A DNA stretch of 64,000 bases, taken from NCBI GenBank assembly GCA_965215195.1, contig CBDCDC010000002.1, positions 1,376,001-1,440,000 on the forward strand, written 5' to 3'. Shown piece after piece: positions 1 through 64,000 of this stretch. The notes beneath the pieces were generated by a model, which saw only the letters and a program-made list of their open reading frames with translations, made no database searches and was not told the origin of the DNA. The translations under genes and the position numbers were made by a program. Position 1 is the first letter of the stretch. Every line of letters begins with the position of its first letter. This DNA is from Candidatus Latescibacterota bacterium. Lineage in GTDB: Bacteria; Latescibacterota; UBA2968; UBA8231.

Positions 1-386
1 CCCGCATGTTTCGCGAGGCCGAAGAACTGGGGCTGCCGGAGCTACAGATTGCGGAAATCGGTACGAGGATGCGCGTCACCGTACCGTTGTCTGAGAGCAT
101 CGCGGCTCTAAAGGCCACCGAACAAGCTACCGAACAAGCTACCGAACAAGTAAGACGCATCCTTAACTGCCTCAAAAGTGAACCCTTGAGTGTCCGCGAG
201 GCCATGAATATCCTTGGATTGCACCATCGCCCCACGTTTCTCTACAACTACCTGCATCCGGTCTTAGATACCGGCCTCGTTGAAAGGACGCAGCCCGACT
301 CGCCGAGGAGTCCCCATCAGAAGTACCGCCTAACCGCAAGGGGAAAAAGGGTCCTCTGTCAGAGCGATCCAGCGGGAGCCGGATGA
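1..386 (+). CDS. C-terminal part of an ATP-binding/RecG-C-like transcriptional regulator with Fic-like C-terminal HTH (5' end probably outside window)
   Basis: TEQA repeat linker followed by 'YLHPVLDTGLVERTQPDSPRSPHQKYRLT', typical of Fic-C/HTH tails. Confidence 0.6.
   Translation, partial: RMFREAEELGLPELQIAEIGTRMRVTVPLSESIAALKATEQATEQATEQVRRILNCLKSEPLSVREAMNILGLHHRPTFLYNYLHPVLDTGLVERTQPDSPRSPHQKYRLTARGKRVLCQSDPAGAG
117..150 (+). repeat. 12-bp tandem repeat ACCGAACAAGCT x~3 (encodes TEQA)
   Basis: Direct reading of the sequence. Confidence 0.9.
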
Positions 387-415
387 CAGAGCTGTCGTTG
401 GAGAGGTGCTATGTA

Positions 416-1300
416 ACCAATGGTGCTAGTGGGCTACAAGCTAAATTCCGCGATGGACAAGCGGACGAATCCATTTTCATCGGGTTGCAACCCGTGCCAC
501 TGAACCAGCAGGTTGAAGGTGGCCATGGCAAAGCTCAGATGCGCTCTAAAGTAGGCCCAGGCTCGATGGGTCTGTCGCTTGAAGTGCCCGATGCGGGTCA
601 GCATGGAAAAGACGGTCTCGATGACCATACGCTCGCCCCACGTTTTGCGGGGACACACTTTCAGATTGGCCGGATCACCGGCTTTGGCATGAAAGCCTTG
701 GTCGCTGAGGAGGATCATCTGCTCTTCGTAGCGGCCAATCATCGGGTGAAAGACCGTATCGTGGACATTGGCGGTATTACAATCCCAATCGACGATCAAG
801 CCCCATTGGTTGACGATCAAGCCCAGCTTGCCGCCGACGATCCAGCGGTGATTGGACCGCCCTTTCCGGCCGATAGGGTGAGCGGAGCGGCCTTCGCGTA
901 CTGGATGGATCAACTCGATGCCATAGCTATCGATCACGCCTAAAGGGGTGGGGTCCGCTCGAAAGCGATCGGTCCAGTCCGCATGGGCGGCAAACAGGCG
1001 GAACAAGCGGGTGCGCTCGGGCAGGCGCGGAAAAAAGGCGCGCCAATCGCGCGCTACCCAGCGATAAAACGCCCGTTTGCCGCCCCCTTTGAGCGCATAC
1101 AGAACCGCCAAGGTCACCGTTTCGCTGGGATATAAGGCGGCTTGGGGGTGTTTGGGCACATCGCCCATCTGGTGGTCGATTCGACAGAACAGGGCTATTA
1201 TAAACTCGGCCGTGGTCATGGGACGCTCCTTCGCTGAAAGGGGGGATACCCTCAGCGTAGGAACTACCTTGACCACGGTCAACTCACTAGCACCATTGGT
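416..1300 (-). mobile_element. IS982-family insertion sequence (885 bp)
   Basis: 16-bp perfect TIR ACCAATGGTGCTAGTG (416-431) / CACTAGCACCATTGGT (1285-1300); 6-bp TSD TATGTA at 410-415 and 1301-1306; 5'-AC ends; DDE transposase inside. Confidence 0.9.
434..1219 (-). CDS. IS982-family DDE transposase
   Basis: MTTAEFIIALFCRID...SETVTLA...FPRLPERTRLFR, IDS, SDQGF and RMVIETVFS motifs; ATG at 1219 lies inside the TIRs. Confidence 0.85.
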   Translation of the reverse strand: MTTAEFIIALFCRIDHQMGDVPKHPQAALYPSETVTLAVLYALKGGGKRAFYRWVARDWRAFFPRLPERTRLFRLFAAHADWTDRFRADPTPLGVIDSYGIELIHPVREGRSAHPIGRKGRSNHRWIVGGKLGLIVNQWGLIVDWDCNTANVHDTVFHPMIGRYEEQMILLSDQGFHAKAGDPANLKVCPRKTWGERMVIETVFSMLTRIGHFKRQTHRAWAYFRAHLSFAMATFNLLVQWHGLQPDENGFVRLSIAEFSL

Positions 1301-1349
1301 TATGTACAAGTGCCCAAAACCCGCCAGCGGCCGTGCAAACGGCTAAATT

Positions 1350-2052
1350 GGCGTCGATTCGCTGAACCGAATCGTTGTCGCCGCCAAGGGGACTTGGGTT
1401 GACAATGCGAAAACGACTCTCGAATCTCCTACATGCCCTAAAGAGGAGATAATCGTGTTCAACGAAGAAAAGGCCACTGAACTGGCTGCCAGCATTCTGG
1501 CGTGGGGCGGCTCAATGAAGTTTATCAAGCTGCTCAAACTCATCTACCTAGCCGATCGCGAGGCATTGGACCGAGAAGGGCATAGCCTCTCCACGGATCG
1601 CTGGGTATCGATGAAACACGGCCCGGTGCCCATTCAGACGTACAATCTGATACACCAAGAAGACGACCCGGATCGCCATCCTGTGTGGAACCAGTACATC
1701 GAAAACCAAGCAGATTACTGCATCGGCCTAAAGAAAGAGATGGGAATAAACTACCTGTCTGAAGCGGAACGGACGATCGCCGAAGATGTCTGGAAGCAAT
1801 ACGGCCATCTGCCCCCTTGGGGTTCCAATGGTATTGTCGAGCTTACTCACCGCCTTCCCGAGTGGGAAAATCCCGCAGAAAATCCGCACGGTCCCCAAGC
1901 GACGCCCATCCCAGTCCAACGCATTTTGCTCGCCTTGAAGAAGAGCGACCAAGAAATACAAGCCATCTTGGAGCTGGAACAGACGGACGCTTGGCTGGAT
2001 AGGATCTTGGCGTGATACGGGCTGGCACCGGACGGCGTCGATTCGCTGAACC
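1350..2052 (+). repeat. 19-bp direct repeat GGCGTCGATTCGCTGAACC at 1350-1368 and 2034-2052 flanking the Panacea gene
   Basis: Two exact copies read from the sequence. Confidence 0.85.
1455..2015 (+). CDS. Panacea/SocA (DUF4065) antitoxin-domain protein
   Basis: KLLKLIYLADR, MKHGPV and LTHRLPEW motifs; RBS AGAGGAG before GTG. Confidence 0.85.
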   Translation: MFNEEKATELAASILAWGGSMKFIKLLKLIYLADREALDREGHSLSTDRWVSMKHGPVPIQTYNLIHQEDDPDRHPVWNQYIENQADYCIGLKKEMGINYLSEAERTIAEDVWKQYGHLPPWGSNGIVELTHRLPEWENPAENPHGPQATPIPVQRILLALKKSDQEIQAILELEQTDAWLDRILA

Positions 2053-2054
2053 AC

Positions 2055-2083
2055 TTGACAGCGCAAAGGCCCCCTTTTACTTT
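2055..2083 (+). promoter_or_regulatory. sigma70-type promoter of the trp operon
   Basis: TTGACA (2055-2060), 17-bp spacer, TACTTT (2078-2083), just upstream of the leader ORF. Confidence 0.7.
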
Positions 2084-2092
2084 TTGCTCGTT

Positions 2093-2173
2093 ATGAAATT
2101 TTCGTCTCACACTCGTCGCTGGTGGCGCGCTTGGCATTTCCCGAGCCGGGAGAGAGGCGCGTCCATCCGCTAG
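2093..2173 (+). CDS. trpL: trp operon leader peptide MKFSSHTRRWWRAWHFPSRERGASIR
   Basis: 26-codon ORF with tandem Trp-Trp plus a third Trp, between the promoter and the terminator upstream of trpE(G). Confidence 0.85.
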   Translation: MKFSSHTRRWWRAWHFPSRERGASIR

Positions 2174-2205
2174 ACTGCTAGACTGCGACGAGATGTTTTC
2201 AATCC

Positions 2206-2238
2206 AACGCGGACGCCCTCGGGTGTCCGCGTTTTTTT
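2206..2238 (+). terminator. trp attenuator intrinsic terminator
   Basis: AACGCGGACGCCC-TC-GGGTGTCCGCGTT hairpin followed by a T run; GCGTCC (2159-2164) can pair with GGACGC as antiterminator. Confidence 0.85.
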
Positions 2239-2254
2239 GTACTTGGAGAACGCT

Positions 2255-4432
2255 ATGACCATACACGCGGAAACCTTTCGCACGACCGGCGGCGTCGAAA
2301 TCAGGCGCGAGACCGAGGAATTGTCCATAGAAAAGCCGCTAGAGTCCCTGCTCGAACGGCTCAATACCTACCGAGGTGCCATCTTCGCCAGCGGCTACGA
2401 GTACCCAGGGCGGTATAGCCGCTGGGACATCGGCTTCGTCGATCCGCCGCTGGAGCTGGTGGCGCGCCAGCGCGACTTCGCCTTCCGGGCACTCAACGCC
2501 CGCGGCCAAGTGCTGCTAGAGATCGTCCGCCGAGGGCTTACTGGGCACGAGCACTTGGTCGCGCTGGAACTAGCCGAAGGCCAGCTCAAAGGCGCAGTGG
2601 CGCAGATGCCCGAGTACTTCGCGGAAGAGGAGCGCTCCAAGCAGCCGACGATCTTCAGCGTCCTGCGCGCCCTCGTGGCGCAGATGCGAGCCGCAGGCGA
2701 AAATCACTTGGGCTTTTACGGGGCACTGGGCTACGACCTAGTACTCCAGTTTGAGCCGCTCCAACTGCGCCACCCGCGCCGCAAAGACCGGCCCGATCTG
2801 CACCTATTTTTGCCCGACGAACTAGTAGTAGTAGATCACCGCAAGGAACAGGCGCGGCGTTACCGCTATGAATTTGCCGCCGACGGATTGTCGACCGAGG
2901 GTATGGAGCGCAGCACGGACGCCGTGCCCGCGGTGCGCGGCGCGGCAACCGCGATCGCCTGCGACCACGCCCCCGGGGAATACGCCGACAAGGTGCGCGA
3001 GGTCATCGCCGGTACTGAGCGCGGCGACTTCTTTGAGGTGACGCCGAGCCAGGTACTCAGCGCTGGCTATGCGGGCAGTCCACACGCCCTCTTTGAGAAC
3101 ATCCGCCGCACCAGCCCCAGCCCCTATGAGTTCTTCATCAACCTCGGCGACGAGTATCTGATCGGGGCTTCGCCCGAAATGTTCGTGCGGGTCAACGGGT
3201 CATTCGTGGAGACTTGTCCGATTGCCGGGACCATCGGCCGGGGCAAAACCGCGATGGAGGACGCCGAGCAGATCCGCGACCTGCTCAACTCAAAAAAGGA
3301 CGAGGCCGAGCTGAACATGTGTACGGACGTGGACCGCAACGACAAAGCGCGGATTTGCAAGGAAGGCTCGGTGCGGGTGGTCGGGCGGCGGATGATCGAA
3401 AAGTACTCAAAGGTCTTTCACACCGTGGACCAAGTCGTAGGCGAGCTGAAGGACGACTGCGACGGATTCGACGCCTTGCTGTCGCACATGTGGGCAGTGA
3501 CCCTTACCGGCGCACCCAAACCGGCGGCCATGCAGAAAATCGAGGAATTGGAAAATTCGGCGCGGCGTTGGTACGGGGGCTGCATCGGCATGTTGCTCTT
3601 CAGCGGCGAGATCAACACCGGGATCACCATCCGCACCGTACACTTGGAGGACGGCATTGCCCAAGTGCGGGCCGGGGCAACCCTACTCTGCGACTCGGAC
3701 CCCGACGCCGAGGAACGCGAGACGCGGGTCAAGGCCGAGACCTTTATCAACGCGGTGATCGGCGTGGACGATGCCGAGAAGAAGAGCACCCAAATCGCGA
3801 CTTCGGGCGAGGGCAAGCGGGTGCTCTTTGTGGATAACCGCGACTCTTTCGTCCACACGCTCGGCGACTACGTGCGGCAAACCGGGGCCGAAGTGGTTAC
3901 AGTGCGCGCCGAGCGGGCGCGCGACAGCAGCCGAGCGCGGGGCCTGCGCCACCCGGAGCGCGTCTTTGCCGAGGTGAATCCGGACTTGGTCTTCATCTCG
4001 CCCGGCCCGGGGACGCCCGAGGAGTTCGGCGTACCAACGCTGGTGAAGGAATGCGTGCGGCGCGCGCGGCCGGTCTTTGGCGTGTGCCTCGGGCTACAGG
4101 GCATCGTCCAAGCCTTTGGCGGCGAACTGGGCGTCTTGTCCTACCCTATGCACGGCAAGGAATCGACGGTCCGCTGCACACCCGCAGGGATCTTCGACGG
4201 GTTTCCCGCGGAATTCGTCGCTGGCCGCTACCACTCGCTCTACGCCGTGCCGGAGAAGTTGCCGGCGTGCCTGCGGGTTTTGGCGCAGACCGACGACGGG
4301 GTCATCATGGCCGTGGAGCACTGCGAATTGCCAATAGCGGCCGTGCAGTTTCATCCGGAGTCGATCCTGACGCTCAAGGACAATCTCGGCTTGCGCTTAA
4401 TCTCCGAGGTAGTAGGGAAGCTGGCGCGGTGA
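2255..4432 (+). CDS. trpE(G): Fused anthranilate synthase component I/II
   Basis: SPYEF, GASPEMFVR, PIAGT, TLTGAPK and RAGATLL motifs plus C-terminal GATase (SPGPG, GVCLG, QFHPES); RBS GGAGAA before ATG 2255. Confidence 0.95.
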   Translation: MTIHAETFRTTGGVEIRRETEELSIEKPLESLLERLNTYRGAIFASGYEYPGRYSRWDIGFVDPPLELVARQRDFAFRALNARGQVLLEIVRRGLTGHEHLVALELAEGQLKGAVAQMPEYFAEEERSKQPTIFSVLRALVAQMRAAGENHLGFYGALGYDLVLQFEPLQLRHPRRKDRPDLHLFLPDELVVVDHRKEQARRYRYEFAADGLSTEGMERSTDAVPAVRGAATAIACDHAPGEYADKVREVIAGTERGDFFEVTPSQVLSAGYAGSPHALFENIRRTSPSPYEFFINLGDEYLIGASPEMFVRVNGSFVETCPIAGTIGRGKTAMEDAEQIRDLLNSKKDEAELNMCTDVDRNDKARICKEGSVRVVGRRMIEKYSKVFHTVDQVVGELKDDCDGFDALLSHMWAVTLTGAPKPAAMQKIEELENSARRWYGGCIGMLLFSGEINTGITIRTVHLEDGIAQVRAGATLLCDSDPDAEERETRVKAETFINAVIGVDDAEKKSTQIATSGEGKRVLFVDNRDSFVHTLGDYVRQTGAEVVTVRAERARDSSRARGLRHPERVFAEVNPDLVFISPGPGTPEEFGVPTLVKECVRRARPVFGVCLGLQGIVQAFGGELGVLSYPMHGKESTVRCTPAGIFDGFPAEFVAGRYHSLYAVPEKLPACLRVLAQTDDGVIMAVEHCELPIAAVQFHPESILTLKDNLGLRLISEVVGKLAR

Positions 4433-4795
4433 TACGCATCTACGGAATCCGCGAGAAACTGGACCCGATCAAAGCCGAATTGTCGGATGTGATCAACGCC
4501 TGCATGGCCCGCCAACAAACGCGCCCAGCGGTTCTTCCCGCTGGCAAGGGACGATTTCTACTACCCAGCAGGGCGGACGGATGCGTACATCGCCATAGAG
4601 ATCCACTTGATTGAGGGCCGGTCGCAGCAAGCGTGCAAAAAGCTGATTCGCTTGCTCTTTGCACGCATTCAGGAAGAACTGGGCCTAGACCCCATCAACG
4701 TGGAAATTGTGATATTCGAAAGCCCGGCCTGTAATTTCGGCTTTCGCGGCGCGACCGGCGACGAGGCGGAATTGGACTACAAAATTGACGTGTAA
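4429..4795 (+). pseudogene. Tautomerase-family protein, frameshifted near 4510
   Basis: IRIYGIREKL...INACMA is in one frame; NKRAQRFFPL..DFYYPAGRTD..IEGRS..KKLIRLL..GFRG is in another; a short segment appears deleted. Confidence 0.7.
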
Positions 4796-4843
4796 GGCCC
4801 ATTTTTAGCGGTTGGTGGTTTTCCCATTGCACCCTGTACAACC

Positions 4844-5407
4844 ATGTTGCTGATACTTGATAACTACGACTCCTTTACCTACAATTTGGTGCATTATTTA
4901 GAGGAATTAGGGGCTGCAACCAAGGTCTTGCGCAACGACGAATTGACGGTCGCCGAAGCGGTTGCGCTCGCGCCCAAGCGCGTCGTTATCTCGCCCGGTC
5001 CTCGCGGCCCAGACCAAGCCGGAATTTCGTGCGCACTCGTCGAGCGGTTGGCCGGTGTGATTCCCATTTTAGGCGTGTGCTTGGGGCACCAAGCGATCGC
5101 CCAAGTTTGCGGCGGGCGCATCGTGCGGGCCAGCGAGATCGTCCACGGCCGCGCAACGCCGGTACGCCACGACGGTCGCACGCTGTTCGCCGGGTTGCCC
5201 AACCCACTCGTCGCCACTCGCTATCACTCGCTGGCCGTTGAGCAGGAAAGTTTACCTGAGTGCCTCGAAGTATCGGCCACGAGTGAGGATGGGACGATTA
5301 TGGGAATTCGGCACCGGCGCTGGCCCCTCGAAGGGGTGCAGTTTCACCCGGAATCGATCCTGACCATAGAAGGCAAACAACTGTTGGCCAATTTTCTTTG
5401 CTTATGA
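4844..5407 (+). CDS. trpG: Anthranilate/aminodeoxychorismate synthase component II (glutamine amidotransferase)
   Basis: DNYDSFTYNL, ISPGP, GVCLGHQ, RYHSL, QFHPES. Confidence 0.9.
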   Translation: MLLILDNYDSFTYNLVHYLEELGAATKVLRNDELTVAEAVALAPKRVVISPGPRGPDQAGISCALVERLAGVIPILGVCLGHQAIAQVCGGRIVRASEIVHGRATPVRHDGRTLFAGLPNPLVATRYHSLAVEQESLPECLEVSATSEDGTIMGIRHRRWPLEGVQFHPESILTIEGKQLLANFLCL

Positions 5408-5418
5408 GGAGCGCGAGC

Positions 5419-6429
5419 ATGATACAAGAAGCTATAAGAGACCTGATCGCCGGAGCAGACCTAGGGCGCGCCAAGACGCGGGCGGTGATGGACCAGATTA
5501 TGAGCGGCCAAGCCACCGACGCCCAGATCGGCGCGTTTCTCGTGGCCCTGCGGATCAAGGGCGAGACCATCGACGAGATCGTCGGCTGCGCCGAAGTCAT
5601 GCGCGAAAAAGCCACGCCGATAGCGACGGTGCGGTCCAATCTCATCGACACCTGCGGCACCGGCGGCGATGCTTCGGGCACCTTCAATATCTCTACTGCG
5701 GTAGCCTTTGTAGCCTGCGGTGCCGGCCTAGCGGTGGCCAAGCACGGCAACCGCTCCATATCGAGCCACTGCGGCTCGGCGGACGTGCTGGCCGCATTAG
5801 GGGTCAATATCGAAGCCGCGCCGGAAAAGGTCGGCGAGTGCATCGACGAAGTCGGCATTGGCTTCCTCTTCGCGGTGGCCTTGCACGGGGCGATGAAACA
5901 CGCCATCGGCCCGCGCCGGGAGTTAGCCACTCGCACGGTTTTTAACATCTTGGGGCCCCTGACCAATCCGGCCGGGGCCAAAAGGCAATTGTTCGGCGCG
6001 TTCGACGGCGCGTTGACCGAGTCGCTCGCCCGGGTGCTCGGGGAGTTGGGATCGGAGCGGGCCTTGGTAGTACACGGCTCGGACGGGCTGGACGAGATCA
6101 CCCTGACCGGGCCGACGCAGGCCAGCGAGCTTAGAGATGGGCAGATCAGTACGCGCCAGATTCATCCGGGGGATTTTGGCTTGCAGACCGTCTCCGCCGA
6201 CGCGCTCAAAGGCGGCGATGCGAATTACAATGCGCACATTCTGCGCGGGGTACTCGACGGCAAGGAGGGGCCGCAGCGCGACGTGGTGCTGCTCAACGCG
6301 GCCGCGGCCATCGTCGTTGGCGGGCGGGCCGAGGATATGAGCGCTGGTCTCGAAGTGGCCCGGGCGTCCATCGACTCGGGCAAGGCACGCCAGGCCTTGG
6401 ATCGCCTAATCGAGGTAAGCAACGCCTAA
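5419..6429 (+). CDS. trpD: Anthranilate phosphoribosyltransferase
   Basis: DTCGTGGD, FNIST, KHGNRS, GSADVL, RTVFNILGPLTNP, GLDE. Confidence 0.97.
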   Translation: MIQEAIRDLIAGADLGRAKTRAVMDQIMSGQATDAQIGAFLVALRIKGETIDEIVGCAEVMREKATPIATVRSNLIDTCGTGGDASGTFNISTAVAFVACGAGLAVAKHGNRSISSHCGSADVLAALGVNIEAAPEKVGECIDEVGIGFLFAVALHGAMKHAIGPRRELATRTVFNILGPLTNPAGAKRQLFGAFDGALTESLARVLGELGSERALVVHGSDGLDEITLTGPTQASELRDGQISTRQIHPGDFGLQTVSADALKGGDANYNAHILRGVLDGKEGPQRDVVLLNAAAAIVVGGRAEDMSAGLEVARASIDSGKARQALDRLIEVSNA

Positions 6430-6488
6430 CATCACCACCCACCCCGGCCGGAGCGGAAGTGCCCGGCCCACTCAAAGGAGAAGCGACC

Positions 6489-6716
6489 ATGACCGATTTG
6501 ATCCCCGACCCGCTAGCCGGAACCGTGCAGCAGATGGACAAGCGGCTCGACAGCATCGAGAGACGCCTCGACAGTATCGAGACCCACCAGCGCGAGAACG
6601 CCAATGCCGTCACCCAGCGCATCGATGCGTTGACGCGCTGGGTTATCGGCATCCAGCTAAGCACCTTTATCGCGCTGGTTGGCTTGCTGGTGGCGATCCT
6701 GTTGAAGCTACCCTAG
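6489..6716 (+). CDS. Small coiled-coil protein with C-terminal TM helix
   Basis: RBS AAGGAG; RLDSIE repeated; hydrophobic C-terminus. Confidence 0.7.
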   Translation: MTDLIPDPLAGTVQQMDKRLDSIERRLDSIETHQRENANAVTQRIDALTRWVIGIQLSTFIALVGLLVAILLKLP

Positions 6717-6728
6717 CCTCCAACCATA

Positions 6729-7508
6729 ATGGCCGACATCCTCAGCGAAATAGCCGCGTACAAGCGCGAATTCGTGGCCGCCCGCCAGCGCCAGCGCAGC
6801 CTAGCCGATGTGCGCGCTCATGCCCGCGACACGCCCATGCCAGCCGATTTCGCGGGTGTGTTGGCTGCGGACGGGATCGCCCTGATCGCCGAGGTCAAAA
6901 AAGCCTCGCCGTCCAAGGGCGTCATCCGCGCCGATTTCGACCCGGAGCGGATCGCCGATGCGTATGCGGCCAACGGTGCGCGCTGTCTTTCGGTATTGAC
7001 GGACGAGGCGTATTTTCAGGGGTGTGATGCGTATGTACAGATGGCTAAAGAAGTTGCGGGCTTGCCGGTGTTGCGCAAGGACTTCACCATCGACGAGTAC
7101 CAGATCTACGAAGCCCGCGTCATCGGTGCCGACGCCATTTTGCTGATCGCAGCCCTGATGGACTCCAGCCAGCTCGACGACTACTTGGGCCTAGCCGGCG
7201 AATTGGAATTAGACGCACTGGTCGAAGTCCACGATGGGGCGGAACTGGCGCGCGCCAAAGCAGCCGGGGCCCGGCTCGTCGGCGTCAACAACCGCGATCT
7301 GCGGACCTTTGCGACGACCTTGGAGACGACCTTCGCGCTTGTGGATCAGATGCCGGAGGGGGCTGTCGTCGTCAGCGAGAGCGGAATTGAAAACCGCGGC
7401 CATGTCGAGCGGCTCGCAGATGCGGGCGTCGATGCGATCTTGGTCGGCGAATCCCTGATGCGCGAAGCCGATATCGGGGCTAAAGTGAGGGAGTTACTAG
7501 GCACGTGA
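6729..7508 (+). CDS. trpC: Indole-3-glycerol-phosphate synthase
   Basis: IAEVKKASPSKG, LSVLTD, LRKDF, GVNNRDL, SESGI. Confidence 0.97.
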   Translation: MADILSEIAAYKREFVAARQRQRSLADVRAHARDTPMPADFAGVLAADGIALIAEVKKASPSKGVIRADFDPERIADAYAANGARCLSVLTDEAYFQGCDAYVQMAKEVAGLPVLRKDFTIDEYQIYEARVIGADAILLIAALMDSSQLDDYLGLAGELELDALVEVHDGAELARAKAAGARLVGVNNRDLRTFATTLETTFALVDQMPEGAVVVSESGIENRGHVERLADAGVDAILVGESLMREADIGAKVRELLGT

Positions 7509-8488
7509 AAAGACGAGTATTTTCGGGCATTCAGCCTTCGGGCCACCTCCACCTCGGCAACTACATCGGTGCCATCCGCAACTGGCTGGCAAACCTCGAT
7601 GGCCGCGACAATGTCTTCTGCGTGGTCGATCAGCACGCCATCACCGTTGACTACGACCCGGACGCACTGCGCGAGGGGACGCGCCAAGCGGTGGCCCTGT
7701 ACATGGCCTGTGGTCTCGATCCGGCCAAGTGCCGCCTTTTCGTGCAGTCGCACATCCCCGAACACACCGAGTTGGCTTGGCTTTTGACTTGTATCACGCC
7801 GATGGGCTGGCTGGAGCGGATGACCCAGTTCAAAGAACGGGTCGGCCCTCGGCGCGAGCGGGTCGGCACGGGGCTGTTCGTCTATCCGACGCTCATGGCC
7901 GCCGACATTTTGCTCTACCAGTCCCATGAGGTGCCCGTGGGCGACGATCAGAAACAGCACGTGGAACTGACGCGCGACATTGCCGAGCGCTTCAACCGCA
8001 AATTCGGTGAAGTGCTCACGGTGCCCGAACCGGTCATTCCCCAAGTTGGGGCGCGGATTATGGGACTGGACGACCCGACGGCGAAGATGTCCAAGTCGGC
8101 CACAGGACGCCACCACAGCATTGCTCTGCTCGACAGCCCGGACCAGGTGCGCAAGGCGATTATGCGCGCAGTGACCGATTCGCAGCAGGGCATTGTCTTC
8201 GATCCGCAGCGCCCCGGGCTGTACAACCTTCTGACAATCTACCAAGCATTGACCGGTAGCGGGCACGCCGAGATCGAGACGCATTTTGCCGGCAAGGGGT
8301 ACGGCGACTTAAAAAAGGAACTGGTCGAAGTAGTCATCGCCGAGATCGAGCCGCTCCAAGGCCGCTATCGGGAGTTGACGGCCGATCCCGCGTACATCGA
8401 CGAGGTACTCGCCACAGGCGTCGAGAGGCTGCGCCCGGTCGTTGACGCGACTATGGACGCGGTCCGTCGGGCCATGGGCCACCGATGA
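7505..8488 (+). CDS. trpS: Tryptophan--tRNA ligase
   Basis: SGIQPSG.LHLGNYIGA, YPTLMAADIL, VPVGDDQKQH, KMSKS. Confidence 0.97.
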   Translation: MKRRVFSGIQPSGHLHLGNYIGAIRNWLANLDGRDNVFCVVDQHAITVDYDPDALREGTRQAVALYMACGLDPAKCRLFVQSHIPEHTELAWLLTCITPMGWLERMTQFKERVGPRRERVGTGLFVYPTLMAADILLYQSHEVPVGDDQKQHVELTRDIAERFNRKFGEVLTVPEPVIPQVGARIMGLDDPTAKMSKSATGRHHSIALLDSPDQVRKAIMRAVTDSQQGIVFDPQRPGLYNLLTIYQALTGSGHAEIETHFAGKGYGDLKKELVEVVIAEIEPLQGRYRELTADPAYIDEVLATGVERLRPVVDATMDAVRRAMGHR

Positions 8489-8498
8489 GGGAGCAACT

Positions 8499-8762
8499 AT
8501 GAACCTGAGTGACTGGCGCGAACGCATAGATAGCATTGACCATCAGCTAATCGATCTGCTCAACGAGCGCATGCACTGCGCGCAGGAGATCGGGCGCATC
8601 AAAAAGGCCGCGGGAAAACCAATACGCGATCCCCAGCGCGAACTCGATGTGCTCGCCAAGGTCAAAGCCTACAATCAAGGACTAATTAAGGACGAGGCCC
8701 TAGAGGCACTCTACCGGCTGCTCATCGAAGTGACCACCAACTTCGAGCGCGAGGAGGCTTAG
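8499..8762 (+). CDS. Chorismate mutase (AroQ type)
   Basis: LSDWRERIDSIDHQLIDLLNER...IGRIK...IRDPQRE. Confidence 0.9.
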   Translation: MNLSDWRERIDSIDHQLIDLLNERMHCAQEIGRIKKAAGKPIRDPQRELDVLAKVKAYNQGLIKDEALEALYRLLIEVTTNFEREEA

Positions 8763-8791
8763 CCTTCTTCCGGAGGGCAGTCATCGTCGGC

Positions 8792-9859
8792 GTGGGCCTG
8801 ATTGGCGGCTCCATAGGCTTGGCGCTCAAGCGCACCGGCTTTGGCGGGCGGCTCGTGGGCGTCAGCCGCCCGGCAACCATCGCCCGCGCACTCGAACTGG
8901 GCGTGATCGACGAGGGATGGGGCTACCACGAGTTGGAGCGGGCACTCAAAGGGGCCGACCTAGTCTTTATCTGCACCCCGATCAAGCGGATTCTCGCGCT
9001 GATTGCGGAGGTGGGTCGGCTCGCCGACCCGGGGACGCTAGTTACCGATGTGGGGAGCACCAAGCGGCGCATCGTCGCGGCGGCCCAAGCCCATTTCAGG
9101 GACGAGGTGTACTTTGTCGGCGGCCACCCCATGGCCGGCTCGGAAAAGGCCGGCGTGGCCGCGGCCGATCCGTTCCTCTTCCAAAATGCGATCTACATTT
9201 TAGTTCCCGACCAAAAGGTTCCGGCCGAACGCTACGAGGCGTTGACCGCGCTCTTGCGGCAGGTCGGGGCGCGGGTGATGGAGCTGGACGCTGAGGCACA
9301 CGACCGGGCGGTCGCCGCGATCAGCCACTTGCCGCAGATGCTGGCGACCTCGCTGGTGGGCATGGTCGGGCGGCTCAATGCCGAGCGGGACCACTTCCTA
9401 CCGCTGGCCGCCGGCGGTTTCCGCGACTTGACGCGCATTGCCTCCAGCCCATTCGCGCCGGTGTGGGAAGATATCTGCGCGACCAATGCCGACGAGATCC
9501 GTGCGATGATCGACCGCTACATGGCCGCGCTCGCGGATGTGCGGGGGCGGCTGGAGGCCGAGGACCTAAAGGCGGATTTCGATTTTGCCAACGAGATTCG
9601 CGGGTCCATCCCGCGGGATTCAAAGGGGTTTATCCACGCGCTGTACGAGATCTTGGTGCTGGCCGAGGACCGGCCGGGCGTCATCGCCGAGATCGGGCAG
9701 GCGCTGGGGTCGCAAGGGGTAAACATCAACGATATTGAGGTAATGAAGGTGCGCGAGGGCGAGGGAGGGACGCTGCGGCTGGGATTTGACAGCGCGGAGA
9801 GCGCGGAAAACGCGCTGGGAATTTTGGCTCAGCTCGGGTATGTGGCGCGGAGGCCCTAG
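8792..9859 (+). CDS. tyrA: Prephenate dehydrogenase with C-terminal ACT domain (coding frame extends upstream to ~8762 with no canonical start)
   Basis: (RRAVIV)GVGLIGGS, TDVGSTK, GGHPMAGSE, HDRAVAAISHLP, GFRDLTRIA; ACT motif DRPGVIA. Confidence 0.92.
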   Translation: MGLIGGSIGLALKRTGFGGRLVGVSRPATIARALELGVIDEGWGYHELERALKGADLVFICTPIKRILALIAEVGRLADPGTLVTDVGSTKRRIVAAAQAHFRDEVYFVGGHPMAGSEKAGVAAADPFLFQNAIYILVPDQKVPAERYEALTALLRQVGARVMELDAEAHDRAVAAISHLPQMLATSLVGMVGRLNAERDHFLPLAAGGFRDLTRIASSPFAPVWEDICATNADEIRAMIDRYMAALADVRGRLEAEDLKADFDFANEIRGSIPRDSKGFIHALYEILVLAEDRPGVIAEIGQALGSQGVNINDIEVMKVREGEGGTLRLGFDSAESAENALGILAQLGYVARRP

Positions 9860-9862
9860 GCC

Positions 9863-11095
9863 ATGGAAGCAGTCGTAAGCCCAGTCAGGAAAATCGCCGC
9901 GCAGATCTCGGTGCCCGGAGAGCGGGCGTCAGCCGAGCGGGCGCTCGTGTTGGCCGCATTGAGCGAAGGAGATAGCACCGTCCGCAACGCGCCCGTTGCC
10001 GCTGGCCGCGTGGTGGCTCTATTGCGCGGGCTGGGCGTTGACATGGCCGAGTGTGCAGGCACCTATGCGGTGCGCGGCGTTGGGCTGCGGGGGTTTCACG
10101 GCGCAGCGGCGCCACTCGACCTAAAAGGGCTGGGCGACACCGCCCTGTTGTTGCTTCCCCTGCTCGCCGGGCAAGCGTTTCGCTCGCGGGTGAAGTTGGG
10201 GATGGAAGCCGAGCGGTGCCAGCCCTTGCTCAACCTGCTGACCCAGCTCGGATTCGCCGTAGAACAGGAGAGCGCAGACACCTTTGTAACCGGGGGACAG
10301 CAAGCCAAAGGGTGCGTCCTCTCCGCGGCACCCGCGACCGATGCCCTAGCACTGGGTGCGCTGGTGGGCGCACTCTTTGCCAAAGGGACGACCGCGCTGA
10401 AAAGCAGTCGCCGCGTGGAGCGATTGTTGCGCGGGCGCGGGGTTGCGGTCGAGCGGCGCAAACTGCTGTCGGTAGAAGGCGGACAGGCACTGCAGGGGGT
10501 TGACGTGGAGGTGCCTGGGCAACTCGCGTTGGCTTATCCGCTCATGGGGGCCGCGCTGTGCCGCAAGAGGTCGCAGCTAACCATCAAGCGCGTGGCCATT
10601 CGCCCTAAGCAGCGGGCCTTCTTGGATTTGCTGCGGCAGATTGGGGCGCAGATAACCGCAGAACACCTCGGGGAAACGACGCGCTTCGAGTGCGATTTGC
10701 ACGTGCGCACCAGCCAGTTAAAGGGGACGCGCGTGGCCGGGTCGCGGGCCGCCAAAGTCACCGACCAGATCGCGCTGCTAGCGGTCTTGGCGACCCAAGC
10801 AAAGGGGACGACGGTCATCCGCGACATCGAAGACGTGCCGCACGTGGAGGATATGTGCGCCGCGCTGCGCTCGCTCGATGCGCGGATTGGCCAGTTCCCG
10901 GAGGGACTCGTCATCAAAGGCGGCTTCCCGCTCCAAGGCGGCCAGCTCGACGGCAAGGGCGACCCCGGTTTAATCATGGCTTTTGCCGTGGCCGGGCTGT
11001 TGGCCGAAGGGGCGCTGACCATCCAAGGCAGCGAGTGCTTGACGCCTATCTGGCCCGATTTTTTCGAGACAGTACACCTTATGCGAGGAGATTGA
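9863..11095 (+). CDS. EPSP synthase (AroA)-like protein with degenerate active-site motifs
   Basis: Overall AroA sequence pattern and position after tyrA, but DKSISHR, GNSGT, SSQ, KESDR and DHR motifs are altered or absent. Confidence 0.75.
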   Translation: MEAVVSPVRKIAAQISVPGERASAERALVLAALSEGDSTVRNAPVAAGRVVALLRGLGVDMAECAGTYAVRGVGLRGFHGAAAPLDLKGLGDTALLLLPLLAGQAFRSRVKLGMEAERCQPLLNLLTQLGFAVEQESADTFVTGGQQAKGCVLSAAPATDALALGALVGALFAKGTTALKSSRRVERLLRGRGVAVERRKLLSVEGGQALQGVDVEVPGQLALAYPLMGAALCRKRSQLTIKRVAIRPKQRAFLDLLRQIGAQITAEHLGETTRFECDLHVRTSQLKGTRVAGSRAAKVTDQIALLAVLATQAKGTTVIRDIEDVPHVEDMCAALRSLDARIGQFPEGLVIKGGFPLQGGQLDGKGDPGLIMAFAVAGLLAEGALTIQGSECLTPIWPDFFETVHLMRGD

Positions 11096-11097
11096 AC

Positions 11098-11238
11098 ATG
11101 CTGGGACTCTTTCGGCTCTTTATAGGCGTGGCCGTGCTGTTGAGCGGCGGCCTACTCGCCATTCGCCTGCTCTACGGAGTATCGTGGCGCGAATCCCTAG
11201 AGATTGCCAACAGCTTTATTGAGGATTTGCTGGGGTAA
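11098..11238 (+). CDS. Small membrane protein
   Basis: RBS GAGGAG; 46 aa with hydrophobic N-terminal helix. Confidence 0.55.
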   Translation: MLGLFRLFIGVAVLLSGGLLAIRLLYGVSWRESLEIANSFIEDLLG

Positions 11239-11320
11239 TCCCAGCGATGCTGTGGGGCTGGGCTGGACATTCTATTAGGCTCCGGAGGGCGCGGTTGAAC
11301 TAGATAGACTGAGATTGATC

Positions 11321-11977
11321 ATGCCAATCCCAGATGCCCCTAAAATTTATCACATCTTCCATGTGGACCGCCTGCCCTCCATCATTAGCGACGGCTGCCT
11401 GTGGTGCGATAAGGAAGCGGCCCGGCGATCAATCGATGGAACGATGATTGGTATGAACCATCTCAAGCAGCGGCGGTTAGGATTGCATCTGCGGAGCCAC
11501 CCCGGCCTCCGCGTTGGCGACTGTGTGCCATTTTACTTCTCCCCACGTTCGGTCATGCTCTATGTGATCTACCGAAGGGAGCATTCAGATTTGTCCTATC
11601 GGGGCGGACAGGACCCCATCATTCATCTGGAGGCAAACTTGGCGCAAACGGTTGAGTGGGCGGACGACGAGGGGTGGCGCTGGGCATTCACGAACTCGAA
11701 TGCTGGCGGCTTTTCCTCTCGTGATTGGTGCAACTGGGAGCAATTAGATCAGATCAACTGGAATGCGGTACAAGCTAAAATGTGGAGCGGTCCCGATGTT
11801 GATCCATCCGTTAAGGAACACAAGCAAGCGGAATTCCTAGTTGAGCGGCGTTTCCCATGGAAGTTGGTGAACCGCATTGGCGTCTACTCGCAACAAGTCG
11901 AAAAGCAGGTGAGTGTCGCCTTGCGGGGGGCCAGTCATCAACCTCTTGTCGAAGTTAAGAGGGAGTGGTATTACTGA
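11321..11977 (+). CDS. darT: DarT DNA ADP-ribosyltransferase toxin (DUF4433)
   Basis: IYHIFH, VPFYFSPRSVMLY, FTNSNA, catalytic KQAEFLV, WYY C-terminus. Confidence 0.92.
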   Translation: MPIPDAPKIYHIFHVDRLPSIISDGCLWCDKEAARRSIDGTMIGMNHLKQRRLGLHLRSHPGLRVGDCVPFYFSPRSVMLYVIYRREHSDLSYRGGQDPIIHLEANLAQTVEWADDEGWRWAFTNSNAGGFSSRDWCNWEQLDQINWNAVQAKMWSGPDVDPSVKEHKQAEFLVERRFPWKLVNRIGVYSQQVEKQVSVALRGASHQPLVEVKREWYY

Positions 11978-11994
11978 ACAGAAAGGAGAACACT

Positions 11995-12498
11995 ATGATC
12001 GAATACAAGACCGGCGACCTCATGGCCGAAGAGGTCGAAGCCTTGGTCAACACTGTCAACTGCGTCGGGGTTATGGGACGCGGTATCGCACTTCAGTTTA
12101 AGAAGGAGTTCCCGGAAAACTTCAAAGTCTATGCCAACGCATGCAGGCGTAAGGACGTTAAGTTAGGCCAGATGTTCGTGTTCGAGAGAGATGATATGTT
12201 TTCTCCGCAGCCGCGGTACATCATCAACTTTCCGACCAAGCGGCACTGGCGCAACAAGAGCAGGATGGAGGATATCGAGTCCGGGTTGGCGTCGCTTGTA
12301 ACGGAGATTCGGGAACGCGGCATCCGCTCAATTGCCATCCCAGCACTCGGTAGTGGTTTGGGCGGGTTGAACTGGTACGCAGTACGCACTCGCATGCAAA
12401 AGGCTCTAACAGAACTGGACGACGTGAAGATCGTCATATTCGAGCCGGACAGTGGGCCGGTCACACCCAAGCCAACCGTTCAAGCGACATTCCAATAA
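11995..12498 (+). CDS. darG: DarG antitoxin, macrodomain only
   Basis: VNTVNCVGVMGRGIALQFK, INFPTKRHWR, IPALGSGLGGL; ends ~16 aa after the macrodomain. Confidence 0.88.
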   Translation: MIEYKTGDLMAEEVEALVNTVNCVGVMGRGIALQFKKEFPENFKVYANACRRKDVKLGQMFVFERDDMFSPQPRYIINFPTKRHWRNKSRMEDIESGLASLVTEIRERGIRSIAIPALGSGLGGLNWYAVRTRMQKALTELDDVKIVIFEPDSGPVTPKPTVQATFQ

Positions 12499-12533
12499 AT
12501 GTTCGTCTTAAGTCGGCTTCAAAGGAGACTTTT

Positions 12534-13382
12534 GTGATTTCCGGGACGACGCGGGTGCTCGGCGTCATCGGCGACCCGGTCGCACACACAGCGTCGCCGG
12601 CCATGCACAACGCCGCGCTCCGGGCGCTGAATCTCGACTATGTGTACGCGGCGTTCCGCGTTGCTCCCGCAGCCTTGCCCCAAGCGCTCGCCGGAATGCG
12701 CGCCTTCGGCATGGTCGGGCTGAATGTAACCGTGCCGCACAAGCAGGCCGTCATGGCGCATCTCGACGAGATTTCCGCCGAGGCCCAGAGCATTGGCGCG
12801 GTCAATACCATTGCCAACCGCGATGGGCGGCTCGTGGGGTACAATACCGACGCCTTTGGGATTGTCCAAAGCCTCAGGGCCGATGGCGGCTTGGACCCGC
12901 TGCCGCCCAAGGTCGCGCTCCTCGGGGCGGGCGGGGCGGCGCGGGCCGTGCTCTACGCGCTGCTGGCGCGGGAGGAGGTGGAGGAGGTGCTGCTGCTCAA
13001 CCGCACGGTGGAAAAGGCCGCAGCCCTCGCCGGTGACCTCGACCGCGCTGGCAAGGTGCGGGTCGGGTCGCTGGCCGAGAGTGGGGTGATTGGGGACGCT
13101 GGTTTGCTCATCAATGCCACGGCGCTGGGGATGCACCCCCGCGCCGACGTTTCGCCGCTGGCAGACCCGTCGTGCCTACACGAGCACATGTTGGTCGCCG
13201 ACATTGTGTACAACCCGCTGGAGACCGCGCTCATGCGGCAGGCTGCCGCTGCTGGTGCGCCGGCGATCAACGGCTTGGGGATGCTCGCTTGGCAGGGCGC
13301 GCGTTCGTTTGAGATATGGACGGGTGTGGAGCCGCCGGTCGAGGCGATGATGGCGGCCGCACTGGAGCATTTCCCCGGCTAG
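12534..13382 (+). CDS. aroE: Shikimate dehydrogenase
   Basis: SPAMHN, NVTVPHK, GAVNT, NTD, GAGGAARA, DIVYNP. Confidence 0.95.
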   Translation: MISGTTRVLGVIGDPVAHTASPAMHNAALRALNLDYVYAAFRVAPAALPQALAGMRAFGMVGLNVTVPHKQAVMAHLDEISAEAQSIGAVNTIANRDGRLVGYNTDAFGIVQSLRADGGLDPLPPKVALLGAGGAARAVLYALLAREEVEEVLLLNRTVEKAAALAGDLDRAGKVRVGSLAESGVIGDAGLLINATALGMHPRADVSPLADPSCLHEHMLVADIVYNPLETALMRQAAAAGAPAINGLGMLAWQGARSFEIWTGVEPPVEAMMAAALEHFPG

Positions 13383-13429
13383 ACCGCTGGTTGAATGGAC
13401 GGAATAAAGACAAACAACGTAGATAGCGC

Positions 13430-15145
13430 ATGATAACCGAATCATTAGAAACGCGCATTAGCGCGGCACTGGCCCGAGCAGGCGCGCCGGCCGGTTCCCC
13501 GGCTCTGGTCGGCCCGGCCACTCGCCCGGAGTTCGGCGATTACCAAGCCAACGGCGTGATGGCTGCGGCCAAGAAGCTCAAGACCAACCCCCGCGCACTC
13601 GCCGCCCAAGTCGTGGCGGAACTGGATCTAGAGGATATGGCCGCGTCCGTAGATATCGCCGGCCCGGGCTTTATCAATATCCAGCTCAAGGGCGAGTGGC
13701 TGGCCGCGCAGTTGGGAAACGTGTTGGCCGATCCGCGACTTGGCGTACCCAAAGACGCGCCGCAAAAGGTCGTACTCGACTACTCGCATCCCAACTTGGC
13801 CAAGGAAATGCACATCGGCCATTTGCGCAGCACGGTCATTGGCGACGCCATAGCCCGCGTCCTCGAATTTTTGGGCCACGAAGTGGTGCGCCACAATCAC
13901 GTGGGGGACTGGGGGACGCAGTTTGGGATGCTCATCGCCCACTTGGACCAGCTCGCGGACCCGGCTACGGAATTGGCCGATCTAGAAGTATTCTACCAAT
14001 CGGCGCGTCAGCGCTTTGACCAAGACGCGGCCTTTGCCGATCTGTCGCGGGAATACGTGGTCAAGTTGCAACGCGGCGACCCACACGTGCTGCGGATGTG
14101 GCAGCAGTTTATCGACGAGTCGCTCGCCCACGGCCAGCGCATATACGCGGCCCTAGGGGTCGGTCTCAAACCCGCAGACGTGCGAGGCGAGAGCGCGTAC
14201 AACGACGACTTGCCCGACGTGGTTGAGGACTTGCGGACCAAGGGCCTGCTTAAAGAGTCCAATGGCGCGCAGTGCGTGTTCTTGGAGGAATTCAAAAACA
14301 AGGACGGCCAGGTCACGCCGGTGATCGTGCAGAAGTCGGACGGCGGCTATTTGTATGCAACGAGCGACCTCGCGGCCGTGCGCTACCGGGCCGGCGACCT
14401 CGCGGCCGACCGCATCCTCTACATCGTGGATGCGCGCCAGTCGTTTCACTTGCAGCAAGTCTTTGCGGTGGCGCGGGCGGCCGGGTACGCGCCGGCCACG
14501 ACCGCTTTGGAGCACCACGCGTTTGGCGCGATTTTAGGCGCGGACAACCGGCCTTTCAGGACGCGGGCCGGCGGCACGGTCAAGCTGATGGACGTGCTAG
14601 AGGAAGGCGTGGTGCGGGCCTTTGCCCAAGTGAGCGCGAAAAACCCCGCGCTGGACGAGGCCGAGCGGCAGCACATCGCCCGCGTGATTGGCATTGCCAG
14701 CGTCAAGTACATGGAGCTGTCGTTCAACCGCACTTCGGACTACGTGTTCGACTGGGACAAGATGCTGGCCCTCGACGGCAACACCGCTCCGTACATGCTC
14801 TACTCCTATGCCCGCATCCAGAGCATGTTCCGCCGCGCCGGCGTGGATGGAGGGGCGCTCAGGGGCGCGATTGCCCTTGGCGCAAGGGCCGAGCATGCGC
14901 TCGCCATCAAGCTATTGCAGTTTCCCGAGCAGGTCGCGGCCGTAGCTGGCCAGTGCTATCCGCACGTGCTCTGCAACTATCTCTACGAGTTGGCGGATGC
15001 CTTTATGAAGTTCTACGAGCAGTGCCCGGTCCTCCGCGCGGCCGAGCCGGTGCGCACGAGCCGGCTGCTGCTGGCGCTGTTGACCGCGCGCATCCTGCGC
15101 CAGGGCCTCAACCTGCTCGGCATCGAGACCCTCGAGCGAATGTGA
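13430..15145 (+). CDS. argS: Arginine--tRNA ligase
   Basis: FGDYQAN, PNLAKEMHIGHLRST, KSDGGYLY, GNTAPYMLYSYARI, terminal ERM. Confidence 0.97.
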   Translation: MITESLETRISAALARAGAPAGSPALVGPATRPEFGDYQANGVMAAAKKLKTNPRALAAQVVAELDLEDMAASVDIAGPGFINIQLKGEWLAAQLGNVLADPRLGVPKDAPQKVVLDYSHPNLAKEMHIGHLRSTVIGDAIARVLEFLGHEVVRHNHVGDWGTQFGMLIAHLDQLADPATELADLEVFYQSARQRFDQDAAFADLSREYVVKLQRGDPHVLRMWQQFIDESLAHGQRIYAALGVGLKPADVRGESAYNDDLPDVVEDLRTKGLLKESNGAQCVFLEEFKNKDGQVTPVIVQKSDGGYLYATSDLAAVRYRAGDLAADRILYIVDARQSFHLQQVFAVARAAGYAPATTALEHHAFGAILGADNRPFRTRAGGTVKLMDVLEEGVVRAFAQVSAKNPALDEAERQHIARVIGIASVKYMELSFNRTSDYVFDWDKMLALDGNTAPYMLYSYARIQSMFRRAGVDGGALRGAIALGARAEHALAIKLLQFPEQVAAVAGQCYPHVLCNYLYELADAFMKFYEQCPVLRAAEPVRTSRLLLALLTARILRQGLNLLGIETLERM

Positions 15146-15678
15146 TGGTAAAAGGGCCGGTATTTCTGACGGGGTTTATGGGCGTGGGCAAGACCCAAGT
15201 CGGGCGCATTCTGGCGCGGCAGCTAGGGCGTCGCTTCTTGGACACCGACCGGATGATTGAACAGCGCGCCGGCAAGCCCATTGCGGCGATTTTCGCCGAC
15301 GAAGGCGAGGCGCACTTCCGCCAGCTAGAGCGCGCCTGCGTCCTCGAAACCTGCCAGTGCCCGGATGCCGTAGTGGCCTTGGGCGGCGGGGCGATCACCC
15401 GCGCCGACAATGTCGCGGCCGTGCGCCGCGCCGGCGTCTTGGTCTGTCTCAAGGCCGATGTGGATACGATTTTCGCCCGCGTCAGGCGCCGCGTCCACCG
15501 GCCCTTGCTCGCCGGGTTGGGGCCGCAGGCCCAGCGCGCCAAGATAGAGTCCCTGCTCCGCGAGCGCACTCCGTTCTACGAGCAAGCCCACCTCGAGCTG
15601 TACACCACGCAGGCACAGACGCCTGAGGACACGGCGAGGCAACTCCGCAACTTACTGGAGAGCTATGCAAAGAATTGA
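15145..15678 (+). CDS. aroK: Shikimate kinase
   Basis: GFMGVGKT, DTD, GEAHFR, LGGG, RPLL; TGATG overlap with argS. Confidence 0.93.
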   Translation: MVKGPVFLTGFMGVGKTQVGRILARQLGRRFLDTDRMIEQRAGKPIAAIFADEGEAHFRQLERACVLETCQCPDAVVALGGGAITRADNVAAVRRAGVLVCLKADVDTIFARVRRRVHRPLLAGLGPQAQRAKIESLLRERTPFYEQAHLELYTTQAQTPEDTARQLRNLLESYAKN

Positions 15679-16774
15679 CTTAGACCTCCCGGGGGCTGCA
15701 TACCCCATCTTCGTCGGCCACGACATCCTCGGGGAACTGGGGCCGCGTTGCCGCGACTTGGCCTTGGGCCGGCAGGTCGCGCTGGTGACCGACGAGCTCG
15801 TGGCGGCGCACTACCTACAGCCTGCGGCCGCCAGCTTGCGCCGGGCCGGATTCGAGGTGTTGGAGATCGTCTATGCCGGGGGCGAGAGTGCCAAGACCTT
15901 GGGCGGGGCCGAAGGCATTTTCGCGCAGATGATCGAGGCCGAGTTCGACCGCGGCGCTTGGGTCGTAGCCCTCGGCGGGGGCGTGGTCGGCGACATGGCC
16001 GGCTTTGTGGCCTCCACCTATTTGCGCGGCGTGCCCTACGTGCAGGTGCCTACGACCATCGTCGCGCAGGTGGATTCGAGCATTGGCGGCAAGACCGGGG
16101 TCAACCACGCGCTGGGCAAAAACCTAATCGGCACCTTTCACCAGCCGCGCTTGGTCTTGGCCGACACGACCGCCCTGCACTCGCTGCCGCGGTCGGAGCG
16201 GGTCGCGGGCATGGCCGAGGTGGTCAAGCACGGGCTGATCCGCGACGCCGCGCTCTTCGCCTTTTTGGAGGAGCACTTGGAGGCGGTCGTGGACATGGCG
16301 CTGGCACCGGCGACCTTGGACTGGCTCATTGGCCGCAATGTCGAGATCAAGGCCGCGGTGGTGGCCGCCGACGAAAAGGAGCAGGGCTTGCGGGCCATCC
16401 TCAATTACGGGCACACCATTGGGCACGCGATTGAGGCCGCCACGGACTACAGCCGCTACCGGCACGGGGAAGCGGTGATTTTGGGCTCAATCGCCGCGGG
16501 CGAAATCGCCTGCCGCGAGGGATTTTGGTCCTCCGCAGAAAGGCAGCGGCAGGACGCGTTGCTGGAGAGATTGGGGGTGCCTCCGGGATTGGCCGCGGTC
16601 GAGGCGGAGCGGATTTTGGCCTGTGCTTATGCCGACAAGAAGCGGGTGGATGGGCGGTTGCGGTTCGTGCTGGGTCGGCGGATTGGGGAGGTGGAGGTCG
16701 TGGAGGGAATAACCGATGCGACAGTGCGCGCAGCCATTGCATACGCGCAGCAGTACTCTGGGCGCGACCCATGA
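15665..16774 (+). CDS. aroB: 3-dehydroquinate synthase
   Basis: LGGGVVGD, PTT..AQVDSSIGGKT, KNLIGTFHQP, LNYGHTIGHAIE, HGEAV. Confidence 0.96.
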   Translation: MQRIDLDLPGAAYPIFVGHDILGELGPRCRDLALGRQVALVTDELVAAHYLQPAAASLRRAGFEVLEIVYAGGESAKTLGGAEGIFAQMIEAEFDRGAWVVALGGGVVGDMAGFVASTYLRGVPYVQVPTTIVAQVDSSIGGKTGVNHALGKNLIGTFHQPRLVLADTTALHSLPRSERVAGMAEVVKHGLIRDAALFAFLEEHLEAVVDMALAPATLDWLIGRNVEIKAAVVAADEKEQGLRAILNYGHTIGHAIEAATDYSRYRHGEAVILGSIAAGEIACREGFWSSAERQRQDALLERLGVPPGLAAVEAERILACAYADKKRVDGRLRFVLGRRIGEVEVVEGITDATVRAAIAYAQQYSGRDP

Positions 16775-16918
16775 TTCGGGCGTTACTCAAACGTTGTGGA
16801 GAACGCCATCGCCCAACGCACGGACATCCACTCGCTTACAAACGAGACGATCTTTACGCGCTCTGCATTTACCAAATCGCCGTTCTCTAACCTACTTAAT
16901 CCAAAGGGCGACAACACC

Positions 16919-19114
16919 ATGCAAGACCGTGGCATTATCGCATACAAAGACAAGCTAGATCAGGTCATCGATCGCTATGGCGATTTTCTCGGCGATGAGG
17001 CGGCAAACCTCGCCCTAGAACACGGCATCCCCGCGGCCAAGGAATTGCAAGCAAACCTAACGGCCATTGAAGATGAAAACCGCCTACTCAAGATCGGCAT
17101 TGTGGGACGAGTCAAATCTGGAAAATCCTCCCTGCTAAACGCCCTGCTCTTCGCGGGGGAAAGCATCCTGCCCAAGGCCGCAACTCCCATGACAGCGTCC
17201 TTAACGACGCTTTCTTACGGGGAGAGCCAAACGGCCGAAGTGGAGTTTTTCACCCAAGAGGACTTGAGACATATTGAGGGCAAGTACAATGAATATAAGA
17301 CGCGAGAAGAGCGGCTCTACGAGAAATTTCTAACCGAAGAACAAGCAAAAGAGACTCGCTCGCGTAGGTCCCCAGAAGAGCGAGCGAGAAGTAAGGCCAA
17401 GCGGGCGATGGGGGATGGCAACGACGCATTGATCGCCGCTTATGAGCAATACGATAAAATCGAAAAATCCGGAATCAACACCAGGGCGCTCGAGAAAAAG
17501 ACCGTTCTCAAGTTTGCAAGGCTCGCCGCTTTGCGTGGTCAGTTGGATGATTACGTCGGCGCGACAGGCCGTTACATGCCCGTTACCAAAAGCGTCAACA
17601 TTCGGCTGCCGCAAGAGAATCTGCGGGATATAGAAATTGTGGACACGCCGGGTATTAACGATCCGGTTCAGTCGCGTGAGGCGCGAACCCAACAGCATTT
17701 GAGTCAATGCGATGTGGTGTTGATCGTCAGTCCCGCCGGTCAGTTTATGAGTTCGGCGGATCTGAACCTGATGGATCGCATTGCTGGGAAGGAAGGCATC
17801 CGCGAGCTATACGTGGTGGCGTCGCAAGCCGATACGCAGCTTTCCAGCAATTTGAAGGATGAAAACAACGGCGACTTGGATCGCGTGTTGGAGTGCCTCA
17901 CTACGGTGCTTGGCAGGCATCTGGAGGCGATCATTGGCGATTTGAAGAAGCGCAATCCCGAAGTGGGCACTACCTACGATCAGTTGCTCGATCAAGGTAA
18001 GATCATTCACACTGCGGGCATTTGCGAAAGTCTGAAGCAGAGTTTTGAGCAGAAAAATGCGTGGGATGCGGGGATGCAGCATGCTTGGGACTGTTTGTTG
18101 GCCGAGTATGGAGATTATTTCTCCGCTGAAGATGCGGAGTTGTCGCGCATCAATCTGGAGAAGTTGTCCAACATACCGCGCATTTGGGAAATCGTCGCCA
18201 ATGTACGCGAACGAAAGGACACCATAATCAAGGACCGCCAAACAGAGTACATCGGCGCAAAACGCCAGTCCCTACACGAGTTAAAAGACGGCTTGCTCAA
18301 GTATGCCAACCATCGGCATACTCAGATTGAGAATATGGAGCTTGAAAGCTTTAAGAAGCGGCGCGACCATTTGCACAAGCGTCTGGAAAGGACGGCTTAT
18401 CTGATTAGGGAGGCGCACGCGGAATCGGTTGATCAGGTTAAAAAAGACCTGAATGACAATTTTAGAAAGGAACTAGCAATTCGCGATCGGCAGGTCCAAG
18501 AGGATATCGCTGGAGCGAAAGGCGAAGAATATGAAAGTCATCCAACAGGTTTATTTAAGAGAGATAAGACAAGACGTATTGAGACTATCTACACGAATGC
18601 TGTCGTTTGGAGCTTGACGGAATCTGCTGACAAAATGATAGAGGAGATTGCCGAGAAAACAGACGCCCAAAAGGACCAGTGGCGGGGTAAACTCAATAAG
18701 GAGCTAACTAAAGTTTTGCAGCAAGAATTGGGCGATGAGGATGTAGAAGCATGGAGAGTCCGCGAGATTATCAGAAATGCCGTCAATTCCATATCCATCT
18801 CACCATTCAAACACAATACCCAATTGCCAGAGAAGCTGAGTTCTCAGGGTGTGTTGAGGGATAAGGACGCGAGGAATTTTTTTGATAAGGCATGCGACTA
18901 TTCTAAGGAATCTTGTAGCGACCTTCGCAAGAAGGTGAATCGGTACATCAAAGATCTCACCGCAGAGATGGGCAGAGTTGAGTTAGACAAGTTGCTGCTG
19001 GAAAAATTCAACGAGGAATTCGCTTCCCTTGAGGAGTCGATTGCCAAGAAGGAAATGGAGTTGAAGCGAATCGCCCGCATTAGGGAAGAACTGAAGGAGA
19101 TTGATAATGGCTAA
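16919..19114 (+). CDS. Bacterial dynamin-like GTPase A
   Basis: G1 GRVKSGKS, G2 ATPMT, G3 DTPG, degenerate G4 SQAD; long helical/coiled-coil C-terminus. Confidence 0.88.
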   Translation: MQDRGIIAYKDKLDQVIDRYGDFLGDEAANLALEHGIPAAKELQANLTAIEDENRLLKIGIVGRVKSGKSSLLNALLFAGESILPKAATPMTASLTTLSYGESQTAEVEFFTQEDLRHIEGKYNEYKTREERLYEKFLTEEQAKETRSRRSPEERARSKAKRAMGDGNDALIAAYEQYDKIEKSGINTRALEKKTVLKFARLAALRGQLDDYVGATGRYMPVTKSVNIRLPQENLRDIEIVDTPGINDPVQSREARTQQHLSQCDVVLIVSPAGQFMSSADLNLMDRIAGKEGIRELYVVASQADTQLSSNLKDENNGDLDRVLECLTTVLGRHLEAIIGDLKKRNPEVGTTYDQLLDQGKIIHTAGICESLKQSFEQKNAWDAGMQHAWDCLLAEYGDYFSAEDAELSRINLEKLSNIPRIWEIVANVRERKDTIIKDRQTEYIGAKRQSLHELKDGLLKYANHRHTQIENMELESFKKRRDHLHKRLERTAYLIREAHAESVDQVKKDLNDNFRKELAIRDRQVQEDIAGAKGEEYESHPTGLFKRDKTRRIETIYTNAVVWSLTESADKMIEEIAEKTDAQKDQWRGKLNKELTKVLQQELGDEDVEAWRVREIIRNAVNSISISPFKHNTQLPEKLSSQGVLRDKDARNFFDKACDYSKESCSDLRKKVNRYIKDLTAEMGRVELDKLLLEKFNEEFASLEESIAKKEMELKRIARIREELKEIDNG

Positions 19115-21419
19115 GAGTACGCTGCATTCAGCCGCGGATCATCGCAGTTTTGATTCGTTGCGTTCAGAGCACGAGGAGTTGCAAAAAAAATACAAACTGG
19201 TCTCCGATCTGCTCACGGCCAAACCCAACAAACACGTAGAATTCGAGAAGTTCGAGCGCCTCTTGAACGAGGAGTTTCGGGCATTTGCTGATGCGGAGTC
19301 GTCGCTGGCCGAGGAAGCGGCCGCGGTGCAGCGCCTCGAAAAACTGGCCGAGCGGCTGAAAGAACTGGTGGTCTTTCCGCATCTTTTCGCCAAGCGATCC
19401 ATTGCCATTGGGGGCGGGTTCAGCAGCGGCAAGTCGGCGTTTGTCAACAGTTTTATCGAGGGACATGACCATTTGCTGCCGGAGCGAGTCGAACCGGCCA
19501 CGGCCATTCCTTCCTTCGTCATCGCCAATTCGGAACTGGTGATCAAGGGCTTTTCCCGCACCGGCGATACGGTGGATATCGACCCGACCCTGTACTCCCA
19601 ATTATCCCACAATTTTATCGATACCTTTTCTTTTAATCTCAAGGACATCATGCCTTCCATCACAGTAGAGGTTCCTTTGCGCGACAACTTGTTTGAAAAC
19701 CTCTGCTTGATCGATACGCCGGGCTACAATCCAGGGGGCCGGAATGAAGACCGCACTACGGCGGCTGATTTTCTCAAGGATCGAGATGCGCTCATCTGGA
19801 TTATTGGGTTGGATTCTACTGGCACGGTTCCCAAGGACGATTTGGAGTTTCTGGAGGATTTGGAATTGGGGTCTTTGCCGTTTTACGTGGTTTTGAACAA
19901 GGCGGACAGAAGACCCCGCAGTGAATTGGAGAAGGTGCTGAGCGAGGTGCAGGATACGCTTGCCGACGCGGATTTCGACCCTCTTGGAATCTGCGTGTAT
20001 AATTCCCGCCGCGGTGAGCAATTCTTAGATGATGGGATGTCGTTGGCGGACTTTTTCCGCGAGCAAAACCAACCCAAAGAAGCGAACACGGGCTTGAAGC
20101 AGGAGATTGAGGGCGTCTTTGAGATGTATGAGAATGCCATTCGCAAAGACGAAAGAACGGCCAAGTGGATGACAAACGAACTCAACGCTATCGACTTTCA
20201 TCTTTCTGAGTTGAGTCCTGACGATGCGGACGTTTTAGGGGAAAAAGTCAGCAAGCTCATCGACTCGCAAAAGAGAGATTTCGCGCCGATCAAGAAACAG
20301 ATGAGCGAGATCCGGCAAAAGATGCTCAGTGCCGTTGATGAAATTTTCCGGTCGCTGAACCTTGCCAAGCCGGAACGAACAGCGCGGGAAGCGAAAGGCG
20401 AGAGTGAGGAAAGAGAATTTATTGCGAAGATAGGTCGCAAGCCATCGCCGAATATCGTGTACAACAAAGGAGTGACCGACCTCCATCACGCTGGGCATCT
20501 GAATCTGCCTGTACTCGCTCAATCCCTGCTGGATCAGGGAGCCGACATCGAGGCAAAGGCCACACTACACGCCAGTATCTCGCCGCACCTTACGACACTT
20601 TTGGATAAAATGGGAATGGGAGACGATGAGTTTGAGCTAGAAGACAGTACGCCGCTGCACATTGCGGCGTTTGCAAATGCGCGGGAGACCGCCGAAGTCT
20701 TGATCCAAAACGGAGCCAACATCAACGCCAAAGACAACGAGGGCCGGACGCCGCTGCACTGGACGGCGGTGGGGAATGCGCGGGAGACCGCCGAAGTCTT
20801 GATCCAAAACAGAACCAACATCAACGACAAGGACAACGAGGGCGGGACGCCGCTGCACGCTGCGGCGTTTGCAAATGCGCGGGAGACCGCCGAAGCCTTG
20901 ATCCAAAACGGAGCCAACATCAACGCCAAAGCCAACAAGGGCTGGACGCCGCTGTACGCTGCGGCGTTTGCAAATGCGCGGGAGACCGCCGAAGTCTTGA
21001 TCCAAAACAGAGCCAATATCAACGCCAAGGACAACGAGGGCACTACACCGCTGCACGCTGCGGCGTTGGGGAATGCGCGGGAGACCGCCGAAGCCTTGAT
21101 CCAAAACAGAGCCGATGTCTATGCCAAAGCCAAGCATGGCGTTACGCCGCTGCACTATGCGGCGTTGGAGGATGCTTCGTCGGTGGCGGCGGTGTTGCTT
21201 GAGCAGGGAGCCGACATCAACGCCAAAGCCAAGCATGGCGGGACGCCGCTGCATGCTGCGGCGTTTGCAAATGCGCGGAAGACCGCCGAAGTCTTGATCC
21301 AAAACGGAGCCAACATCAACGCCAAGGACAACGAGGGCACTACACCGCTGCACGATGCGAAGGAGAATGGAGCTCGTGAAACAGCAGAGTTATTGATCCG
21401 CTATGGTGGCCAACGTTAG
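19107..21419 (+). CDS. Bacterial dynamin-like GTPase B fused to C-terminal ankyrin repeats
   Basis: G1 GGFSSGKS, G2 PATA, G3 DTPG, G4 NKAD, then 8 TPLH-type 33-aa repeats; overlaps the upstream gene by 8 nt. Confidence 0.88.
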   Translation: MAKSTLHSAADHRSFDSLRSEHEELQKKYKLVSDLLTAKPNKHVEFEKFERLLNEEFRAFADAESSLAEEAAAVQRLEKLAERLKELVVFPHLFAKRSIAIGGGFSSGKSAFVNSFIEGHDHLLPERVEPATAIPSFVIANSELVIKGFSRTGDTVDIDPTLYSQLSHNFIDTFSFNLKDIMPSITVEVPLRDNLFENLCLIDTPGYNPGGRNEDRTTAADFLKDRDALIWIIGLDSTGTVPKDDLEFLEDLELGSLPFYVVLNKADRRPRSELEKVLSEVQDTLADADFDPLGICVYNSRRGEQFLDDGMSLADFFREQNQPKEANTGLKQEIEGVFEMYENAIRKDERTAKWMTNELNAIDFHLSELSPDDADVLGEKVSKLIDSQKRDFAPIKKQMSEIRQKMLSAVDEIFRSLNLAKPERTAREAKGESEEREFIAKIGRKPSPNIVYNKGVTDLHHAGHLNLPVLAQSLLDQGADIEAKATLHASISPHLTTLLDKMGMGDDEFELEDSTPLHIAAFANARETAEVLIQNGANINAKDNEGRTPLHWTAVGNARETAEVLIQNRTNINDKDNEGGTPLHAAAFANARETAEALIQNGANINAKANKGWTPLYAAAFANARETAEVLIQNRANINAKDNEGTTPLHAAALGNARETAEALIQNRADVYAKAKHGVTPLHYAALEDASSVAAVLLEQGADINAKAKHGGTPLHAAAFANARKTAEVLIQNGANINAKDNEGTTPLHDAKENGARETAELLIRYGGQR
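20649..21410 (+). repeat. 99-bp tandem repeats encoding 8 ankyrin repeats
   Basis: Recurring ACGCCGCTGCAC...GCAAATGCGCGGGAGACCGCCGAAGTCTTGATCCAAAAC with 99-nt period. Confidence 0.92.
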
Positions 21420-21440
21420 CCGTCCACACACCTCATCCAA

Positions 21441-22760
21441 ATGAACGAAAACCAGCCTCACAAAGTTCACCTAGTCAGCTTGGGGTGCCCGAAAAACACG
21501 GTCGATTCCGAGCGGATGCTGGGGCTTTTGCAGGGCCATGCCTATCAGATGACGGACGCGCCGGAAGAAGCGGACGTGGTGGTGGTCAATACCTGCGGCT
21601 TTATCGAACCGGCCAAAGAGGAGTCCCTCGCCGCGATTATGGACGCGCATCGGCTCAAGCAAGAAGGTCAATGCGAGGGCGTGATCGTCACGGGGTGTCT
21701 ATCGACGCGCTACTACGAAGAGCTAGCGCAGGAGTTGGTGGAGGCCGACAAGCTGTTGACGATCGCCGACGAGGCCGACATCGTCCACCACGTTGACGAC
21801 GTGTTGGGCGTCCAGCGGCCCGATTACTTAGCTAGTTTGCCGCGCACCTCGCTGACGCCCAAGCACTGGGCATACCTGCGCATATCCGACGGCTGCGATC
21901 ACCAATGCGCCTTTTGCGCCATTCCCGCCATTCGCGGGCGGCACAAAAGCGAGCCGCTCGAACAGCTCGTGGCCGAGGCCGAGCGGCTGGCCGCGGAAGG
22001 GGTGCGGGAGCTGGTCTTGGTCTCGCAGGATTCAGTGCGCTACGGGGCCGATCTGTACGGCCGGCCCCAGCTCGTGCGCCTTTTGCAAGCCCTCGCCGAG
22101 GTGGAGGGCATTGAGTGGATGCGCTTGATGTACACCTATCCGGCGTTTTGGACCGAGGAATTGATCGACTTCTACGCCACATGCGACAAAATGTGCGGGT
22201 ACATCGACATGCCGCTACAGCACATTGCCGACCCGGTGCTCAAGCGCATGAAGCGGGCGACGACGCGCCAAAAGACGCTCGATCTGCTGGCGCGACTGCG
22301 GGAGCGGCTGCCCGGGGCCGGGCTGCGCTCGACGTTCATCGTCGGCTTTCCCGGGGAGACCGACGCCGATTTTGCCGCCTTACTGGAGTTTGTGGCCGAG
22401 ACGCGCTTCGACTACGCGACCGGCTTTCTCTACTCGCCGGAAGATGGGACCACAGCCTATGAGCTCGGCGATCCGGTCGCCGAGGAAATCAAGCAGGAGC
22501 GCTACAGCCGCCTGACGCAACTGCAAGAGCGCGTGGGCACGGAGAAAAACGACGCCCTAGTCGGTACGCGGCAGCAGGTCTTGGTCGATGCGCACGACGG
22601 GGCGGTGTGCTATGGGCGGATGGAGCGCGACGCCCCGGAAATCGACGGCCAAGTCATCATCGCCGAGGGCATGCCGCCGGTGGGTTCTTTCGTCGCAGTG
22701 GAGATCACGGCCGCCGCGCCCTACGAGCTGACCGCTAAGGTAGTGGGAGAGCCGCGTTGA
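21441..22760 (+). CDS. rimO: Ribosomal protein S12 methylthiotransferase
   Basis: SLGCPKNTVDSE, NTCGFI, GCDHQCAFCAIP, APEIDG. Confidence 0.95.
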   Translation: MNENQPHKVHLVSLGCPKNTVDSERMLGLLQGHAYQMTDAPEEADVVVVNTCGFIEPAKEESLAAIMDAHRLKQEGQCEGVIVTGCLSTRYYEELAQELVEADKLLTIADEADIVHHVDDVLGVQRPDYLASLPRTSLTPKHWAYLRISDGCDHQCAFCAIPAIRGRHKSEPLEQLVAEAERLAAEGVRELVLVSQDSVRYGADLYGRPQLVRLLQALAEVEGIEWMRLMYTYPAFWTEELIDFYATCDKMCGYIDMPLQHIADPVLKRMKRATTRQKTLDLLARLRERLPGAGLRSTFIVGFPGETDADFAALLEFVAETRFDYATGFLYSPEDGTTAYELGDPVAEEIKQERYSRLTQLQERVGTEKNDALVGTRQQVLVDAHDGAVCYGRMERDAPEIDGQVIIAEGMPPVGSFVAVEITAAAPYELTAKVVGEPR

Positions 22761-23074
22761 ACAAGGCAAAGCCACGCACCATCGCCGTGGATGACCGGGC
22801 CGGCGAATTGGTCATCGCGTGGAGCAATGGCCGCGAGAGCCGCTACGCCTTGGAGGGCTTGCGACGCGAGTGTCCCTGCGCCCACTGCCGGGAATTGCGC
22901 GACGCGAGCGAGGGCGGTTTGACGCTCTTACAGCCCGAGGCCGCGTCGGCTACGGCCGAAGTGCGGGGAGTTAGCTACGTCGGCCGCTACGGCATTCGCA
23001 TTGAATGGGCCGACGGGCACGATCACGGCATTTATACATTTGAGTTTTTTCGCGCTATCGACGCGGGCGGATGA
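22757..23074 (+). CDS. DUF971 / GBBH-like N-terminal domain protein
   Basis: LRRECPCAHC, VGRYGI, WADGHDHGIY. Confidence 0.88.
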   Translation: MNKAKPRTIAVDDRAGELVIAWSNGRESRYALEGLRRECPCAHCRELRDASEGGLTLLQPEAASATAEVRGVSYVGRYGIRIEWADGHDHGIYTFEFFRAIDAGG

Positions 23075-23100
23075 GGCAAGGCGGGCTTGGGGAAGCTACC

Positions 23101-23496
23101 CTACCGCAACCACGCCTCAAGATATTCCTTTACGGCACCGCTTACATGAGGCGAATCGCTTATCTCTTTCCGCAGCCGATGCACTACTTTGAAAGGGAGA
23201 TTCCCAACTATGGCATACAGGTTAAGGAATTTCGGATTAATGGAAAACTCAATTTTCTTAGGATTGACTAACCCCACCGCGGTTTGATCTATATAGCGAC
23301 AATGATGGCTGAAGTCAGGCCATTCACTAGCTGAGACGATGATGTGGGGAGTATCTTGGGGAGCGACTCTATTGCGATTGCGGTAAACAACCGCAACCGC
23401 GACTTCTGGGGCCTCTGAGGGAAATGGCGTCGTAAGAACGACTAGCTCTGGATGAGAGGAACCTTTCGGAGAAAGACATAGCCCCTCCCAGTTCAT
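23101..23496 (-). CDS. Hypothetical protein, putative PemK/MazF-like toxin paired with Panacea
   Basis: ATGA overlap with the Panacea gene; pattern loosely like Panacea-associated PemK-like proteins. Confidence 0.5.
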   Translation of the reverse strand: MNWEGLCLSPKGSSHPELVVLTTPFPSEAPEVAVAVVYRNRNRVAPQDTPHIIVSASEWPDFSHHCRYIDQTAVGLVNPKKIEFSINPKFLNLYAIVGNLPFKVVHRLRKEISDSPHVSGAVKEYLEAWLR

Positions 23497-24074
23497 TTGA
23501 GGAGATCCAAGAGAGCCTGTCCTTTGAGACGGCGCAAGGTGAAGTTAATTTCCTCTTGTGATTTGCCTAGTGCGCTAAGAATATCGCGTACGGATAGGGG
23601 TATTCTGCGCTCTCCATACCGATCTTCATCGGGGTTTTGGTATTCCGGCAGATCGTGGCTCTCATCGCGCAGTTGCTGCCAAGATTTGCTCCCATGCTCG
23701 GCAAAAATCTCATCCGCTAGTGCTATTTCAAATTCGGATAGCTCATCCACAGCAGCAGGCTTAATCAGCTTGATGTGGTACTGGTCGCTCGGTGCAATGT
23801 GCTGCGACCAAACCCCCTCGTCTCTAGTAGAGACCCCTCTGGCTAAGTCCATAGTTGCACTGACCACAGGTCCATGGGGGAGAGAAAAATAAATGTCTGT
23901 CGAGACGGCTACTCCACGGCGATCAAAGGCTGCTCTATCAATGAGATAGATCAATTTGATCAGTGAAAGATGCGGATACGGCCTATTCACTTTACTGAGC
24001 AGGTACGCGGCAAGCTGAGTAGCTTTCCTCTCGTTAAAATAAGGACGGGTTGGGACCTGTTCGGATTGCATCAT
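23493..24074 (-). CDS. Panacea/SocA (DUF4065) antitoxin
   Basis: FNERKATQ, LIKLIYLIDR, LPHGPV, SHDLPEY; RBS AGGAGG. Confidence 0.85.
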   Translation of the reverse strand: MMQSEQVPTRPYFNERKATQLAAYLLSKVNRPYPHLSLIKLIYLIDRAAFDRRGVAVSTDIYFSLPHGPVVSATMDLARGVSTRDEGVWSQHIAPSDQYHIKLIKPAAVDELSEFEIALADEIFAEHGSKSWQQLRDESHDLPEYQNPDEDRYGERRIPLSVRDILSALGKSQEEINFTLRRLKGQALLDLLK

Positions 24075-24358
24075 GACCTCTTTACCTCCTGAGGGGGACT
24101 ATTATCCGATTAGATCGTGAACATATGAACACCTTTTCACCACGGCAAGTCTGTAGTATCCGTTTATGCGGTGCCCTATTCTTTAACATACATTTCTGGT
24201 TAGCTGTCCGTCAATTATTGACCTCTGCATTTCTAATGGAGTGGCGTTTCAACCTTGCTTCGCCTCAGATCGTATTCCTTTATCTATGCAGGTATCAATT
24301 AGGTGTGAAGGGCGGGCAGCTTTGGTAGCCGGTCCACAATGTATGTAATTCCCCTTTT

Positions 24359-26425
24359 TTACGCCGCCTGACGCGCCGGAACGTCGCGGGGCGCACGGGC
24401 GATCCACTGCTCGGCGAGGAGGAGGCCGAGGGCCAACAGCAGGAATTCGCGCCACAACTCGCGGCCGTGGCGGTTGCCCAAGACCGCGAGGCGCAGGTCG
24501 TCGCCCGGGCCGAGGAAGTGGACTTCTGCGTCTGCAAAAACGCTCCGGACGTACTCGGCTGCTACGGGCGCGAGCGCAGATTCGCGGGCGTCGAGGTTGA
24601 CGGCGAACGCATCAACGGCTGCGCCGGCAACGCGGAGTCGCCAGATGCCGGCCTCGCCGACTTGGGGAATTTTCCACAAGTATTGGCCGCCGACGCGCTC
24701 CGGCTCCAAGCGCAGGTGCTCGCCCGACGGCGTTTCGGCCTCTACGGCCGCTTCCATTGGCACATCGGCCAAGCGGCGATAGACCGTTTCCCCGACCAAG
24801 TAGGCAGCGCGGCGGTCGGACGGCAGGCTCAACTCGCGCACTAAGCGGTGCAGGAGGGGAGCGAACAGCCCGCGTTGGTGCAGGTCGTTCCACTGCGGGT
24901 CAATGGGGAAGGCCGCGAGCGCGACGCGCCCCTGCCCCTGCCAAGCTAGCGCCATGGCGAGTTGCCCGTCACCTAAGCGGGCCAAGGGCAAAAGGTCGGG
25001 CGCAGGGACCATGGCGAAATAGGCGTAGAAGCGCGGTTTATCTTGGCCGCTGGCGAGGAGGTCGTTGAAAAGCTGGTGGTGCGGCTCGTCCTCGTCTAGG
25101 ACTTGATAGGTGGCTGCGTTGCCGGGTGCGCCGATCCGCTCTTTGAAGCGCCCCGGAGTCAGGCCGGGCAAGAGATCGCGGTTGTAGTAGCCGAGGTCGC
25201 TGTGCGGCGCGGGAAAGAGGACTACGCCGCCGCCGCTGGCGACGAACTCGTCCAAGGCCGCCTTTTGCACTGCGCTCAGCCGCGCGAGGTTGCAGAGCAC
25301 GAGCACATGTACTCCGGCGAGGGTGCTGGCGTTGAGGTCGGCGAAGAGACCCGTGCGGATTTTCACGGCTGGATCGGAGAGGGCCGCCGCCCCGAGCGCC
25401 CGGCGCACGTAGTACGCGTCCTCGGGCCGCTCGCCCAACAGCAGCGCGGTGATGGCGGTGGGCAGGTCGAGCGTGAAGTAGCGGCGGTTGTCGAGCGCGA
25501 GCCCGTCGTCTGCGAGCGCGATGTGCCCACTTAGCCGCCCGGGCCGTCGCGGCGAGAAGCTGAGTGCTACTTGGGTCGTGCCCGGCGCTCCGGGATTCAC
25601 GCTTTGGCGGCGCACGCGCTGGCCATCGACAAAAAGGTCCAGCGTTGTGCCTTCACCGCTGTGTGCGATTTCGGCTTGCATGGCGACCTTGGCGTCGGCC
25701 GCGAGCATCCAACTCGGGGCCGCGACCCGCTTGACGTAGGCATTCGGCCGGGTCTGGGCGCGAGGGCCAGCCATATAGACGCGCGTACCAGCAAAGGACG
25801 GGACCGAGTCCTCAAGTTCATCCCAATTGTAGTGGGCCAAATCAGTGAAAATAAAAAGTTCGTGCGCTAGTGCGGATTCTTGGTTGAAGCGTTGGGCCGC
25901 CGCGTGCAAGGCCGCGCGCAAGTCGGTCGCCTCTTGCGTCGGCGCGAGTTCGGCAATGCGCTCGGCCAAGTGGGCGCGGTCGCCGGCAAAAGGAGCGTGG
26001 GGCCGTTGGGCAAAAGGCTGCACTGCCACTTGATCGCGCTGGGGCAAAACGGCCAGCAGATCGCCGAGCTGGCGTTGGAGCTGGTCGAAAAGGGAGCTGC
26101 TGTCGGAAGGCCGTTGGTAGCGGGTGCTGTACGACAGGTCCAAGAGCGCGTGAACGGCCACCGGGCGATTCCCACCGCCCCAGCCGCCGCCGGCTGTCGG
26201 CCGGGCAAAGGCGCAGACGATGAGCGCGACGATGAGCGTGCGCAGCAAGAGGACCAGCCACTGGCGCAACTGGAGCCGCCGCATGCGGTTTTGCTGTAAC
26301 TGGCGCAGAAAGGCGAAGTCGCTGAAAGGATGGGGCTGGGCGCGTCCTCGATGCAGCAGGTGGATGGCTAGGGGAAGGGCTGCCGCGACTAGTCCGAGGA
26401 GCAGCGCGGGATTGAGAAACTGCAA
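24359..26425 (-). CDS. BatA-domain (N-terminal double TM) vWA-like protein
   Basis: FLNP..L.GL....LPLAIHLL, LLLLR.L...AFARP, LDLSYS, DNRRY, C-terminal ELW...LLAEQW. Confidence 0.85.
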   Translation of the reverse strand: MQFLNPALLLGLVAAALPLAIHLLHRGRAQPHPFSDFAFLRQLQQNRMRRLQLRQWLVLLLRTLIVALIVCAFARPTAGGGWGGGNRPVAVHALLDLSYSTRYQRPSDSSSLFDQLQRQLGDLLAVLPQRDQVAVQPFAQRPHAPFAGDRAHLAERIAELAPTQEATDLRAALHAAAQRFNQESALAHELFIFTDLAHYNWDELEDSVPSFAGTRVYMAGPRAQTRPNAYVKRVAAPSWMLAADAKVAMQAEIAHSGEGTTLDLFVDGQRVRRQSVNPGAPGTTQVALSFSPRRPGRLSGHIALADDGLALDNRRYFTLDLPTAITALLLGERPEDAYYVRRALGAAALSDPAVKIRTGLFADLNASTLAGVHVLVLCNLARLSAVQKAALDEFVASGGGVVLFPAPHSDLGYYNRDLLPGLTPGRFKERIGAPGNAATYQVLDEDEPHHQLFNDLLASGQDKPRFYAYFAMVPAPDLLPLARLGDGQLAMALAWQGQGRVALAAFPIDPQWNDLHQRGLFAPLLHRLVRELSLPSDRRAAYLVGETVYRRLADVPMEAAVEAETPSGEHLRLEPERVGGQYLWKIPQVGEAGIWRLRVAGAAVDAFAVNLDARESALAPVAAEYVRSVFADAEVHFLGPGDDLRLAVLGNRHGRELWREFLLLALGLLLAEQWIARAPRDVPARQAA

Positions 26426-26443
26426 GACGGGGAAGGGACTGCG

Positions 26444-26917
26444 CTAGTTCGCAGAAGGAATATCGCGCTCGGCCGCTTCGATGGTGGCGATGATTTCCTC
26501 GGCTGAATTCGCTTCGATGAGCTTCTTTTTGAACGCGTCGTTTTTGAGCAAGCGCGAAATCCGCGCCAGGGCCTTGATGTGGGGCCCGGAAACATTGGCC
26601 GGGGAGACCAGCAGGAAGAACACAAAAGCTGGCTCGCCGTCGAGGGCATCGAAATCAACCCCCCGCCGCTGGGTGCCCATAGCTGCGACCAGCTCGGTTG
26701 CCGCGGCCGATTTGCCGTGGGGGATGGCGATGCCGTCGCCGATGCCCGTGCTCATGATTTTTTCGCGGTCAAGTACGGCTTGCAATACTTGGTCGCGGTC
26801 GGTGATGGCGTCGCCCACCGGAAGCGAGTTGACCAGTTCGGCGATGATGTCCTCTTTGGATTCTCCTTTGAGGTCAACTATGGTGGATTCGGGCGACAGG
26901 ATGTCTAACAGGTTCAT
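26444..26917 (-). CDS. PTS EIIA (PtsN/fructose type)
   Basis: REKIMSTGIGDGIAIPHG, FDALDG.P, HIKALARISRLL. Confidence 0.9.
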   Translation of the reverse strand: MNLLDILSPESTIVDLKGESKEDIIAELVNSLPVGDAITDRDQVLQAVLDREKIMSTGIGDGIAIPHGKSAAATELVAAMGTQRRGVDFDALDGEPAFVFFLLVSPANVSGPHIKALARISRLLKNDAFKKKLIEANSAEEIIATIEAAERDIPSAN

Positions 26918-27019
26918 GCGCGTTATCTCCGGGTGATTTGCTGAAAAGTAAGCCATGCCCGCGACATTCGTCAACCTGATCAGTAATTAGTCCGACCCCG
27001 CCGGGGGACTGACCACTGG

Positions 27020-27523
27020 TCACGGAGCACGAATCAGGGCTTTTACCAGCCGCGGCACCACGAAGTAGAGCAAGCGCCCGCGGCCGATTTCTTCCCAAGA
27101 ATGGAGGCCCAATTCGACCGCGGCTAGGCCCGCAGTCGGCAGGTGAAGATGTGCGCCCGTTAGCTGGCGAATCCACGCTTCCAGCCCTGGGTTATGGGCA
27201 ATGACGAGGCCAGTCTGGGCGCTGTCTGGCAAGCCGGCCGCCGCTTGGGCCAAGATGGGGGGAGATGCGTGGTAGAGCGCGTCGTCCAAGTGCAAGACGC
27301 TCGCCGGCAGGCCGAGGGATGCGGCTAGGCCGGTGGCTGTCTGGTGCGCTCGGCGCGCGGCCGAGGCCAGCACGACTTCGGGGCGCGGGCCATGCGCGGC
27401 AAGCAGGCGGGCGATGCGCGGCAAATCCGCGCGGCCGCGCTTGTTGAGCGGACGGTCGAAATCGTCGCTTATCCCGGGGGGATAAGCCGACTTGGCGTGG
27501 CGCATGATTAGCAAGGTTTTCAT
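27020..27523 (-). CDS. sixA: SixA-type phosphohistidine phosphatase
   Basis: MRHAKS, DRPLNKRG, SAARRAHQT, AHNPGL. Confidence 0.85.
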   Translation of the reverse strand: MKTLLIMRHAKSAYPPGISDDFDRPLNKRGRADLPRIARLLAAHGPRPEVVLASAARRAHQTATGLAASLGLPASVLHLDDALYHASPPILAQAAAGLPDSAQTGLVIAHNPGLEAWIRQLTGAHLHLPTAGLAAVELGLHSWEEIGRGRLLYFVVPRLVKALIRAP

Positions 27524-27640
27524 GGGAATTGCGAATTGAGAACCTCTTGGTTGCGTGGGCATTTACTAGAGGGTATTTTTGTTAGCGGCAAGATAGCGCG
27601 CGTCGGCGCTCGATACAACCGCGACTCGGGATTTATACCT

Positions 27641-28711
27641 ATGGCTCCGCAACCCGTAGAGCTCAATCTGACCATTCGCCCCCAGCGGCGCTTTGCAATC
27701 ATCGACATTGCCGAGCTGATCCGCAAACAAGTCGGCGACGAGCTGCGCCCCTTTCGCAAAGCCGCGTACTGTTCGTTTCACACTACGGCCGGCTATATAG
27801 AGCAGGGCATGTGTAGGCGTTTGGGGCACAGCCGCAAGCAGATCGACCCATTCATCCGCGCCATCAAAAAGATCTTTCCCCACAACGCCGGCTATTTCCA
27901 CGACCGCATGCAGCTGCGCGACGAACTGAGCGAGGGCGAAAAGGAAAAGGAGCCGGTCAACGCCGACTCGCACCTGACCTTTATCGCCGCGGGCCTCAAA
28001 AACTGCGTGACCTATATCCACCGCCCCGAGGAGCCAGTGTACTTCATCGAGCTAGACGGCATGTACAAGCACTACGTGCGCAGCCGGCGCACCGCAGTCA
28101 TGGCCTACAACCGCGCCGAAATCGTGCATCGCGGTCGGGTGGAGATTCCAGTGGCCGGCAGCCATGCGATCGACTCCTTCAACCTCAAGGATCCGCGCTA
28201 CGGCCTCTTTGAAACGCTCGCCGATCGGCTGCGGCAATGCGGCATAGACAAAGGCTGCATTGACATCCGCCTCGCCCCGGAGGAAAAGCACGTCGGCATG
28301 ACCGTCAACGAGTACGAGACCCTGTTGATGCGCAATGACTTGCCCCAGGCCCTCAGCGATCCACTGCGCTACGTGTTCCAGCACGGCAAGCGGCTCCTGC
28401 GGCACCCGGCCTCCATCCCCGGCAAGATGCACGCCTACGCGGCCTACGATTCCCTCCGCTTCTACAACGAATTGCTCGACCAAGTTCCGGTGGGGCGGTC
28501 GGTCATCGACCGCATCTTTTCGGTGCTGTCAACGCCGGCCCAGCGCATTTTGCGCCTGAAGCGCCACATCCGGCTGCTGGTCTCAGACCGCGCGGGCGCC
28601 GGGGCGGATCGCATCCTGCAGGGCACGTACCAAAGCCCGATTCTGGTGCAGCACCAACCGGCTGCGGGCGAGGTGCGCACGCTCGACGTCACCCTGCGCC
28701 GCTTCGTCTGA
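27641..28711 (+). CDS. Protein with two tandem YjbQ/UPF0047-like domains
   Basis: HTTAG, YFHD, NADSHL and ELDG in the N-half; MTVNE, GTYQ and R.LDV in the C-half. Confidence 0.6.
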   Translation: MAPQPVELNLTIRPQRRFAIIDIAELIRKQVGDELRPFRKAAYCSFHTTAGYIEQGMCRRLGHSRKQIDPFIRAIKKIFPHNAGYFHDRMQLRDELSEGEKEKEPVNADSHLTFIAAGLKNCVTYIHRPEEPVYFIELDGMYKHYVRSRRTAVMAYNRAEIVHRGRVEIPVAGSHAIDSFNLKDPRYGLFETLADRLRQCGIDKGCIDIRLAPEEKHVGMTVNEYETLLMRNDLPQALSDPLRYVFQHGKRLLRHPASIPGKMHAYAAYDSLRFYNELLDQVPVGRSVIDRIFSVLSTPAQRILRLKRHIRLLVSDRAGAGADRILQGTYQSPILVQHQPAAGEVRTLDVTLRRFV

Positions 28712-28713
28712 GT

Positions 28714-30054
28714 ATGCAGGTCGATCCTTCCATCTTCAAAGCCTACGACATCCGCGGCATCTATCCCGATCCCTTGAGCGAAGAAGTGGCCTACGCCATT
28801 GGCCGCGCCTTGGTGGCGCTGCTCAAGTGCGAGGAGGTCGTCGTGGGGCGCGACATGCGCCTTTCGAGTCCGGCCGTAAAAGAGCACCTCGTGCGCGGCC
28901 TCGTCGCGCAAGGCGCGGACGTCATCGACATCGGCATGGTCAGCACCGACCAGTACTACTATGCCTGCGCCACCTTGGACCGCCCGGGCGCCATGGTGAC
29001 GGCTTCGCACAACCCGCCCGAATACTGCGGCTTCAAGATGGTGCGCCAAATGCCCTATCTGCTCAGCGGCGAATCCGGGATCCAAGACCTGCGCCGCCTC
29101 GTGGCAGAAGAAAGCTGGGGCGCGGGCCGCAGGCCGGGCGCGGTTCGGGCCGAGGACGTGACGCAGGGGTTTATCGACAAAGTGTTAAGCCTCGTGGATC
29201 CGGCCCGCATTGAGCCGCTCAAGGTGGTGGCCGACACGGGCAACGGCATGGTCGGGCCGATCCTGCAAGCCGTGTACGGGCGCTTGCCCATTGAGTTTAT
29301 CGGCATGTATCTAGAGCCGGATGGCCGCTTGCCCAACCACGGTCTCGACCCCATGCAGCCGGAAAACCGCGCCGACTTAGCGCGCCGCGTCCTAGCCGAA
29401 GGCGCGGACGTTGGCTTTGCCTTTGACGGCGACGGCGACCGCTTCTTCATCATTGACGACCGAGGCCGCTTCGTGCCCGGCGACTTTGCGACCGCACTGA
29501 TGGCCTGCTACATGCTAGAGCGCCATCCCGGCGCCAAGATCGTGTACGACGTGCGCTGCTCGTGGGCCGTGCCCGACCTCGTAAAAGCGGCCGGCGGCAC
29601 TCCCCTGATCGAGCGCGTGGGGCATTCGTTCCTCAAGCCGAGGATGTTTGAGGAAGGAGCCGTTTTCGCCGGCGAGCTGAGCGGTCATTACTACTTCCGC
29701 GACTTCTTTGGCGCGGATTCCGGCATCGCCCCGTCGCTGGTGATGCTGGAGCTGCTGTCGCAGCGCGGGGTCGCACTCTCCGAGCTGCTCACCCCGCTGG
29801 AGCGCCAGTACTTCCCATCCTCTGAGATCAATTCCGAGGTCGCGGATCCCGCCGCCAAAATCGCGGCCCTAGCCGACCGCTACCAAGACGGCCGCATCCT
29901 GCGCCTCGACGGGATTTCGGTAAGCTACGACGACTGGCACTTCAACGTGCGGCCCTCCAATACCGAGCCCCTGTTGCGACTCAACCTAGAGGCCCTCTCG
30001 GCCGAGCGCATGGCCGAGAAGCGGGACGAGGTGCTGGCTTTTATTCGCTCGTGA
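28714..30054 (+). CDS. Phosphomannomutase/phosphoglucomutase
   Basis: FKAYDIRG, TASHNP, DGDGDR, GELSGH, RPSNTEP. Confidence 0.95.
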   Translation: MQVDPSIFKAYDIRGIYPDPLSEEVAYAIGRALVALLKCEEVVVGRDMRLSSPAVKEHLVRGLVAQGADVIDIGMVSTDQYYYACATLDRPGAMVTASHNPPEYCGFKMVRQMPYLLSGESGIQDLRRLVAEESWGAGRRPGAVRAEDVTQGFIDKVLSLVDPARIEPLKVVADTGNGMVGPILQAVYGRLPIEFIGMYLEPDGRLPNHGLDPMQPENRADLARRVLAEGADVGFAFDGDGDRFFIIDDRGRFVPGDFATALMACYMLERHPGAKIVYDVRCSWAVPDLVKAAGGTPLIERVGHSFLKPRMFEEGAVFAGELSGHYYFRDFFGADSGIAPSLVMLELLSQRGVALSELLTPLERQYFPSSEINSEVADPAAKIAALADRYQDGRILRLDGISVSYDDWHFNVRPSNTEPLLRLNLEALSAERMAEKRDEVLAFIRS

Positions 30055-30060
30055 TGTGAC

Positions 30061-31500
30061 ATGACGCAATTGGTCCAACGGCATGCGCATTTGACCCAAA
30101 TAGGGTCCAAGGGATTTGCTGTTTTCCTGCTGGTCCAAGTAGCGATTTTGGTTTGTGTTCTCTTTTTGCCACCCGAACAGGTATTGTGGGGCTTGGGGGG
30201 AGTGGCGCTTGTCGTCGCGTTATTCTTCCTGACCCTATATCCTTGGCTCGCGATCCCGGCAATCATTGCCACCACGGCCTTGGATTCGGCCGGGCGCGTC
30301 ATCCAAACAACCGCCCTCGGGGAGCCGGTCACCGGCTTTCACCTGTCGTTTGCCCTGCTCTGCGTGGGGTTAGCCAGTCACATTTTCCTGCAAAAGCGCC
30401 GTACTTTCCCACCGCTCGAAATCCAAGCACCCCTAGTGCTGTTTTTAGGCTGTATGGCGGTCTCCCTCACCTATTCGCCCAACCAACCAGAAGCCACGAT
30501 CAGTTTCTTCCGCATCGTCTTTCTATCCTTGTTTCTCTACCTGACCCAAGTTCTCATCGACTCGCGCCGCGTGCTCAACCTGACAATCGCGTCGCTGGGA
30601 ATAGTCTTGGCGGGCGCGTCCATTCTGGCCGTGTTCCAGATCATCTCGGAACAATTCTACCTGCCGGCGAGCGTGGTTTCGAGTGTGGGCGCCAATATGC
30701 CGCGCGCTTCTGGGACCTATCACAACCCCAACATCTTCGGCACCTTCTTAGCCGTGAGTATCCTCTTCATGGCCGGGATTTTCCTCGTGCCCAAGCTGCG
30801 CTGGTGGAAGCGGCTCCTGTTGCTGGTGGCTATTGGGCTGGGGACCGCGGCATTGGTCATCACCTTCAGCCGCGGCAATTGGGTCGCGCTGTTCGTGGGC
30901 GTGGTCGTGCTGCTGTTTTTGGCAGGTAAACTGCGCTACCTCTTTTACGTCACAGTAGGGTTTTGCCTCGCCATTTTGCTAGTGAAAAACTACGTCCCTT
31001 TTGCCGCGTACATTTTCGAGCGGTTCTACTCTATCTTCTCGCTATTTGTGGAGTTTGGGGCCGACAGCCGGGCTTCGAGTACCGCACGGGTTTACTTCGC
31101 CATCGCCGGATTCAAAATGTTCTTGGAGCATCCTTTGCTCGGGGTCGGATGGCGTGCTTTTCCGGTCGTCTTTCAAGACTACCAGCCAGAAGGCTTTCCC
31201 CACTGGCTGCCGACGCGCGAGTCGCATACCCTGTTTGCAACCATTCTCGCGGAACTCGGGCTCGTGGGGCTGCTAGCCTCCATCTGGATCGTCTGGCGCG
31301 TCTTGGCCTTTTCCCTCCACCATATAAAGCGCATGCAGGACGAGTACTTGCGCAGTGTGATGATCGCGCTCGTCGCGATTTTCGTCACCTTCCAAGTCAG
31401 CCTCACCTTCACTGGCGAGTTTGCCAACAATTTCTTGTGGATGTTCACGGGAATCATGTTTGCCGTGCCGGCGCTGGAAGAGCGCGAGGATCCATCGTGA
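30061..31500 (+). CDS. O-antigen ligase/polymerase family membrane protein
   Basis: Multiple TM helices; RASGTYHNPN, TFSRG, PLLGVG, H..FATILAELG. Confidence 0.88.
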   Translation: MTQLVQRHAHLTQIGSKGFAVFLLVQVAILVCVLFLPPEQVLWGLGGVALVVALFFLTLYPWLAIPAIIATTALDSAGRVIQTTALGEPVTGFHLSFALLCVGLASHIFLQKRRTFPPLEIQAPLVLFLGCMAVSLTYSPNQPEATISFFRIVFLSLFLYLTQVLIDSRRVLNLTIASLGIVLAGASILAVFQIISEQFYLPASVVSSVGANMPRASGTYHNPNIFGTFLAVSILFMAGIFLVPKLRWWKRLLLLVAIGLGTAALVITFSRGNWVALFVGVVVLLFLAGKLRYLFYVTVGFCLAILLVKNYVPFAAYIFERFYSIFSLFVEFGADSRASSTARVYFAIAGFKMFLEHPLLGVGWRAFPVVFQDYQPEGFPHWLPTRESHTLFATILAELGLVGLLASIWIVWRVLAFSLHHIKRMQDEYLRSVMIALVAIFVTFQVSLTFTGEFANNFLWMFTGIMFAVPALEEREDPS

Positions 31501-32656
31501 AAGTTTTGCTGCTATCGCACCTCTACCCAACTTCATATCTACAATTCAGGGCCGCTTCGTCCACAACCAAGCGCGCTTCCTCAAAGAGCATTGTCAAGTA
31601 GAGGTAGTGGCACCCGTGCCTTGGTTTCCCCTGCCCGGGTTTGGGTTGTGGAGTGCCTACCGCCATGTCCCACGCCGCAAAGTAGTGGATGGAATCGAGG
31701 TGCGGCATCCCCGCCGCTTCGCCGTACCGCGGCGGATGTTCTTTGCCCGGCTATGGCGTTTTCACCTCAAGGCTTTGCTCAACGCTGTTGCGGGTACGCC
31801 GGACCTCATACACGCGCACTGCGCCTATCCCGACGGCCGGGCCGCTATTGAGTACGGCTCGCAAACCGGTCGGGCCGTAGTCATCACGGTCCACGGTTCC
31901 GACATCAAGATCCTGCCCAAGCTCAAGTCCCAATGGCGTCAACTGATCGTTGAGTCCCTAACGCGGGCCGCGGCCATCATCGCCGTCAGCCAAGAGTTGC
32001 GCCGCGAGGTTATTCAATTGGGCGTCCCGCCCGACAAGGTGTGCTGCATTCCCAACGGCGTTGACTGCCGGCTCTTTTCCGTGCGTGGGTCGCGCCAGCC
32101 CGGTAAAGATGGGTGGCACCTGCTTTATATGGGCCGATTTGTCGAGGCAAAGGGATTGCGCGTCTTGCTGGCGGCACTGGCTAAAGTGCGCCGCGAGGGC
32201 CGCGCGGTCTCGCTGACCTTGATCGGCGGCCACCCGGCGACCGGAACGGCCGCGCCATTTTTGCCGCAAGTCAACGCCCTCGGGCTGTCCGATTGCGTTG
32301 CGTTCAAGGACGCGGTGCCTTGGGAGGATCTGCCGCAGTACATGGCTGCCGCCGATTTGTTCGTCTTGCCGAGCTTCAGCGAGGGCCTGACCACTTCGCT
32401 CGTCGAGGCTATGGCCTGTGGCCTGCCGGTAGTAGCCACGCGCTGCGGTGGGCCGGAGGAAGTCGTCAATGAGGAGGTTGGACGGCTAGTGGCGGTCGGC
32501 GACGCCGAGGATTTGGCGGCGGGCATCCTCGCGGTCTTGGACGAATACGACTGCTACGACCGCGAGGCGATCCGCCGGCAGGCCGAGGCGCGCTACGACT
32601 ATCGCCGGGTGGCGGCGCGCATTCACGCGCTGTACGAGGAGGTACTAGCGCGATAA
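31497..32656 (+). CDS. GT4 glycosyltransferase; apparent 1-nt frameshift at ~31526-31528
   Basis: MKVLLLSHLYP is in a different frame from the body (HAHCAYPDG, HGSD, PNGVD, EGL...VEAMACG). Confidence 0.85.
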
Positions 32657-33372
32657 TGTCCGCAGATTCCCAACGCTGGCACAAGGCTCAAGCCTACGAA
32701 CGCGACTGGTGGCAGTCTCGCGCCTTGGCCGTGGACTTGAATTTCTACGCCTACTTCGCCCAAGCTCTGCGCCGAGAAATTGACAGCCTCCTCACCTTGG
32801 GGCCACAGACGCGCATTCTAGAAATCGGCAGCGGCGCCGCTGGCATCCTCACTCATCTCGGGGAAAGCGACCATCGCCACGCGGTCGATCCGCTGGAGGA
32901 CTTCTACGCCTCGGTGGAGCACTTTAGTGCCTTGCGCGACCCGGCCGTGCAGTACTACACCGGCACGGGCGAAAAACTCGACTTTGCCGATTCCTACTTC
33001 GACTTGGTCATCGTCGATAACGTCCTCGACCACTGCGCCGCCCCGGATCAGGTCCTAACCGAAATGCACCGCGTACTCAAGCGAGGGGGCGTGGCCTATT
33101 TCCGCCAGAATACGTACCACCTGTGGGGTCGGCTGGTGCGCGGCCTCATGGAGTGGTTCCAAATTGACCGGGGACATCCCCATACCTTTTCCAAGGGCTA
33201 CTTACAGCACCACTTCAACCGCTTGGGGCTAGCCGTCCAGCGCTTTGAGCGGAGCGGTTATTGGGCCACTTGGAGCAAAGAAATCCGCTCTCCCCGCCCT
33301 TTGGACCGGATCAAAGCCCTGCTCGGCGCGACCCGGGATCGCACCTTGTACATCCTGCAAAAACCCGCCTGA
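32656..33372 (+). CDS. Class I SAM-dependent methyltransferase
   Basis: LEIGSG, GEKLDF.D..FD, NVLDH. Confidence 0.85.
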   Translation: MSADSQRWHKAQAYERDWWQSRALAVDLNFYAYFAQALRREIDSLLTLGPQTRILEIGSGAAGILTHLGESDHRHAVDPLEDFYASVEHFSALRDPAVQYYTGTGEKLDFADSYFDLVIVDNVLDHCAAPDQVLTEMHRVLKRGGVAYFRQNTYHLWGRLVRGLMEWFQIDRGHPHTFSKGYLQHHFNRLGLAVQRFERSGYWATWSKEIRSPRPLDRIKALLGATRDRTLYILQKPA

Positions 33373-33465
33373 CGCTAGACGATGCACGGTTGCATAGATG
33401 CCTACAAATGACGAAAATATAATGAGATAAGACATGCCAACACTGTTTTCTACCGCTGGATTCCC

Positions 33466-34605
33466 ATGCTCATCGCCGTTTTTTGGGCCGCTTTATTCCT
33501 CGTCGTCTATACCTACTTAATCTACCCAGTTTTGCTCTGGCTCTTGGCGGCCGGCCGCAAGATGCCCGAGTATGCGCCGCTCGGCGAATGGCCGGTCGCG
33601 TCCCTGATCATTGCCGCGCACAATGAAGAAGCCACCTTGCGCACCAAGCTAGAAAACGCGCTGGCCATGGATTATCCGGCCGAGCGGCTCGACATCATCG
33701 TCGTCTCAGACGCCTCAACCGATGGCACCGACCGCATTGCCGCCGAATTCGCCGAGCGCGGGGTGCGCCTGCACCGGCAGGCGGTGCGCGGCGGCAAGAC
33801 CGAGGCGCAAAACGCGGGGGTGCGCTTGGCGCGGGGGCAGTTCCTCGCGTTCTCAGACGCCAACAGCATGTACGCGCCCAGCGCGCTCAAGCGGCTGTTG
33901 GCCCCCTTTGCCGACGAGCGGATCGGCTGCGTCTGCGGCGAGCTGCAGTACGCCAACCCGGACGACCAAGGCGCTGGCAAGGGCGAAGGCCTGTACTGGC
34001 GCTACGAGCAGTTTCTCAAGCGTCGGGAGAGCCTGCTCAGTTCCGCGCTGGGTGCCAATGGGGCCATCTACGCGCTCCGGCGCGAGCTATTCGCCGAGCT
34101 AGGCGGCGACATTATCAGCGACTTTGTCGCGCCTCTATGCACATGGCGGCGCGGCTTTCGCATCGCGTACGAACCAACGGCCGTTGCCACCGAATACAGC
34201 AGCGTCCGCTTTGGCGACGAGTTTCGCCGCCGCCGCCGCATTGTCTCGCGCTCGCTCTACGGGCTGTGGACCGAGGCCGGTGTGCTCAACCCGTTTGCAC
34301 ACTTTTTTTTTGCGTTTCAAATGTTTTCCCACAAGCTGCTCCGCTGGCTCGTGCCGGTGTGGCTGTTGGTGCTGCTCGCAGTCAATGTCCTGTTGGCCGC
34401 GAGCGAGAACTACGGCCTCTTGCTCGCCCTGCAAGTGGCTTTCTACGGCTTGGCCGCCTTGGGCCTGATGCTGCCGGAGCGGCTCGGGCGGTATTGGCTC
34501 TTTTACGTGCCGGCCTATTTCACCGCCACCAATTTGGGCACCTTGCTGGGGTTGCTGAGCTTCCTAACGGGTCGCCGCCACCGCGTCTGGCAGCCGGCGA
34601 GGTAG
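33466..34605 (+). CDS. GT2 glycosyltransferase
   Basis: IAAHNEE, SDASTD, FSDAN, GANGAIYALR, SHKLLRW. Confidence 0.9.
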   Translation: MLIAVFWAALFLVVYTYLIYPVLLWLLAAGRKMPEYAPLGEWPVASLIIAAHNEEATLRTKLENALAMDYPAERLDIIVVSDASTDGTDRIAAEFAERGVRLHRQAVRGGKTEAQNAGVRLARGQFLAFSDANSMYAPSALKRLLAPFADERIGCVCGELQYANPDDQGAGKGEGLYWRYEQFLKRRESLLSSALGANGAIYALRRELFAELGGDIISDFVAPLCTWRRGFRIAYEPTAVATEYSSVRFGDEFRRRRRIVSRSLYGLWTEAGVLNPFAHFFFAFQMFSHKLLRWLVPVWLLVLLAVNVLLAASENYGLLLALQVAFYGLAALGLMLPERLGRYWLFYVPAYFTATNLGTLLGLLSFLTGRRHRVWQPAR

Positions 34606-34612
34606 ATCGTTT

Positions 34613-36067
34613 ATGTCGCGCCTAAAACGCATTGTCCTGCTGCTGTTGAGCGACACGGCCGCCGTCAGTTTGGCGTCGGTGTTCTTTTTGTGGATGAAGT
34701 TGGCCGGCGGCGGGCTGGAGATCGTCCGCCACAACTACGCGCGGCTCTATCCAGACGCAGTGGACGGGCCGACCTTCTGGTATGCGCTGAGCTATTACTC
34801 GGACGTGTTGCCCCTGATAAGCGGCTGCTGGCTGCTGCTGTTCCTGTTCTTTGGCTTCTACCAATCCTCGCCCTCTAGCTCGCGCTTCGACGAAATTTTC
34901 GAGGTCGTCAAGGTAGTAACCTTGGGCATCTTGCTGGCCATGGTCGCCACCTTTGACCGCGACATCCGCCTCACGCGGCTGCTGGTCTTGTTCTACTGGC
35001 TGGGCATGGTCGCGCTGGTGGCGGGGGGGCGGGTGCTGGTGCGCAGCTTTGAGCGGCAGCTCTTGCTGCGCGGCATTGGCCTCCGGCGCACGGCCATCGT
35101 GGGCGTGGATGCGCGCGGCACGCGGCTGTTGCGCACGTTGCGCACGGCACCGGCGCAAGGGTATGAAGTCGTGGGCTTTGTGCGGGCACGCGGCGAGCAA
35201 GATCGCGGGGCCATTGACGGCCTGCCCATACTCGGCGAGATAGGTGATCTGCGAACCATTCTCGCAGCCGAGGGCATTGAGGCCGTGCTCATCGCCCTGC
35301 AATCCAATTCGCACGAAGAGATCATGCAGATCGTGGAGGAGGCCGAGGGGCTGCCGGTCTCCTTTGGCATCACGCCCGACCTGTACGACATTGTGACCGG
35401 CCACGTGCGCACGACGCAGATTTACGGCGTGCCCCTGATGGAGCTCAAGCCCGAGCTGATGCCGGCTTGGCAGCGGACGGTCAAGCGGCTCATCGACGTG
35501 GTGGTGGCCATCGCCGTGCTGGCGGGATTGGCCCCGTTGTGGCTGTTGGTGGCCGCGGCGATTAAGCTGACCTCCAGCGGGCCGGTTTTCTTTCGCCAAG
35601 AGCGCGTCGGCGAGGGGGGCAAGCCCTTTGCGATGCTCAAATTTCGCTCGATGTACGCAGATGCCGAGGACAAGACCGGCCCGGTGTGGGCCAAGGGGGC
35701 AGACCCGCGCGTTACCCCGCTTGGCCGGGTGCTGCGCACCCTGCACTTAGACGAAATTCCCCAGTGCATCAACTTCCTGCGCGGCGACATGAGCTTGGTC
35801 GGCCCGCGGCCCGAACGCCCGTTTTTCGTCGAGCAGTTCAAAAAGCAGATTCCCCTGTACATGCGGCGTTTTAACGTCAAGCCCGGCCTGTTGGGCTGGG
35901 CCCAGTCCAAGCACGAGTTCGACCTCGATTCCAAAGACGTGGTGGGCATTGCCCGCGAGCGGCTGGAGTACGATTTCTACTACATCGAGAACATGTCGCT
36001 CAAGCTGGACTTCAAGATCATGCTGCAAACGGTGTGGTTCGTGCTGACGGGCAAGAGCACGCGCTGA
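34613..36067 (+). CDS. Undecaprenyl-phosphate sugar phosphotransferase (WcaJ/WbaP-like)
   Basis: KRLID, KFRSM, DPRVT, LDEIPQ, GDMSLVGPRPERP, KPGL.GWAQ. Confidence 0.93.
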   Translation: MSRLKRIVLLLLSDTAAVSLASVFFLWMKLAGGGLEIVRHNYARLYPDAVDGPTFWYALSYYSDVLPLISGCWLLLFLFFGFYQSSPSSSRFDEIFEVVKVVTLGILLAMVATFDRDIRLTRLLVLFYWLGMVALVAGGRVLVRSFERQLLLRGIGLRRTAIVGVDARGTRLLRTLRTAPAQGYEVVGFVRARGEQDRGAIDGLPILGEIGDLRTILAAEGIEAVLIALQSNSHEEIMQIVEEAEGLPVSFGITPDLYDIVTGHVRTTQIYGVPLMELKPELMPAWQRTVKRLIDVVVAIAVLAGLAPLWLLVAAAIKLTSSGPVFFRQERVGEGGKPFAMLKFRSMYADAEDKTGPVWAKGADPRVTPLGRVLRTLHLDEIPQCINFLRGDMSLVGPRPERPFFVEQFKKQIPLYMRRFNVKPGLLGWAQSKHEFDLDSKDVVGIARERLEYDFYYIENMSLKLDFKIMLQTVWFVLTGKSTR

Positions 36068-36269
36068 CGTTCCCAGCCGGCTCCCTCCAACGGCGCCAGA
36101 TAAGTTCTCGAATCTTCTTACTTGAATTACGCTGCCCTAGGGCGCCGGGGCGATACCCGTGGATACCGCTTCCAAGTCCAACAGCGAGATAGCGTCGTCC
36201 GCAGATTGGAGTCGTGGAGGCGGAAATGCGAGACAAGATGGCGCATGGTGCGTATCTCCTGCCGGATGT

Positions 36270-36620
36270 TTAAGCTCGCGCCAGATCGCCGACCAGCGCG
36301 ATCCCTTCGCGCAATGCCTGTCGCACAAAGGCATTGTCCGCCTCCAGCAGCACAGCCAGTTCCTCTCGCGTGTACGCGACCACATCAACGCCCACACCCA
36401 CACCCGCTGGTCGGTAGCGCATCGCCCGTTGCAAAAACGGCTCGGTGCTATGGCTGACGATGATCAGCAGATCCGCATCGCTGCCCGGCACCGCATCCCC
36501 TCGCGCCAGCGAACCGAACAGCACGATCAATTCGATTTCAGGGAGGCGTTCACTCAGTGCTTGGGCGGCACTCTTGAGACGCTTTATGAGGTGCGGGCGG
36601 TCCAGCCAGAACACCTTCAC
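36270..36620 (-). CDS. Minimal nucleotidyltransferase (MNT) antitoxin; start uncertain
   Basis: LFGSLARGD...SDADLLII. Confidence 0.85.
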   Translation of the reverse strand: MKVFWLDRPHLIKRLKSAAQALSERLPEIELIVLFGSLARGDAVPGSDADLLIIVSHSTEPFLQRAMRYRPAGVGVGVDVVAYTREELAVLLEADNAFVRQALREGIALVGDLARA

Positions 36621-36990
36621 AGAAGCCGATGACTTGGCCGGCGTGGACCAGCGCACGCTCCGCCTCAGTACGGGTGTAGTATTCATAGGGTGCTCCTTGT
36701 GGATGCGAATTGGGGTAGCGAGCGGGAATATAGTGTTTGTCCAGCGCTTTGGCCGCGTCCAGTAGCTGCTGCTCGGGCCGTAGCGACTCGGGCAAGGATT
36801 CTAGCAGGGCCGTAACCGAATGCCCCCAAGCCGCGCCGCCCGCCTTTGCAATAACCGCCTTGACGGCTTTTTGCGCGCCTTGTTGGGCGGCAAAGCAGGC
36901 CCACTCATAGTCGCCCGCGTCGAGCGAGCGGCGTCCGTGGCCCAAATCTCGCTGGCCCTGTTTTAGCCAATCGGCATGTCGACTCGCCAT
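36550..36990 (-). CDS. HEPN domain protein (HEPN-MNT pair)
   Basis: YEWACFAAQQ..KAVKA, GHSV..L, LDKHYIPARYP. Confidence 0.88.
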   Translation of the reverse strand: MASRHADWLKQGQRDLGHGRRSLDAGDYEWACFAAQQGAQKAVKAVIAKAGGAAWGHSVTALLESLPESLRPEQQLLDAAKALDKHYIPARYPNSHPQGAPYEYYTRTEAERALVHAGQVIGFCEGVLAGPPAPHKASQECRPSTE

Positions 36991-37074
36991 CGCTAGCCTT
37001 TCCTGCACACAATTTGGTCCATTCAAATTTTTACCTCCACGGCGGCGACCGTTGCCAGCAGCCGCAATCCGCCC

Positions 37075-37851
37075 CTACGTGTCGCCGCGCGGGTTGGCGC
37101 GCAGGGTTTGGAGGTGCCCGGCGAGGACTTGTGCGCCGTAGCGGAGGGCATTGCCGACGTTGAGGAAGCGATACCCCCAGCGAATTTTCTCTTGCAGTTG
37201 GTCTAATTCCGCCAGCGTAGTGCCCACGGCAATCCCGGTGTCTGCTAGCTGTTGCGGCACCTCGCGCATGATTTCCTGCACTTGCCGCGACTCGGTATTG
37301 GTGATCGTCCCCACGGTCGCCGAGAGGTCCAACGGCCCGACGAAAAGCACGTCAATGCCGGGTACGCGCTTGATTTCGTCTAGGTTGTCGTAGGCCCGCT
37401 GGCTTTCGAGCTGAAGGACGACGAGCGTCTCCTCGTTGGCCGTTTTGATGACCTCGTTCCAGTCCGCGCCCGCGACTTGGGTCCACATGGGCGAGAGGCC
37501 GCGCCGACCTTGGGGTGCGTAGCGGGCGGCCTCGACCGCGGCCGCCGCTTCTAAAGCCGTATCGACTTGGGGCACCATCACGGCCACTGCGCCCGCGTCG
37601 TACGCCTTCTTGATCAGCGCCGGGTCGTTCCACGCCACGCGCACCATGGGCGCGACGCCGCGCATCCGCGCCAGCACCAAAATTGAGTCGAGCGCTTCGG
37701 TGGCGTGGGGCATGTGCTCGGTGTCGGCCCAGAGAAAATCGGGGCCGGTGGCAATGACCGACCCGGCCACGTGTGGGGTGGGGGCCGGCAGGCTGGTGCC
37801 GAGGATGATTTCGCCGCTGCGCAGACGCGCTTTTAGGTCGTTGGGATACAT
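37075..37851 (-). CDS. HpcH/HpaI aldolase family protein
   Basis: DTEH, DAGA..VMVPQV, P.GRRG, QLES, FVGP.DLS. Confidence 0.88.
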   Translation of the reverse strand: MYPNDLKARLRSGEIILGTSLPAPTPHVAGSVIATGPDFLWADTEHMPHATEALDSILVLARMRGVAPMVRVAWNDPALIKKAYDAGAVAVMVPQVDTALEAAAAVEAARYAPQGRRGLSPMWTQVAGADWNEVIKTANEETLVVLQLESQRAYDNLDEIKRVPGIDVLFVGPLDLSATVGTITNTESRQVQEIMREVPQQLADTGIAVGTTLAELDQLQEKIRWGYRFLNVGNALRYGAQVLAGHLQTLRANPRGDT

Positions 37852-37868
37852 GGATAGCTCCGTTGGAA

Positions 37869-38678
37869 TTAGCCGTACAGTGAGTAGAGGATGACGCCGC
37901 CGAGGAGGATGCGATAGGCGGCAAACGAGTAGGTGCCGTGGCGCTGGAGGAAGCGGAGTAAGAAGCCGATGGACAGGTAGCCGCTAATGGCGGCGGCGAG
38001 GATCCCCAGCCCCAAACTCAGCAGTCCAGCACCGCCTAGGCCTCCTTCGAGCAGGGCGAATAGTTGCAGGAGGCCGCTGGCACCAATGGCCGGCAGGCCG
38101 AGCAAAAAGGAGAAGCGGGCGGCGTCTTGGCGCTGGAGGCCCGCAAAAAGCCCGCCCATGATGGTTGAACCCGAGCGCGAACACCCGGGAATCAGGGCGA
38201 GGGCTTGGCACAGGCCAATGAACTGGATCGACCAGAAGCCGAGGTCCTGCATGGTGCGCTCGCGCCGCCCGACGCGCTCGGCCAGCACCAAGAACAGCGC
38301 GAGGACGATCAAGCTCGCGGCGATGAGGGGGAGTTGGCGGGCCTCGGTCTCGATAAAGTCGCGTCCTCCGAGGCCGAGCGCGGCAATGGGCACGGTGCCC
38401 ACGGCAATGGACCACGCCATGCGGCAGTCTGGGCTGTGGTTGAAGTTGCGGTGCAGCACCCCTTGCAGGGCGGCCGCGACCAGCCTTTTGACATCGGCCG
38501 TGAAGTACGCGAACACGGCCGCGAGCGTCCCCAGTTGGATCACCGCGGAAAACGCCGCGCCTGGATCGTCCCAGCCGAGAAAATGGGGCACCACCCGCAG
38601 GTGGGCCGTGCTGCTGATGGGCAGGAATTCGGTCAGACCTTGGACTAGGCCTAAGACGAGTGCTTGTAGATAGTGCAT
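37869..38678 (-). CDS. uppP: Undecaprenyl-diphosphatase
   Basis: QGLTEFLPISSTAH, IQLGT, PGCSRSGSTI, RFSFLL. Confidence 0.95.
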   Translation of the reverse strand: MHYLQALVLGLVQGLTEFLPISSTAHLRVVPHFLGWDDPGAAFSAVIQLGTLAAVFAYFTADVKRLVAAALQGVLHRNFNHSPDCRMAWSIAVGTVPIAALGLGGRDFIETEARQLPLIAASLIVLALFLVLAERVGRRERTMQDLGFWSIQFIGLCQALALIPGCSRSGSTIMGGLFAGLQRQDAARFSFLLGLPAIGASGLLQLFALLEGGLGGAGLLSLGLGILAAAISGYLSIGFLLRFLQRHGTYSFAAYRILLGGVILYSLYG

Positions 38679-38729
38679 GGAGGATTTAAGCTAACCGCCG
38701 CCGCCCGCCCGGACAAGGACAGCGCACCC

Positions 38730-38759
38730 TTGACAAAAACGCGCGCCGGTGTGCAGAAT
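38730..38759 (+). promoter_or_regulatory. Putative sigma70 promoter
   Basis: TTGACA at 38730, 18-bp spacer, CAGAAT, in the divergent intergenic region. Confidence 0.5.
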
Positions 38760-38793
38760 ACCCCCTGATTTGCACCGACAACAAGGAGACCTC

Positions 38794-39993
38794 ATGCCCA
38801 TTCTAATCAAAGACGTCCAAACCATCCTCACCCAACCGGCCGGTTCCCGCTTGGTCATCGTCAAGATCGTCACGTCGGACGACGGCCTGTACGGACTCGG
38901 TTGCGCGACCTTTACCCAGCGCTTCCACGCCGTACACGCGGCCATCGAACAGCACCTCAAGCCCTTCCTCATCGGCCGCGACGTGGACCGCATTGAGGAG
39001 ACTTGGCAGATGTTGATGGTCAATGGCTATTGGCGCAACGGCCCAGTGCTCAACAACGCCATCTCTGGAGTCGACCAGGCGCTGTGGGACATCAAGGGCA
39101 AGCGGGCCGGGATGCCGGTTTATCAGCTTTTGGGCGGCAAGTGCCGCGAAGGCGCGGCCGTGTACGGCCACGCGGGCGGCGATACGCCCGAGGCCGTCGT
39201 CGATAGCATCCGCCAGTTCCAAGAGCAGGGCTACCGCTACATTCGCTGCCAGATGGGCGGGTACGGCGGCAAGGCATCGACCTTAGTCAAACCCGAGGGC
39301 GCGCTCGAAGGCGCGTATTACAACCGCAAAGAGTACATGCTGAACCACCTGCGGATGTTTGAGCACATTCGCGCAGAACTGGGCTTTGAGGTGGAACTAC
39401 TGCACGACATTCACGAGCGGCTGCACCCAATTGAGGCGGTGGGCTTTGCCAAGGACGTGGAGGAGTTCAAGCTGTTCTTCTTGGAGGACGCGCTCGCGCC
39501 CGAAGACATCGAGTGGTTTCGCCACATCCGCCAGCAGTGCACAACGCCCCAGGCCATGGGCGAGTTGTTCAATCACCCGCACGAGTGGACGCCGCTCATC
39601 GAGGGGCGACTCATCGACTTTATGCGCATGCACGTCAGCCAGATGGGCGGCATTACGCCGGCGCGCAATGTCGCGGCCTTTGGGCAGATGTACGGAGTGC
39701 GCACGGCTTGGCACGGCCCGGGCGACACCTCGCCGGTGGGGCACGCGGCCAACCTGCATTTGGACCTGTGGGCACCCAATTTTGGGATCCAAGAGTGGTG
39801 CAGGTTCCCGGAGCACGTGTACGAAATGTTTCCGGGGCTGCCCGAAGTGCGCAACGGGTACATGTATCCGAGCGACGGACCGGGCTTGGGGATCGACATC
39901 GACGAGGACTTGGCGGCCAAGTATCCGTGTGCGGACGAGGTCGTCGGGTGGACGCAGACGCGCTTGCCCGACGGTAGCCCGGCGCGGCCCTAA
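38794..39993 (+). CDS. Enolase-superfamily acid-sugar dehydratase (RspA/ManD-like)
   Basis: YWRNGPV, ALWDIKGK, LLHDIHER, FFLED, MGELF, WHGPGD, PGLGID. Confidence 0.9.
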   Translation: MPILIKDVQTILTQPAGSRLVIVKIVTSDDGLYGLGCATFTQRFHAVHAAIEQHLKPFLIGRDVDRIEETWQMLMVNGYWRNGPVLNNAISGVDQALWDIKGKRAGMPVYQLLGGKCREGAAVYGHAGGDTPEAVVDSIRQFQEQGYRYIRCQMGGYGGKASTLVKPEGALEGAYYNRKEYMLNHLRMFEHIRAELGFEVELLHDIHERLHPIEAVGFAKDVEEFKLFFLEDALAPEDIEWFRHIRQQCTTPQAMGELFNHPHEWTPLIEGRLIDFMRMHVSQMGGITPARNVAAFGQMYGVRTAWHGPGDTSPVGHAANLHLDLWAPNFGIQEWCRFPEHVYEMFPGLPEVRNGYMYPSDGPGLGIDIDEDLAAKYPCADEVVGWTQTRLPDGSPARP

Positions 39994-39994
39994 G

Positions 39995-41209
39995 ATGAAA
40001 ATCCTAGTTGCCAATCTCGGCAGTACCTCGTTTAAGTACAAGGTCTTTGCCATGCCCGAGGAGGTGGTTTTGGCGCGCGGCGGCATGGATCGGATCGGGG
40101 GCCAAGGTTCGGTCCACACCTTCCAGATCGGCGGGGCCGACGAGGTCGCGCAAGCCGTGGCCCTACCCGACCACGCCAGCGCGATTGACGAAGCCCTCGG
40201 GCGCTTGGCCGCGGGCGGGGTGTTGGCTTGTGTGGAGGAGCTAAGCGCCGTGGGGTTTAAGGCCGTCCACGCGCGCGCTATTGTCCGCCTAAAGGCGAGT
40301 GAAACCGGGGTGGTCGACATCGACGAGGACGTCATCAGGCGGATGGAGGACTTTTACCCGCTCGCTCCGGCCCACAACCCCGCGTACGTGGCGGCGATCC
40401 GGCAGTTTGCGCAGGTGGTGCCCACGGCGCGGCGGATCGGGTGCTTTGAGACGGCCTTCCACGGCGCAATGCCGCAGCGGCGCAAAATGTACGCGGTGCC
40501 CTATGCTTGGTATGAACAGTACGGCATCCAGCGCTACGGCTTCCACGGGGCTAGCCACCGCTACGCCGCTGAGAAGGTCGTGGAACTAGCAGGCCGCGCC
40601 GACCTCAAACACGTCAACATGCACTTAGGCGGCTCCTCGTCCCTGTGCGCGATAAAGGATGGGGTCTCGCAGGGCGCGTCGCACGGACTCAGCCCGCAGG
40701 GCGGCCTGCCGCAAAACAACCGCATCGGCGACTTGGACCCGTACGCGCTGGATTTGGTGATGCGCAACGAGGGCCGACCGTGGGACGAGGTGTTGGCGCA
40801 GTGCGCCAGCGAGGGCGGCCTGTTGGGGATATGCGGACACAGCGACATGCGCGACATTGAAGCGGGCGCGGCAAGCGGCGACGAGCGCTGTGCCTTGGCC
40901 ATAGCCGTGCTGGCGACGGCGGCGCGCGACTGGCTGGGGGCTTTTGCGGTGGAGATGGGCGGGTTGGACGCGATCAGCTTTACCGGCGGCATTGGCGAGT
41001 TCTCGGCCGTAGTACGCGGCGAAATTTTGCGCGACTTGGAATTGCTGGGGGTGGTGATGGATGCGGCTAAAAATGAGAGCGTCCGGGGCGCGGGTAGCCT
41101 GCACGCCGCGACGAGCCGAGTGCCCATTTACGTGCTGCGCACCGACGAAGAGTTGGTGGTGGCGCGGCAGACGTGGGAGTTTTTGAGTGTGGGGACGAGA
41201 GAAGCGTAG
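39995..41209 (+). CDS. Acetate/propionate kinase family protein (variant motifs)
   Basis: ANLGSTSFK, APAHNP, FETAFH, RYGFHGASH, HLGGS, FTGGIGE, TDEE. Confidence 0.88.
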   Translation: MKILVANLGSTSFKYKVFAMPEEVVLARGGMDRIGGQGSVHTFQIGGADEVAQAVALPDHASAIDEALGRLAAGGVLACVEELSAVGFKAVHARAIVRLKASETGVVDIDEDVIRRMEDFYPLAPAHNPAYVAAIRQFAQVVPTARRIGCFETAFHGAMPQRRKMYAVPYAWYEQYGIQRYGFHGASHRYAAEKVVELAGRADLKHVNMHLGGSSSLCAIKDGVSQGASHGLSPQGGLPQNNRIGDLDPYALDLVMRNEGRPWDEVLAQCASEGGLLGICGHSDMRDIEAGAASGDERCALAIAVLATAARDWLGAFAVEMGGLDAISFTGGIGEFSAVVRGEILRDLELLGVVMDAAKNESVRGAGSLHAATSRVPIYVLRTDEELVVARQTWEFLSVGTREA

Positions 41210-41242
41210 GCGGGGTTATTCCCAGACGAAGAAGGTGTACTT

Positions 41243-42538
41243 GTGAAGCTGAAATCTGTGGAGATTGAAAACTACCGCGCCATTAAAGAGCTCAAGCTGC
41301 CGCTCGATCCATCGCTGACGGTGTTGCACGGCGACAATGGGTACGGCAAAACGAGCGTTCTGAGCGCGATTGCGGTGGGCTTGGGGCATGAGGCTATGCT
41401 CGGACCGTTTCTCGCGGTCTCCATTGACTTTTGCGAGGAGGATTGGCGCGAGGGCGCAGGGAAGCCGCGGGTATCGCTTACTTCAATGGACGAAATTGTT
41501 GGTGAGCGACAAGGGACTAAGTCGGTGGTTGAGCAGGAGAAGGCGGAGGAAATAATGTCGTCCCGCCGGGAGAATCTGGAGAAGGCGCTGATCGAGAATC
41601 GCCGAGCAGAGAACAAAGATATGCCGCTTGGTGCCTTTTATGGTACTGATCGGACGGTCTCAGGTGTGCCGGAATCAGTATTGTCGCCGCGTCATTTACC
41701 GCGCTGGACCCCTCGGTTAGATGCGCTGAAAGGGGCGCTTTCTGCTCGCACGGACTTTGAGGATCTCTTCGCTTGGTTCTATTTCAAGGAGGACGAGGAG
41801 TTGAGAGGCCAGAAGGAACGCCGCGACTTCGGTTATCAGCTAAAAGAGGTATCCGCGGTGCGCCAAGCGATCTCGTCCATGCTCCCGGAGGTGTCCGATC
41901 CTCGTACTGAGCTGAATCCGCTCCGTTTTGTGGTGTCCCGGAAATCGGCGCAGGGACGGATAGAGAAGCTCTCGCTCGACCAGTTGAGCGGTGGCTATCG
42001 CATTGTGCTGGCACTGGCGGCCGATCTGGCGCGGCGGATGGTGCAGGGCAATCCGCACTTGGATGACCCGCTCAAATCCGAGGCGGTTGTCCTGATTGAC
42101 GAGGTGGAACTGCATCTGCATCCAAGGTGGCAGCAACGCATCTTGGGCGACCTGCGGCGGACGTTCCCGAATGCGCAGTTTATCGTCTCCACACACAGCC
42201 CGCAGGTGCTGACTACGGTCGCGCCGCAGCGCATTGTGGAGCTATATCGGGAGGGCGACCGCATTGTTGCCGGGGCACCGATGGGGGCGACGTATGGGGC
42301 CGAGGCGGGGGCCGTTCTTTCCGTGGTAATGGGCGTGAAAGAACGGCCCGAGAACGAATTCACAAAAGCCTTGGAGCAATACCGGCGTCTGGTCAGCGAG
42401 GGTAAGGGGGAATCCGCAGAAGCCTTGGCCCTCAGGCGCGAACTGGAAAAGCACTCGCCCCGCGATTACGCCCTTAACAGGGCCGACCTCGAAATCCGGC
42501 GACGCAAGCTGTTTAAGCAGATGGCCGAATCGCGATGA
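41243..42538 (+). CDS. ABC/AAA ATPase, PtuA-like (Septu / retron type I-A effector type)
   Basis: Walker A GDNGYGKTS, LSGGYR signature, LIDEVELHLHPRWQ, QFIVSTHSPQVL. Confidence 0.85.
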   Translation: MKLKSVEIENYRAIKELKLPLDPSLTVLHGDNGYGKTSVLSAIAVGLGHEAMLGPFLAVSIDFCEEDWREGAGKPRVSLTSMDEIVGERQGTKSVVEQEKAEEIMSSRRENLEKALIENRRAENKDMPLGAFYGTDRTVSGVPESVLSPRHLPRWTPRLDALKGALSARTDFEDLFAWFYFKEDEELRGQKERRDFGYQLKEVSAVRQAISSMLPEVSDPRTELNPLRFVVSRKSAQGRIEKLSLDQLSGGYRIVLALAADLARRMVQGNPHLDDPLKSEAVVLIDEVELHLHPRWQQRILGDLRRTFPNAQFIVSTHSPQVLTTVAPQRIVELYREGDRIVAGAPMGATYGAEAGAVLSVVMGVKERPENEFTKALEQYRRLVSEGKGESAEALALRRELEKHSPRDYALNRADLEIRRRKLFKQMAESR

Positions 42539-43311
42539 AGAGGATCTGCGAGTTGAACAAGCCCACTCTTGGCCTTGCCGAATACCTCGACTACGTAGGC
42601 GACGACGCGAATTGGGACGAATTCCGCGACCACCATGCCGGCACATCCTACAACGAACTCATTAAAAAGTTGATCGATGTTCAGCGCGGACTGTGCGGCT
42701 ACTGCGAGATCAATTTTATAGAGCTAGATCGCCAGATTGAGCACGTCATTCCGCGAAGCGACCCGCAGCATGGAGCAGCGAGAGAGGTGGACATCACCAA
42801 CATGATCGCTTGCTGCAGAGGTGGAACATCGCCTGTGTTTGCTTCCTCAGAAAGAATCAGCGATGAAGATCGCTACCGTAAACCAGTAACGGATAATATG
42901 AGCTGTGGTCAGGCAAAGAGTGACCGCAATGACGCAGATTTTTTAGATCCTCGGAAGTTGCCCGCGCTACCGTCGCTTACGAAAGTGCTTGTTGATGGTC
43001 AGATCGAAGTAGATGAGGAAGCGTGCGAATCGGAGGGTATTCCCACTGCTCGCGTGACCCACACCATTGAGATTTTGAACCTCAATGCGGAACGGCTTAG
43101 GTCGGCGCGGGAGAAGCAGTGGAACAATCTTGAGGAAGAGGCGGACCAAATTGGCGACCCGGACGATTCGGATATTATGGATGCTTGGAGCCGCTCCGTG
43201 CTGATGCCGGATGACGCTGGCCGGTTGGTCCCTTTCTTCACGACGACTCGGTCGTACTTCGGCCCACTCGCCGAGCGCGTCCTCGAACAACAACCTCAAG
43301 CGTGGATATAA
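42535..43311 (+). CDS. HNH endonuclease, PtuB-like
   Basis: QRGLCGYCE, IEHVIPRS, NMIACC, SCGQAK, ILNLN; ATGA overlap with the ATPase. Confidence 0.85.
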   Translation: MKRICELNKPTLGLAEYLDYVGDDANWDEFRDHHAGTSYNELIKKLIDVQRGLCGYCEINFIELDRQIEHVIPRSDPQHGAAREVDITNMIACCRGGTSPVFASSERISDEDRYRKPVTDNMSCGQAKSDRNDADFLDPRKLPALPSLTKVLVDGQIEVDEEACESEGIPTARVTHTIEILNLNAERLRSAREKQWNNLEEEADQIGDPDDSDIMDAWSRSVLMPDDAGRLVPFFTTTRSYFGPLAERVLEQQPQAWI

Positions 43312-43409
43312 GGGATGCTGCTAGGTAATCGCCTCATAGAACACTGGCTGCCGATTGCCGCGTTGAGCATTGCATAACAACGATAGAATACCTGTGGAGG
43401 ATGAACCCC

Positions 43410-44132
43410 ATGTTCGGAACCATTCGCAACTCGTCGGGCGAAGTGCTCGACTACACTTTCCACGCCGGCGCGGAAGGGTCGCGGCAAATCGCCGTTTTGG
43501 GGCACGGCGTGACCGGCAACAAGGACCGCCCCTTTGTCGCAGCACTCGCCGCGGGACTGGCGGCTGCCGGCATCCACGCGCTGCGCTTTTCCTTTGCCGG
43601 CAACGGCGCGTCCGAGGGCCGCTTTGCCGACGCGACCATCTCCAAAGAGGTCGGGGACTTAGGCGCGGTGCTCAACGCCTTGGGCGGCTACTCGGTCTGC
43701 TATGTCGGCCACAGCATGGGCGGGGCCGTCGGCGTCTTGCGCGCTAGCCGCGACGAGCGCGTCCGCCTGCTCGTCTCCTTGGCCGGCATGGTGCATACCC
43801 GCGCCTTTGCCGAGCGCGAATTCGGCGAGGAGGTGCCCGACGAGGGCTGCATGTGGGACGAGCCAGACTGCCCGCTCTCGCAAGCCTACATGGACGACAT
43901 GGCCCAGATCGACACCGTGGTTGAGCGCGGGGCCGAGATTGCAGTGCCTTGGCTGTTGGTCCACGGCAGCGAGGACGACGTGGTGCCGCTGGCCGACTCG
44001 CACGACATCCTCGCCCAAGCCAGCGACCACGCCGAACTCGTCGTCATCGACGGCGCCGATCACGTCTTTAGCGAGCACGCGCAGGTCATGGTCGCAAAGG
44101 TCGTCGGCTGGATACAAGAGCAGTGGGCATGA
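43410..44132 (+). CDS. Alpha/beta hydrolase
   Basis: HG, GHSMGG, HGSEDDVV, GADH. Confidence 0.9.
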   Translation: MFGTIRNSSGEVLDYTFHAGAEGSRQIAVLGHGVTGNKDRPFVAALAAGLAAAGIHALRFSFAGNGASEGRFADATISKEVGDLGAVLNALGGYSVCYVGHSMGGAVGVLRASRDERVRLLVSLAGMVHTRAFAEREFGEEVPDEGCMWDEPDCPLSQAYMDDMAQIDTVVERGAEIAVPWLLVHGSEDDVVPLADSHDILAQASDHAELVVIDGADHVFSEHAQVMVAKVVGWIQEQWA

Positions 44133-44298
44133 GCATCCCCGCAGGCGGCAGCCTACCAACAACAGCGATCAGTGGTTAGTGGCCCGTGGTCAGCCCCAAC
44201 CGCCGGTGGCCGCCTACCAAAAATTGCATTCAACTCCTATCTTTAGAGAAGTACGCCCGGCCATCCCGCCGGCCATCTGCGCTCTGCCGAACTAAGCC

Positions 44299-47169
44299 AT
44301 GCAAAAGAAAACCCCGAGCCGCCTGAGCGCACTCCAGCAGCGCACGGTGTTGGTGGTCGTGGCCTTGGGCGTCTTCATGGTCGCCGATACGCTCTATTTG
44401 CTGACCAATCGGCTGGCCGACGCCCTCGATTTCGACTATTTCGCCGTCACCGACATTTCCCTGCCCAAGTTTTACCAAGGCATGGTCCTGTCGCACACGG
44501 GCGTCGGGCTGGTGCTAGTGGTACTGGCACTGGGCTTTGTGGCTTGGCACCTACCGGCCGTGTGGCGCAAAAGCCGCAAGCGGGCCATCTACACCGGCCT
44601 CGCCACCCTCGCGCTGGGCTTCGTACTGGCCATCAGCGGGCTGTTCATCCTCAGCGCGGCGAGCAACCGCGGCAACCCGGTGGCCTACTGGAGCCACGTG
44701 GCCGCAGCGGTTTTAGTCCCCCTCTTTTACTTGGCGCACCGCCGCCTCTCCCTGTGGAAGCCCTCGGCGCGGACCTATCGCGTCGTGCCCGTAGCGGTAG
44801 TAGGGCTGCTGGCACTAGCCGTGGTGCTACACGGGTTGACCTATAGCGGCGAGCAGTACACACCGGCGGCCGAGCAAGCCTTTGCCGCTGGCAAGCACAC
44901 CGGCCCGGGTTCCAAAATGCGGCAGGTCGCCGACTATGCGCCCGACGGCTTCGTCCCGGCCAATTTCGTCCCGGTCGAAAGCCCCTTTTTCCCGGCCGCT
45001 ACTACTACCACTACCGGCGATTTTCTGCCCTCGCGGATCATCACCCGGGGCGATCTCTCGCAGCCGGAGAAACTCGCCGGCGACCTCGCCGAGTACGGCT
45101 TTGTGGTCTCCGAGCCGATTGGCTCGGAAACGTGCGCCCGCTGCCACGCGGCCATCGTCGAACAGTGGGCAACGTCGGCGCACCGCTTTGCCTCGTTCAA
45201 CAATCCCTTCTACGAGGCCACGATCAACCACATGCGCCGCAACTCGACCGAGAGCAACCCCGAGGTCGCCGCCCATATCGCCTATTACAAGGGCTTGGCG
45301 GGCGAGGAGGGCAAAATCAAGTCCAAGTGGTGCTCGGGTTGCCACGACCCGGCCCTGATGCTGGCCGGCAAAATGACCGCAGAGATCGACCGCGCCTCGC
45401 CGCAGGCCCAAGCCGGCTTGACCTGCCTCGGCTGCCACGCCATCGACGCAATTCACGACCAGACCGGCAACGGCAACTACAACATCGCCGACGAGCAGGA
45501 GGATCCCTATCTCTTCGCCGAGGCCAAAGAAGGCGCGGGCCGCTTCTTGCACGACACCGCGCTGAAGGCGCGACCCATCGTCCACAAGAAGCAAATGCTC
45601 AAGCCCTTCTTCCGCACCTCTGAGTTTTGCGCCACCTGCCACAAGGTCAGCCTCGACGCGCGCGTCAATGGCTACCGCTGGCTGCGCGGCCAAGACGAGT
45701 TCGACAATTGGCACGACAGCGGCGTGGCGCTCAACGCTTCTAGGACCTTCTACTTGCCGGGTGCCAAGCGGGTCTGCCAAGACTGCCACATGCCGCTGGA
45801 GGAAGCGGTCGCCGGCGACGTGTCGGCGCGGGATGGGTACGTCAAGTCGCACCGCTTTTTGGCGGTCAACACGGCCCTGCCCTACATCCGCGGCGACGAG
45901 GAGACCATTGCGCGGATCGAGGAATTTCTGCAAGACGAAAAACTCAGCGTCGATGTGTTCGCCCTGCACCACCAAGAAGAAGCGCACTACGCGCTGGACA
46001 AAAGCCAGCCGGTGCTGGTGCGCGGCCGCGAGTACGCATTTGACGTGGTGGTGCGCAACAAGGGCGTCGGGCACACCTTCCCGGGCGGCACCAACGATTC
46101 CAACGAGGGCTGGCTAGAGGTCTCGGTGGTGGGCGACGACGACGCAGTGCTAGCTTTGAACGGGGCGGTGCAAGACGACGGGCACGTCGATCGCGAGGCG
46201 CACTTTTACAAGGCCCTGATGGTCGATGCAAACGGCGAGGCCATCCACCGGCGCAACGCCCAAGACATCGTCACAGCCGTGTACGTGCGCACCATTGGCC
46301 CGGGTGCGGCCGATGTAGCGCACTATAGCTTCCGGGTGCCAGAGGACTACCGAGGGCGCAAGCTCGCGCTGCGCGTGCGGCTGCTGTGGCGCAAGTTCGA
46401 CCGCGCCTACACGGAATTTGCCTTCCACAGCAACCGCGAGGGTTTCCGCCGCTTCGACCAAGTGCCGGATTTGCCGGTAACTGAGATCGCCCGCAGCGAA
46501 GTGGAGTTGGCGGTGGGAGGGCCGTCTATGCCATCTGCGCCGTCTGCCGGCGACTGGATGCGCTTCAACGACTATGGCATTGGCTTGCTGCTCCAAGACG
46601 ATACTCAAGGTGCCGCCCGGGCCTTTGCGGCCGTGGAACAGCTAGTACCTCAGCGCCTAGACGGCTGCCGCAACTTGGCTAGGGTTGCGGTGCGCGACGG
46701 CCACTTGGAGCGGGCCTACGAGCATTTAGAGGATTGCGAGGCGTTAGTTAGCGGCGACGGGCAGACAGCTTGGGTGTGGGGCGTGGTATTGCAAGAGGAT
46801 GGCCGCTACGAGGCTGCGGCGCAGGCGTATCGCCGGGTGTTGCGCGACTTTCCCGAGGATCGGGCTGCGTGGCGCAACTTGGGCCGGGTGCTCTACCTCG
46901 ACGGCCGCTTTGAGGAAGCGCTGGAAGCTCTCGACGGCGTGCTGGCCATTGACCCGGAAGACCGCGTCGCCCACTACCATCGGATGCTCTCGCTGCGCGC
47001 CCTCGGCCGCGAGGATGAGGCCCTCATGGCCGAGCGGGCCTACCAGTACCACCAGATCGACGAGTCGGCTCAAGAGCTGACGCGCCGCTACCGGCTAGCG
47101 CATCCGCACGACAACCGCGAGGCGCTCAAGATCCACGTTCATCCGCTTGAATTAACCTCTGTGGAATAG
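44299..47169 (+). CDS. Membrane-anchored multiheme c-type cytochrome with C-terminal TPRs
   Basis: N-terminal TM helices; 5 CxxCH (CARCH, CSGCH, CLGCH, CATCH, CQDCH); GHTFPGGTND; TPR-like C-terminus. Confidence 0.88.
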   Translation: MQKKTPSRLSALQQRTVLVVVALGVFMVADTLYLLTNRLADALDFDYFAVTDISLPKFYQGMVLSHTGVGLVLVVLALGFVAWHLPAVWRKSRKRAIYTGLATLALGFVLAISGLFILSAASNRGNPVAYWSHVAAAVLVPLFYLAHRRLSLWKPSARTYRVVPVAVVGLLALAVVLHGLTYSGEQYTPAAEQAFAAGKHTGPGSKMRQVADYAPDGFVPANFVPVESPFFPAATTTTTGDFLPSRIITRGDLSQPEKLAGDLAEYGFVVSEPIGSETCARCHAAIVEQWATSAHRFASFNNPFYEATINHMRRNSTESNPEVAAHIAYYKGLAGEEGKIKSKWCSGCHDPALMLAGKMTAEIDRASPQAQAGLTCLGCHAIDAIHDQTGNGNYNIADEQEDPYLFAEAKEGAGRFLHDTALKARPIVHKKQMLKPFFRTSEFCATCHKVSLDARVNGYRWLRGQDEFDNWHDSGVALNASRTFYLPGAKRVCQDCHMPLEEAVAGDVSARDGYVKSHRFLAVNTALPYIRGDEETIARIEEFLQDEKLSVDVFALHHQEEAHYALDKSQPVLVRGREYAFDVVVRNKGVGHTFPGGTNDSNEGWLEVSVVGDDDAVLALNGAVQDDGHVDREAHFYKALMVDANGEAIHRRNAQDIVTAVYVRTIGPGAADVAHYSFRVPEDYRGRKLALRVRLLWRKFDRAYTEFAFHSNREGFRRFDQVPDLPVTEIARSEVELAVGGPSMPSAPSAGDWMRFNDYGIGLLLQDDTQGAARAFAAVEQLVPQRLDGCRNLARVAVRDGHLERAYEHLEDCEALVSGDGQTAWVWGVVLQEDGRYEAAAQAYRRVLRDFPEDRAAWRNLGRVLYLDGRFEEALEALDGVLAIDPEDRVAHYHRMLSLRALGREDEALMAERAYQYHQIDESAQELTRRYRLAHPHDNREALKIHVHPLELTSVE

Positions 47170-47185
47170 GGGTAATTTTTCACAC

Positions 47186-48967
47186 ATGCCAATATATCAT
47201 AGCGCGATTTGGCGACTCTTGGGCTGCGCGTTGTTGTGGACCGCCTGCGGCGAAGACGCAACTGAGGCCCCGGCCCCCGCGCCCGAGTACGCCAAAGCAC
47301 CCGCTGCCGACTACGCGGTCGGGCGCGGCCGCAAGGAGGCCCCGGCGGTGCGCTTTGTCGATGTGACGCGAGAGGCTGGTCTCGAATTCAGGCACGAGAC
47401 CGGGGCACGCGGCGACAAGTGGATGCCGGAAACTATGGGCAGCGGCTGTGCGCTCTTTGATTACGACGGAGACGGCTGGCTGGACGGGCTCTTGGTCAAC
47501 AGCGAAGGCTGGCAGGGCGAAAAGGCCCCCGGCAAGCTCTACCGCAATCTCGGCAACGGCACCTTTGCCGACGCCACCAAGCGCACTGGCCTAGACTTTT
47601 CAGTCTATGGCATGGGCGCGACGATTGCCGACTACGACGCCGATGGCGACCCGGACATTTACCTGACGACCTTGGGGCCGAATCTGCTCTTGCGCAACGA
47701 CGCCGGCCGCTTTGTCGATGTGGCGCGGGAAGCGGGCGTGGCCGGCGCGGTCTGGCGAGACGATGCGGGCAACGAGAGTCCCGAGTGGTCCACGGGCGCG
47801 GCTTGGGTCGATGTGGATGGGGACGGCTGGCTGGATCTGTTGGTCACCAACTACGTGCGCTGGTCGCCTAGCACCGACATATACACCACGCTCGACGGCA
47901 AGGGAAAGTCCTACGCCACGCCGCAGCAATACCCCGGCTCAACGCCGCGGCTCTACCGCAATCTGGGCGAGGGGCGCTTCCGGGAAATAACCGCAGAAGC
48001 CGGTCTGCTTCTGCCCGAGGGCAAGTCCATGGGCGTGGCCATGACCGATTTTGAAGACGACGGCCGCATCGACTTGGTCGTCACCAACGACACCCAGCCC
48101 AATTTCCTGTTGCAAAATTTAGGTGGGGGCCGCTTCGCGGAGCGGGGTCTGGCCGCGGGCATTGGCTACGACGAGAGCGGGCGGGCGCGAGCGGGCATGG
48201 GCGTAGATATTGCATCGGTCGCCAACGACGGCGCACTTTCCATCGCCATTGGCAACTTCAGCCGCGAGGCACTCTCGCTCTATCGCCAAGCCGGCCGCGA
48301 GGTCTTCGTCGATGCTGCGGGCCGGGCTAGGCTGATGCAGGCGACGCTGCGGCCGCTGACCTTTGGGCTGCGCTTTTTCGACTGCGATCTCGACGGCTAC
48401 CAAGATCTGATCTTGGCCAATGGGCACATCGAGCCAGAGATCAACGCGGTGCAGAAGGAGATCGAGTACCAGCAAGCACCGCAGTTGTTTTGGAATGCCG
48501 GCGACGGGCGGATGGTCGAGGTGTCGGAGCAGACCGGCGGGCCGTTCCTCAAGCCAATAGTGGCGCGAGGGCTGGCCATCGGCGATATAGAAGCCGACGG
48601 CGACTTGGACGTGCTGCTGACGACCAATGGCGGCCCGGCCTATTTATTGCGCAACGAGGGCCCGACCGGCCGGGCGGTGGCTCTCGACCTAACGGGCAAG
48701 GCACCCAACCGCGACGCCATCGGCGCACAGGTGACGGCGCAAGTGGGCGAGCAGGCGCAGGTGTTCATGGTGCGTACAGGGTCTTCCTATTTGAGCCACA
48801 GCCCTACTACCCTGACCGTTGGCTTGGGCGCGGCCGATCAGATCGACCGCTTGGAGATTCGCTGGCCAGACGGGACGGTAGAAACTCTTGAACAGGTCGC
48901 GGCCGGAGCGCGCTACAAAATCGCGCAGGGCGAGGGGATTGTGGGGAAGAGGGCCTTTGTGCGGTAG
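47186..48967 (+). CDS. CRTAC1/ASPIC-UnbV FG-GAP repeat lipoprotein
   Basis: Lipobox-like LWTAC; DYDGDGWLD-type repeats; DAIGA.V, GSSYLS, GLG..., IRWPDG. Confidence 0.9.
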   Translation: MPIYHSAIWRLLGCALLWTACGEDATEAPAPAPEYAKAPAADYAVGRGRKEAPAVRFVDVTREAGLEFRHETGARGDKWMPETMGSGCALFDYDGDGWLDGLLVNSEGWQGEKAPGKLYRNLGNGTFADATKRTGLDFSVYGMGATIADYDADGDPDIYLTTLGPNLLLRNDAGRFVDVAREAGVAGAVWRDDAGNESPEWSTGAAWVDVDGDGWLDLLVTNYVRWSPSTDIYTTLDGKGKSYATPQQYPGSTPRLYRNLGEGRFREITAEAGLLLPEGKSMGVAMTDFEDDGRIDLVVTNDTQPNFLLQNLGGGRFAERGLAAGIGYDESGRARAGMGVDIASVANDGALSIAIGNFSREALSLYRQAGREVFVDAAGRARLMQATLRPLTFGLRFFDCDLDGYQDLILANGHIEPEINAVQKEIEYQQAPQLFWNAGDGRMVEVSEQTGGPFLKPIVARGLAIGDIEADGDLDVLLTTNGGPAYLLRNEGPTGRAVALDLTGKAPNRDAIGAQVTAQVGEQAQVFMVRTGSSYLSHSPTTLTVGLGAADQIDRLEIRWPDGTVETLEQVAAGARYKIAQGEGIVGKRAFVR

Positions 48968-49019
48968 AAAGATAACGTATTGGCAGTAAAAAGCCGTAAT
49001 GTGTGCTGATTGGACGAAA

Positions 49020-49208
49020 GTCAATCCATTGCTGGACCGTAGAACGGGAGAATGTCGCCAAGGGATCATAGTCAGCTTCGTGGCGTCGAACCTGCATAGC
49101 GACGAATTGCTCTCCGAAGGCTTGGATGTCAGCCGGAAATCTACTCATCACTTGTCGAATGTTGCATTGATTTTTAGCCTGACGGTGCTCCAAGGCTCGA
49201 TAGGTTTC
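49020..49208 (-). pseudogene. HEPN-like gene remnant
   Basis: YRALEHRQAK...FPADIQAF..QFV.MQ.RRHEADYDP; no 5' half. Confidence 0.55.
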
Positions 49209-50091
49209 AACCGATCAAGCGCCCCCTTTGGTCGTGGCTGACCTCGTCCGGGTCGTGCGGCCCGGAGCGGGCGCGCTTGGCCTCTCCTTGTTCGTAGCGG
49301 TGGCGCATTTCCGTCCGCCGCCAGCGCAAAAAGCTGCGTTCCTGCGCGTCGCGGTTGCGCACCGAAGCCGGGGCCGGGATTTCAATGGTGGCATAAGTGA
49401 TTTCGCTCACCCGGCGCGACAAAGCGACGATTTCTCCTTTGCTAATGACCAAGGTGACCCCGACGTTGGCCTCGACAATGGCGACGCCGTTTTCGCGCGC
49501 CCGGGCCAACACGGCGCGGTCTTGGGCCTTGGAGCGGGAGCCGAAGGAGGGAATGAGCAGGTACTGGGCCCCGTCGAGCACCGGGATGCGGGCGATGTCG
49601 GGATTCCAGCGGTCGTTGCAAATGAGGAAGCCGCAGCGGCCAAAAGGGGTGTCAAAGGCGCGGGCATGGGCACCGAGGCGATTGTACCACCAAGAGGGAT
49701 GATAGCCCTCGGCCAACTGCATTTTGTGGTACTTGCCGCGCAGGCGGCCCCGGTGGTCGATGAAGACAGCGCAGTTGTACACATCGTCGCCTATGCGCTC
49801 GGCCAAGCCAAAGGATAGGCATATTCCCAGTTCGCGGGCGAGGGCGCGGAAGCGGCCAATGACCGGGCCGCGCGTGGTGACGGCCACGTCCCGCATCCGT
49901 TCTTCTCGCTCTTCCCCAGCGATCAGTTCCATGACCACGTAGCCTTCCAGCACCCCTTCGGGTGCCAAGGCCAGTTGGGCACCGCCCTCGGCCGCAGTGC
50001 GGAACATGGCCTCCAAGCGGTCGGCGTTGTCGGCCAAGTCGAATTTTTTGGGTCGGAAGGAAATGGCGGCGACAGCTACGGATTGATACAT
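49207..50091 (-). CDS. Carbon-nitrogen hydrolase (nitrilase family)
   Basis: PE, YN, KYHK and ICND (E-K-C triad). Confidence 0.88.
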   Translation of the reverse strand: MYQSVAVAAISFRPKKFDLADNADRLEAMFRTAAEGGAQLALAPEGVLEGYVVMELIAGEEREERMRDVAVTTRGPVIGRFRALARELGICLSFGLAERIGDDVYNCAVFIDHRGRLRGKYHKMQLAEGYHPSWWYNRLGAHARAFDTPFGRCGFLICNDRWNPDIARIPVLDGAQYLLIPSFGSRSKAQDRAVLARARENGVAIVEANVGVTLVISKGEIVALSRRVSEITYATIEIPAPASVRNRDAQERSFLRWRRTEMRHRYEQGEAKRARSGPHDPDEVSHDQRGRLIG

Positions 50092-50103
50092 GGGTTTTGT
50101 CTC

Positions 50104-51480
50104 CTATTCTTCTCTGCGGCAAAAGCGCAGCGCGTACAGGTCGGCGTCGTACATGACAAAGCGCAAACGCACTGGCCGGCCGGCCAACGGGCCAACCTCA
50201 GCGCCCGATTTCCACTGCACAGCTAAATCCGTCTGATCCTGAAAGAGCGCGGGCGAGTCGGCCAGCGCTAGGCCGGGAAAGGGCTGGCCGCTTTCGTCTT
50301 GGACCTCAACGCGAATGCTGCCGGCCGCGGAAGTGGACATATTGAGCCGCAACTGATCGCCGCTGAAAATCAGGGGCTTGGTGGTGAACTGGCCGCCGCC
50401 ATAGGGCGCTTGCACCGAGGCAAAACCATCCAAGCGCATGGTCAGGCGGCGGATGCAGGAAGTGGCTAAGCGCCAGTGCTCGGTCATGTAGAGCGACAGC
50501 TCGGCCGGTCCGGTGCGCAGCAGGCCGCGCATGACGTACACGCTGCGGTCGTGCCAATTGCCGGGGTCGGGCCCCGGACGCACAAAGGCTTCGGGGAAGA
50601 GGCGGTCGAAGTGGAGGCCGTCGCGGCTGCTCATCAGCACGGCATCGTTGACCCCGGGATAAGGCCAGTCGGGCGTGGGGCTGCGGCTGTTGACAAAGCG
50701 CGAGGGAAACATCAGGTAGAGGCCGGGGGAACGCTCGTATGGGACGCAGGAATTGGTGTACAAGTGTTCTAGCGGCGCATCGCCGGTGTCGATGGCTTTG
50801 AGCGGACTCCAGTGGACAAAGTCGTCCGAAGTGGCGCGGCGGATCCAGCGCACCCCTTCCTTAAAGGCGCGGGTGGCGCCGTGGCCCAGTTCGCCGTCGC
50901 GGCGAATGCCGCGCGTGTACATGACGTACTGGCCGCTCCACGGGTCGCGGAAGGCGATATTGTGCGAGTCGAACGGGCCTTCGGTCTGCACGGGTTCGGG
51001 GTTTTTGCGCCAGTGCAGCCCGTCGGGCGAGGTCGCCGCGTAAATGGCACCGCGCCGGCCGATGCCTTTGTAACGCTCTTGAACCGGGGCTTCTACATCG
51101 AGGAACGGGGCGAAGTTGACTAGGTCGGGATCGTCGATAACCAAGTTGTTGGCCGTTGAGCCTTGGAAGTTGATGAGGCCCAGCGCTGGTTTGTGCCAAG
51201 TGATGCCGTCGCTGCTTTCGGCGTAGGCCGTGCAGGCCCTATCGGTTTTGTTGTTGTCGGCGTGGGGGATGCAGCGGTACCAGGCGCGGAAGCGGTCGCC
51301 GTCTTTGCAGAGCACGGCGTAGGCGAGGCCGCCTTCTTCATGGGGATGGTCGATGCGCACTGCGGCGTTGCGGCGCACGGGCGGGTGGAGGACTTGGCGG
51401 GCGTCTTGTAGCTCGTCGATGAGGCGGCGGTCGAGCAATAGTTGGCGGTCAGAGCCGATGGGTATAGGCGTGCCGGGCAT
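50104..51480 (-). CDS. Hypothetical glycoside hydrolase-like beta-propeller protein
   Basis: Asp-box-like repeats S.DGITW, SPDGLHW, SDDFVHW, SRDGLHF; RLDGFASV C-terminal region. Confidence 0.7.
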   Translation of the reverse strand: MPGTPIPIGSDRQLLLDRRLIDELQDARQVLHPPVRRNAAVRIDHPHEEGGLAYAVLCKDGDRFRAWYRCIPHADNNKTDRACTAYAESSDGITWHKPALGLINFQGSTANNLVIDDPDLVNFAPFLDVEAPVQERYKGIGRRGAIYAATSPDGLHWRKNPEPVQTEGPFDSHNIAFRDPWSGQYVMYTRGIRRDGELGHGATRAFKEGVRWIRRATSDDFVHWSPLKAIDTGDAPLEHLYTNSCVPYERSPGLYLMFPSRFVNSRSPTPDWPYPGVNDAVLMSSRDGLHFDRLFPEAFVRPGPDPGNWHDRSVYVMRGLLRTGPAELSLYMTEHWRLATSCIRRLTMRLDGFASVQAPYGGGQFTTKPLIFSGDQLRLNMSTSAAGSIRVEVQDESGQPFPGLALADSPALFQDQTDLAVQWKSGAEVGPLAGRPVRLRFVMYDADLYALRFCRREE

Positions 51481-51517
51481 GGTGGCCTCTAATTTTCAAT
51501 GGGTGTAAAACTAAAGT

Positions 51518-52042
51518 TCACGGTCGAAAAATTTTTAGATCGAGTTCGTTGATTTCACGGTAGTGTTTTCTATTGGCGGTACAAAGTGTTGAATGATGTT
51601 CAATAGCTGTTGCTGCAATCAAGGCATCTACCAGATACAGTGCTGTCTTCCATATATACAGACGCTCGGTGTCCGATGTTTTCAGTGAGAGGTAATGTCT
51701 GAAAGGCGTGATCAGTGAGGAAATTCTTGATCGTTTTTAATTCCTGCCGATTTCTAGCACCTTGCATAAATTCCATATACGCTTACTACACGACACCAGC
51801 CCTCAGCCTGCCAAGGATCGAGGGCATCTGGCCCTCGTCGAGGGCGGGACGCCCTCGATCCCGGACCCAGCGGAAACCGCAGAAAAGGCGTACTCAAAGT
51901 AAGGGGCACCTACTTTAGGTGGCGTGTACTAAGCCATATACGTAACAATTGATATCTGACGCTCATGAGCACTTTCAACGAGTTTTGCCGCCCCTTCATG
52001 GCCTCTGAAAACCCATATCACAACATCGGTATCAAAAATCAC
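51518..52042 (-). pseudogene. vapC: VapC (PIN) toxin pseudogene interrupted by a MITE and frameshifted
   Basis: MIFDTDVVIW...SIVTYM|EFMQGARNRQE...; DALIAATAIEH..LCTANRKHY is in a shifted frame. Confidence 0.85.
51782..51933. mobile_element. 152-bp MITE with internal REP-like inverted pair
   Basis: TIRs CTTACTACACGACACC / GGTGGCGTGTACTAAG (14/16); 9-bp TSD CCATATACG at 51773-51781 and 51934-51942; internal GGATCGAGGGC...GCCCTCGATCC at 51815-51861. Confidence 0.85.
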
Positions 52043-52276
52043 GCAAGCGGCCTTTTCTTAGATTGCGGACGTAAGCATCTACATCCGCTATATCTTTTCT
52101 GTCGCACCACATACCAAAAGCTTCGTGGTCTTTTACAGGTTTTTTTGTCCGCTGTCTGGTAGGGGACAAGATGGCTTTTCCTTGCCGCGATAAAAGATGG
52201 TGACCGATTCGTTGCGCTCGAGAGCGAGCAAAACGTCTTTCATGCGTCATCTCAAGTCGAGAATAGACGCTTTCAT
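52032..52276 (-). pseudogene. Phd/YefM-type antitoxin pseudogene (vapB)
   Basis: RBS AGGAGG; MKASILDLR*RMKDVLLALERNESVTIFYRGK, then frameshift to AILSP..AFGMW.DR...YVRNLRKGR. Confidence 0.8.
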
Positions 52277-52432
52277 AATTCCTCCTCAAAGTGAACACAT
52301 AGTGTGTGCAACTAAAAATAAAATGTCAAAAGAAAGTTCCTTGGCTTCTTCGACCCTTGCGCGGAACGCGGCCACAGGGGTAAAGGATCTATCCGCTTGA
52401 TGTTCGGACACTTATGTCCTAGTGTATGGGGT

Positions 52433-52612
52433 GTGAAAGGCAGAGAATTCGTAGATCGGGTTTTTGAGCTTGGCGCGGAGCGCACGGCGATACCAAACGC
52501 GGCAAAGGGAGCCACGTCACAACGGTAGGCGCAAGACCATCGTAAAAGATCGCCGCATCTTCTGTCCGCTATGATCCGTCAGCTTGGCCTCAACCGCAGC
52601 GACTTTCAATAA
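52433..52612 (+). pseudogene. hicA: HicA toxin pseudogene
   Basis: Fragments MKGREFVDRV, KRGKGSHVT, RKTIVKDRR and LLSAMIRQLGL are separated by apparent deletions that shift frame; upstream palindrome GGACA-CTTA-TGTCC. Confidence 0.75.
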
Positions 52613-52618
52613 GGTAGA

Positions 52619-53032
52619 ATGCAGTTTCGCTATCCCGCACGGCTTCAGCCCGATCGCTCGGGCGCGATCATCGTCTCGTTCCGGGACCTGTCCGGCACGG
52701 ACGAGGCCGCGGCCCTCATGGAGGCTCGCGACGCGCTTGAGGAAGCTATCGCCGGCCGCATTGACGACGACGAGCCGATCCCAGTGCCGAGTCGGCGGTG
52801 CGCTGGCGAACAGCTCATCGCCGTGCCGCCGGACATGGCTGCCAAGGCAGCGTTCGCGCTGGCGTTCCGCGCCAGTGAGCTGTCGCGCCTTGCCTTGGTG
52901 CGCCGCCTCGGCGTCGACGAGAAAGTCGTGCGTCGCATGCTCAATCCGCGGCACCACACGGCCGCCAACCGGATTCACAAGGCCCTATGCGCACTCGGTC
53001 AAGAGCTCATCGTGGAGTCGCGGGCGGCGTAA
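52619..53032 (+). CDS. hicB: HicB antitoxin (short in-frame deletion likely)
   Basis: YPARL, VSFRDL, A.DAL..AI...I....PIP.PS, C-terminal HTH. Confidence 0.85.
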   Translation: MQFRYPARLQPDRSGAIIVSFRDLSGTDEAAALMEARDALEEAIAGRIDDDEPIPVPSRRCAGEQLIAVPPDMAAKAAFALAFRASELSRLALVRRLGVDEKVVRRMLNPRHHTAANRIHKALCALGQELIVESRAA

Positions 53033-53083
53033 TGGTCGTCAATCGGCCTACCTTACCTCACTAACCAGTACCTTTAACGGGAG

Positions 53084-54649
53084 ATGAACATGGCACGTTT
53101 ACAAGACGTCAATACCACGGATGTGCGCAGCGCCATCGAATGGGGTTGCCGCACCATGTCGAGCGTCTTTAACGCCGACGACAACGATATACCCTTTTTC
53201 GGCTCGCGCGTGCGCCCCCGAGCTGAGCTGCGCTTCAGCGCCGCGCATTCGGAGGCCCACGTGCCCGGTCGCCACCTCAACGCCCTGCTCAACGCCGAGG
53301 ACGCCGCCGGCATTGCAGTAGATGAAGAAGCGATTGAAAAACACGCGGCCGCGGCGTTCTATTCGTACAGCGGCCCCATCGCCATGCCGCTCAACCGGGC
53401 CGAGTTGGGCGGTCCGCTGGTCAACTTCATCCCGCACAATATCCGCGAGGGCTTTCACGCGCTCTATCCGCTGGTGCAATACCGCGACTCGGACCAAGCA
53501 CGGCAGTTGGCTGAGGCCAGCATTGAGGCGTTTCGCCGCTATTGGAGCGCGGACAAAGGCTGGGACCGGCCAGCCCTGCAAGAGCTGGGGCTGGAGGCGT
53601 GGGAGAGTCTTTTCATTCCGGGGGAAGCCCGGGCCTTAGGGCCTTTGGTCAAGTACTATCGGGCTACGGGCTATGGGCCGGCGTTGGAGTTGGCTTTGGA
53701 ATTGGCCGCGAAGATCACGGGTGATTTTTTCGCCGCGGACGGCGGCCACGACCGGGAACTGCTGGGCGACCACACGCACTCGGTCACTTGCGTCATGTCG
53801 TCCTTGGCGCAATTGGCCGATCTGACGGGCGATGCGGCTCTCTTGCTGCGCGTCAAGGCTTTTTACGACAATGGCCTGTGGGCCATGCGCGACCCATTGG
53901 GCTGGGTCGTCGAAAGCACTCATCCCGATGCTCCGCCCGACCGCGGCGAGGTCAACAATACCGGCGATATCGTCGAGACCGCCCTAATCTTGGGGCGCTG
54001 GGGCTGGGGCGAGTACTTCCAAGACGCCGAGCGCATTGTGCGCGGCCATCTGCTGCCGGCGCAACTGCGCGACATTTCCTTCATCGACGATCCGCCCAAC
54101 CCCGAGGGCGTCGATGGCTTGCGCGATGTGGCCCAGCGGCACCGGGGGGCCTTTGGCTTTCCAGCGCCTTATGGGCACCAACCCGTAGAAGCCGATGCGG
54201 TGGGCTTCAACATGGATATTGTCGGCGGAGCGGTGGCGTCTTTGTGCGAGGTGTACCGAGAGATGGTGCGCAGCAGCCCGGCCGGGCATTGGGTCCATTT
54301 GCTCTTTGACCACGAGACCGAGGCCGTGCGCGTCGAATCCCCCTATACCCACGATGTCCTGCGCGTCGAGGCCAAGCAGCCGGGGCCTTTGTGGGTGCGC
54401 CTGCCCGGCTGGGTCGCGCCGTCTGATTTAGTGGTAACAGGGGCTGCGCGGCCGCGCATAGACAACGGATTCCTCTTTTTTGCCCAGCCGCCTTTGTACG
54501 CGCCGATTGAGATCCGTTTTGCCTTGGCCGAAGAAGAGTTGATGCTGCGGCATCGCACCCGTTCGATCCGCGCTCGACTGCGCGGCGACGAGGGGGTGGC
54601 GATGGATAACTTCGGCGCTGAGCTGACCTTTTTCCCGCCGTTTGATTGA
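53084..54649 (+). CDS. Hypothetical (alpha/alpha)-barrel glycoside hydrolase-like protein (GH127/146-like)
   Basis: Long ORF with RBS; HTHS, GEVNNTGD, ERIVR.HL..Q, VRLPGW. Confidence 0.6.
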   Translation: MNMARLQDVNTTDVRSAIEWGCRTMSSVFNADDNDIPFFGSRVRPRAELRFSAAHSEAHVPGRHLNALLNAEDAAGIAVDEEAIEKHAAAAFYSYSGPIAMPLNRAELGGPLVNFIPHNIREGFHALYPLVQYRDSDQARQLAEASIEAFRRYWSADKGWDRPALQELGLEAWESLFIPGEARALGPLVKYYRATGYGPALELALELAAKITGDFFAADGGHDRELLGDHTHSVTCVMSSLAQLADLTGDAALLLRVKAFYDNGLWAMRDPLGWVVESTHPDAPPDRGEVNNTGDIVETALILGRWGWGEYFQDAERIVRGHLLPAQLRDISFIDDPPNPEGVDGLRDVAQRHRGAFGFPAPYGHQPVEADAVGFNMDIVGGAVASLCEVYREMVRSSPAGHWVHLLFDHETEAVRVESPYTHDVLRVEAKQPGPLWVRLPGWVAPSDLVVTGAARPRIDNGFLFFAQPPLYAPIEIRFALAEEELMLRHRTRSIRARLRGDEGVAMDNFGAELTFFPPFD

Positions 54650-54700
54650 GGGTTTGGTCCCCGTGATATGGGCGATATATTATTGCCCGCGAGCATTTTT

Positions 54701-55372
54701 ATGACTACGGCCATTCTACTCAGCGGCGGCATGGACTCGACCACCTTGCTCTGGTGGCTGAAGGCGCGGCAACAAGGCCCCATCCACGCCATTAGCATTG
54801 ACTACGGCCAGCGCCACCGCGTCGAGCTAAAATGCGCCGCCCGGCTCGCCCGGCTCGCCGAGGTCGCGGCCCACGAGACGCTCGCGTTGGATTTGGCGGC
54901 CCTAGGAGGCAATCCCCTGACCGACCCCACGCTGGCCGTGCCCACGGCCGAGTCCAAACGCCAACGCGACACCGTCGTCCCCTTCCGCAACATGCTCTTT
55001 GCGACGCTAGCGGCTGCATACTGCGCAACAAAGGGCATTTTCGACCTGTACATGGCACCGGTCAAAGACGACTATCCGGCCTACCGCGACTGCCGTCGCC
55101 CCTTTTACGACAGCCTCGCACAGAGCCTGCGCTTGGGAGCGGGCCGCGCCGCGCCGTGGACGATCCACACCCCGTTTGTCGAGCTGTGGAAACGGGACGT
55201 CGTCGCTTATGGGATCAAGTTAGGCGTACCCTACGGGGAAACCCACACCTGCTATGAGGGCTTGCGGCCGGCCTGCGGCCTGTGCGACGCCTGCTGCGAG
55301 CGGGTCGCGGCCTTTGCGGCGAACCGAGCCTGCGACCCCTTGGCCTATGCCGCTGGTGACAAGACGCTGTGA
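54701..55372 (+). CDS. queC: 7-cyano-7-deazaguanine synthase
   Basis: SGGMDST, YGQRH, VPFRN, YRDCR, CY...CGLCDAC. Confidence 0.92.
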   Translation: MTTAILLSGGMDSTTLLWWLKARQQGPIHAISIDYGQRHRVELKCAARLARLAEVAAHETLALDLAALGGNPLTDPTLAVPTAESKRQRDTVVPFRNMLFATLAAAYCATKGIFDLYMAPVKDDYPAYRDCRRPFYDSLAQSLRLGAGRAAPWTIHTPFVELWKRDVVAYGIKLGVPYGETHTCYEGLRPACGLCDACCERVAAFAANRACDPLAYAAGDKTL

Positions 55373-56007
55373 CCGCCCGCGACATGCCAGCCGAAGAGCG
55401 CGTCGAGCGCCTGCCAGTATGGAGCGCGTCCGGCCGCGTCCTACAGGTCAACGAGATATTCTACTCGATTGAGGGCGAGGGCCTGCGCGTCGGCGAGCCT
55501 ACTACCTTTGTGCGCTTGGCGCGCTGCAATTTGCGCTGCCCGTTCTGCGACACCGAGTTCGACCGCTTCACCCCCATGGACATCGAGGCTATTGCCGCTG
55601 CGGTGGCGCACCATCCGGCCGAATGGGTGTGCTTGACTGGCGGCGAGCCGTTGGGGCAAAACCTAGTGGCGCTGGCCGGTCGGCTCAAGGAAGCTGGCTA
55701 CAAGCTCCACATTGAGACCAACGGCACGATCGCGCCCGATCCGGTGTTATTCGAGCGGATTGACCATTGGACTGTGTCGCCGAAGTGCTACCCGGTCGTC
55801 GCTGGTTTTGCGCGCATTACCGAACTCAAGTACGTCGTCGGCAAGGCTTTCCGCGAGGAGCGCGTCGAGGAGCACTTAGCCGACTACGTCTATTTGCAGC
55901 CCGAATCCTCTGAGCCGCGCTACGTGCGGAAGGCCCTTGCGATCCTCGAGCGCCATCCGCGCTGGCGGCTCTCCACCCGCATCCACAAGACGCTCGGCCT
56001 TCCTTGA
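55369..56007 (+). CDS. queE: 7-carboxy-7-deazaguanine synthase (radical SAM)
   Basis: EIFYSIEGEG, FVRL..CNLRCPFCDT, TGGEP, ETNG, SPK, LQP. Confidence 0.92.
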   Translation: MTARDMPAEERVERLPVWSASGRVLQVNEIFYSIEGEGLRVGEPTTFVRLARCNLRCPFCDTEFDRFTPMDIEAIAAAVAHHPAEWVCLTGGEPLGQNLVALAGRLKEAGYKLHIETNGTIAPDPVLFERIDHWTVSPKCYPVVAGFARITELKYVVGKAFREERVEEHLADYVYLQPESSEPRYVRKALAILERHPRWRLSTRIHKTLGLP

Positions 56008-56028
56008 GCAAACGTAAAAGGAGCTCCC

Positions 56029-56892
56029 ATGCCCGACGTAGCTGAAATTTACAAGTTCGACGAGCTTACCTGGCCCGAAGTCAACCAAGCCGTAGCCATG
56101 GGCAAAATCCCCATCATACCCACCGGCTCGGTCGAACAACACGGCCACCACCTCCCGCTCAAGGTGGATCACCTCTGCGCCAACGCAGTGGCGACCGAAG
56201 CCGCTCGTTTGCGGCCCGAACTTGCCCTCGTCCTCCCGCCGGTGAGCTACGGGTACGTCCACCACGTGATGGACTTCCCGGGTTCGCTCAACATTCACTA
56301 CGAGCACTTCGTCCAATACGTGCTCGACATTACCAAGAGCTTGGCCTATCACGGCTTCAAGAAGATGATCCTCGTCAATGGCCACGGCTCCAACCACAAC
56401 CTCGTGGACATGGTCGCTCGGCGCACCATCGTCGAGACCGACGCTAGCTGCACGTTTTGCTCGTGGTGGCATTTGCTGCGGGTGCATCCCGGCTTCGACG
56501 ACAAGTGGCGCGAGAGCGTTTATCCGGGCGGCTGCTCACACGCGGGCGAGCTGGAGACCTCAATGATGCTGTATCTCGCACCGGAGAGCGTGTGCAAGGA
56601 CGAGATCAAGAGCGAGATCGCCAAGACGAACAAGCTCGGCTCAAAGTTCGTGTACACCGACCTTTTCGGGCACGGGCCGATGGGCTTGATCGAGTGGACG
56701 AGTCAGTATTCGGATAGCGGGGTGATGGGCGAAGCGGAGAAGGCCACGGCCGAGAAGGGCAAAATCGTCTTTGAGGAGGCGAGCGGGAACTTGGCCGAAT
56801 TTATCGAGGAATACCACGCCATGAAAATTGAGCCGCGCACCCGCCATCAGGACCAAGAGCCGACCTTTCCGCTGTCGTTTCCGACGGATTAG
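56029..56892 (+). CDS. Creatininase family amidohydrolase
   Basis: GSVEQHGHHLP, FPGS, NGHGSN, HAGELETS. Confidence 0.92.
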   Translation: MPDVAEIYKFDELTWPEVNQAVAMGKIPIIPTGSVEQHGHHLPLKVDHLCANAVATEAARLRPELALVLPPVSYGYVHHVMDFPGSLNIHYEHFVQYVLDITKSLAYHGFKKMILVNGHGSNHNLVDMVARRTIVETDASCTFCSWWHLLRVHPGFDDKWRESVYPGGCSHAGELETSMMLYLAPESVCKDEIKSEIAKTNKLGSKFVYTDLFGHGPMGLIEWTSQYSDSGVMGEAEKATAEKGKIVFEEASGNLAEFIEEYHAMKIEPRTRHQDQEPTFPLSFPTD

Positions 56893-56915
56893 GGGAATGA
56901 AACGGCACTTGCGCC

Positions 56916-56967
56916 GTATCGATTTCCCGGCCCCATTCGCCCCGATCACAAGGGTCAGTTCAGCCAT
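56916..56967 (-). pseudogene. N-terminal stub of a P-loop (zeta-toxin-like) ATPase
   Basis: MAELTLVIGANGAGKS overlapping the stop of the upstream small ORF; the motif pattern ends right after Walker A. Confidence 0.45.
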
Positions 56968-57166
56968 CGGCCCCGTTTGCATCCATCGGCTGGAACGGCT
57001 TTTTTTCGACTCGGCCATCGGGCCATTCGGTTACTAGAAATTGATCGTCGTCGCTGAGATAGACGAACGCCTTGCCCTGTTCGAGCACCATGCGTCGGGT
57101 TGCTCCGGGGTCGGCCAAAGTCCGCTTTATCGCGGCGATTAACGGGTGTTCGCGGTTATTCATCAT
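56960..57166 (-). CDS. Small hypothetical protein (possible antitoxin)
   Basis: 68 aa ORF with RBS GGAG, coupled to the ATPase stub. Confidence 0.55.
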   Translation of the reverse strand: MMNNREHPLIAAIKRTLADPGATRRMVLEQGKAFVYLSDDDQFLVTEWPDGRVEKKPFQPMDANGADG

Positions 57167-57279
57167 CGTTGATTATCTCCATGCGAAGCCTTTTAAGGCC
57201 CGTCGGCCTGCCTCCGCGCCATACTCCCCAGACCAAATCGCCGCCCCAAAGACGACTTGATCCCATCGTCGCCGACGGA

Positions 57280-57804
57280 TTAGGGCGCGGGCAGGGGGAA
57301 AGGATCGGTCTTAGCACTTTCGATCAGTCGCCTCAACTGATCGGCGACTTCACTTGGCTCGGCCTTATACGGAAAGGTGCGAGGCCCAGCTTGGGCCTCG
57401 TACCAAGAAATTGCCCGCTGATTTTCCCGTTCTACTGGGCAATTCCATAATTCTCTCGCGTAAACCTTAAATCTCCATCCCTGCGGAGTAATGATGGTAT
57501 TTATGACAAGGTAAAAGTGGTCTTCAATTTTTACCTCATGCTCACAATGGTCGTAAAGCAGGTACGCTGGCATACGGCGGGAAGATCTGACTTCCCGACC
57601 TTGCTCTTGTGATTCAGGGAAGCACAAAGCGGCAAGGACATCATTGATGCGGTCACGCATATCCAACTTTATCTTTTCTATTTGCGACAACAGGGATTGG
57701 ATATCTTCCTCGTTGCTTTGAAAAAAAGCTAACATCTCTGAGCTCAGGAACTGACGCTCTTCTAGGCGTTTTGCAGCCTTAATCACTTCTATTGCGGATT
57801 TCAT
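57280..57804 (-). CDS. Hypothetical protein (AT-richer, accessory)
   Basis: RBS AGGAG before ATG 57804; helical N-terminus. Confidence 0.55.
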   Translation of the reverse strand: MKSAIEVIKAAKRLEERQFLSSEMLAFFQSNEEDIQSLLSQIEKIKLDMRDRINDVLAALCFPESQEQGREVRSSRRMPAYLLYDHCEHEVKIEDHFYLVINTIITPQGWRFKVYARELWNCPVERENQRAISWYEAQAGPRTFPYKAEPSEVADQLRRLIESAKTDPFPLPAP

Positions 57805-57833
57805 ACTTGTGCTCCTGTGAGAGTAGAGTCGAT

Positions 57834-58400
57834 CTATAATAGCGGCCGCAGCCGCCCTGCTTCCTCCTCGTAATCCGCGCCGCACTCCGCACAGACCAGA
57901 CCACCGCCAAGCGTAACGCCACAGCGGCAGGCCCACCCCACTTGCCGCCCCGGAACGCCGGTTATCAGCGCGTATGCCGGCACGTCGCGGGTTACGACCG
58001 CCCCGGCACCAACGAGGGCGTACGCGCCAACATCCACGCCGCAGACAATGGTCGAGTTGGCCCCCAGCGAAGCCCCCCTTTGCACCCGCGTCTCTTGAAA
58101 CTCGCGTCGGCGGTCGATAAAAGCGCGGGGATTGACGACGTTGGTGAATACCATGGACGGGCCGCAGAAGACCTCGTCTTCGAGCGTAACTCCCTTGTAG
58201 ATCGAGACGTTGTTCTGTATCTTGCAGCCGTCGCCGATCACCACGCCGCTATCGACATAGACGTTCTGGCCGAGATTGCAGTTTTGGCCGATCTGTGCGC
58301 CGGGCATCAGGTGGCAGAAATGCCATATATGGGTCCCCGCGCCAATGGCGACCGGCTCATCGACGCAAGTGCTGGGATGGACGAAGTATTCTCTTGCCAT
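57834..58400 (-). CDS. Hexapeptide-repeat sugar N-acetyltransferase (WbpD-like)
   Basis: IWHFCH, LGQNV, KIQNNVSIY, CGPSMVFTNV.NPR, GWACRCG. Confidence 0.92.
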   Translation of the reverse strand: MAREYFVHPSTCVDEPVAIGAGTHIWHFCHLMPGAQIGQNCNLGQNVYVDSGVVIGDGCKIQNNVSIYKGVTLEDEVFCGPSMVFTNVVNPRAFIDRRREFQETRVQRGASLGANSTIVCGVDVGAYALVGAGAVVTRDVPAYALITGVPGRQVGWACRCGVTLGGGLVCAECGADYEEEAGRLRPLL

Positions 58401-58463
58401 GACGATCAAATATAAATTCCCCTTAGCGACTAAACCAATTCACCCTTTTCACAGGAGGAAACC

Positions 58464-59495
58464 GTGAAACTGGTCACGTACTCTGCCGCTGGTGAACAAG
58501 CCATCGGTGCCGTCGTAGCCGACGACTCTGTGGTCGTCGATCTCAGAGCAGCCGACGGCGGCTTGGCCCGCCGAGAAAAGCGCAAAATACATCCCTTCTT
58601 TACCGATATGCTGGCCCTGCTCTCGGCTGGTGCCAAGGGCCTGCGGGCCGCCAAAAAGGCCGCGGCGTCCGCCGAGGATAAGGAACCCAACGGCAAGACC
58701 ATCCACGCCCTCAACGAGGTCCGCCTCCGCGCTCCCATGCCCAATCCGCGCAAGGTCTTCTGCTTGGCCGGCAACTACCAAGACCACATCGAAGAGGGCG
58801 GCGGCAAAATGCGGGCCCAAGACAAGGAGACCCCGCGCGTCTTTATGAAGCCGCCGACCACCACCGTCATTGGCCCCGGTGACCGCATCCTCATCCCCCC
58901 GATTGCCAACAGCATTGATTGGGAAGGCGAGTTGGCCGTGGTCATCGGCCGCAAGGCCAAGGGCGTCAACGCCAAGGATGCGCTCAAATTCGTGGCCGGC
59001 TACACTGTCATGAACGATGTATCCGAGCGAAGCCTCAAGATCAAGGATCGCACCGACAGCCGCCTATCCGACGAGAGCGTTGACTGGAACAATGAGCAAG
59101 AGCGGAACAAGTGGAAGGATTCGCTAAGGGGCCAAGAGCGGGACAAGTGGTTCGACTGGCTCAACGGCAAGTGGCTCGACACCTTTGCCCCGCAGGGACC
59201 GTGGATCGTCACTCGCGACGACATTCCCGACCCGCAAGTCCTCGACATCAGCACGTACATCAACGGCGAGCGCAAGCAACACAACAACACCGGCCAAATG
59301 CTCTACCCGGTCGATAAGATCATCGAGTACATCTCGGCGATTATTACCCTAGAGCCGGGCGACCTGATCAGCACCGGCACCATATCGGGCGTCGGCGCGA
59401 CCACCGGCACCTTTATGCAGCCCGGCGACAAGGTCGAAATCGAGATCTCCGCGATCGGCGTCCTCAAAAACTCGGTCGCCGCCAGCAAGAAATAA
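58464..59495 (+). CDS. Fumarylacetoacetate hydrolase family protein
   Basis: AGNY..H, FMKP, DWEGEL, NDVSER, GK..DTFAP.GP, PGDLI.TGT. Confidence 0.92.
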   Translation: MKLVTYSAAGEQAIGAVVADDSVVVDLRAADGGLARREKRKIHPFFTDMLALLSAGAKGLRAAKKAAASAEDKEPNGKTIHALNEVRLRAPMPNPRKVFCLAGNYQDHIEEGGGKMRAQDKETPRVFMKPPTTTVIGPGDRILIPPIANSIDWEGELAVVIGRKAKGVNAKDALKFVAGYTVMNDVSERSLKIKDRTDSRLSDESVDWNNEQERNKWKDSLRGQERDKWFDWLNGKWLDTFAPQGPWIVTRDDIPDPQVLDISTYINGERKQHNNTGQMLYPVDKIIEYISAIITLEPGDLISTGTISGVGATTGTFMQPGDKVEIEISAIGVLKNSVAASKK

Positions 59496-59498
59496 CCC

Positions 59499-60710
59499 TT
59501 GCACTCAGCATCCGCGACCGCGGGCCAGGAAGGTGGGCTGCTCAGCCGCGCCTTCCTGGCTCTTTGTTTGATCTACTTTCTCGACAGCTTCCTCTCCGCC
59601 CCCTTCCAAGCGCTCTTTCCCGTCTACATCGAAGCCGACTTGGCGCGGCCTCCGTGGTTTACCGGCTACCTGCGCGGGCTGATGCTGGTCCTCGGCGGGA
59701 TATTTGCCGTCGTCGCCGGCCGGCTCTGCGACCGCTTTGGCCGCAAGACGACCTTGATGATCGGCCTCGTCGGCAGCGCGCTCACCGGCTTGGTCTTTCG
59801 CACCGCCGACCCTTGGGGGCTCTCGTGTTTGCTCTTGGCGATGGGCGCGGCCAGTGGCCCTTGGTCCACGGCCGGGCAGAGCATCCTCATCGCGGCCGTC
59901 ACCCCGGCTCGACTCGGTTTGGGCGGTGCCCTCTACTTTCTCAGCAATACGCTCGGCAACGCGCTCGGCAGCTTTTGTACCGGCTTGGTCAAAACCGCCT
60001 ATTCCTTCGCCCAGATCGGCGCTGCCATGAGCCTCGGCATGGTCGCGGTAATCGCCTTGGCCCTTGCGCTGTTGCCCGGCGACGCGCCCACCCCTAGCAC
60101 GACAGCGCACCTCAATACGTGGACGGCCTACCGCCCGCTTTTGGGCCGCGGCACTGTGCATCTCCTGCTCAGCCTGCGCCTGACCATCACCACCTTCTGG
60201 GGCATGGCGACGCTGGCCCTGCCCCTGTTGATCTACCGAGTTAGCCAGAGCGAGGCCCTACCCGCGTATTTTGCCGCCGCCTCGCTGGTCGCTGCCGCCT
60301 GCTGCCAGCTCGGCGTCGGCTATCTCAACGACCGCTTCGGCCGCGCGGTGCCGCTTATCGGCTCGGCGTCCGGCGTCTTCTTGAGTGCCTTGGGACTTGC
60401 CCTTTGGCACGACGCCCTCGTCGGCCTCTTTGCCTGCGGCACCGGGCTCACGGCTACTGCTTGGGCCGTCTCGACCCTGATCCCCCGGCTCATCAACGAC
60501 GTCGCCGCTGCCGAAGAAAAAAACCGCCTCGTCGGCTTGGGCCACCTCGCTTGGAGCGGCTCAATGGTGGTCGGCAGCCTGCTCGGCGGCTACCTGATCG
60601 AGATACAGGCCGCCCTGCCCTTCTACCTCGGCACGGCCCTCAGTGCTTTCGGTGCCCTCGCCGCCTTTGGCCTCTGCCGCCGTCTGGACGGCGCGGCAGT
60701 TACGGCTTAG
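59499..60710 (+). CDS. MFS transporter
   Basis: Multiple TM helices; motif A GRLCDRFGRK and GYLNDRFGR. Confidence 0.88.
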   Translation: MHSASATAGQEGGLLSRAFLALCLIYFLDSFLSAPFQALFPVYIEADLARPPWFTGYLRGLMLVLGGIFAVVAGRLCDRFGRKTTLMIGLVGSALTGLVFRTADPWGLSCLLLAMGAASGPWSTAGQSILIAAVTPARLGLGGALYFLSNTLGNALGSFCTGLVKTAYSFAQIGAAMSLGMVAVIALALALLPGDAPTPSTTAHLNTWTAYRPLLGRGTVHLLLSLRLTITTFWGMATLALPLLIYRVSQSEALPAYFAAASLVAAACCQLGVGYLNDRFGRAVPLIGSASGVFLSALGLALWHDALVGLFACGTGLTATAWAVSTLIPRLINDVAAAEEKNRLVGLGHLAWSGSMVVGSLLGGYLIEIQAALPFYLGTALSAFGALAAFGLCRRLDGAAVTA

Positions 60711-60719
60711 ACTAGGCGA

Positions 60720-61870
60720 ATGCAAAAACTCCGCCTGTTCCTCATTACGGTCTCGCACTTTTGCGTCGATAGCTACGCCACGATGTTGGCCCCGCTCTTG
60801 CCCCTGCTCAAGGCCAACTTAGGGCTGAGCTTGGCGCAGGTTGGGTTTTTGGGTTCCATCGTCTCGATATGCAATATCAGCCAGCCCCTCATGGGCTTGT
60901 GGGCCGACCGCATGGCTTGGCGCTGGCTGATCGTCGGTGGTTTGGCCTTGGCGACCATTTTTTCCCCGCTCATGGGGCTGGCATCCAATTACCTGACTCT
61001 CGTCGGCATCCTGACCCTCGGTGGGATCGGGGTCGCCGCCTTCCACCCCCAAGTCTTTTCGCTGGCCGGCGAACTCAGCGGTCCGCGCCGCTCCTTTGGC
61101 TTGGCGCTCTTTATCTTTGGCGGCACGCTGGGGCTGGGCCTAACGCCGCTGTGGGCCCCGGCGTACACCAACTCCTTCGGGCTGGCCGCCCTGCCCTACC
61201 TCTCCATTCCCGGCCTGTTGTTCCTCCTGCTTATGTGCCGTGCAGTGCCGCTGGGCAACCCCAACTTCTCCCACGGCCGCAGCACGGCCCAGTGGCGCAG
61301 TCTCGGAGACCAAGCCGGTCCCCTCGTGCTGATCACCGCGATCGTCATTTTGCGCTCGGTGTCGGGGCTGGGCTTTGCCACGTTTTTGACGCTCATGGCA
61401 CAGGAGCGCGGCCTCGGTCTCGTGGCTGGCGGCATCCCCTTGGGAATCTACAATATCGCCGGCGTGGTCGGCGCACTCGCCGTTGGCTATCTGGCCGACC
61501 GAGTCGATCCTAAACCGCTGGTCTGGGGATCGCTGCTGTGCTCGGTGCCGCCGCTCTACGCCTTCATCTATGTCGAGGGAATGGTGGCCAGCAATATCCT
61601 GCTCTTTTTGGGCGGCGGCTTGTTGATGTCTTCCAACTCGATTATGGTCGCCTTGGCCCAGGAGTTTTCGCCGCAAAATACGGGCTTGGTCTCCAGCCTG
61701 CCGCTGGGCTTTAGCTGGGGCTTGGCCAGCCTCGCGCTGCCGCTGATCGGCCATTTCGGCGACCAAATCGGCGTGGCCGAGACCTTGAAATACCTAGCCC
61801 TGCTGCCGATATTGACCGCTGGATTGGCCTTCTTCCTGCCCAGCCGCCCTACCGCAAAGGACGCCGCGCC

Positions 61871-61874
<4 letters not shown>
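60720..61874 (+). CDS. MFS transporter (Fsr-like)
   Basis: HFCVD, QPLMGLWADR, AAFHP, GYLADR. Confidence 0.88.

Positions 61875-64000
<2,126 letters not shown>

Follow-up and report, generated by a model that had tools for sequence, protein, structure and literature searches.

A dynamin-like GTPase pair with an ankyrin-repeat tail in Latescibacterota: remainder of a three-dynamin operon and candidate sensor-adaptor system

The window analysed here, a stretch of 64,000 nucleotides from a Latescibacterota MAG, contains two overlapping genes on the forward strand, gene A (16919..19114, 731 aa counted from the ATG) and gene B (19107..21419, 770 aa), which share 8 nt. An in-frame GTG at 16796, upstream of the ATG, would add 41 aa to A. 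As a first-pass annotation of the sequence had stated, the pair lies between aroB (3-dehydroquinate synthase; 15665..16774, forward strand; NCBIfam TIGR01357, E 1e-106) and rimO (21441..22760, forward strand; NCBIfam TIGR01125, E 6.1e-141), where it forms a 4.65-kb insertion with a GC content of 0.47-0.55 versus ~0.65 in the flanks. The pair occupies this site in 4 of the 31 genomes of the genus, and in four of five genomes checked the site is empty and aroB adjoins rimO (G001, G008, G018, G027). Both alleles occur together in the public run X5, the empty-site joint (16752 to 21441) at a depth of 189 versus ~6 for the filled form. In genome G004 an IS4/5 transposase splits gene A, and a near-identical pair (97-98% identity) is intact in another assembly. 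The dS of A-B equals that of the flanks, and both genes are under purifying selection, with dN/dS of 0.31-0.34 for A and 0.21-0.23 for the B core (together 0.21-0.34). A and B are accessory genes, yet constrained. Within 5 kb of the pair there is a small island on each side, one with DarT-DarG (11315-12498), the other with a Panacea-type antitoxin pair (23101-24074); directly beside A-B there is no regulator gene at the window locus, and the neighbours are housekeeping genes.

Each of the two genes indeed encodes a dynamin-type GTPase domain. In A, Pfam Dynamin_N (E 1.5e-23) covers residues 59-300, i.e. 17093..17818 on the forward strand, over profile positions 1-165 of 168, and a whole-genome Pfam search returned the same coordinates. 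The motifs GRVKSGKS, DTPG and SQAD are present and conserved in the family alignments, in which G63, G68, K69, S70, T92, D242-G245 and D305 are invariant, and a charged insert of ~100 aa is located between G1/G2 and G3. The C-terminal half of A is long and helical. The best PDB sequence match of A is 5owv_A (E 9.7e-16; by profile 7.6e-19), BDLP 2j68 is matched with E 3.4e-9, and homologs of 730-760 aa are found in many phyla. Since the KD scan reveals no recognisable hydrophobic paddle in A (no hydrophobic segment, maximum KD19 1.15), a membrane action of A is only putative. Neither A nor B has a hydrophobic N-terminus, and no 19-aa window exceeds KD 1.16, in agreement with the earlier statement that both lack an evident signal peptide.

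In B, Dynamin_N is found at residues 99-252 (E 6.5e-9), with the motifs GGFSSGKS, DTPG and NKAD conserved in the family and G102, G103, G108, K109, S110, T132, D203, P205 and G206 invariant. The AF2 model of full-length B has a mean pLDDT of 87.3, and that of the core alone (residues 1-442; 19107..20432, forward strand) a pLDDT of 84.9 and a pTM of 0.71. The core is predicted to consist of N-terminal helices, the GTPase domain (~97-320) and a neck bundle (helices 326-442), with ~4 helices after the G domain and neither trunk nor paddle. Foldseek relates it to truncated mitofusin-1 (5yew_A, E 6e-13) and Cj-DLP2 (5oxf_C, E 4.6e-11), as well as to BDLP (2j69_A) and IniA (6j72), and VIA-align superposes it on IniA (Z 20.8, rmsd 8.0, 294 aligned), the Fzo1 MGD (Z 20.2, rmsd 3.1, 208 aligned) and the SynDLP MGD (Z 19.1). 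Judged by these models, B is a minimal dynamin, in which a putative exchangeable C-terminal binding module replaces trunk and paddle.

This module is in the present case an ankyrin array (residues 458-770; 20478..21416, forward strand; Pfam Ank, E 2.3e-54), in which Ank is matched in seven stretches together with Ank_2/3/4/5, and whose DNA includes 7.1 tandem copies of a 99-bp unit (20649-21353). The count of eight canonical repeats given earlier holds, as B contains eight 33-aa units anchored by TPLH/Y, with starts at residues 515-746, but instead of simply one degenerate repeat the AF2 model contains a further one or two helix pairs of degenerate type, located at residues 458-501, N-terminal to the canonical ones. 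The fusion is real and not an assembly chimera: 63 of the 120 B homologs listed carry Ank, the same fusion stands at the same site in three other genomes, and contigs of run X6, from another study, overlap across 17238-20791 and thereby the core-to-ankyrin junction.

A survey of homologs for swapped C-terminal domains, as had been suggested, found ankyrin, HhH, Sel1, TPR, WG, HEAT and FGE-sulfatase tails on a common GTPase-plus-neck core, with tail lengths of 0-530 aa; among the 120 homologs listed, HhH is present in 20 and FGE-sulfatase in three. Ten long representatives, picked because they extend far past the core (C-terminally in nine, N-terminally in P0339), contain WG_beta_rep x9 (two), Sel1 x9 plus TPR (one), TPR x7 (one), Sel1 (two), FGE-sulfatase (one) or HEAT (one), and two of the ten have no tail domain. 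The Ank label changes at least four times on the tree of B cores, and the protein pairs P0007/P0008 and P0012/P0013 have the same core and different total lengths, as their Ank arrays differ in length. In 245 Ank units from 36 proteins entropy peaks at positions 1, 2, 3, 5, 10, 13, 14 and 17, and the framework is nearly invariant; from their match to the randomised positions of DARPins, we take the variable positions to be the canonical binding face. The dN/dS of the array is 0.42-0.50, a value that is approximate because the repeats align ambiguously. Swapped tails, changing array length and a variable binding face support the earlier proposal that the array is a recognition module: the tail of B appears to behave as one, with repeat number and binding-face residues changing fast. 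Tails of the sister clade look DNA-binding (HhH x1-5, XRE-like HTH, lysine-rich), and these would fit cellular tethering equally well as sensing.

The first-pass annotation described a tandem pair, which is correct for the two genes present here. However, the unit was ancestrally one of three dynamins, the first gene of which has been lost. The order C-A-B was found in 69 of 80 related loci from many phyla; of the other 11, nine have too little upstream DNA, one (G026) contains an intact A-B without adjacent C and one contains C-B only, so that C is kept in 69 of the 71 loci with enough DNA. C has ~575 aa, is distantly LeoA-like, has CrfC as its best, very weak NCBIfam match and is the only one of the three subunits with a hydrophobic membrane segment (KD19 2.33-2.36 at ~residues 445-470 versus <=1.16 in A and B). 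Remnants of C are found in the left junction (16775..16918, forward strand) by blastn to the locus of genome G025: a 5' remnant at ~16782-16809 matches the start of the G025 C gene, a 3' remnant lies at ~16826-16870, and 16826-17000 aligns with the end of C (~50 nt), the spacer between C and A and the first part of A. The translated remnant IHSLTNETIFTRSAF is similar to the C-terminus of the G025 protein, and compared to that locus ~1.68 kb of C are missing. The window pair is a derived form, namely the A-B remainder of C-A-B after deletion of C. Elsewhere the source genome holds a paralogous C-A'-B' operon with an intact C and a B' tail of Ank plus FGE-sulfatase. Since the sole membrane-anchored subunit of the ancestral unit has been lost here, membrane remodelling by a heteromeric pair, as originally proposed, cannot be read from A and B alone.

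The C-A-B operon occurs widely among bacteria and, to the extent of our searches, is uncharacterised. In other phyla a WYL-WCX regulator is often located upstream of it. Of 80 loci, 22 have a WYL-cluster relative in the fetched flanks, and none of these 22 is among the nine Latescibacterota loci (L040-L048). Among 147 flanking ORFs from 25 genera, which were hand-picked with one locus per genus and give raw counts rather than an enrichment, there are WYL (8), WCX (5), DDE transposase (4), type I R-M methylase (2), NERD (2) and BrxL (1). On a P. aeruginosa megaplasmid WYL and the three dynamins lie beside an EH-signature protein, a DEAD/DEAH helicase, IS elements and integrases, and a Calditerrivibrio plasmid copy adjoins IS200/TnpB. 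Mobile or defence genes often surround the operon in other phyla; the immediate neighbours at the window locus are housekeeping genes. The closest H. pylori relatives are not HP0731/HP0733, the likeness that had been proposed, but an operon between the ordinary genes czcA and gpsA-glyQ. A search of 50,697 phage records and of IMG/VR gave no relatives. Against a role in defence it has to be mentioned that the operon lacks a gene for a nuclease, a toxin or any other classic effector, that A and B match no PADLOC defence model beyond noise and have no relatives in the phage records searched, and that the window locus has housekeeping flanks, no regulator and no longer a C gene.

Our preferred explanation is a sensor-adaptor dynamin system derived from the C-A-B operon, including a role in conflict or defence; taken as a whole, we hold it tentatively, at somewhat less than an even chance, whereas we consider its structural and evolutionary part secure and conflict or defence the most likely, though putative, role. 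The tail of B would bind a specific protein, which by analogy to repeat-tailed NTPase sensors would most likely belong to a phage or another mobile element. Binding would concentrate or release the GTPase domain of B, so that it could assemble with A and a C subunit in a heterotypic, nucleotide-dependent manner, and the assembly would couple the bound target to a GTP-driven mechanical or membrane action of the trunk-bearing partners, possibly sequestration, membrane sealing or abortive membrane damage. In the window, C would have to come from the paralogous operon unless the system acts with no membrane anchor at all, and the pair may be impaired. The interchangeable binding repeats of B make C-A-B a plausible candidate for a novel type of machine in bacterial defence or targeting.

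As an alternative that we regard as rather unlikely, the proteins could form a cellular, non-immune machine, whose tail is a localisation adaptor bringing A/C to a site or cargo that is fixed in the cell, for example an envelope protein, the divisome, the nucleoid or storage bodies. The machine would then repair membranes, form vesicles or tether DNA to the membrane, tasks that have been suggested for other dynamin pairs of bacteria. The Cj-DLP1/2 (PMC6104087) and DynA pairs are described, in the accessible parts of the literature, as tethering or repairing membranes, and the former source also mentions non-canonical domains on bacterial DLPs, e.g. a DnaJ-like C-terminus on the neighbour of BDLP1. 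The sister-clade tails would suit DNA or anionic lipid, and the CrfC match of C, the ordinary neighbours in H. pylori, the missing PADLOC match and the dS equal to the flanks, which shows stable vertical inheritance in the clade, fit as well. However, a fixed partner would predict neither tail swapping among seven module types nor repeat-number change on identical cores or a variable binding face; it would be unusual for a housekeeping operon to have WYL-WCX regulators and to lie in mobile contexts, and presence at the site is patchy, with the empty allele dominant in one sample. Moreover, the IS disruption in G004 and the loss of C argue for dispensability.

The same disruption, the near-universal retention of C elsewhere, its deletion here with remnants left and the excess of the empty-site allele in run X5 would also fit a decaying remnant, which without C is no working machine and has had too little time to be lost. 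We consider this improbable, since both ORFs are intact with all GTPase motifs, as are the near-identical pair in another assembly and the A-B of G026 without adjacent C, and since dN/dS indicates constraint, though averaged over the time before the deletion; moreover, the genome retains an intact paralogous C. Least of all do we expect a host-interaction factor, with the eukaryote-like array directed at a eukaryotic host protein as in ankyrin-rich symbionts, although the repeats match Legionella Ank effector models (far below cut-off), the genome has ~14 Ank-bearing ORFs with 41 Ank_2 matches, and the literature, as far as accessible, links Latescibacterota, sponges and ankyrin proteins. There is no recognisable signal peptide or secretion signal in A or B, and the GTPase to which the array is fused is cytoplasmic and works with partner dynamins. 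Furthermore, TPR, Sel1, WG, HEAT or HhH tails stand in the same position in free-living and diverse bacteria, which shows that the tail logic is general and not eukaryote-directed.

Among known systems, Cj-DLP1/Cj-DLP2 of Campylobacter jejuni (PDB 5owv/5oxf) are likewise encoded by side-by-side dynamin-like genes in one operon. According to the accessible text of Liu, Noel and Low 2018 (PMC6104087), the two proteins assemble heterotypically, which activates the GTPase and enables them to tether membranes, and their binding is mediated by a 119-aa N-terminal assembly domain. A aligns only from ~residue 149-154 of 5owv_A and therefore lacks this domain, B has a repeat tail instead of a trunk or lipid-binding tip, and the unit comprises three genes instead of two; identity with the Campylobacter pair was rejected for these reasons. 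Eleos/LeoABC is similar in being an operon of consecutive dynamin-like GTPases in accessory regions, with P-loop dependent phage defence reported in the accessible part of the Millman 2022 preprint. Its PADLOC models show weak similarity to C (LeoA/LeoBC, E 4e-11 to 4e-8), and C scores 21-24.5 bits with the NCBIfam LeoA/HP0731 family against a cut-off of 325. The HMM search for Eleos suggested in the first-pass annotation gave no PADLOC match to A or A', and B only reached 13.9 bits with LeoBC (E 0.005), which is noise, so that identity with Eleos was rejected as well. Moreover, Eleos is described in the accessible parts of the sources as two proteins with membrane-binding parts and without repeat tails, with LeoC membrane-anchored (Michie 2014, PMC4159319; Millman 2022), whereas the window locus lacks C altogether. 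DynA of Bacillus subtilis joins two dynamin GTPase units and has a reported role in phage resistance through protection of the membrane, but as far as the accessible descriptions go it is a housekeeping, fused two-headed, membrane-binding protein without a sensor-like tail, and its NCBIfam model gives B 20.7 bits (cut-off 1600). Mx proteins are dynamin-family antiviral factors according to the accessible text of the Millman 2022 preprint, and are likened here by analogy only. Also only by analogy, the layout of B and its homologs, an NTPase with exchangeable TPR, ankyrin, HEAT, Sel1, WG or FGE-sulfatase modules in fast-diversifying tails, is likened to repeat-tailed NTPase sensors (STAND/NLR-like proteins); these are STAND ATPases, whereas B is a TRAFAC dynamin-type GTPase without a fused effector domain, and its ligand-triggered assembly is putative.

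Gene A (16919-19114, + strand, 731 aa) and gene B (19107-21419, + strand, 770 aa) overlap, and each encodes a dynamin-like GTPase, as the first-pass annotation had already read from the sequence. The Dynamin_N model matches A with an E-value of 1.5e-23 (84.1 bits) and B with 6.5e-9 (36.5 bits, Pfam cut-off 27), and the P-loop, DTPG and G4 motifs quoted there are all present. Across the aligned families (116 B-type proteins and 63 of the A type), the residues of the P-loop, the switch-I Thr, the G3 DxxG and the G4 motif are invariant or nearly so; 5 of the 120 matches (P0034, P0035, P0088, P0103, and P0119) were left out of alignment A1. By their GTPase domains, both proteins belong to the dynamin superfamily. 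The last 260 residues of B are filled by an ankyrin array (Ank, 178.7 bits, Pfam), which consists of eight TPLH/Y-anchored units of 33 residues at 515-770, preceded at 458-501 in the AF2 model by one or two degenerate pairs of helices, and this agrees with the earlier count of eight ankyrins plus one degenerate repeat. At the DNA level the array is a 99-bp tandem repeat; it is modelled with a pLDDT of 92-97 (AF2), and its fold matches are DARPins and ankyrin-B (Foldseek). With tandem helix-turn-helix units of 33 residues that carry TPLH, B is an ankyrin-repeat protein. An assembly chimera had been named as a possible source of this fusion. In the public sequencing run X6, which comes from another study, a contig of 3,305 nt spans 17238-20542 with 60 differences, and overlapping contigs cross the junction between the B core and the ankyrins, the breaks falling inside the repeats as in short-read graphs. 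Since these contigs cross the junction, the dynamin-ankyrin fusion is not an assembly artefact.

The full-length model of B returned only ankyrin and DARPin chains in Foldseek, and therefore the core was modelled alone; profile searches of the PDB with the alignments A1 and A3 were likewise swamped by ankyrin columns. The AF2 model of B residues 1-470 (pLDDT 84.9) has a GTPase domain with its flanking helices in one bundle. It matches truncated mitofusin-1 (5yew_A, Foldseek, E 6e-13) and, in VIA-align, IniA (Z 20.8) as well as the minimal GTPase domains of Fzo1 (Z 20.2, rmsd 3.1, 208 aligned) and SynDLP (Z 19.1), while BDLP and Cj-DLP2 are listed among the matches without a score. The model thus predicts a helical neck (BSE/HD1) for the B core, with matches over residues about 43-420; for A, the evidence for a neck consists of sequence matches. 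Neither a trunk and paddle nor an anchor was found in B, in which helices 326-442 follow the G domain and the chain enters the ankyrin array after helix 426-442 (AF2). Since trunk and paddle are missing, B can be described as a minimal dynamin, the membrane-binding half of which is replaced by the tail. As regards a trunk, paddle or anchor in A, this protein has a long helical half in which no 19-residue window exceeds a hydropathy (KD) of 1.16. This value is the maximum for A and B and lies within GTPase strands, and no hydrophobic stretch was found in either protein. A complex prediction for A residues 1-440 with the B core scored 0.20 and 0.12, where the mark is 0.32, and these values speak neither for nor against binding.

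The reading of the two genes as a pair had to be revised, since A-B is a trimmed three-gene unit. A tblastn survey with A, the B core and C, a third dynamin-like protein identified next to the paralogous genes, was performed on 80 loci (contigs from one genome per species) and revealed the gene order C-A-B in 69 of them; the upstream DNA was too short in nine, and one locus each has only A-B (G026, a genome related to that of the window) or only C-B. The unit is carried by Campylobacterota (H. pylori, Campylobacter, Sulfurovum, Arcobacter), Pseudomonadota (Neisseria, Pseudomonas, Thiothrix, Marinobacter, and others), Spirochaetota, Fibrobacterota, Bacteroidota, Desulfobacterota, and Planctomycetota, and the family includes Treponema, Fibrobacter, and Latescibacterota. 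Some loci (L076, L099, L102, L108, and L110) contain two tandem B-type genes after C-A and thus four dynamins in total. At the site of the window, C is retained in the related genomes G025 and G004, which both have a complete C-A-B unit. In the window itself about 1.68 kb of C is gone, leaving the first few codons (16782-16809) and the last ~50 nt from 16826, and the translated 3' remnant resembles the C-terminus of C from G025; the locus therefore has A and B, with C as remnants only. Of the three subunits, C alone has a segment that is strongly hydrophobic (KD 2.33-2.36, about residue 450). Since only C has such a segment and C is deleted here, the locus of the window has lost its membrane subunit. 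An in-frame GTG extension of the ORF of A (16796-16918) runs through the remnants of C, and because of this A may carry a C-derived leader of 41 residues, its translation using the original start signals of the operon. A scan for promoters and terminators gave nothing upstream of A, with fewer sites than in shuffled sequences. The other contig of the same genome harbors a complete paralogous operon consisting of C (577 aa), A' (731 aa), and B' (935 aa) at 6251-12997 of locus L014 (G000:C1:538000-557000). A' and B' share 52-54% identity with A and B, respectively, and the tail of B' combines ankyrins with an FGE-sulfatase domain. A DDE transposase comes after this operon, which is low in GC and shows synteny in G004, G018, and G026. 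Moreover, two further clusters of three Dynamin_N ORFs are present in the genome (G000:C1:611929-616258 and G000:C2:2434267-2439517), which has about 11 dynamin-like ORFs altogether.

The A-B genes are flanked by aroB and rimO, both identified by curated equivalog models, so that the position between aroB and rimO is as first described; aroE, argS, and aroK precede them. The GC content across A and B is 0.47-0.55 versus ~0.65 around them. Counting the window's own genome, 8 of the 61 related genomes have a homolog of the B core (E <= 1e-30), as do 5 of the 30 other genomes of the genus. A-B occupies the same site between aroB and rimO in 4 of 31 genus genomes (G004, G025, G026, and the window's genome), whereas aroB directly abuts rimO in G001, G008, G018, and G027; in G005 the 1.5 kb retrieved upstream of rimO contain no aroB. 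The public sequencing run X5 holds a contig with the empty site, in which 16752 is joined to 21441 with 17 other letters between them, at a depth of 189, and the filled form at a depth of ~6. Since both forms occur in X5, strains with and without the insertion coexist in one sample. Synonymous divergence from G025 and G026 is 0.41-0.52 for A and B and 0.38-0.53 for aroB and rimO, which shows that the insertion has diverged together with its flanks. The A-B insertion is therefore accessory and is kept vertically in a sub-clade. The dN/dS ratio is 0.11-0.15 for the housekeeping flanks, 0.21-0.23 for the B core, 0.31-0.34 for A, and approximately 0.42-0.50 for the B tail. In G004, gene A is split by an IS4/5-family transposase (DUF4096 plus DDE_Tnp_1; L026, 12526-13146), and the parts encoding A residues 1-50 and 43-731 are separated by about 900 bp. 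Reading the sequence at the insertion borders revealed neither a direct repeat nor an integrase. The search of public sequencing runs listed no RNA run with the sequence, and one run labelled as a sponge metagenome (share 0.08) is not evidence of habitat.

Exchanged C-terminal domains, for which a survey of homologs had been suggested, were indeed found (ankyrin, helix-hairpin-helix (HhH), FGE-sulfatase, WG, Sel1, TPR, and HEAT). Among the 120 B-core homologs listed, 63 have an ankyrin tail, 20 an HhH tail, and three an FGE-sulfatase tail, and in other phyla, relatives at ~40% identity have a short tail or none at all. From the wider family, ten long representatives were chosen because the match left a long stretch outside the core, at the C-terminus in nine and at the N-terminus in P0339; these carry nine WG beta-repeats (two proteins), nine Sel1 repeats plus TPR (one), seven TPR (one), Sel1 (two), FGE-sulfatase (one), HEAT (one), or no recognised tail domain (two). 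Further variants, seen in some of the sister proteins, are an XRE-type HTH, lysine-rich tails, and long coiled coils at the N-terminus. The homologs P0042, P0043, P0049, and P0053 combine N-terminal coiled coils of 380-485 residues with HhH or lysine-rich C-terminal tails. A search of protein representatives gave totals of 198,624 (E <= 0.001) and 6,605 (E <= 1e-30), which are not family sizes because ankyrin-only proteins are included; only the listed core matches were used. On a tree of the cores (FastTree, 116 rows, tail columns left out), the tail label changes at least four times for ankyrin and at least nine times for HhH, the latter count being inflated by truncated proteins. Identical cores occur in proteins of unequal total length (872 vs. 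983 aa, and 896 vs. 938 aa). Among 245 ankyrin units from 36 close homologs, the entropy exceeds 2.4 bits at unit positions 1, 2, 3, 5, 10, 13, and 17 and reaches 1.95 at position 14, whereas framework positions stay below 1 bit. Positions 2, 3, 5, 13, and 14 are among those randomised in designed ankyrin binders and would thus lie on the target-binding face. As judged from sequence comparison, the tail pattern fits a recognition module with changing specificity. The proposal of the first-pass annotation that the tail acts as a sensor is hence strengthened on comparative grounds by tail swaps, tail turnover, and variation of the putative binding face, and in functional terms it stays a proposal.

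The neighborhood of the unit was surveyed in 25 self-chosen, non-random loci, one per genus, with three ORFs on each side; removal of L061:14403-21077 and L066:13410-18485, both very long, reduced the set from 149 to 147 ORFs before the scan. Matches were found for WYL (8/147), WCX (5/147), DDE transposases (4/147), type I R-M methylase, type I R-M specificity subunit, NERD, and UvrD-type helicase (2/147 each), and BrxL (1/147). We rejected the label "enrichment" for these counts because the loci were self-chosen, one per genus, and no background was computed. The flanks are suggestive of a conflict-type context. In six of the eight cases, the WYL-WCX gene lies directly upstream of C. WYL relatives are present within the fetched flanks of 22 of the 80 loci, none of them from Latescibacterota, and PADLOC classes WYL as CRISPR-associated signalling. 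Control of defence systems is a common role of WYL-WCX regulators of the BrxR/CapW type. On the 449-kb P. aeruginosa plasmid NZ_CP133095.1 (L120, 1102-13298), the genes are annotated, in order, as DEAD/DEAH helicase, EH-signature protein, WYL, and three dynamins, and this dynamin cluster is bounded by IS256, IS30, and integrases; the EH-signature protein and the helicase are reminiscent of ZorC/ZorD. Similarly, a Calditerrivibrio plasmid has three dynamins beside IS200/TnpB. In the window, a low-GC islet (0.54) just upstream of aroE encodes DarT (PF14487, E 1.2e-60) and DarG (NF048014, E 1.2e-77, 177 aa, macrodomain part only) at 11315-12498 on the + strand. A second low-GC islet (23101-24074, - strand) lies between a 105-aa ORF after rimO and a 688-aa membrane protein and encodes a SocA/Panacea-domain antitoxin (193 aa) with an overlapping 131-aa ORF without family match. 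There is no room for this pair in three of the four empty-site genomes (L035, L036, and L037), and in the fourth (L038) the 688-aa gene lies outside the stretch fetched. For the dynamin genes of the unit, phage records and IMG/VR yielded no relatives.

Taken together, C-A-B is a three-dynamin accessory unit with divided labour: the membrane segment lies in C, the long soluble dynamin is A, and B combines a minimal dynamin with a binding tail that can be swapped. We propose that the tail of B binds a target and that, by analogy with Cj-DLP1/2, this binding would promote nucleotide-dependent heterotypic assembly of B with A and C, upon which the trunk-bearing partners may work on either the membrane or the bound target. 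A role in conflict or defence is the reading to which we lean, with a confidence somewhat short of even, and it is favored because of the breadth of tail types, the turnover of tails, the accessory distribution, the WYL regulators, and the mobile contexts. The same tails could also serve as cellular adaptors, which we consider unlikely, and the pair of the window might simply be in local decay, which is distinctly improbable. Both of these readings keep their weight because A and B have neither a match to a defence model nor an effector domain, and because neither a regulator nor a membrane subunit is present at the window's locus. Targeting of a host is less likely still, to the point of being very improbable.

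The conflict or defence role can be extended to a new prokaryotic immune class, in which a dynamin GTPase would take the role of STAND NTPases; with all of its steps taken jointly, this is rather doubtful. The trunk-less B, with its fast-evolving, exchangeable tail (ankyrin, TPR, Sel1, WG, HEAT, FGE-sulfatase, or HhH), would recognise a component of the invader, and recognition would nucleate GTP-driven heterotypic assembly with the trunk-bearing A and the membrane-inserted C. The assembly would then trap the invader at the cytoplasmic membrane or remodel this membrane. Such a system, often governed by a BrxR-like WYL-WCX regulator of the operon, would correspond in bacteria to Mx-type restriction, with a pattern receptor that is built in and can be swapped.

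[quoted passage not shown] The finding is real and richer than the first-pass annotation described: one subunit has, across many phyla, exchanged its membrane-binding trunk for interchangeable protein- or DNA-binding repeats. If the tails are sensors, they offer a direct way to study how a dynamin machine is steered to its target and would link bacterial dynamins to Mx-like restriction; if they are cellular adaptors, the family shows how bacteria send dynamin machines to particular sites. Both answers can be tested in culturable carriers, and the copy in the window, which is devoid of the membrane subunit, is a natural experiment on the parts required.

Within the library of papers that our search covered, we found none on a bacterial dynamin-ankyrin fusion, on a three-dynamin operon with repeat tails, or on a dynamin with a WYL regulator; Table S5 of the Millman 2022 preprint, a list of dynamin systems, might include relatives. 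A paper on a DLP mutant of Pseudomonas pseudoalcaligenes (PMC6344628) could not be linked to the C-A-B family. The likeness to the Helicobacter HP0733/HP0731 pair, which the first-pass annotation had named, was not borne out, as in H. pylori the relatives of A, B, and C are instead located between czcA and gpsA-glyQ. We suspect that these are HP0964-HP0966. The genes HP0964-HP0966 are described as "putative ATP/GTP-binding protein" among variably present genes, and HP0732 and HP0733 as remnants of an ancestral polypeptide (PMC2375058). HP0731 gave its name to the LeoA family according to PMC12757443 and to the name of the NCBIfam model. Neither A nor B is among the matches of this LeoA/HP0731 model (cut-off 325 bits), and the H. 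pylori C-type protein of the czcA-gpsA locus has no match to it either; C-type proteins reach an E-value of 4e-11 against Leo models but score only 21-24.5 bits with the LeoA/HP0731 model. In PADLOC, A and A' match neither LeoA nor LeoBC, and B reaches LeoBC with E 0.005 and 13.9 bits, so that the adjacent LeoA and LeoBC matches by which Eleos is recognised are not found here. Of the Eleos/LeoABC proteins, LeoC is membrane-anchored and LeoB includes a part that binds lipid (PMC4159319). The B. subtilis DynA model describes a fused protein with two GTPases (NF052648, cut-off 1600 bits), whereas A and B are separate genes and B scores 20.7 bits; scores for the CrfC model are far below its cut-off. 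The best solved relative of A is chain 5owv_A of Cj-DLP1/Cj-DLP2. According to PMC6104087, heterotypic assembly activates Cj-DLP1/2, and the 119-aa N-terminal assembly domain of Cj-DLP1 receives helix 1 of DLP2. However, A residues 41-48 align to 5owv_A residues 149-154, and only ~55 residues precede the P-loop of A. Since A aligns only from about residue 150 of 5owv_A, it lacks the assembly domain of DLP1. The locus of the window is therefore placed within the dynamin-like systems, outside both Eleos and the Campylobacter pair.
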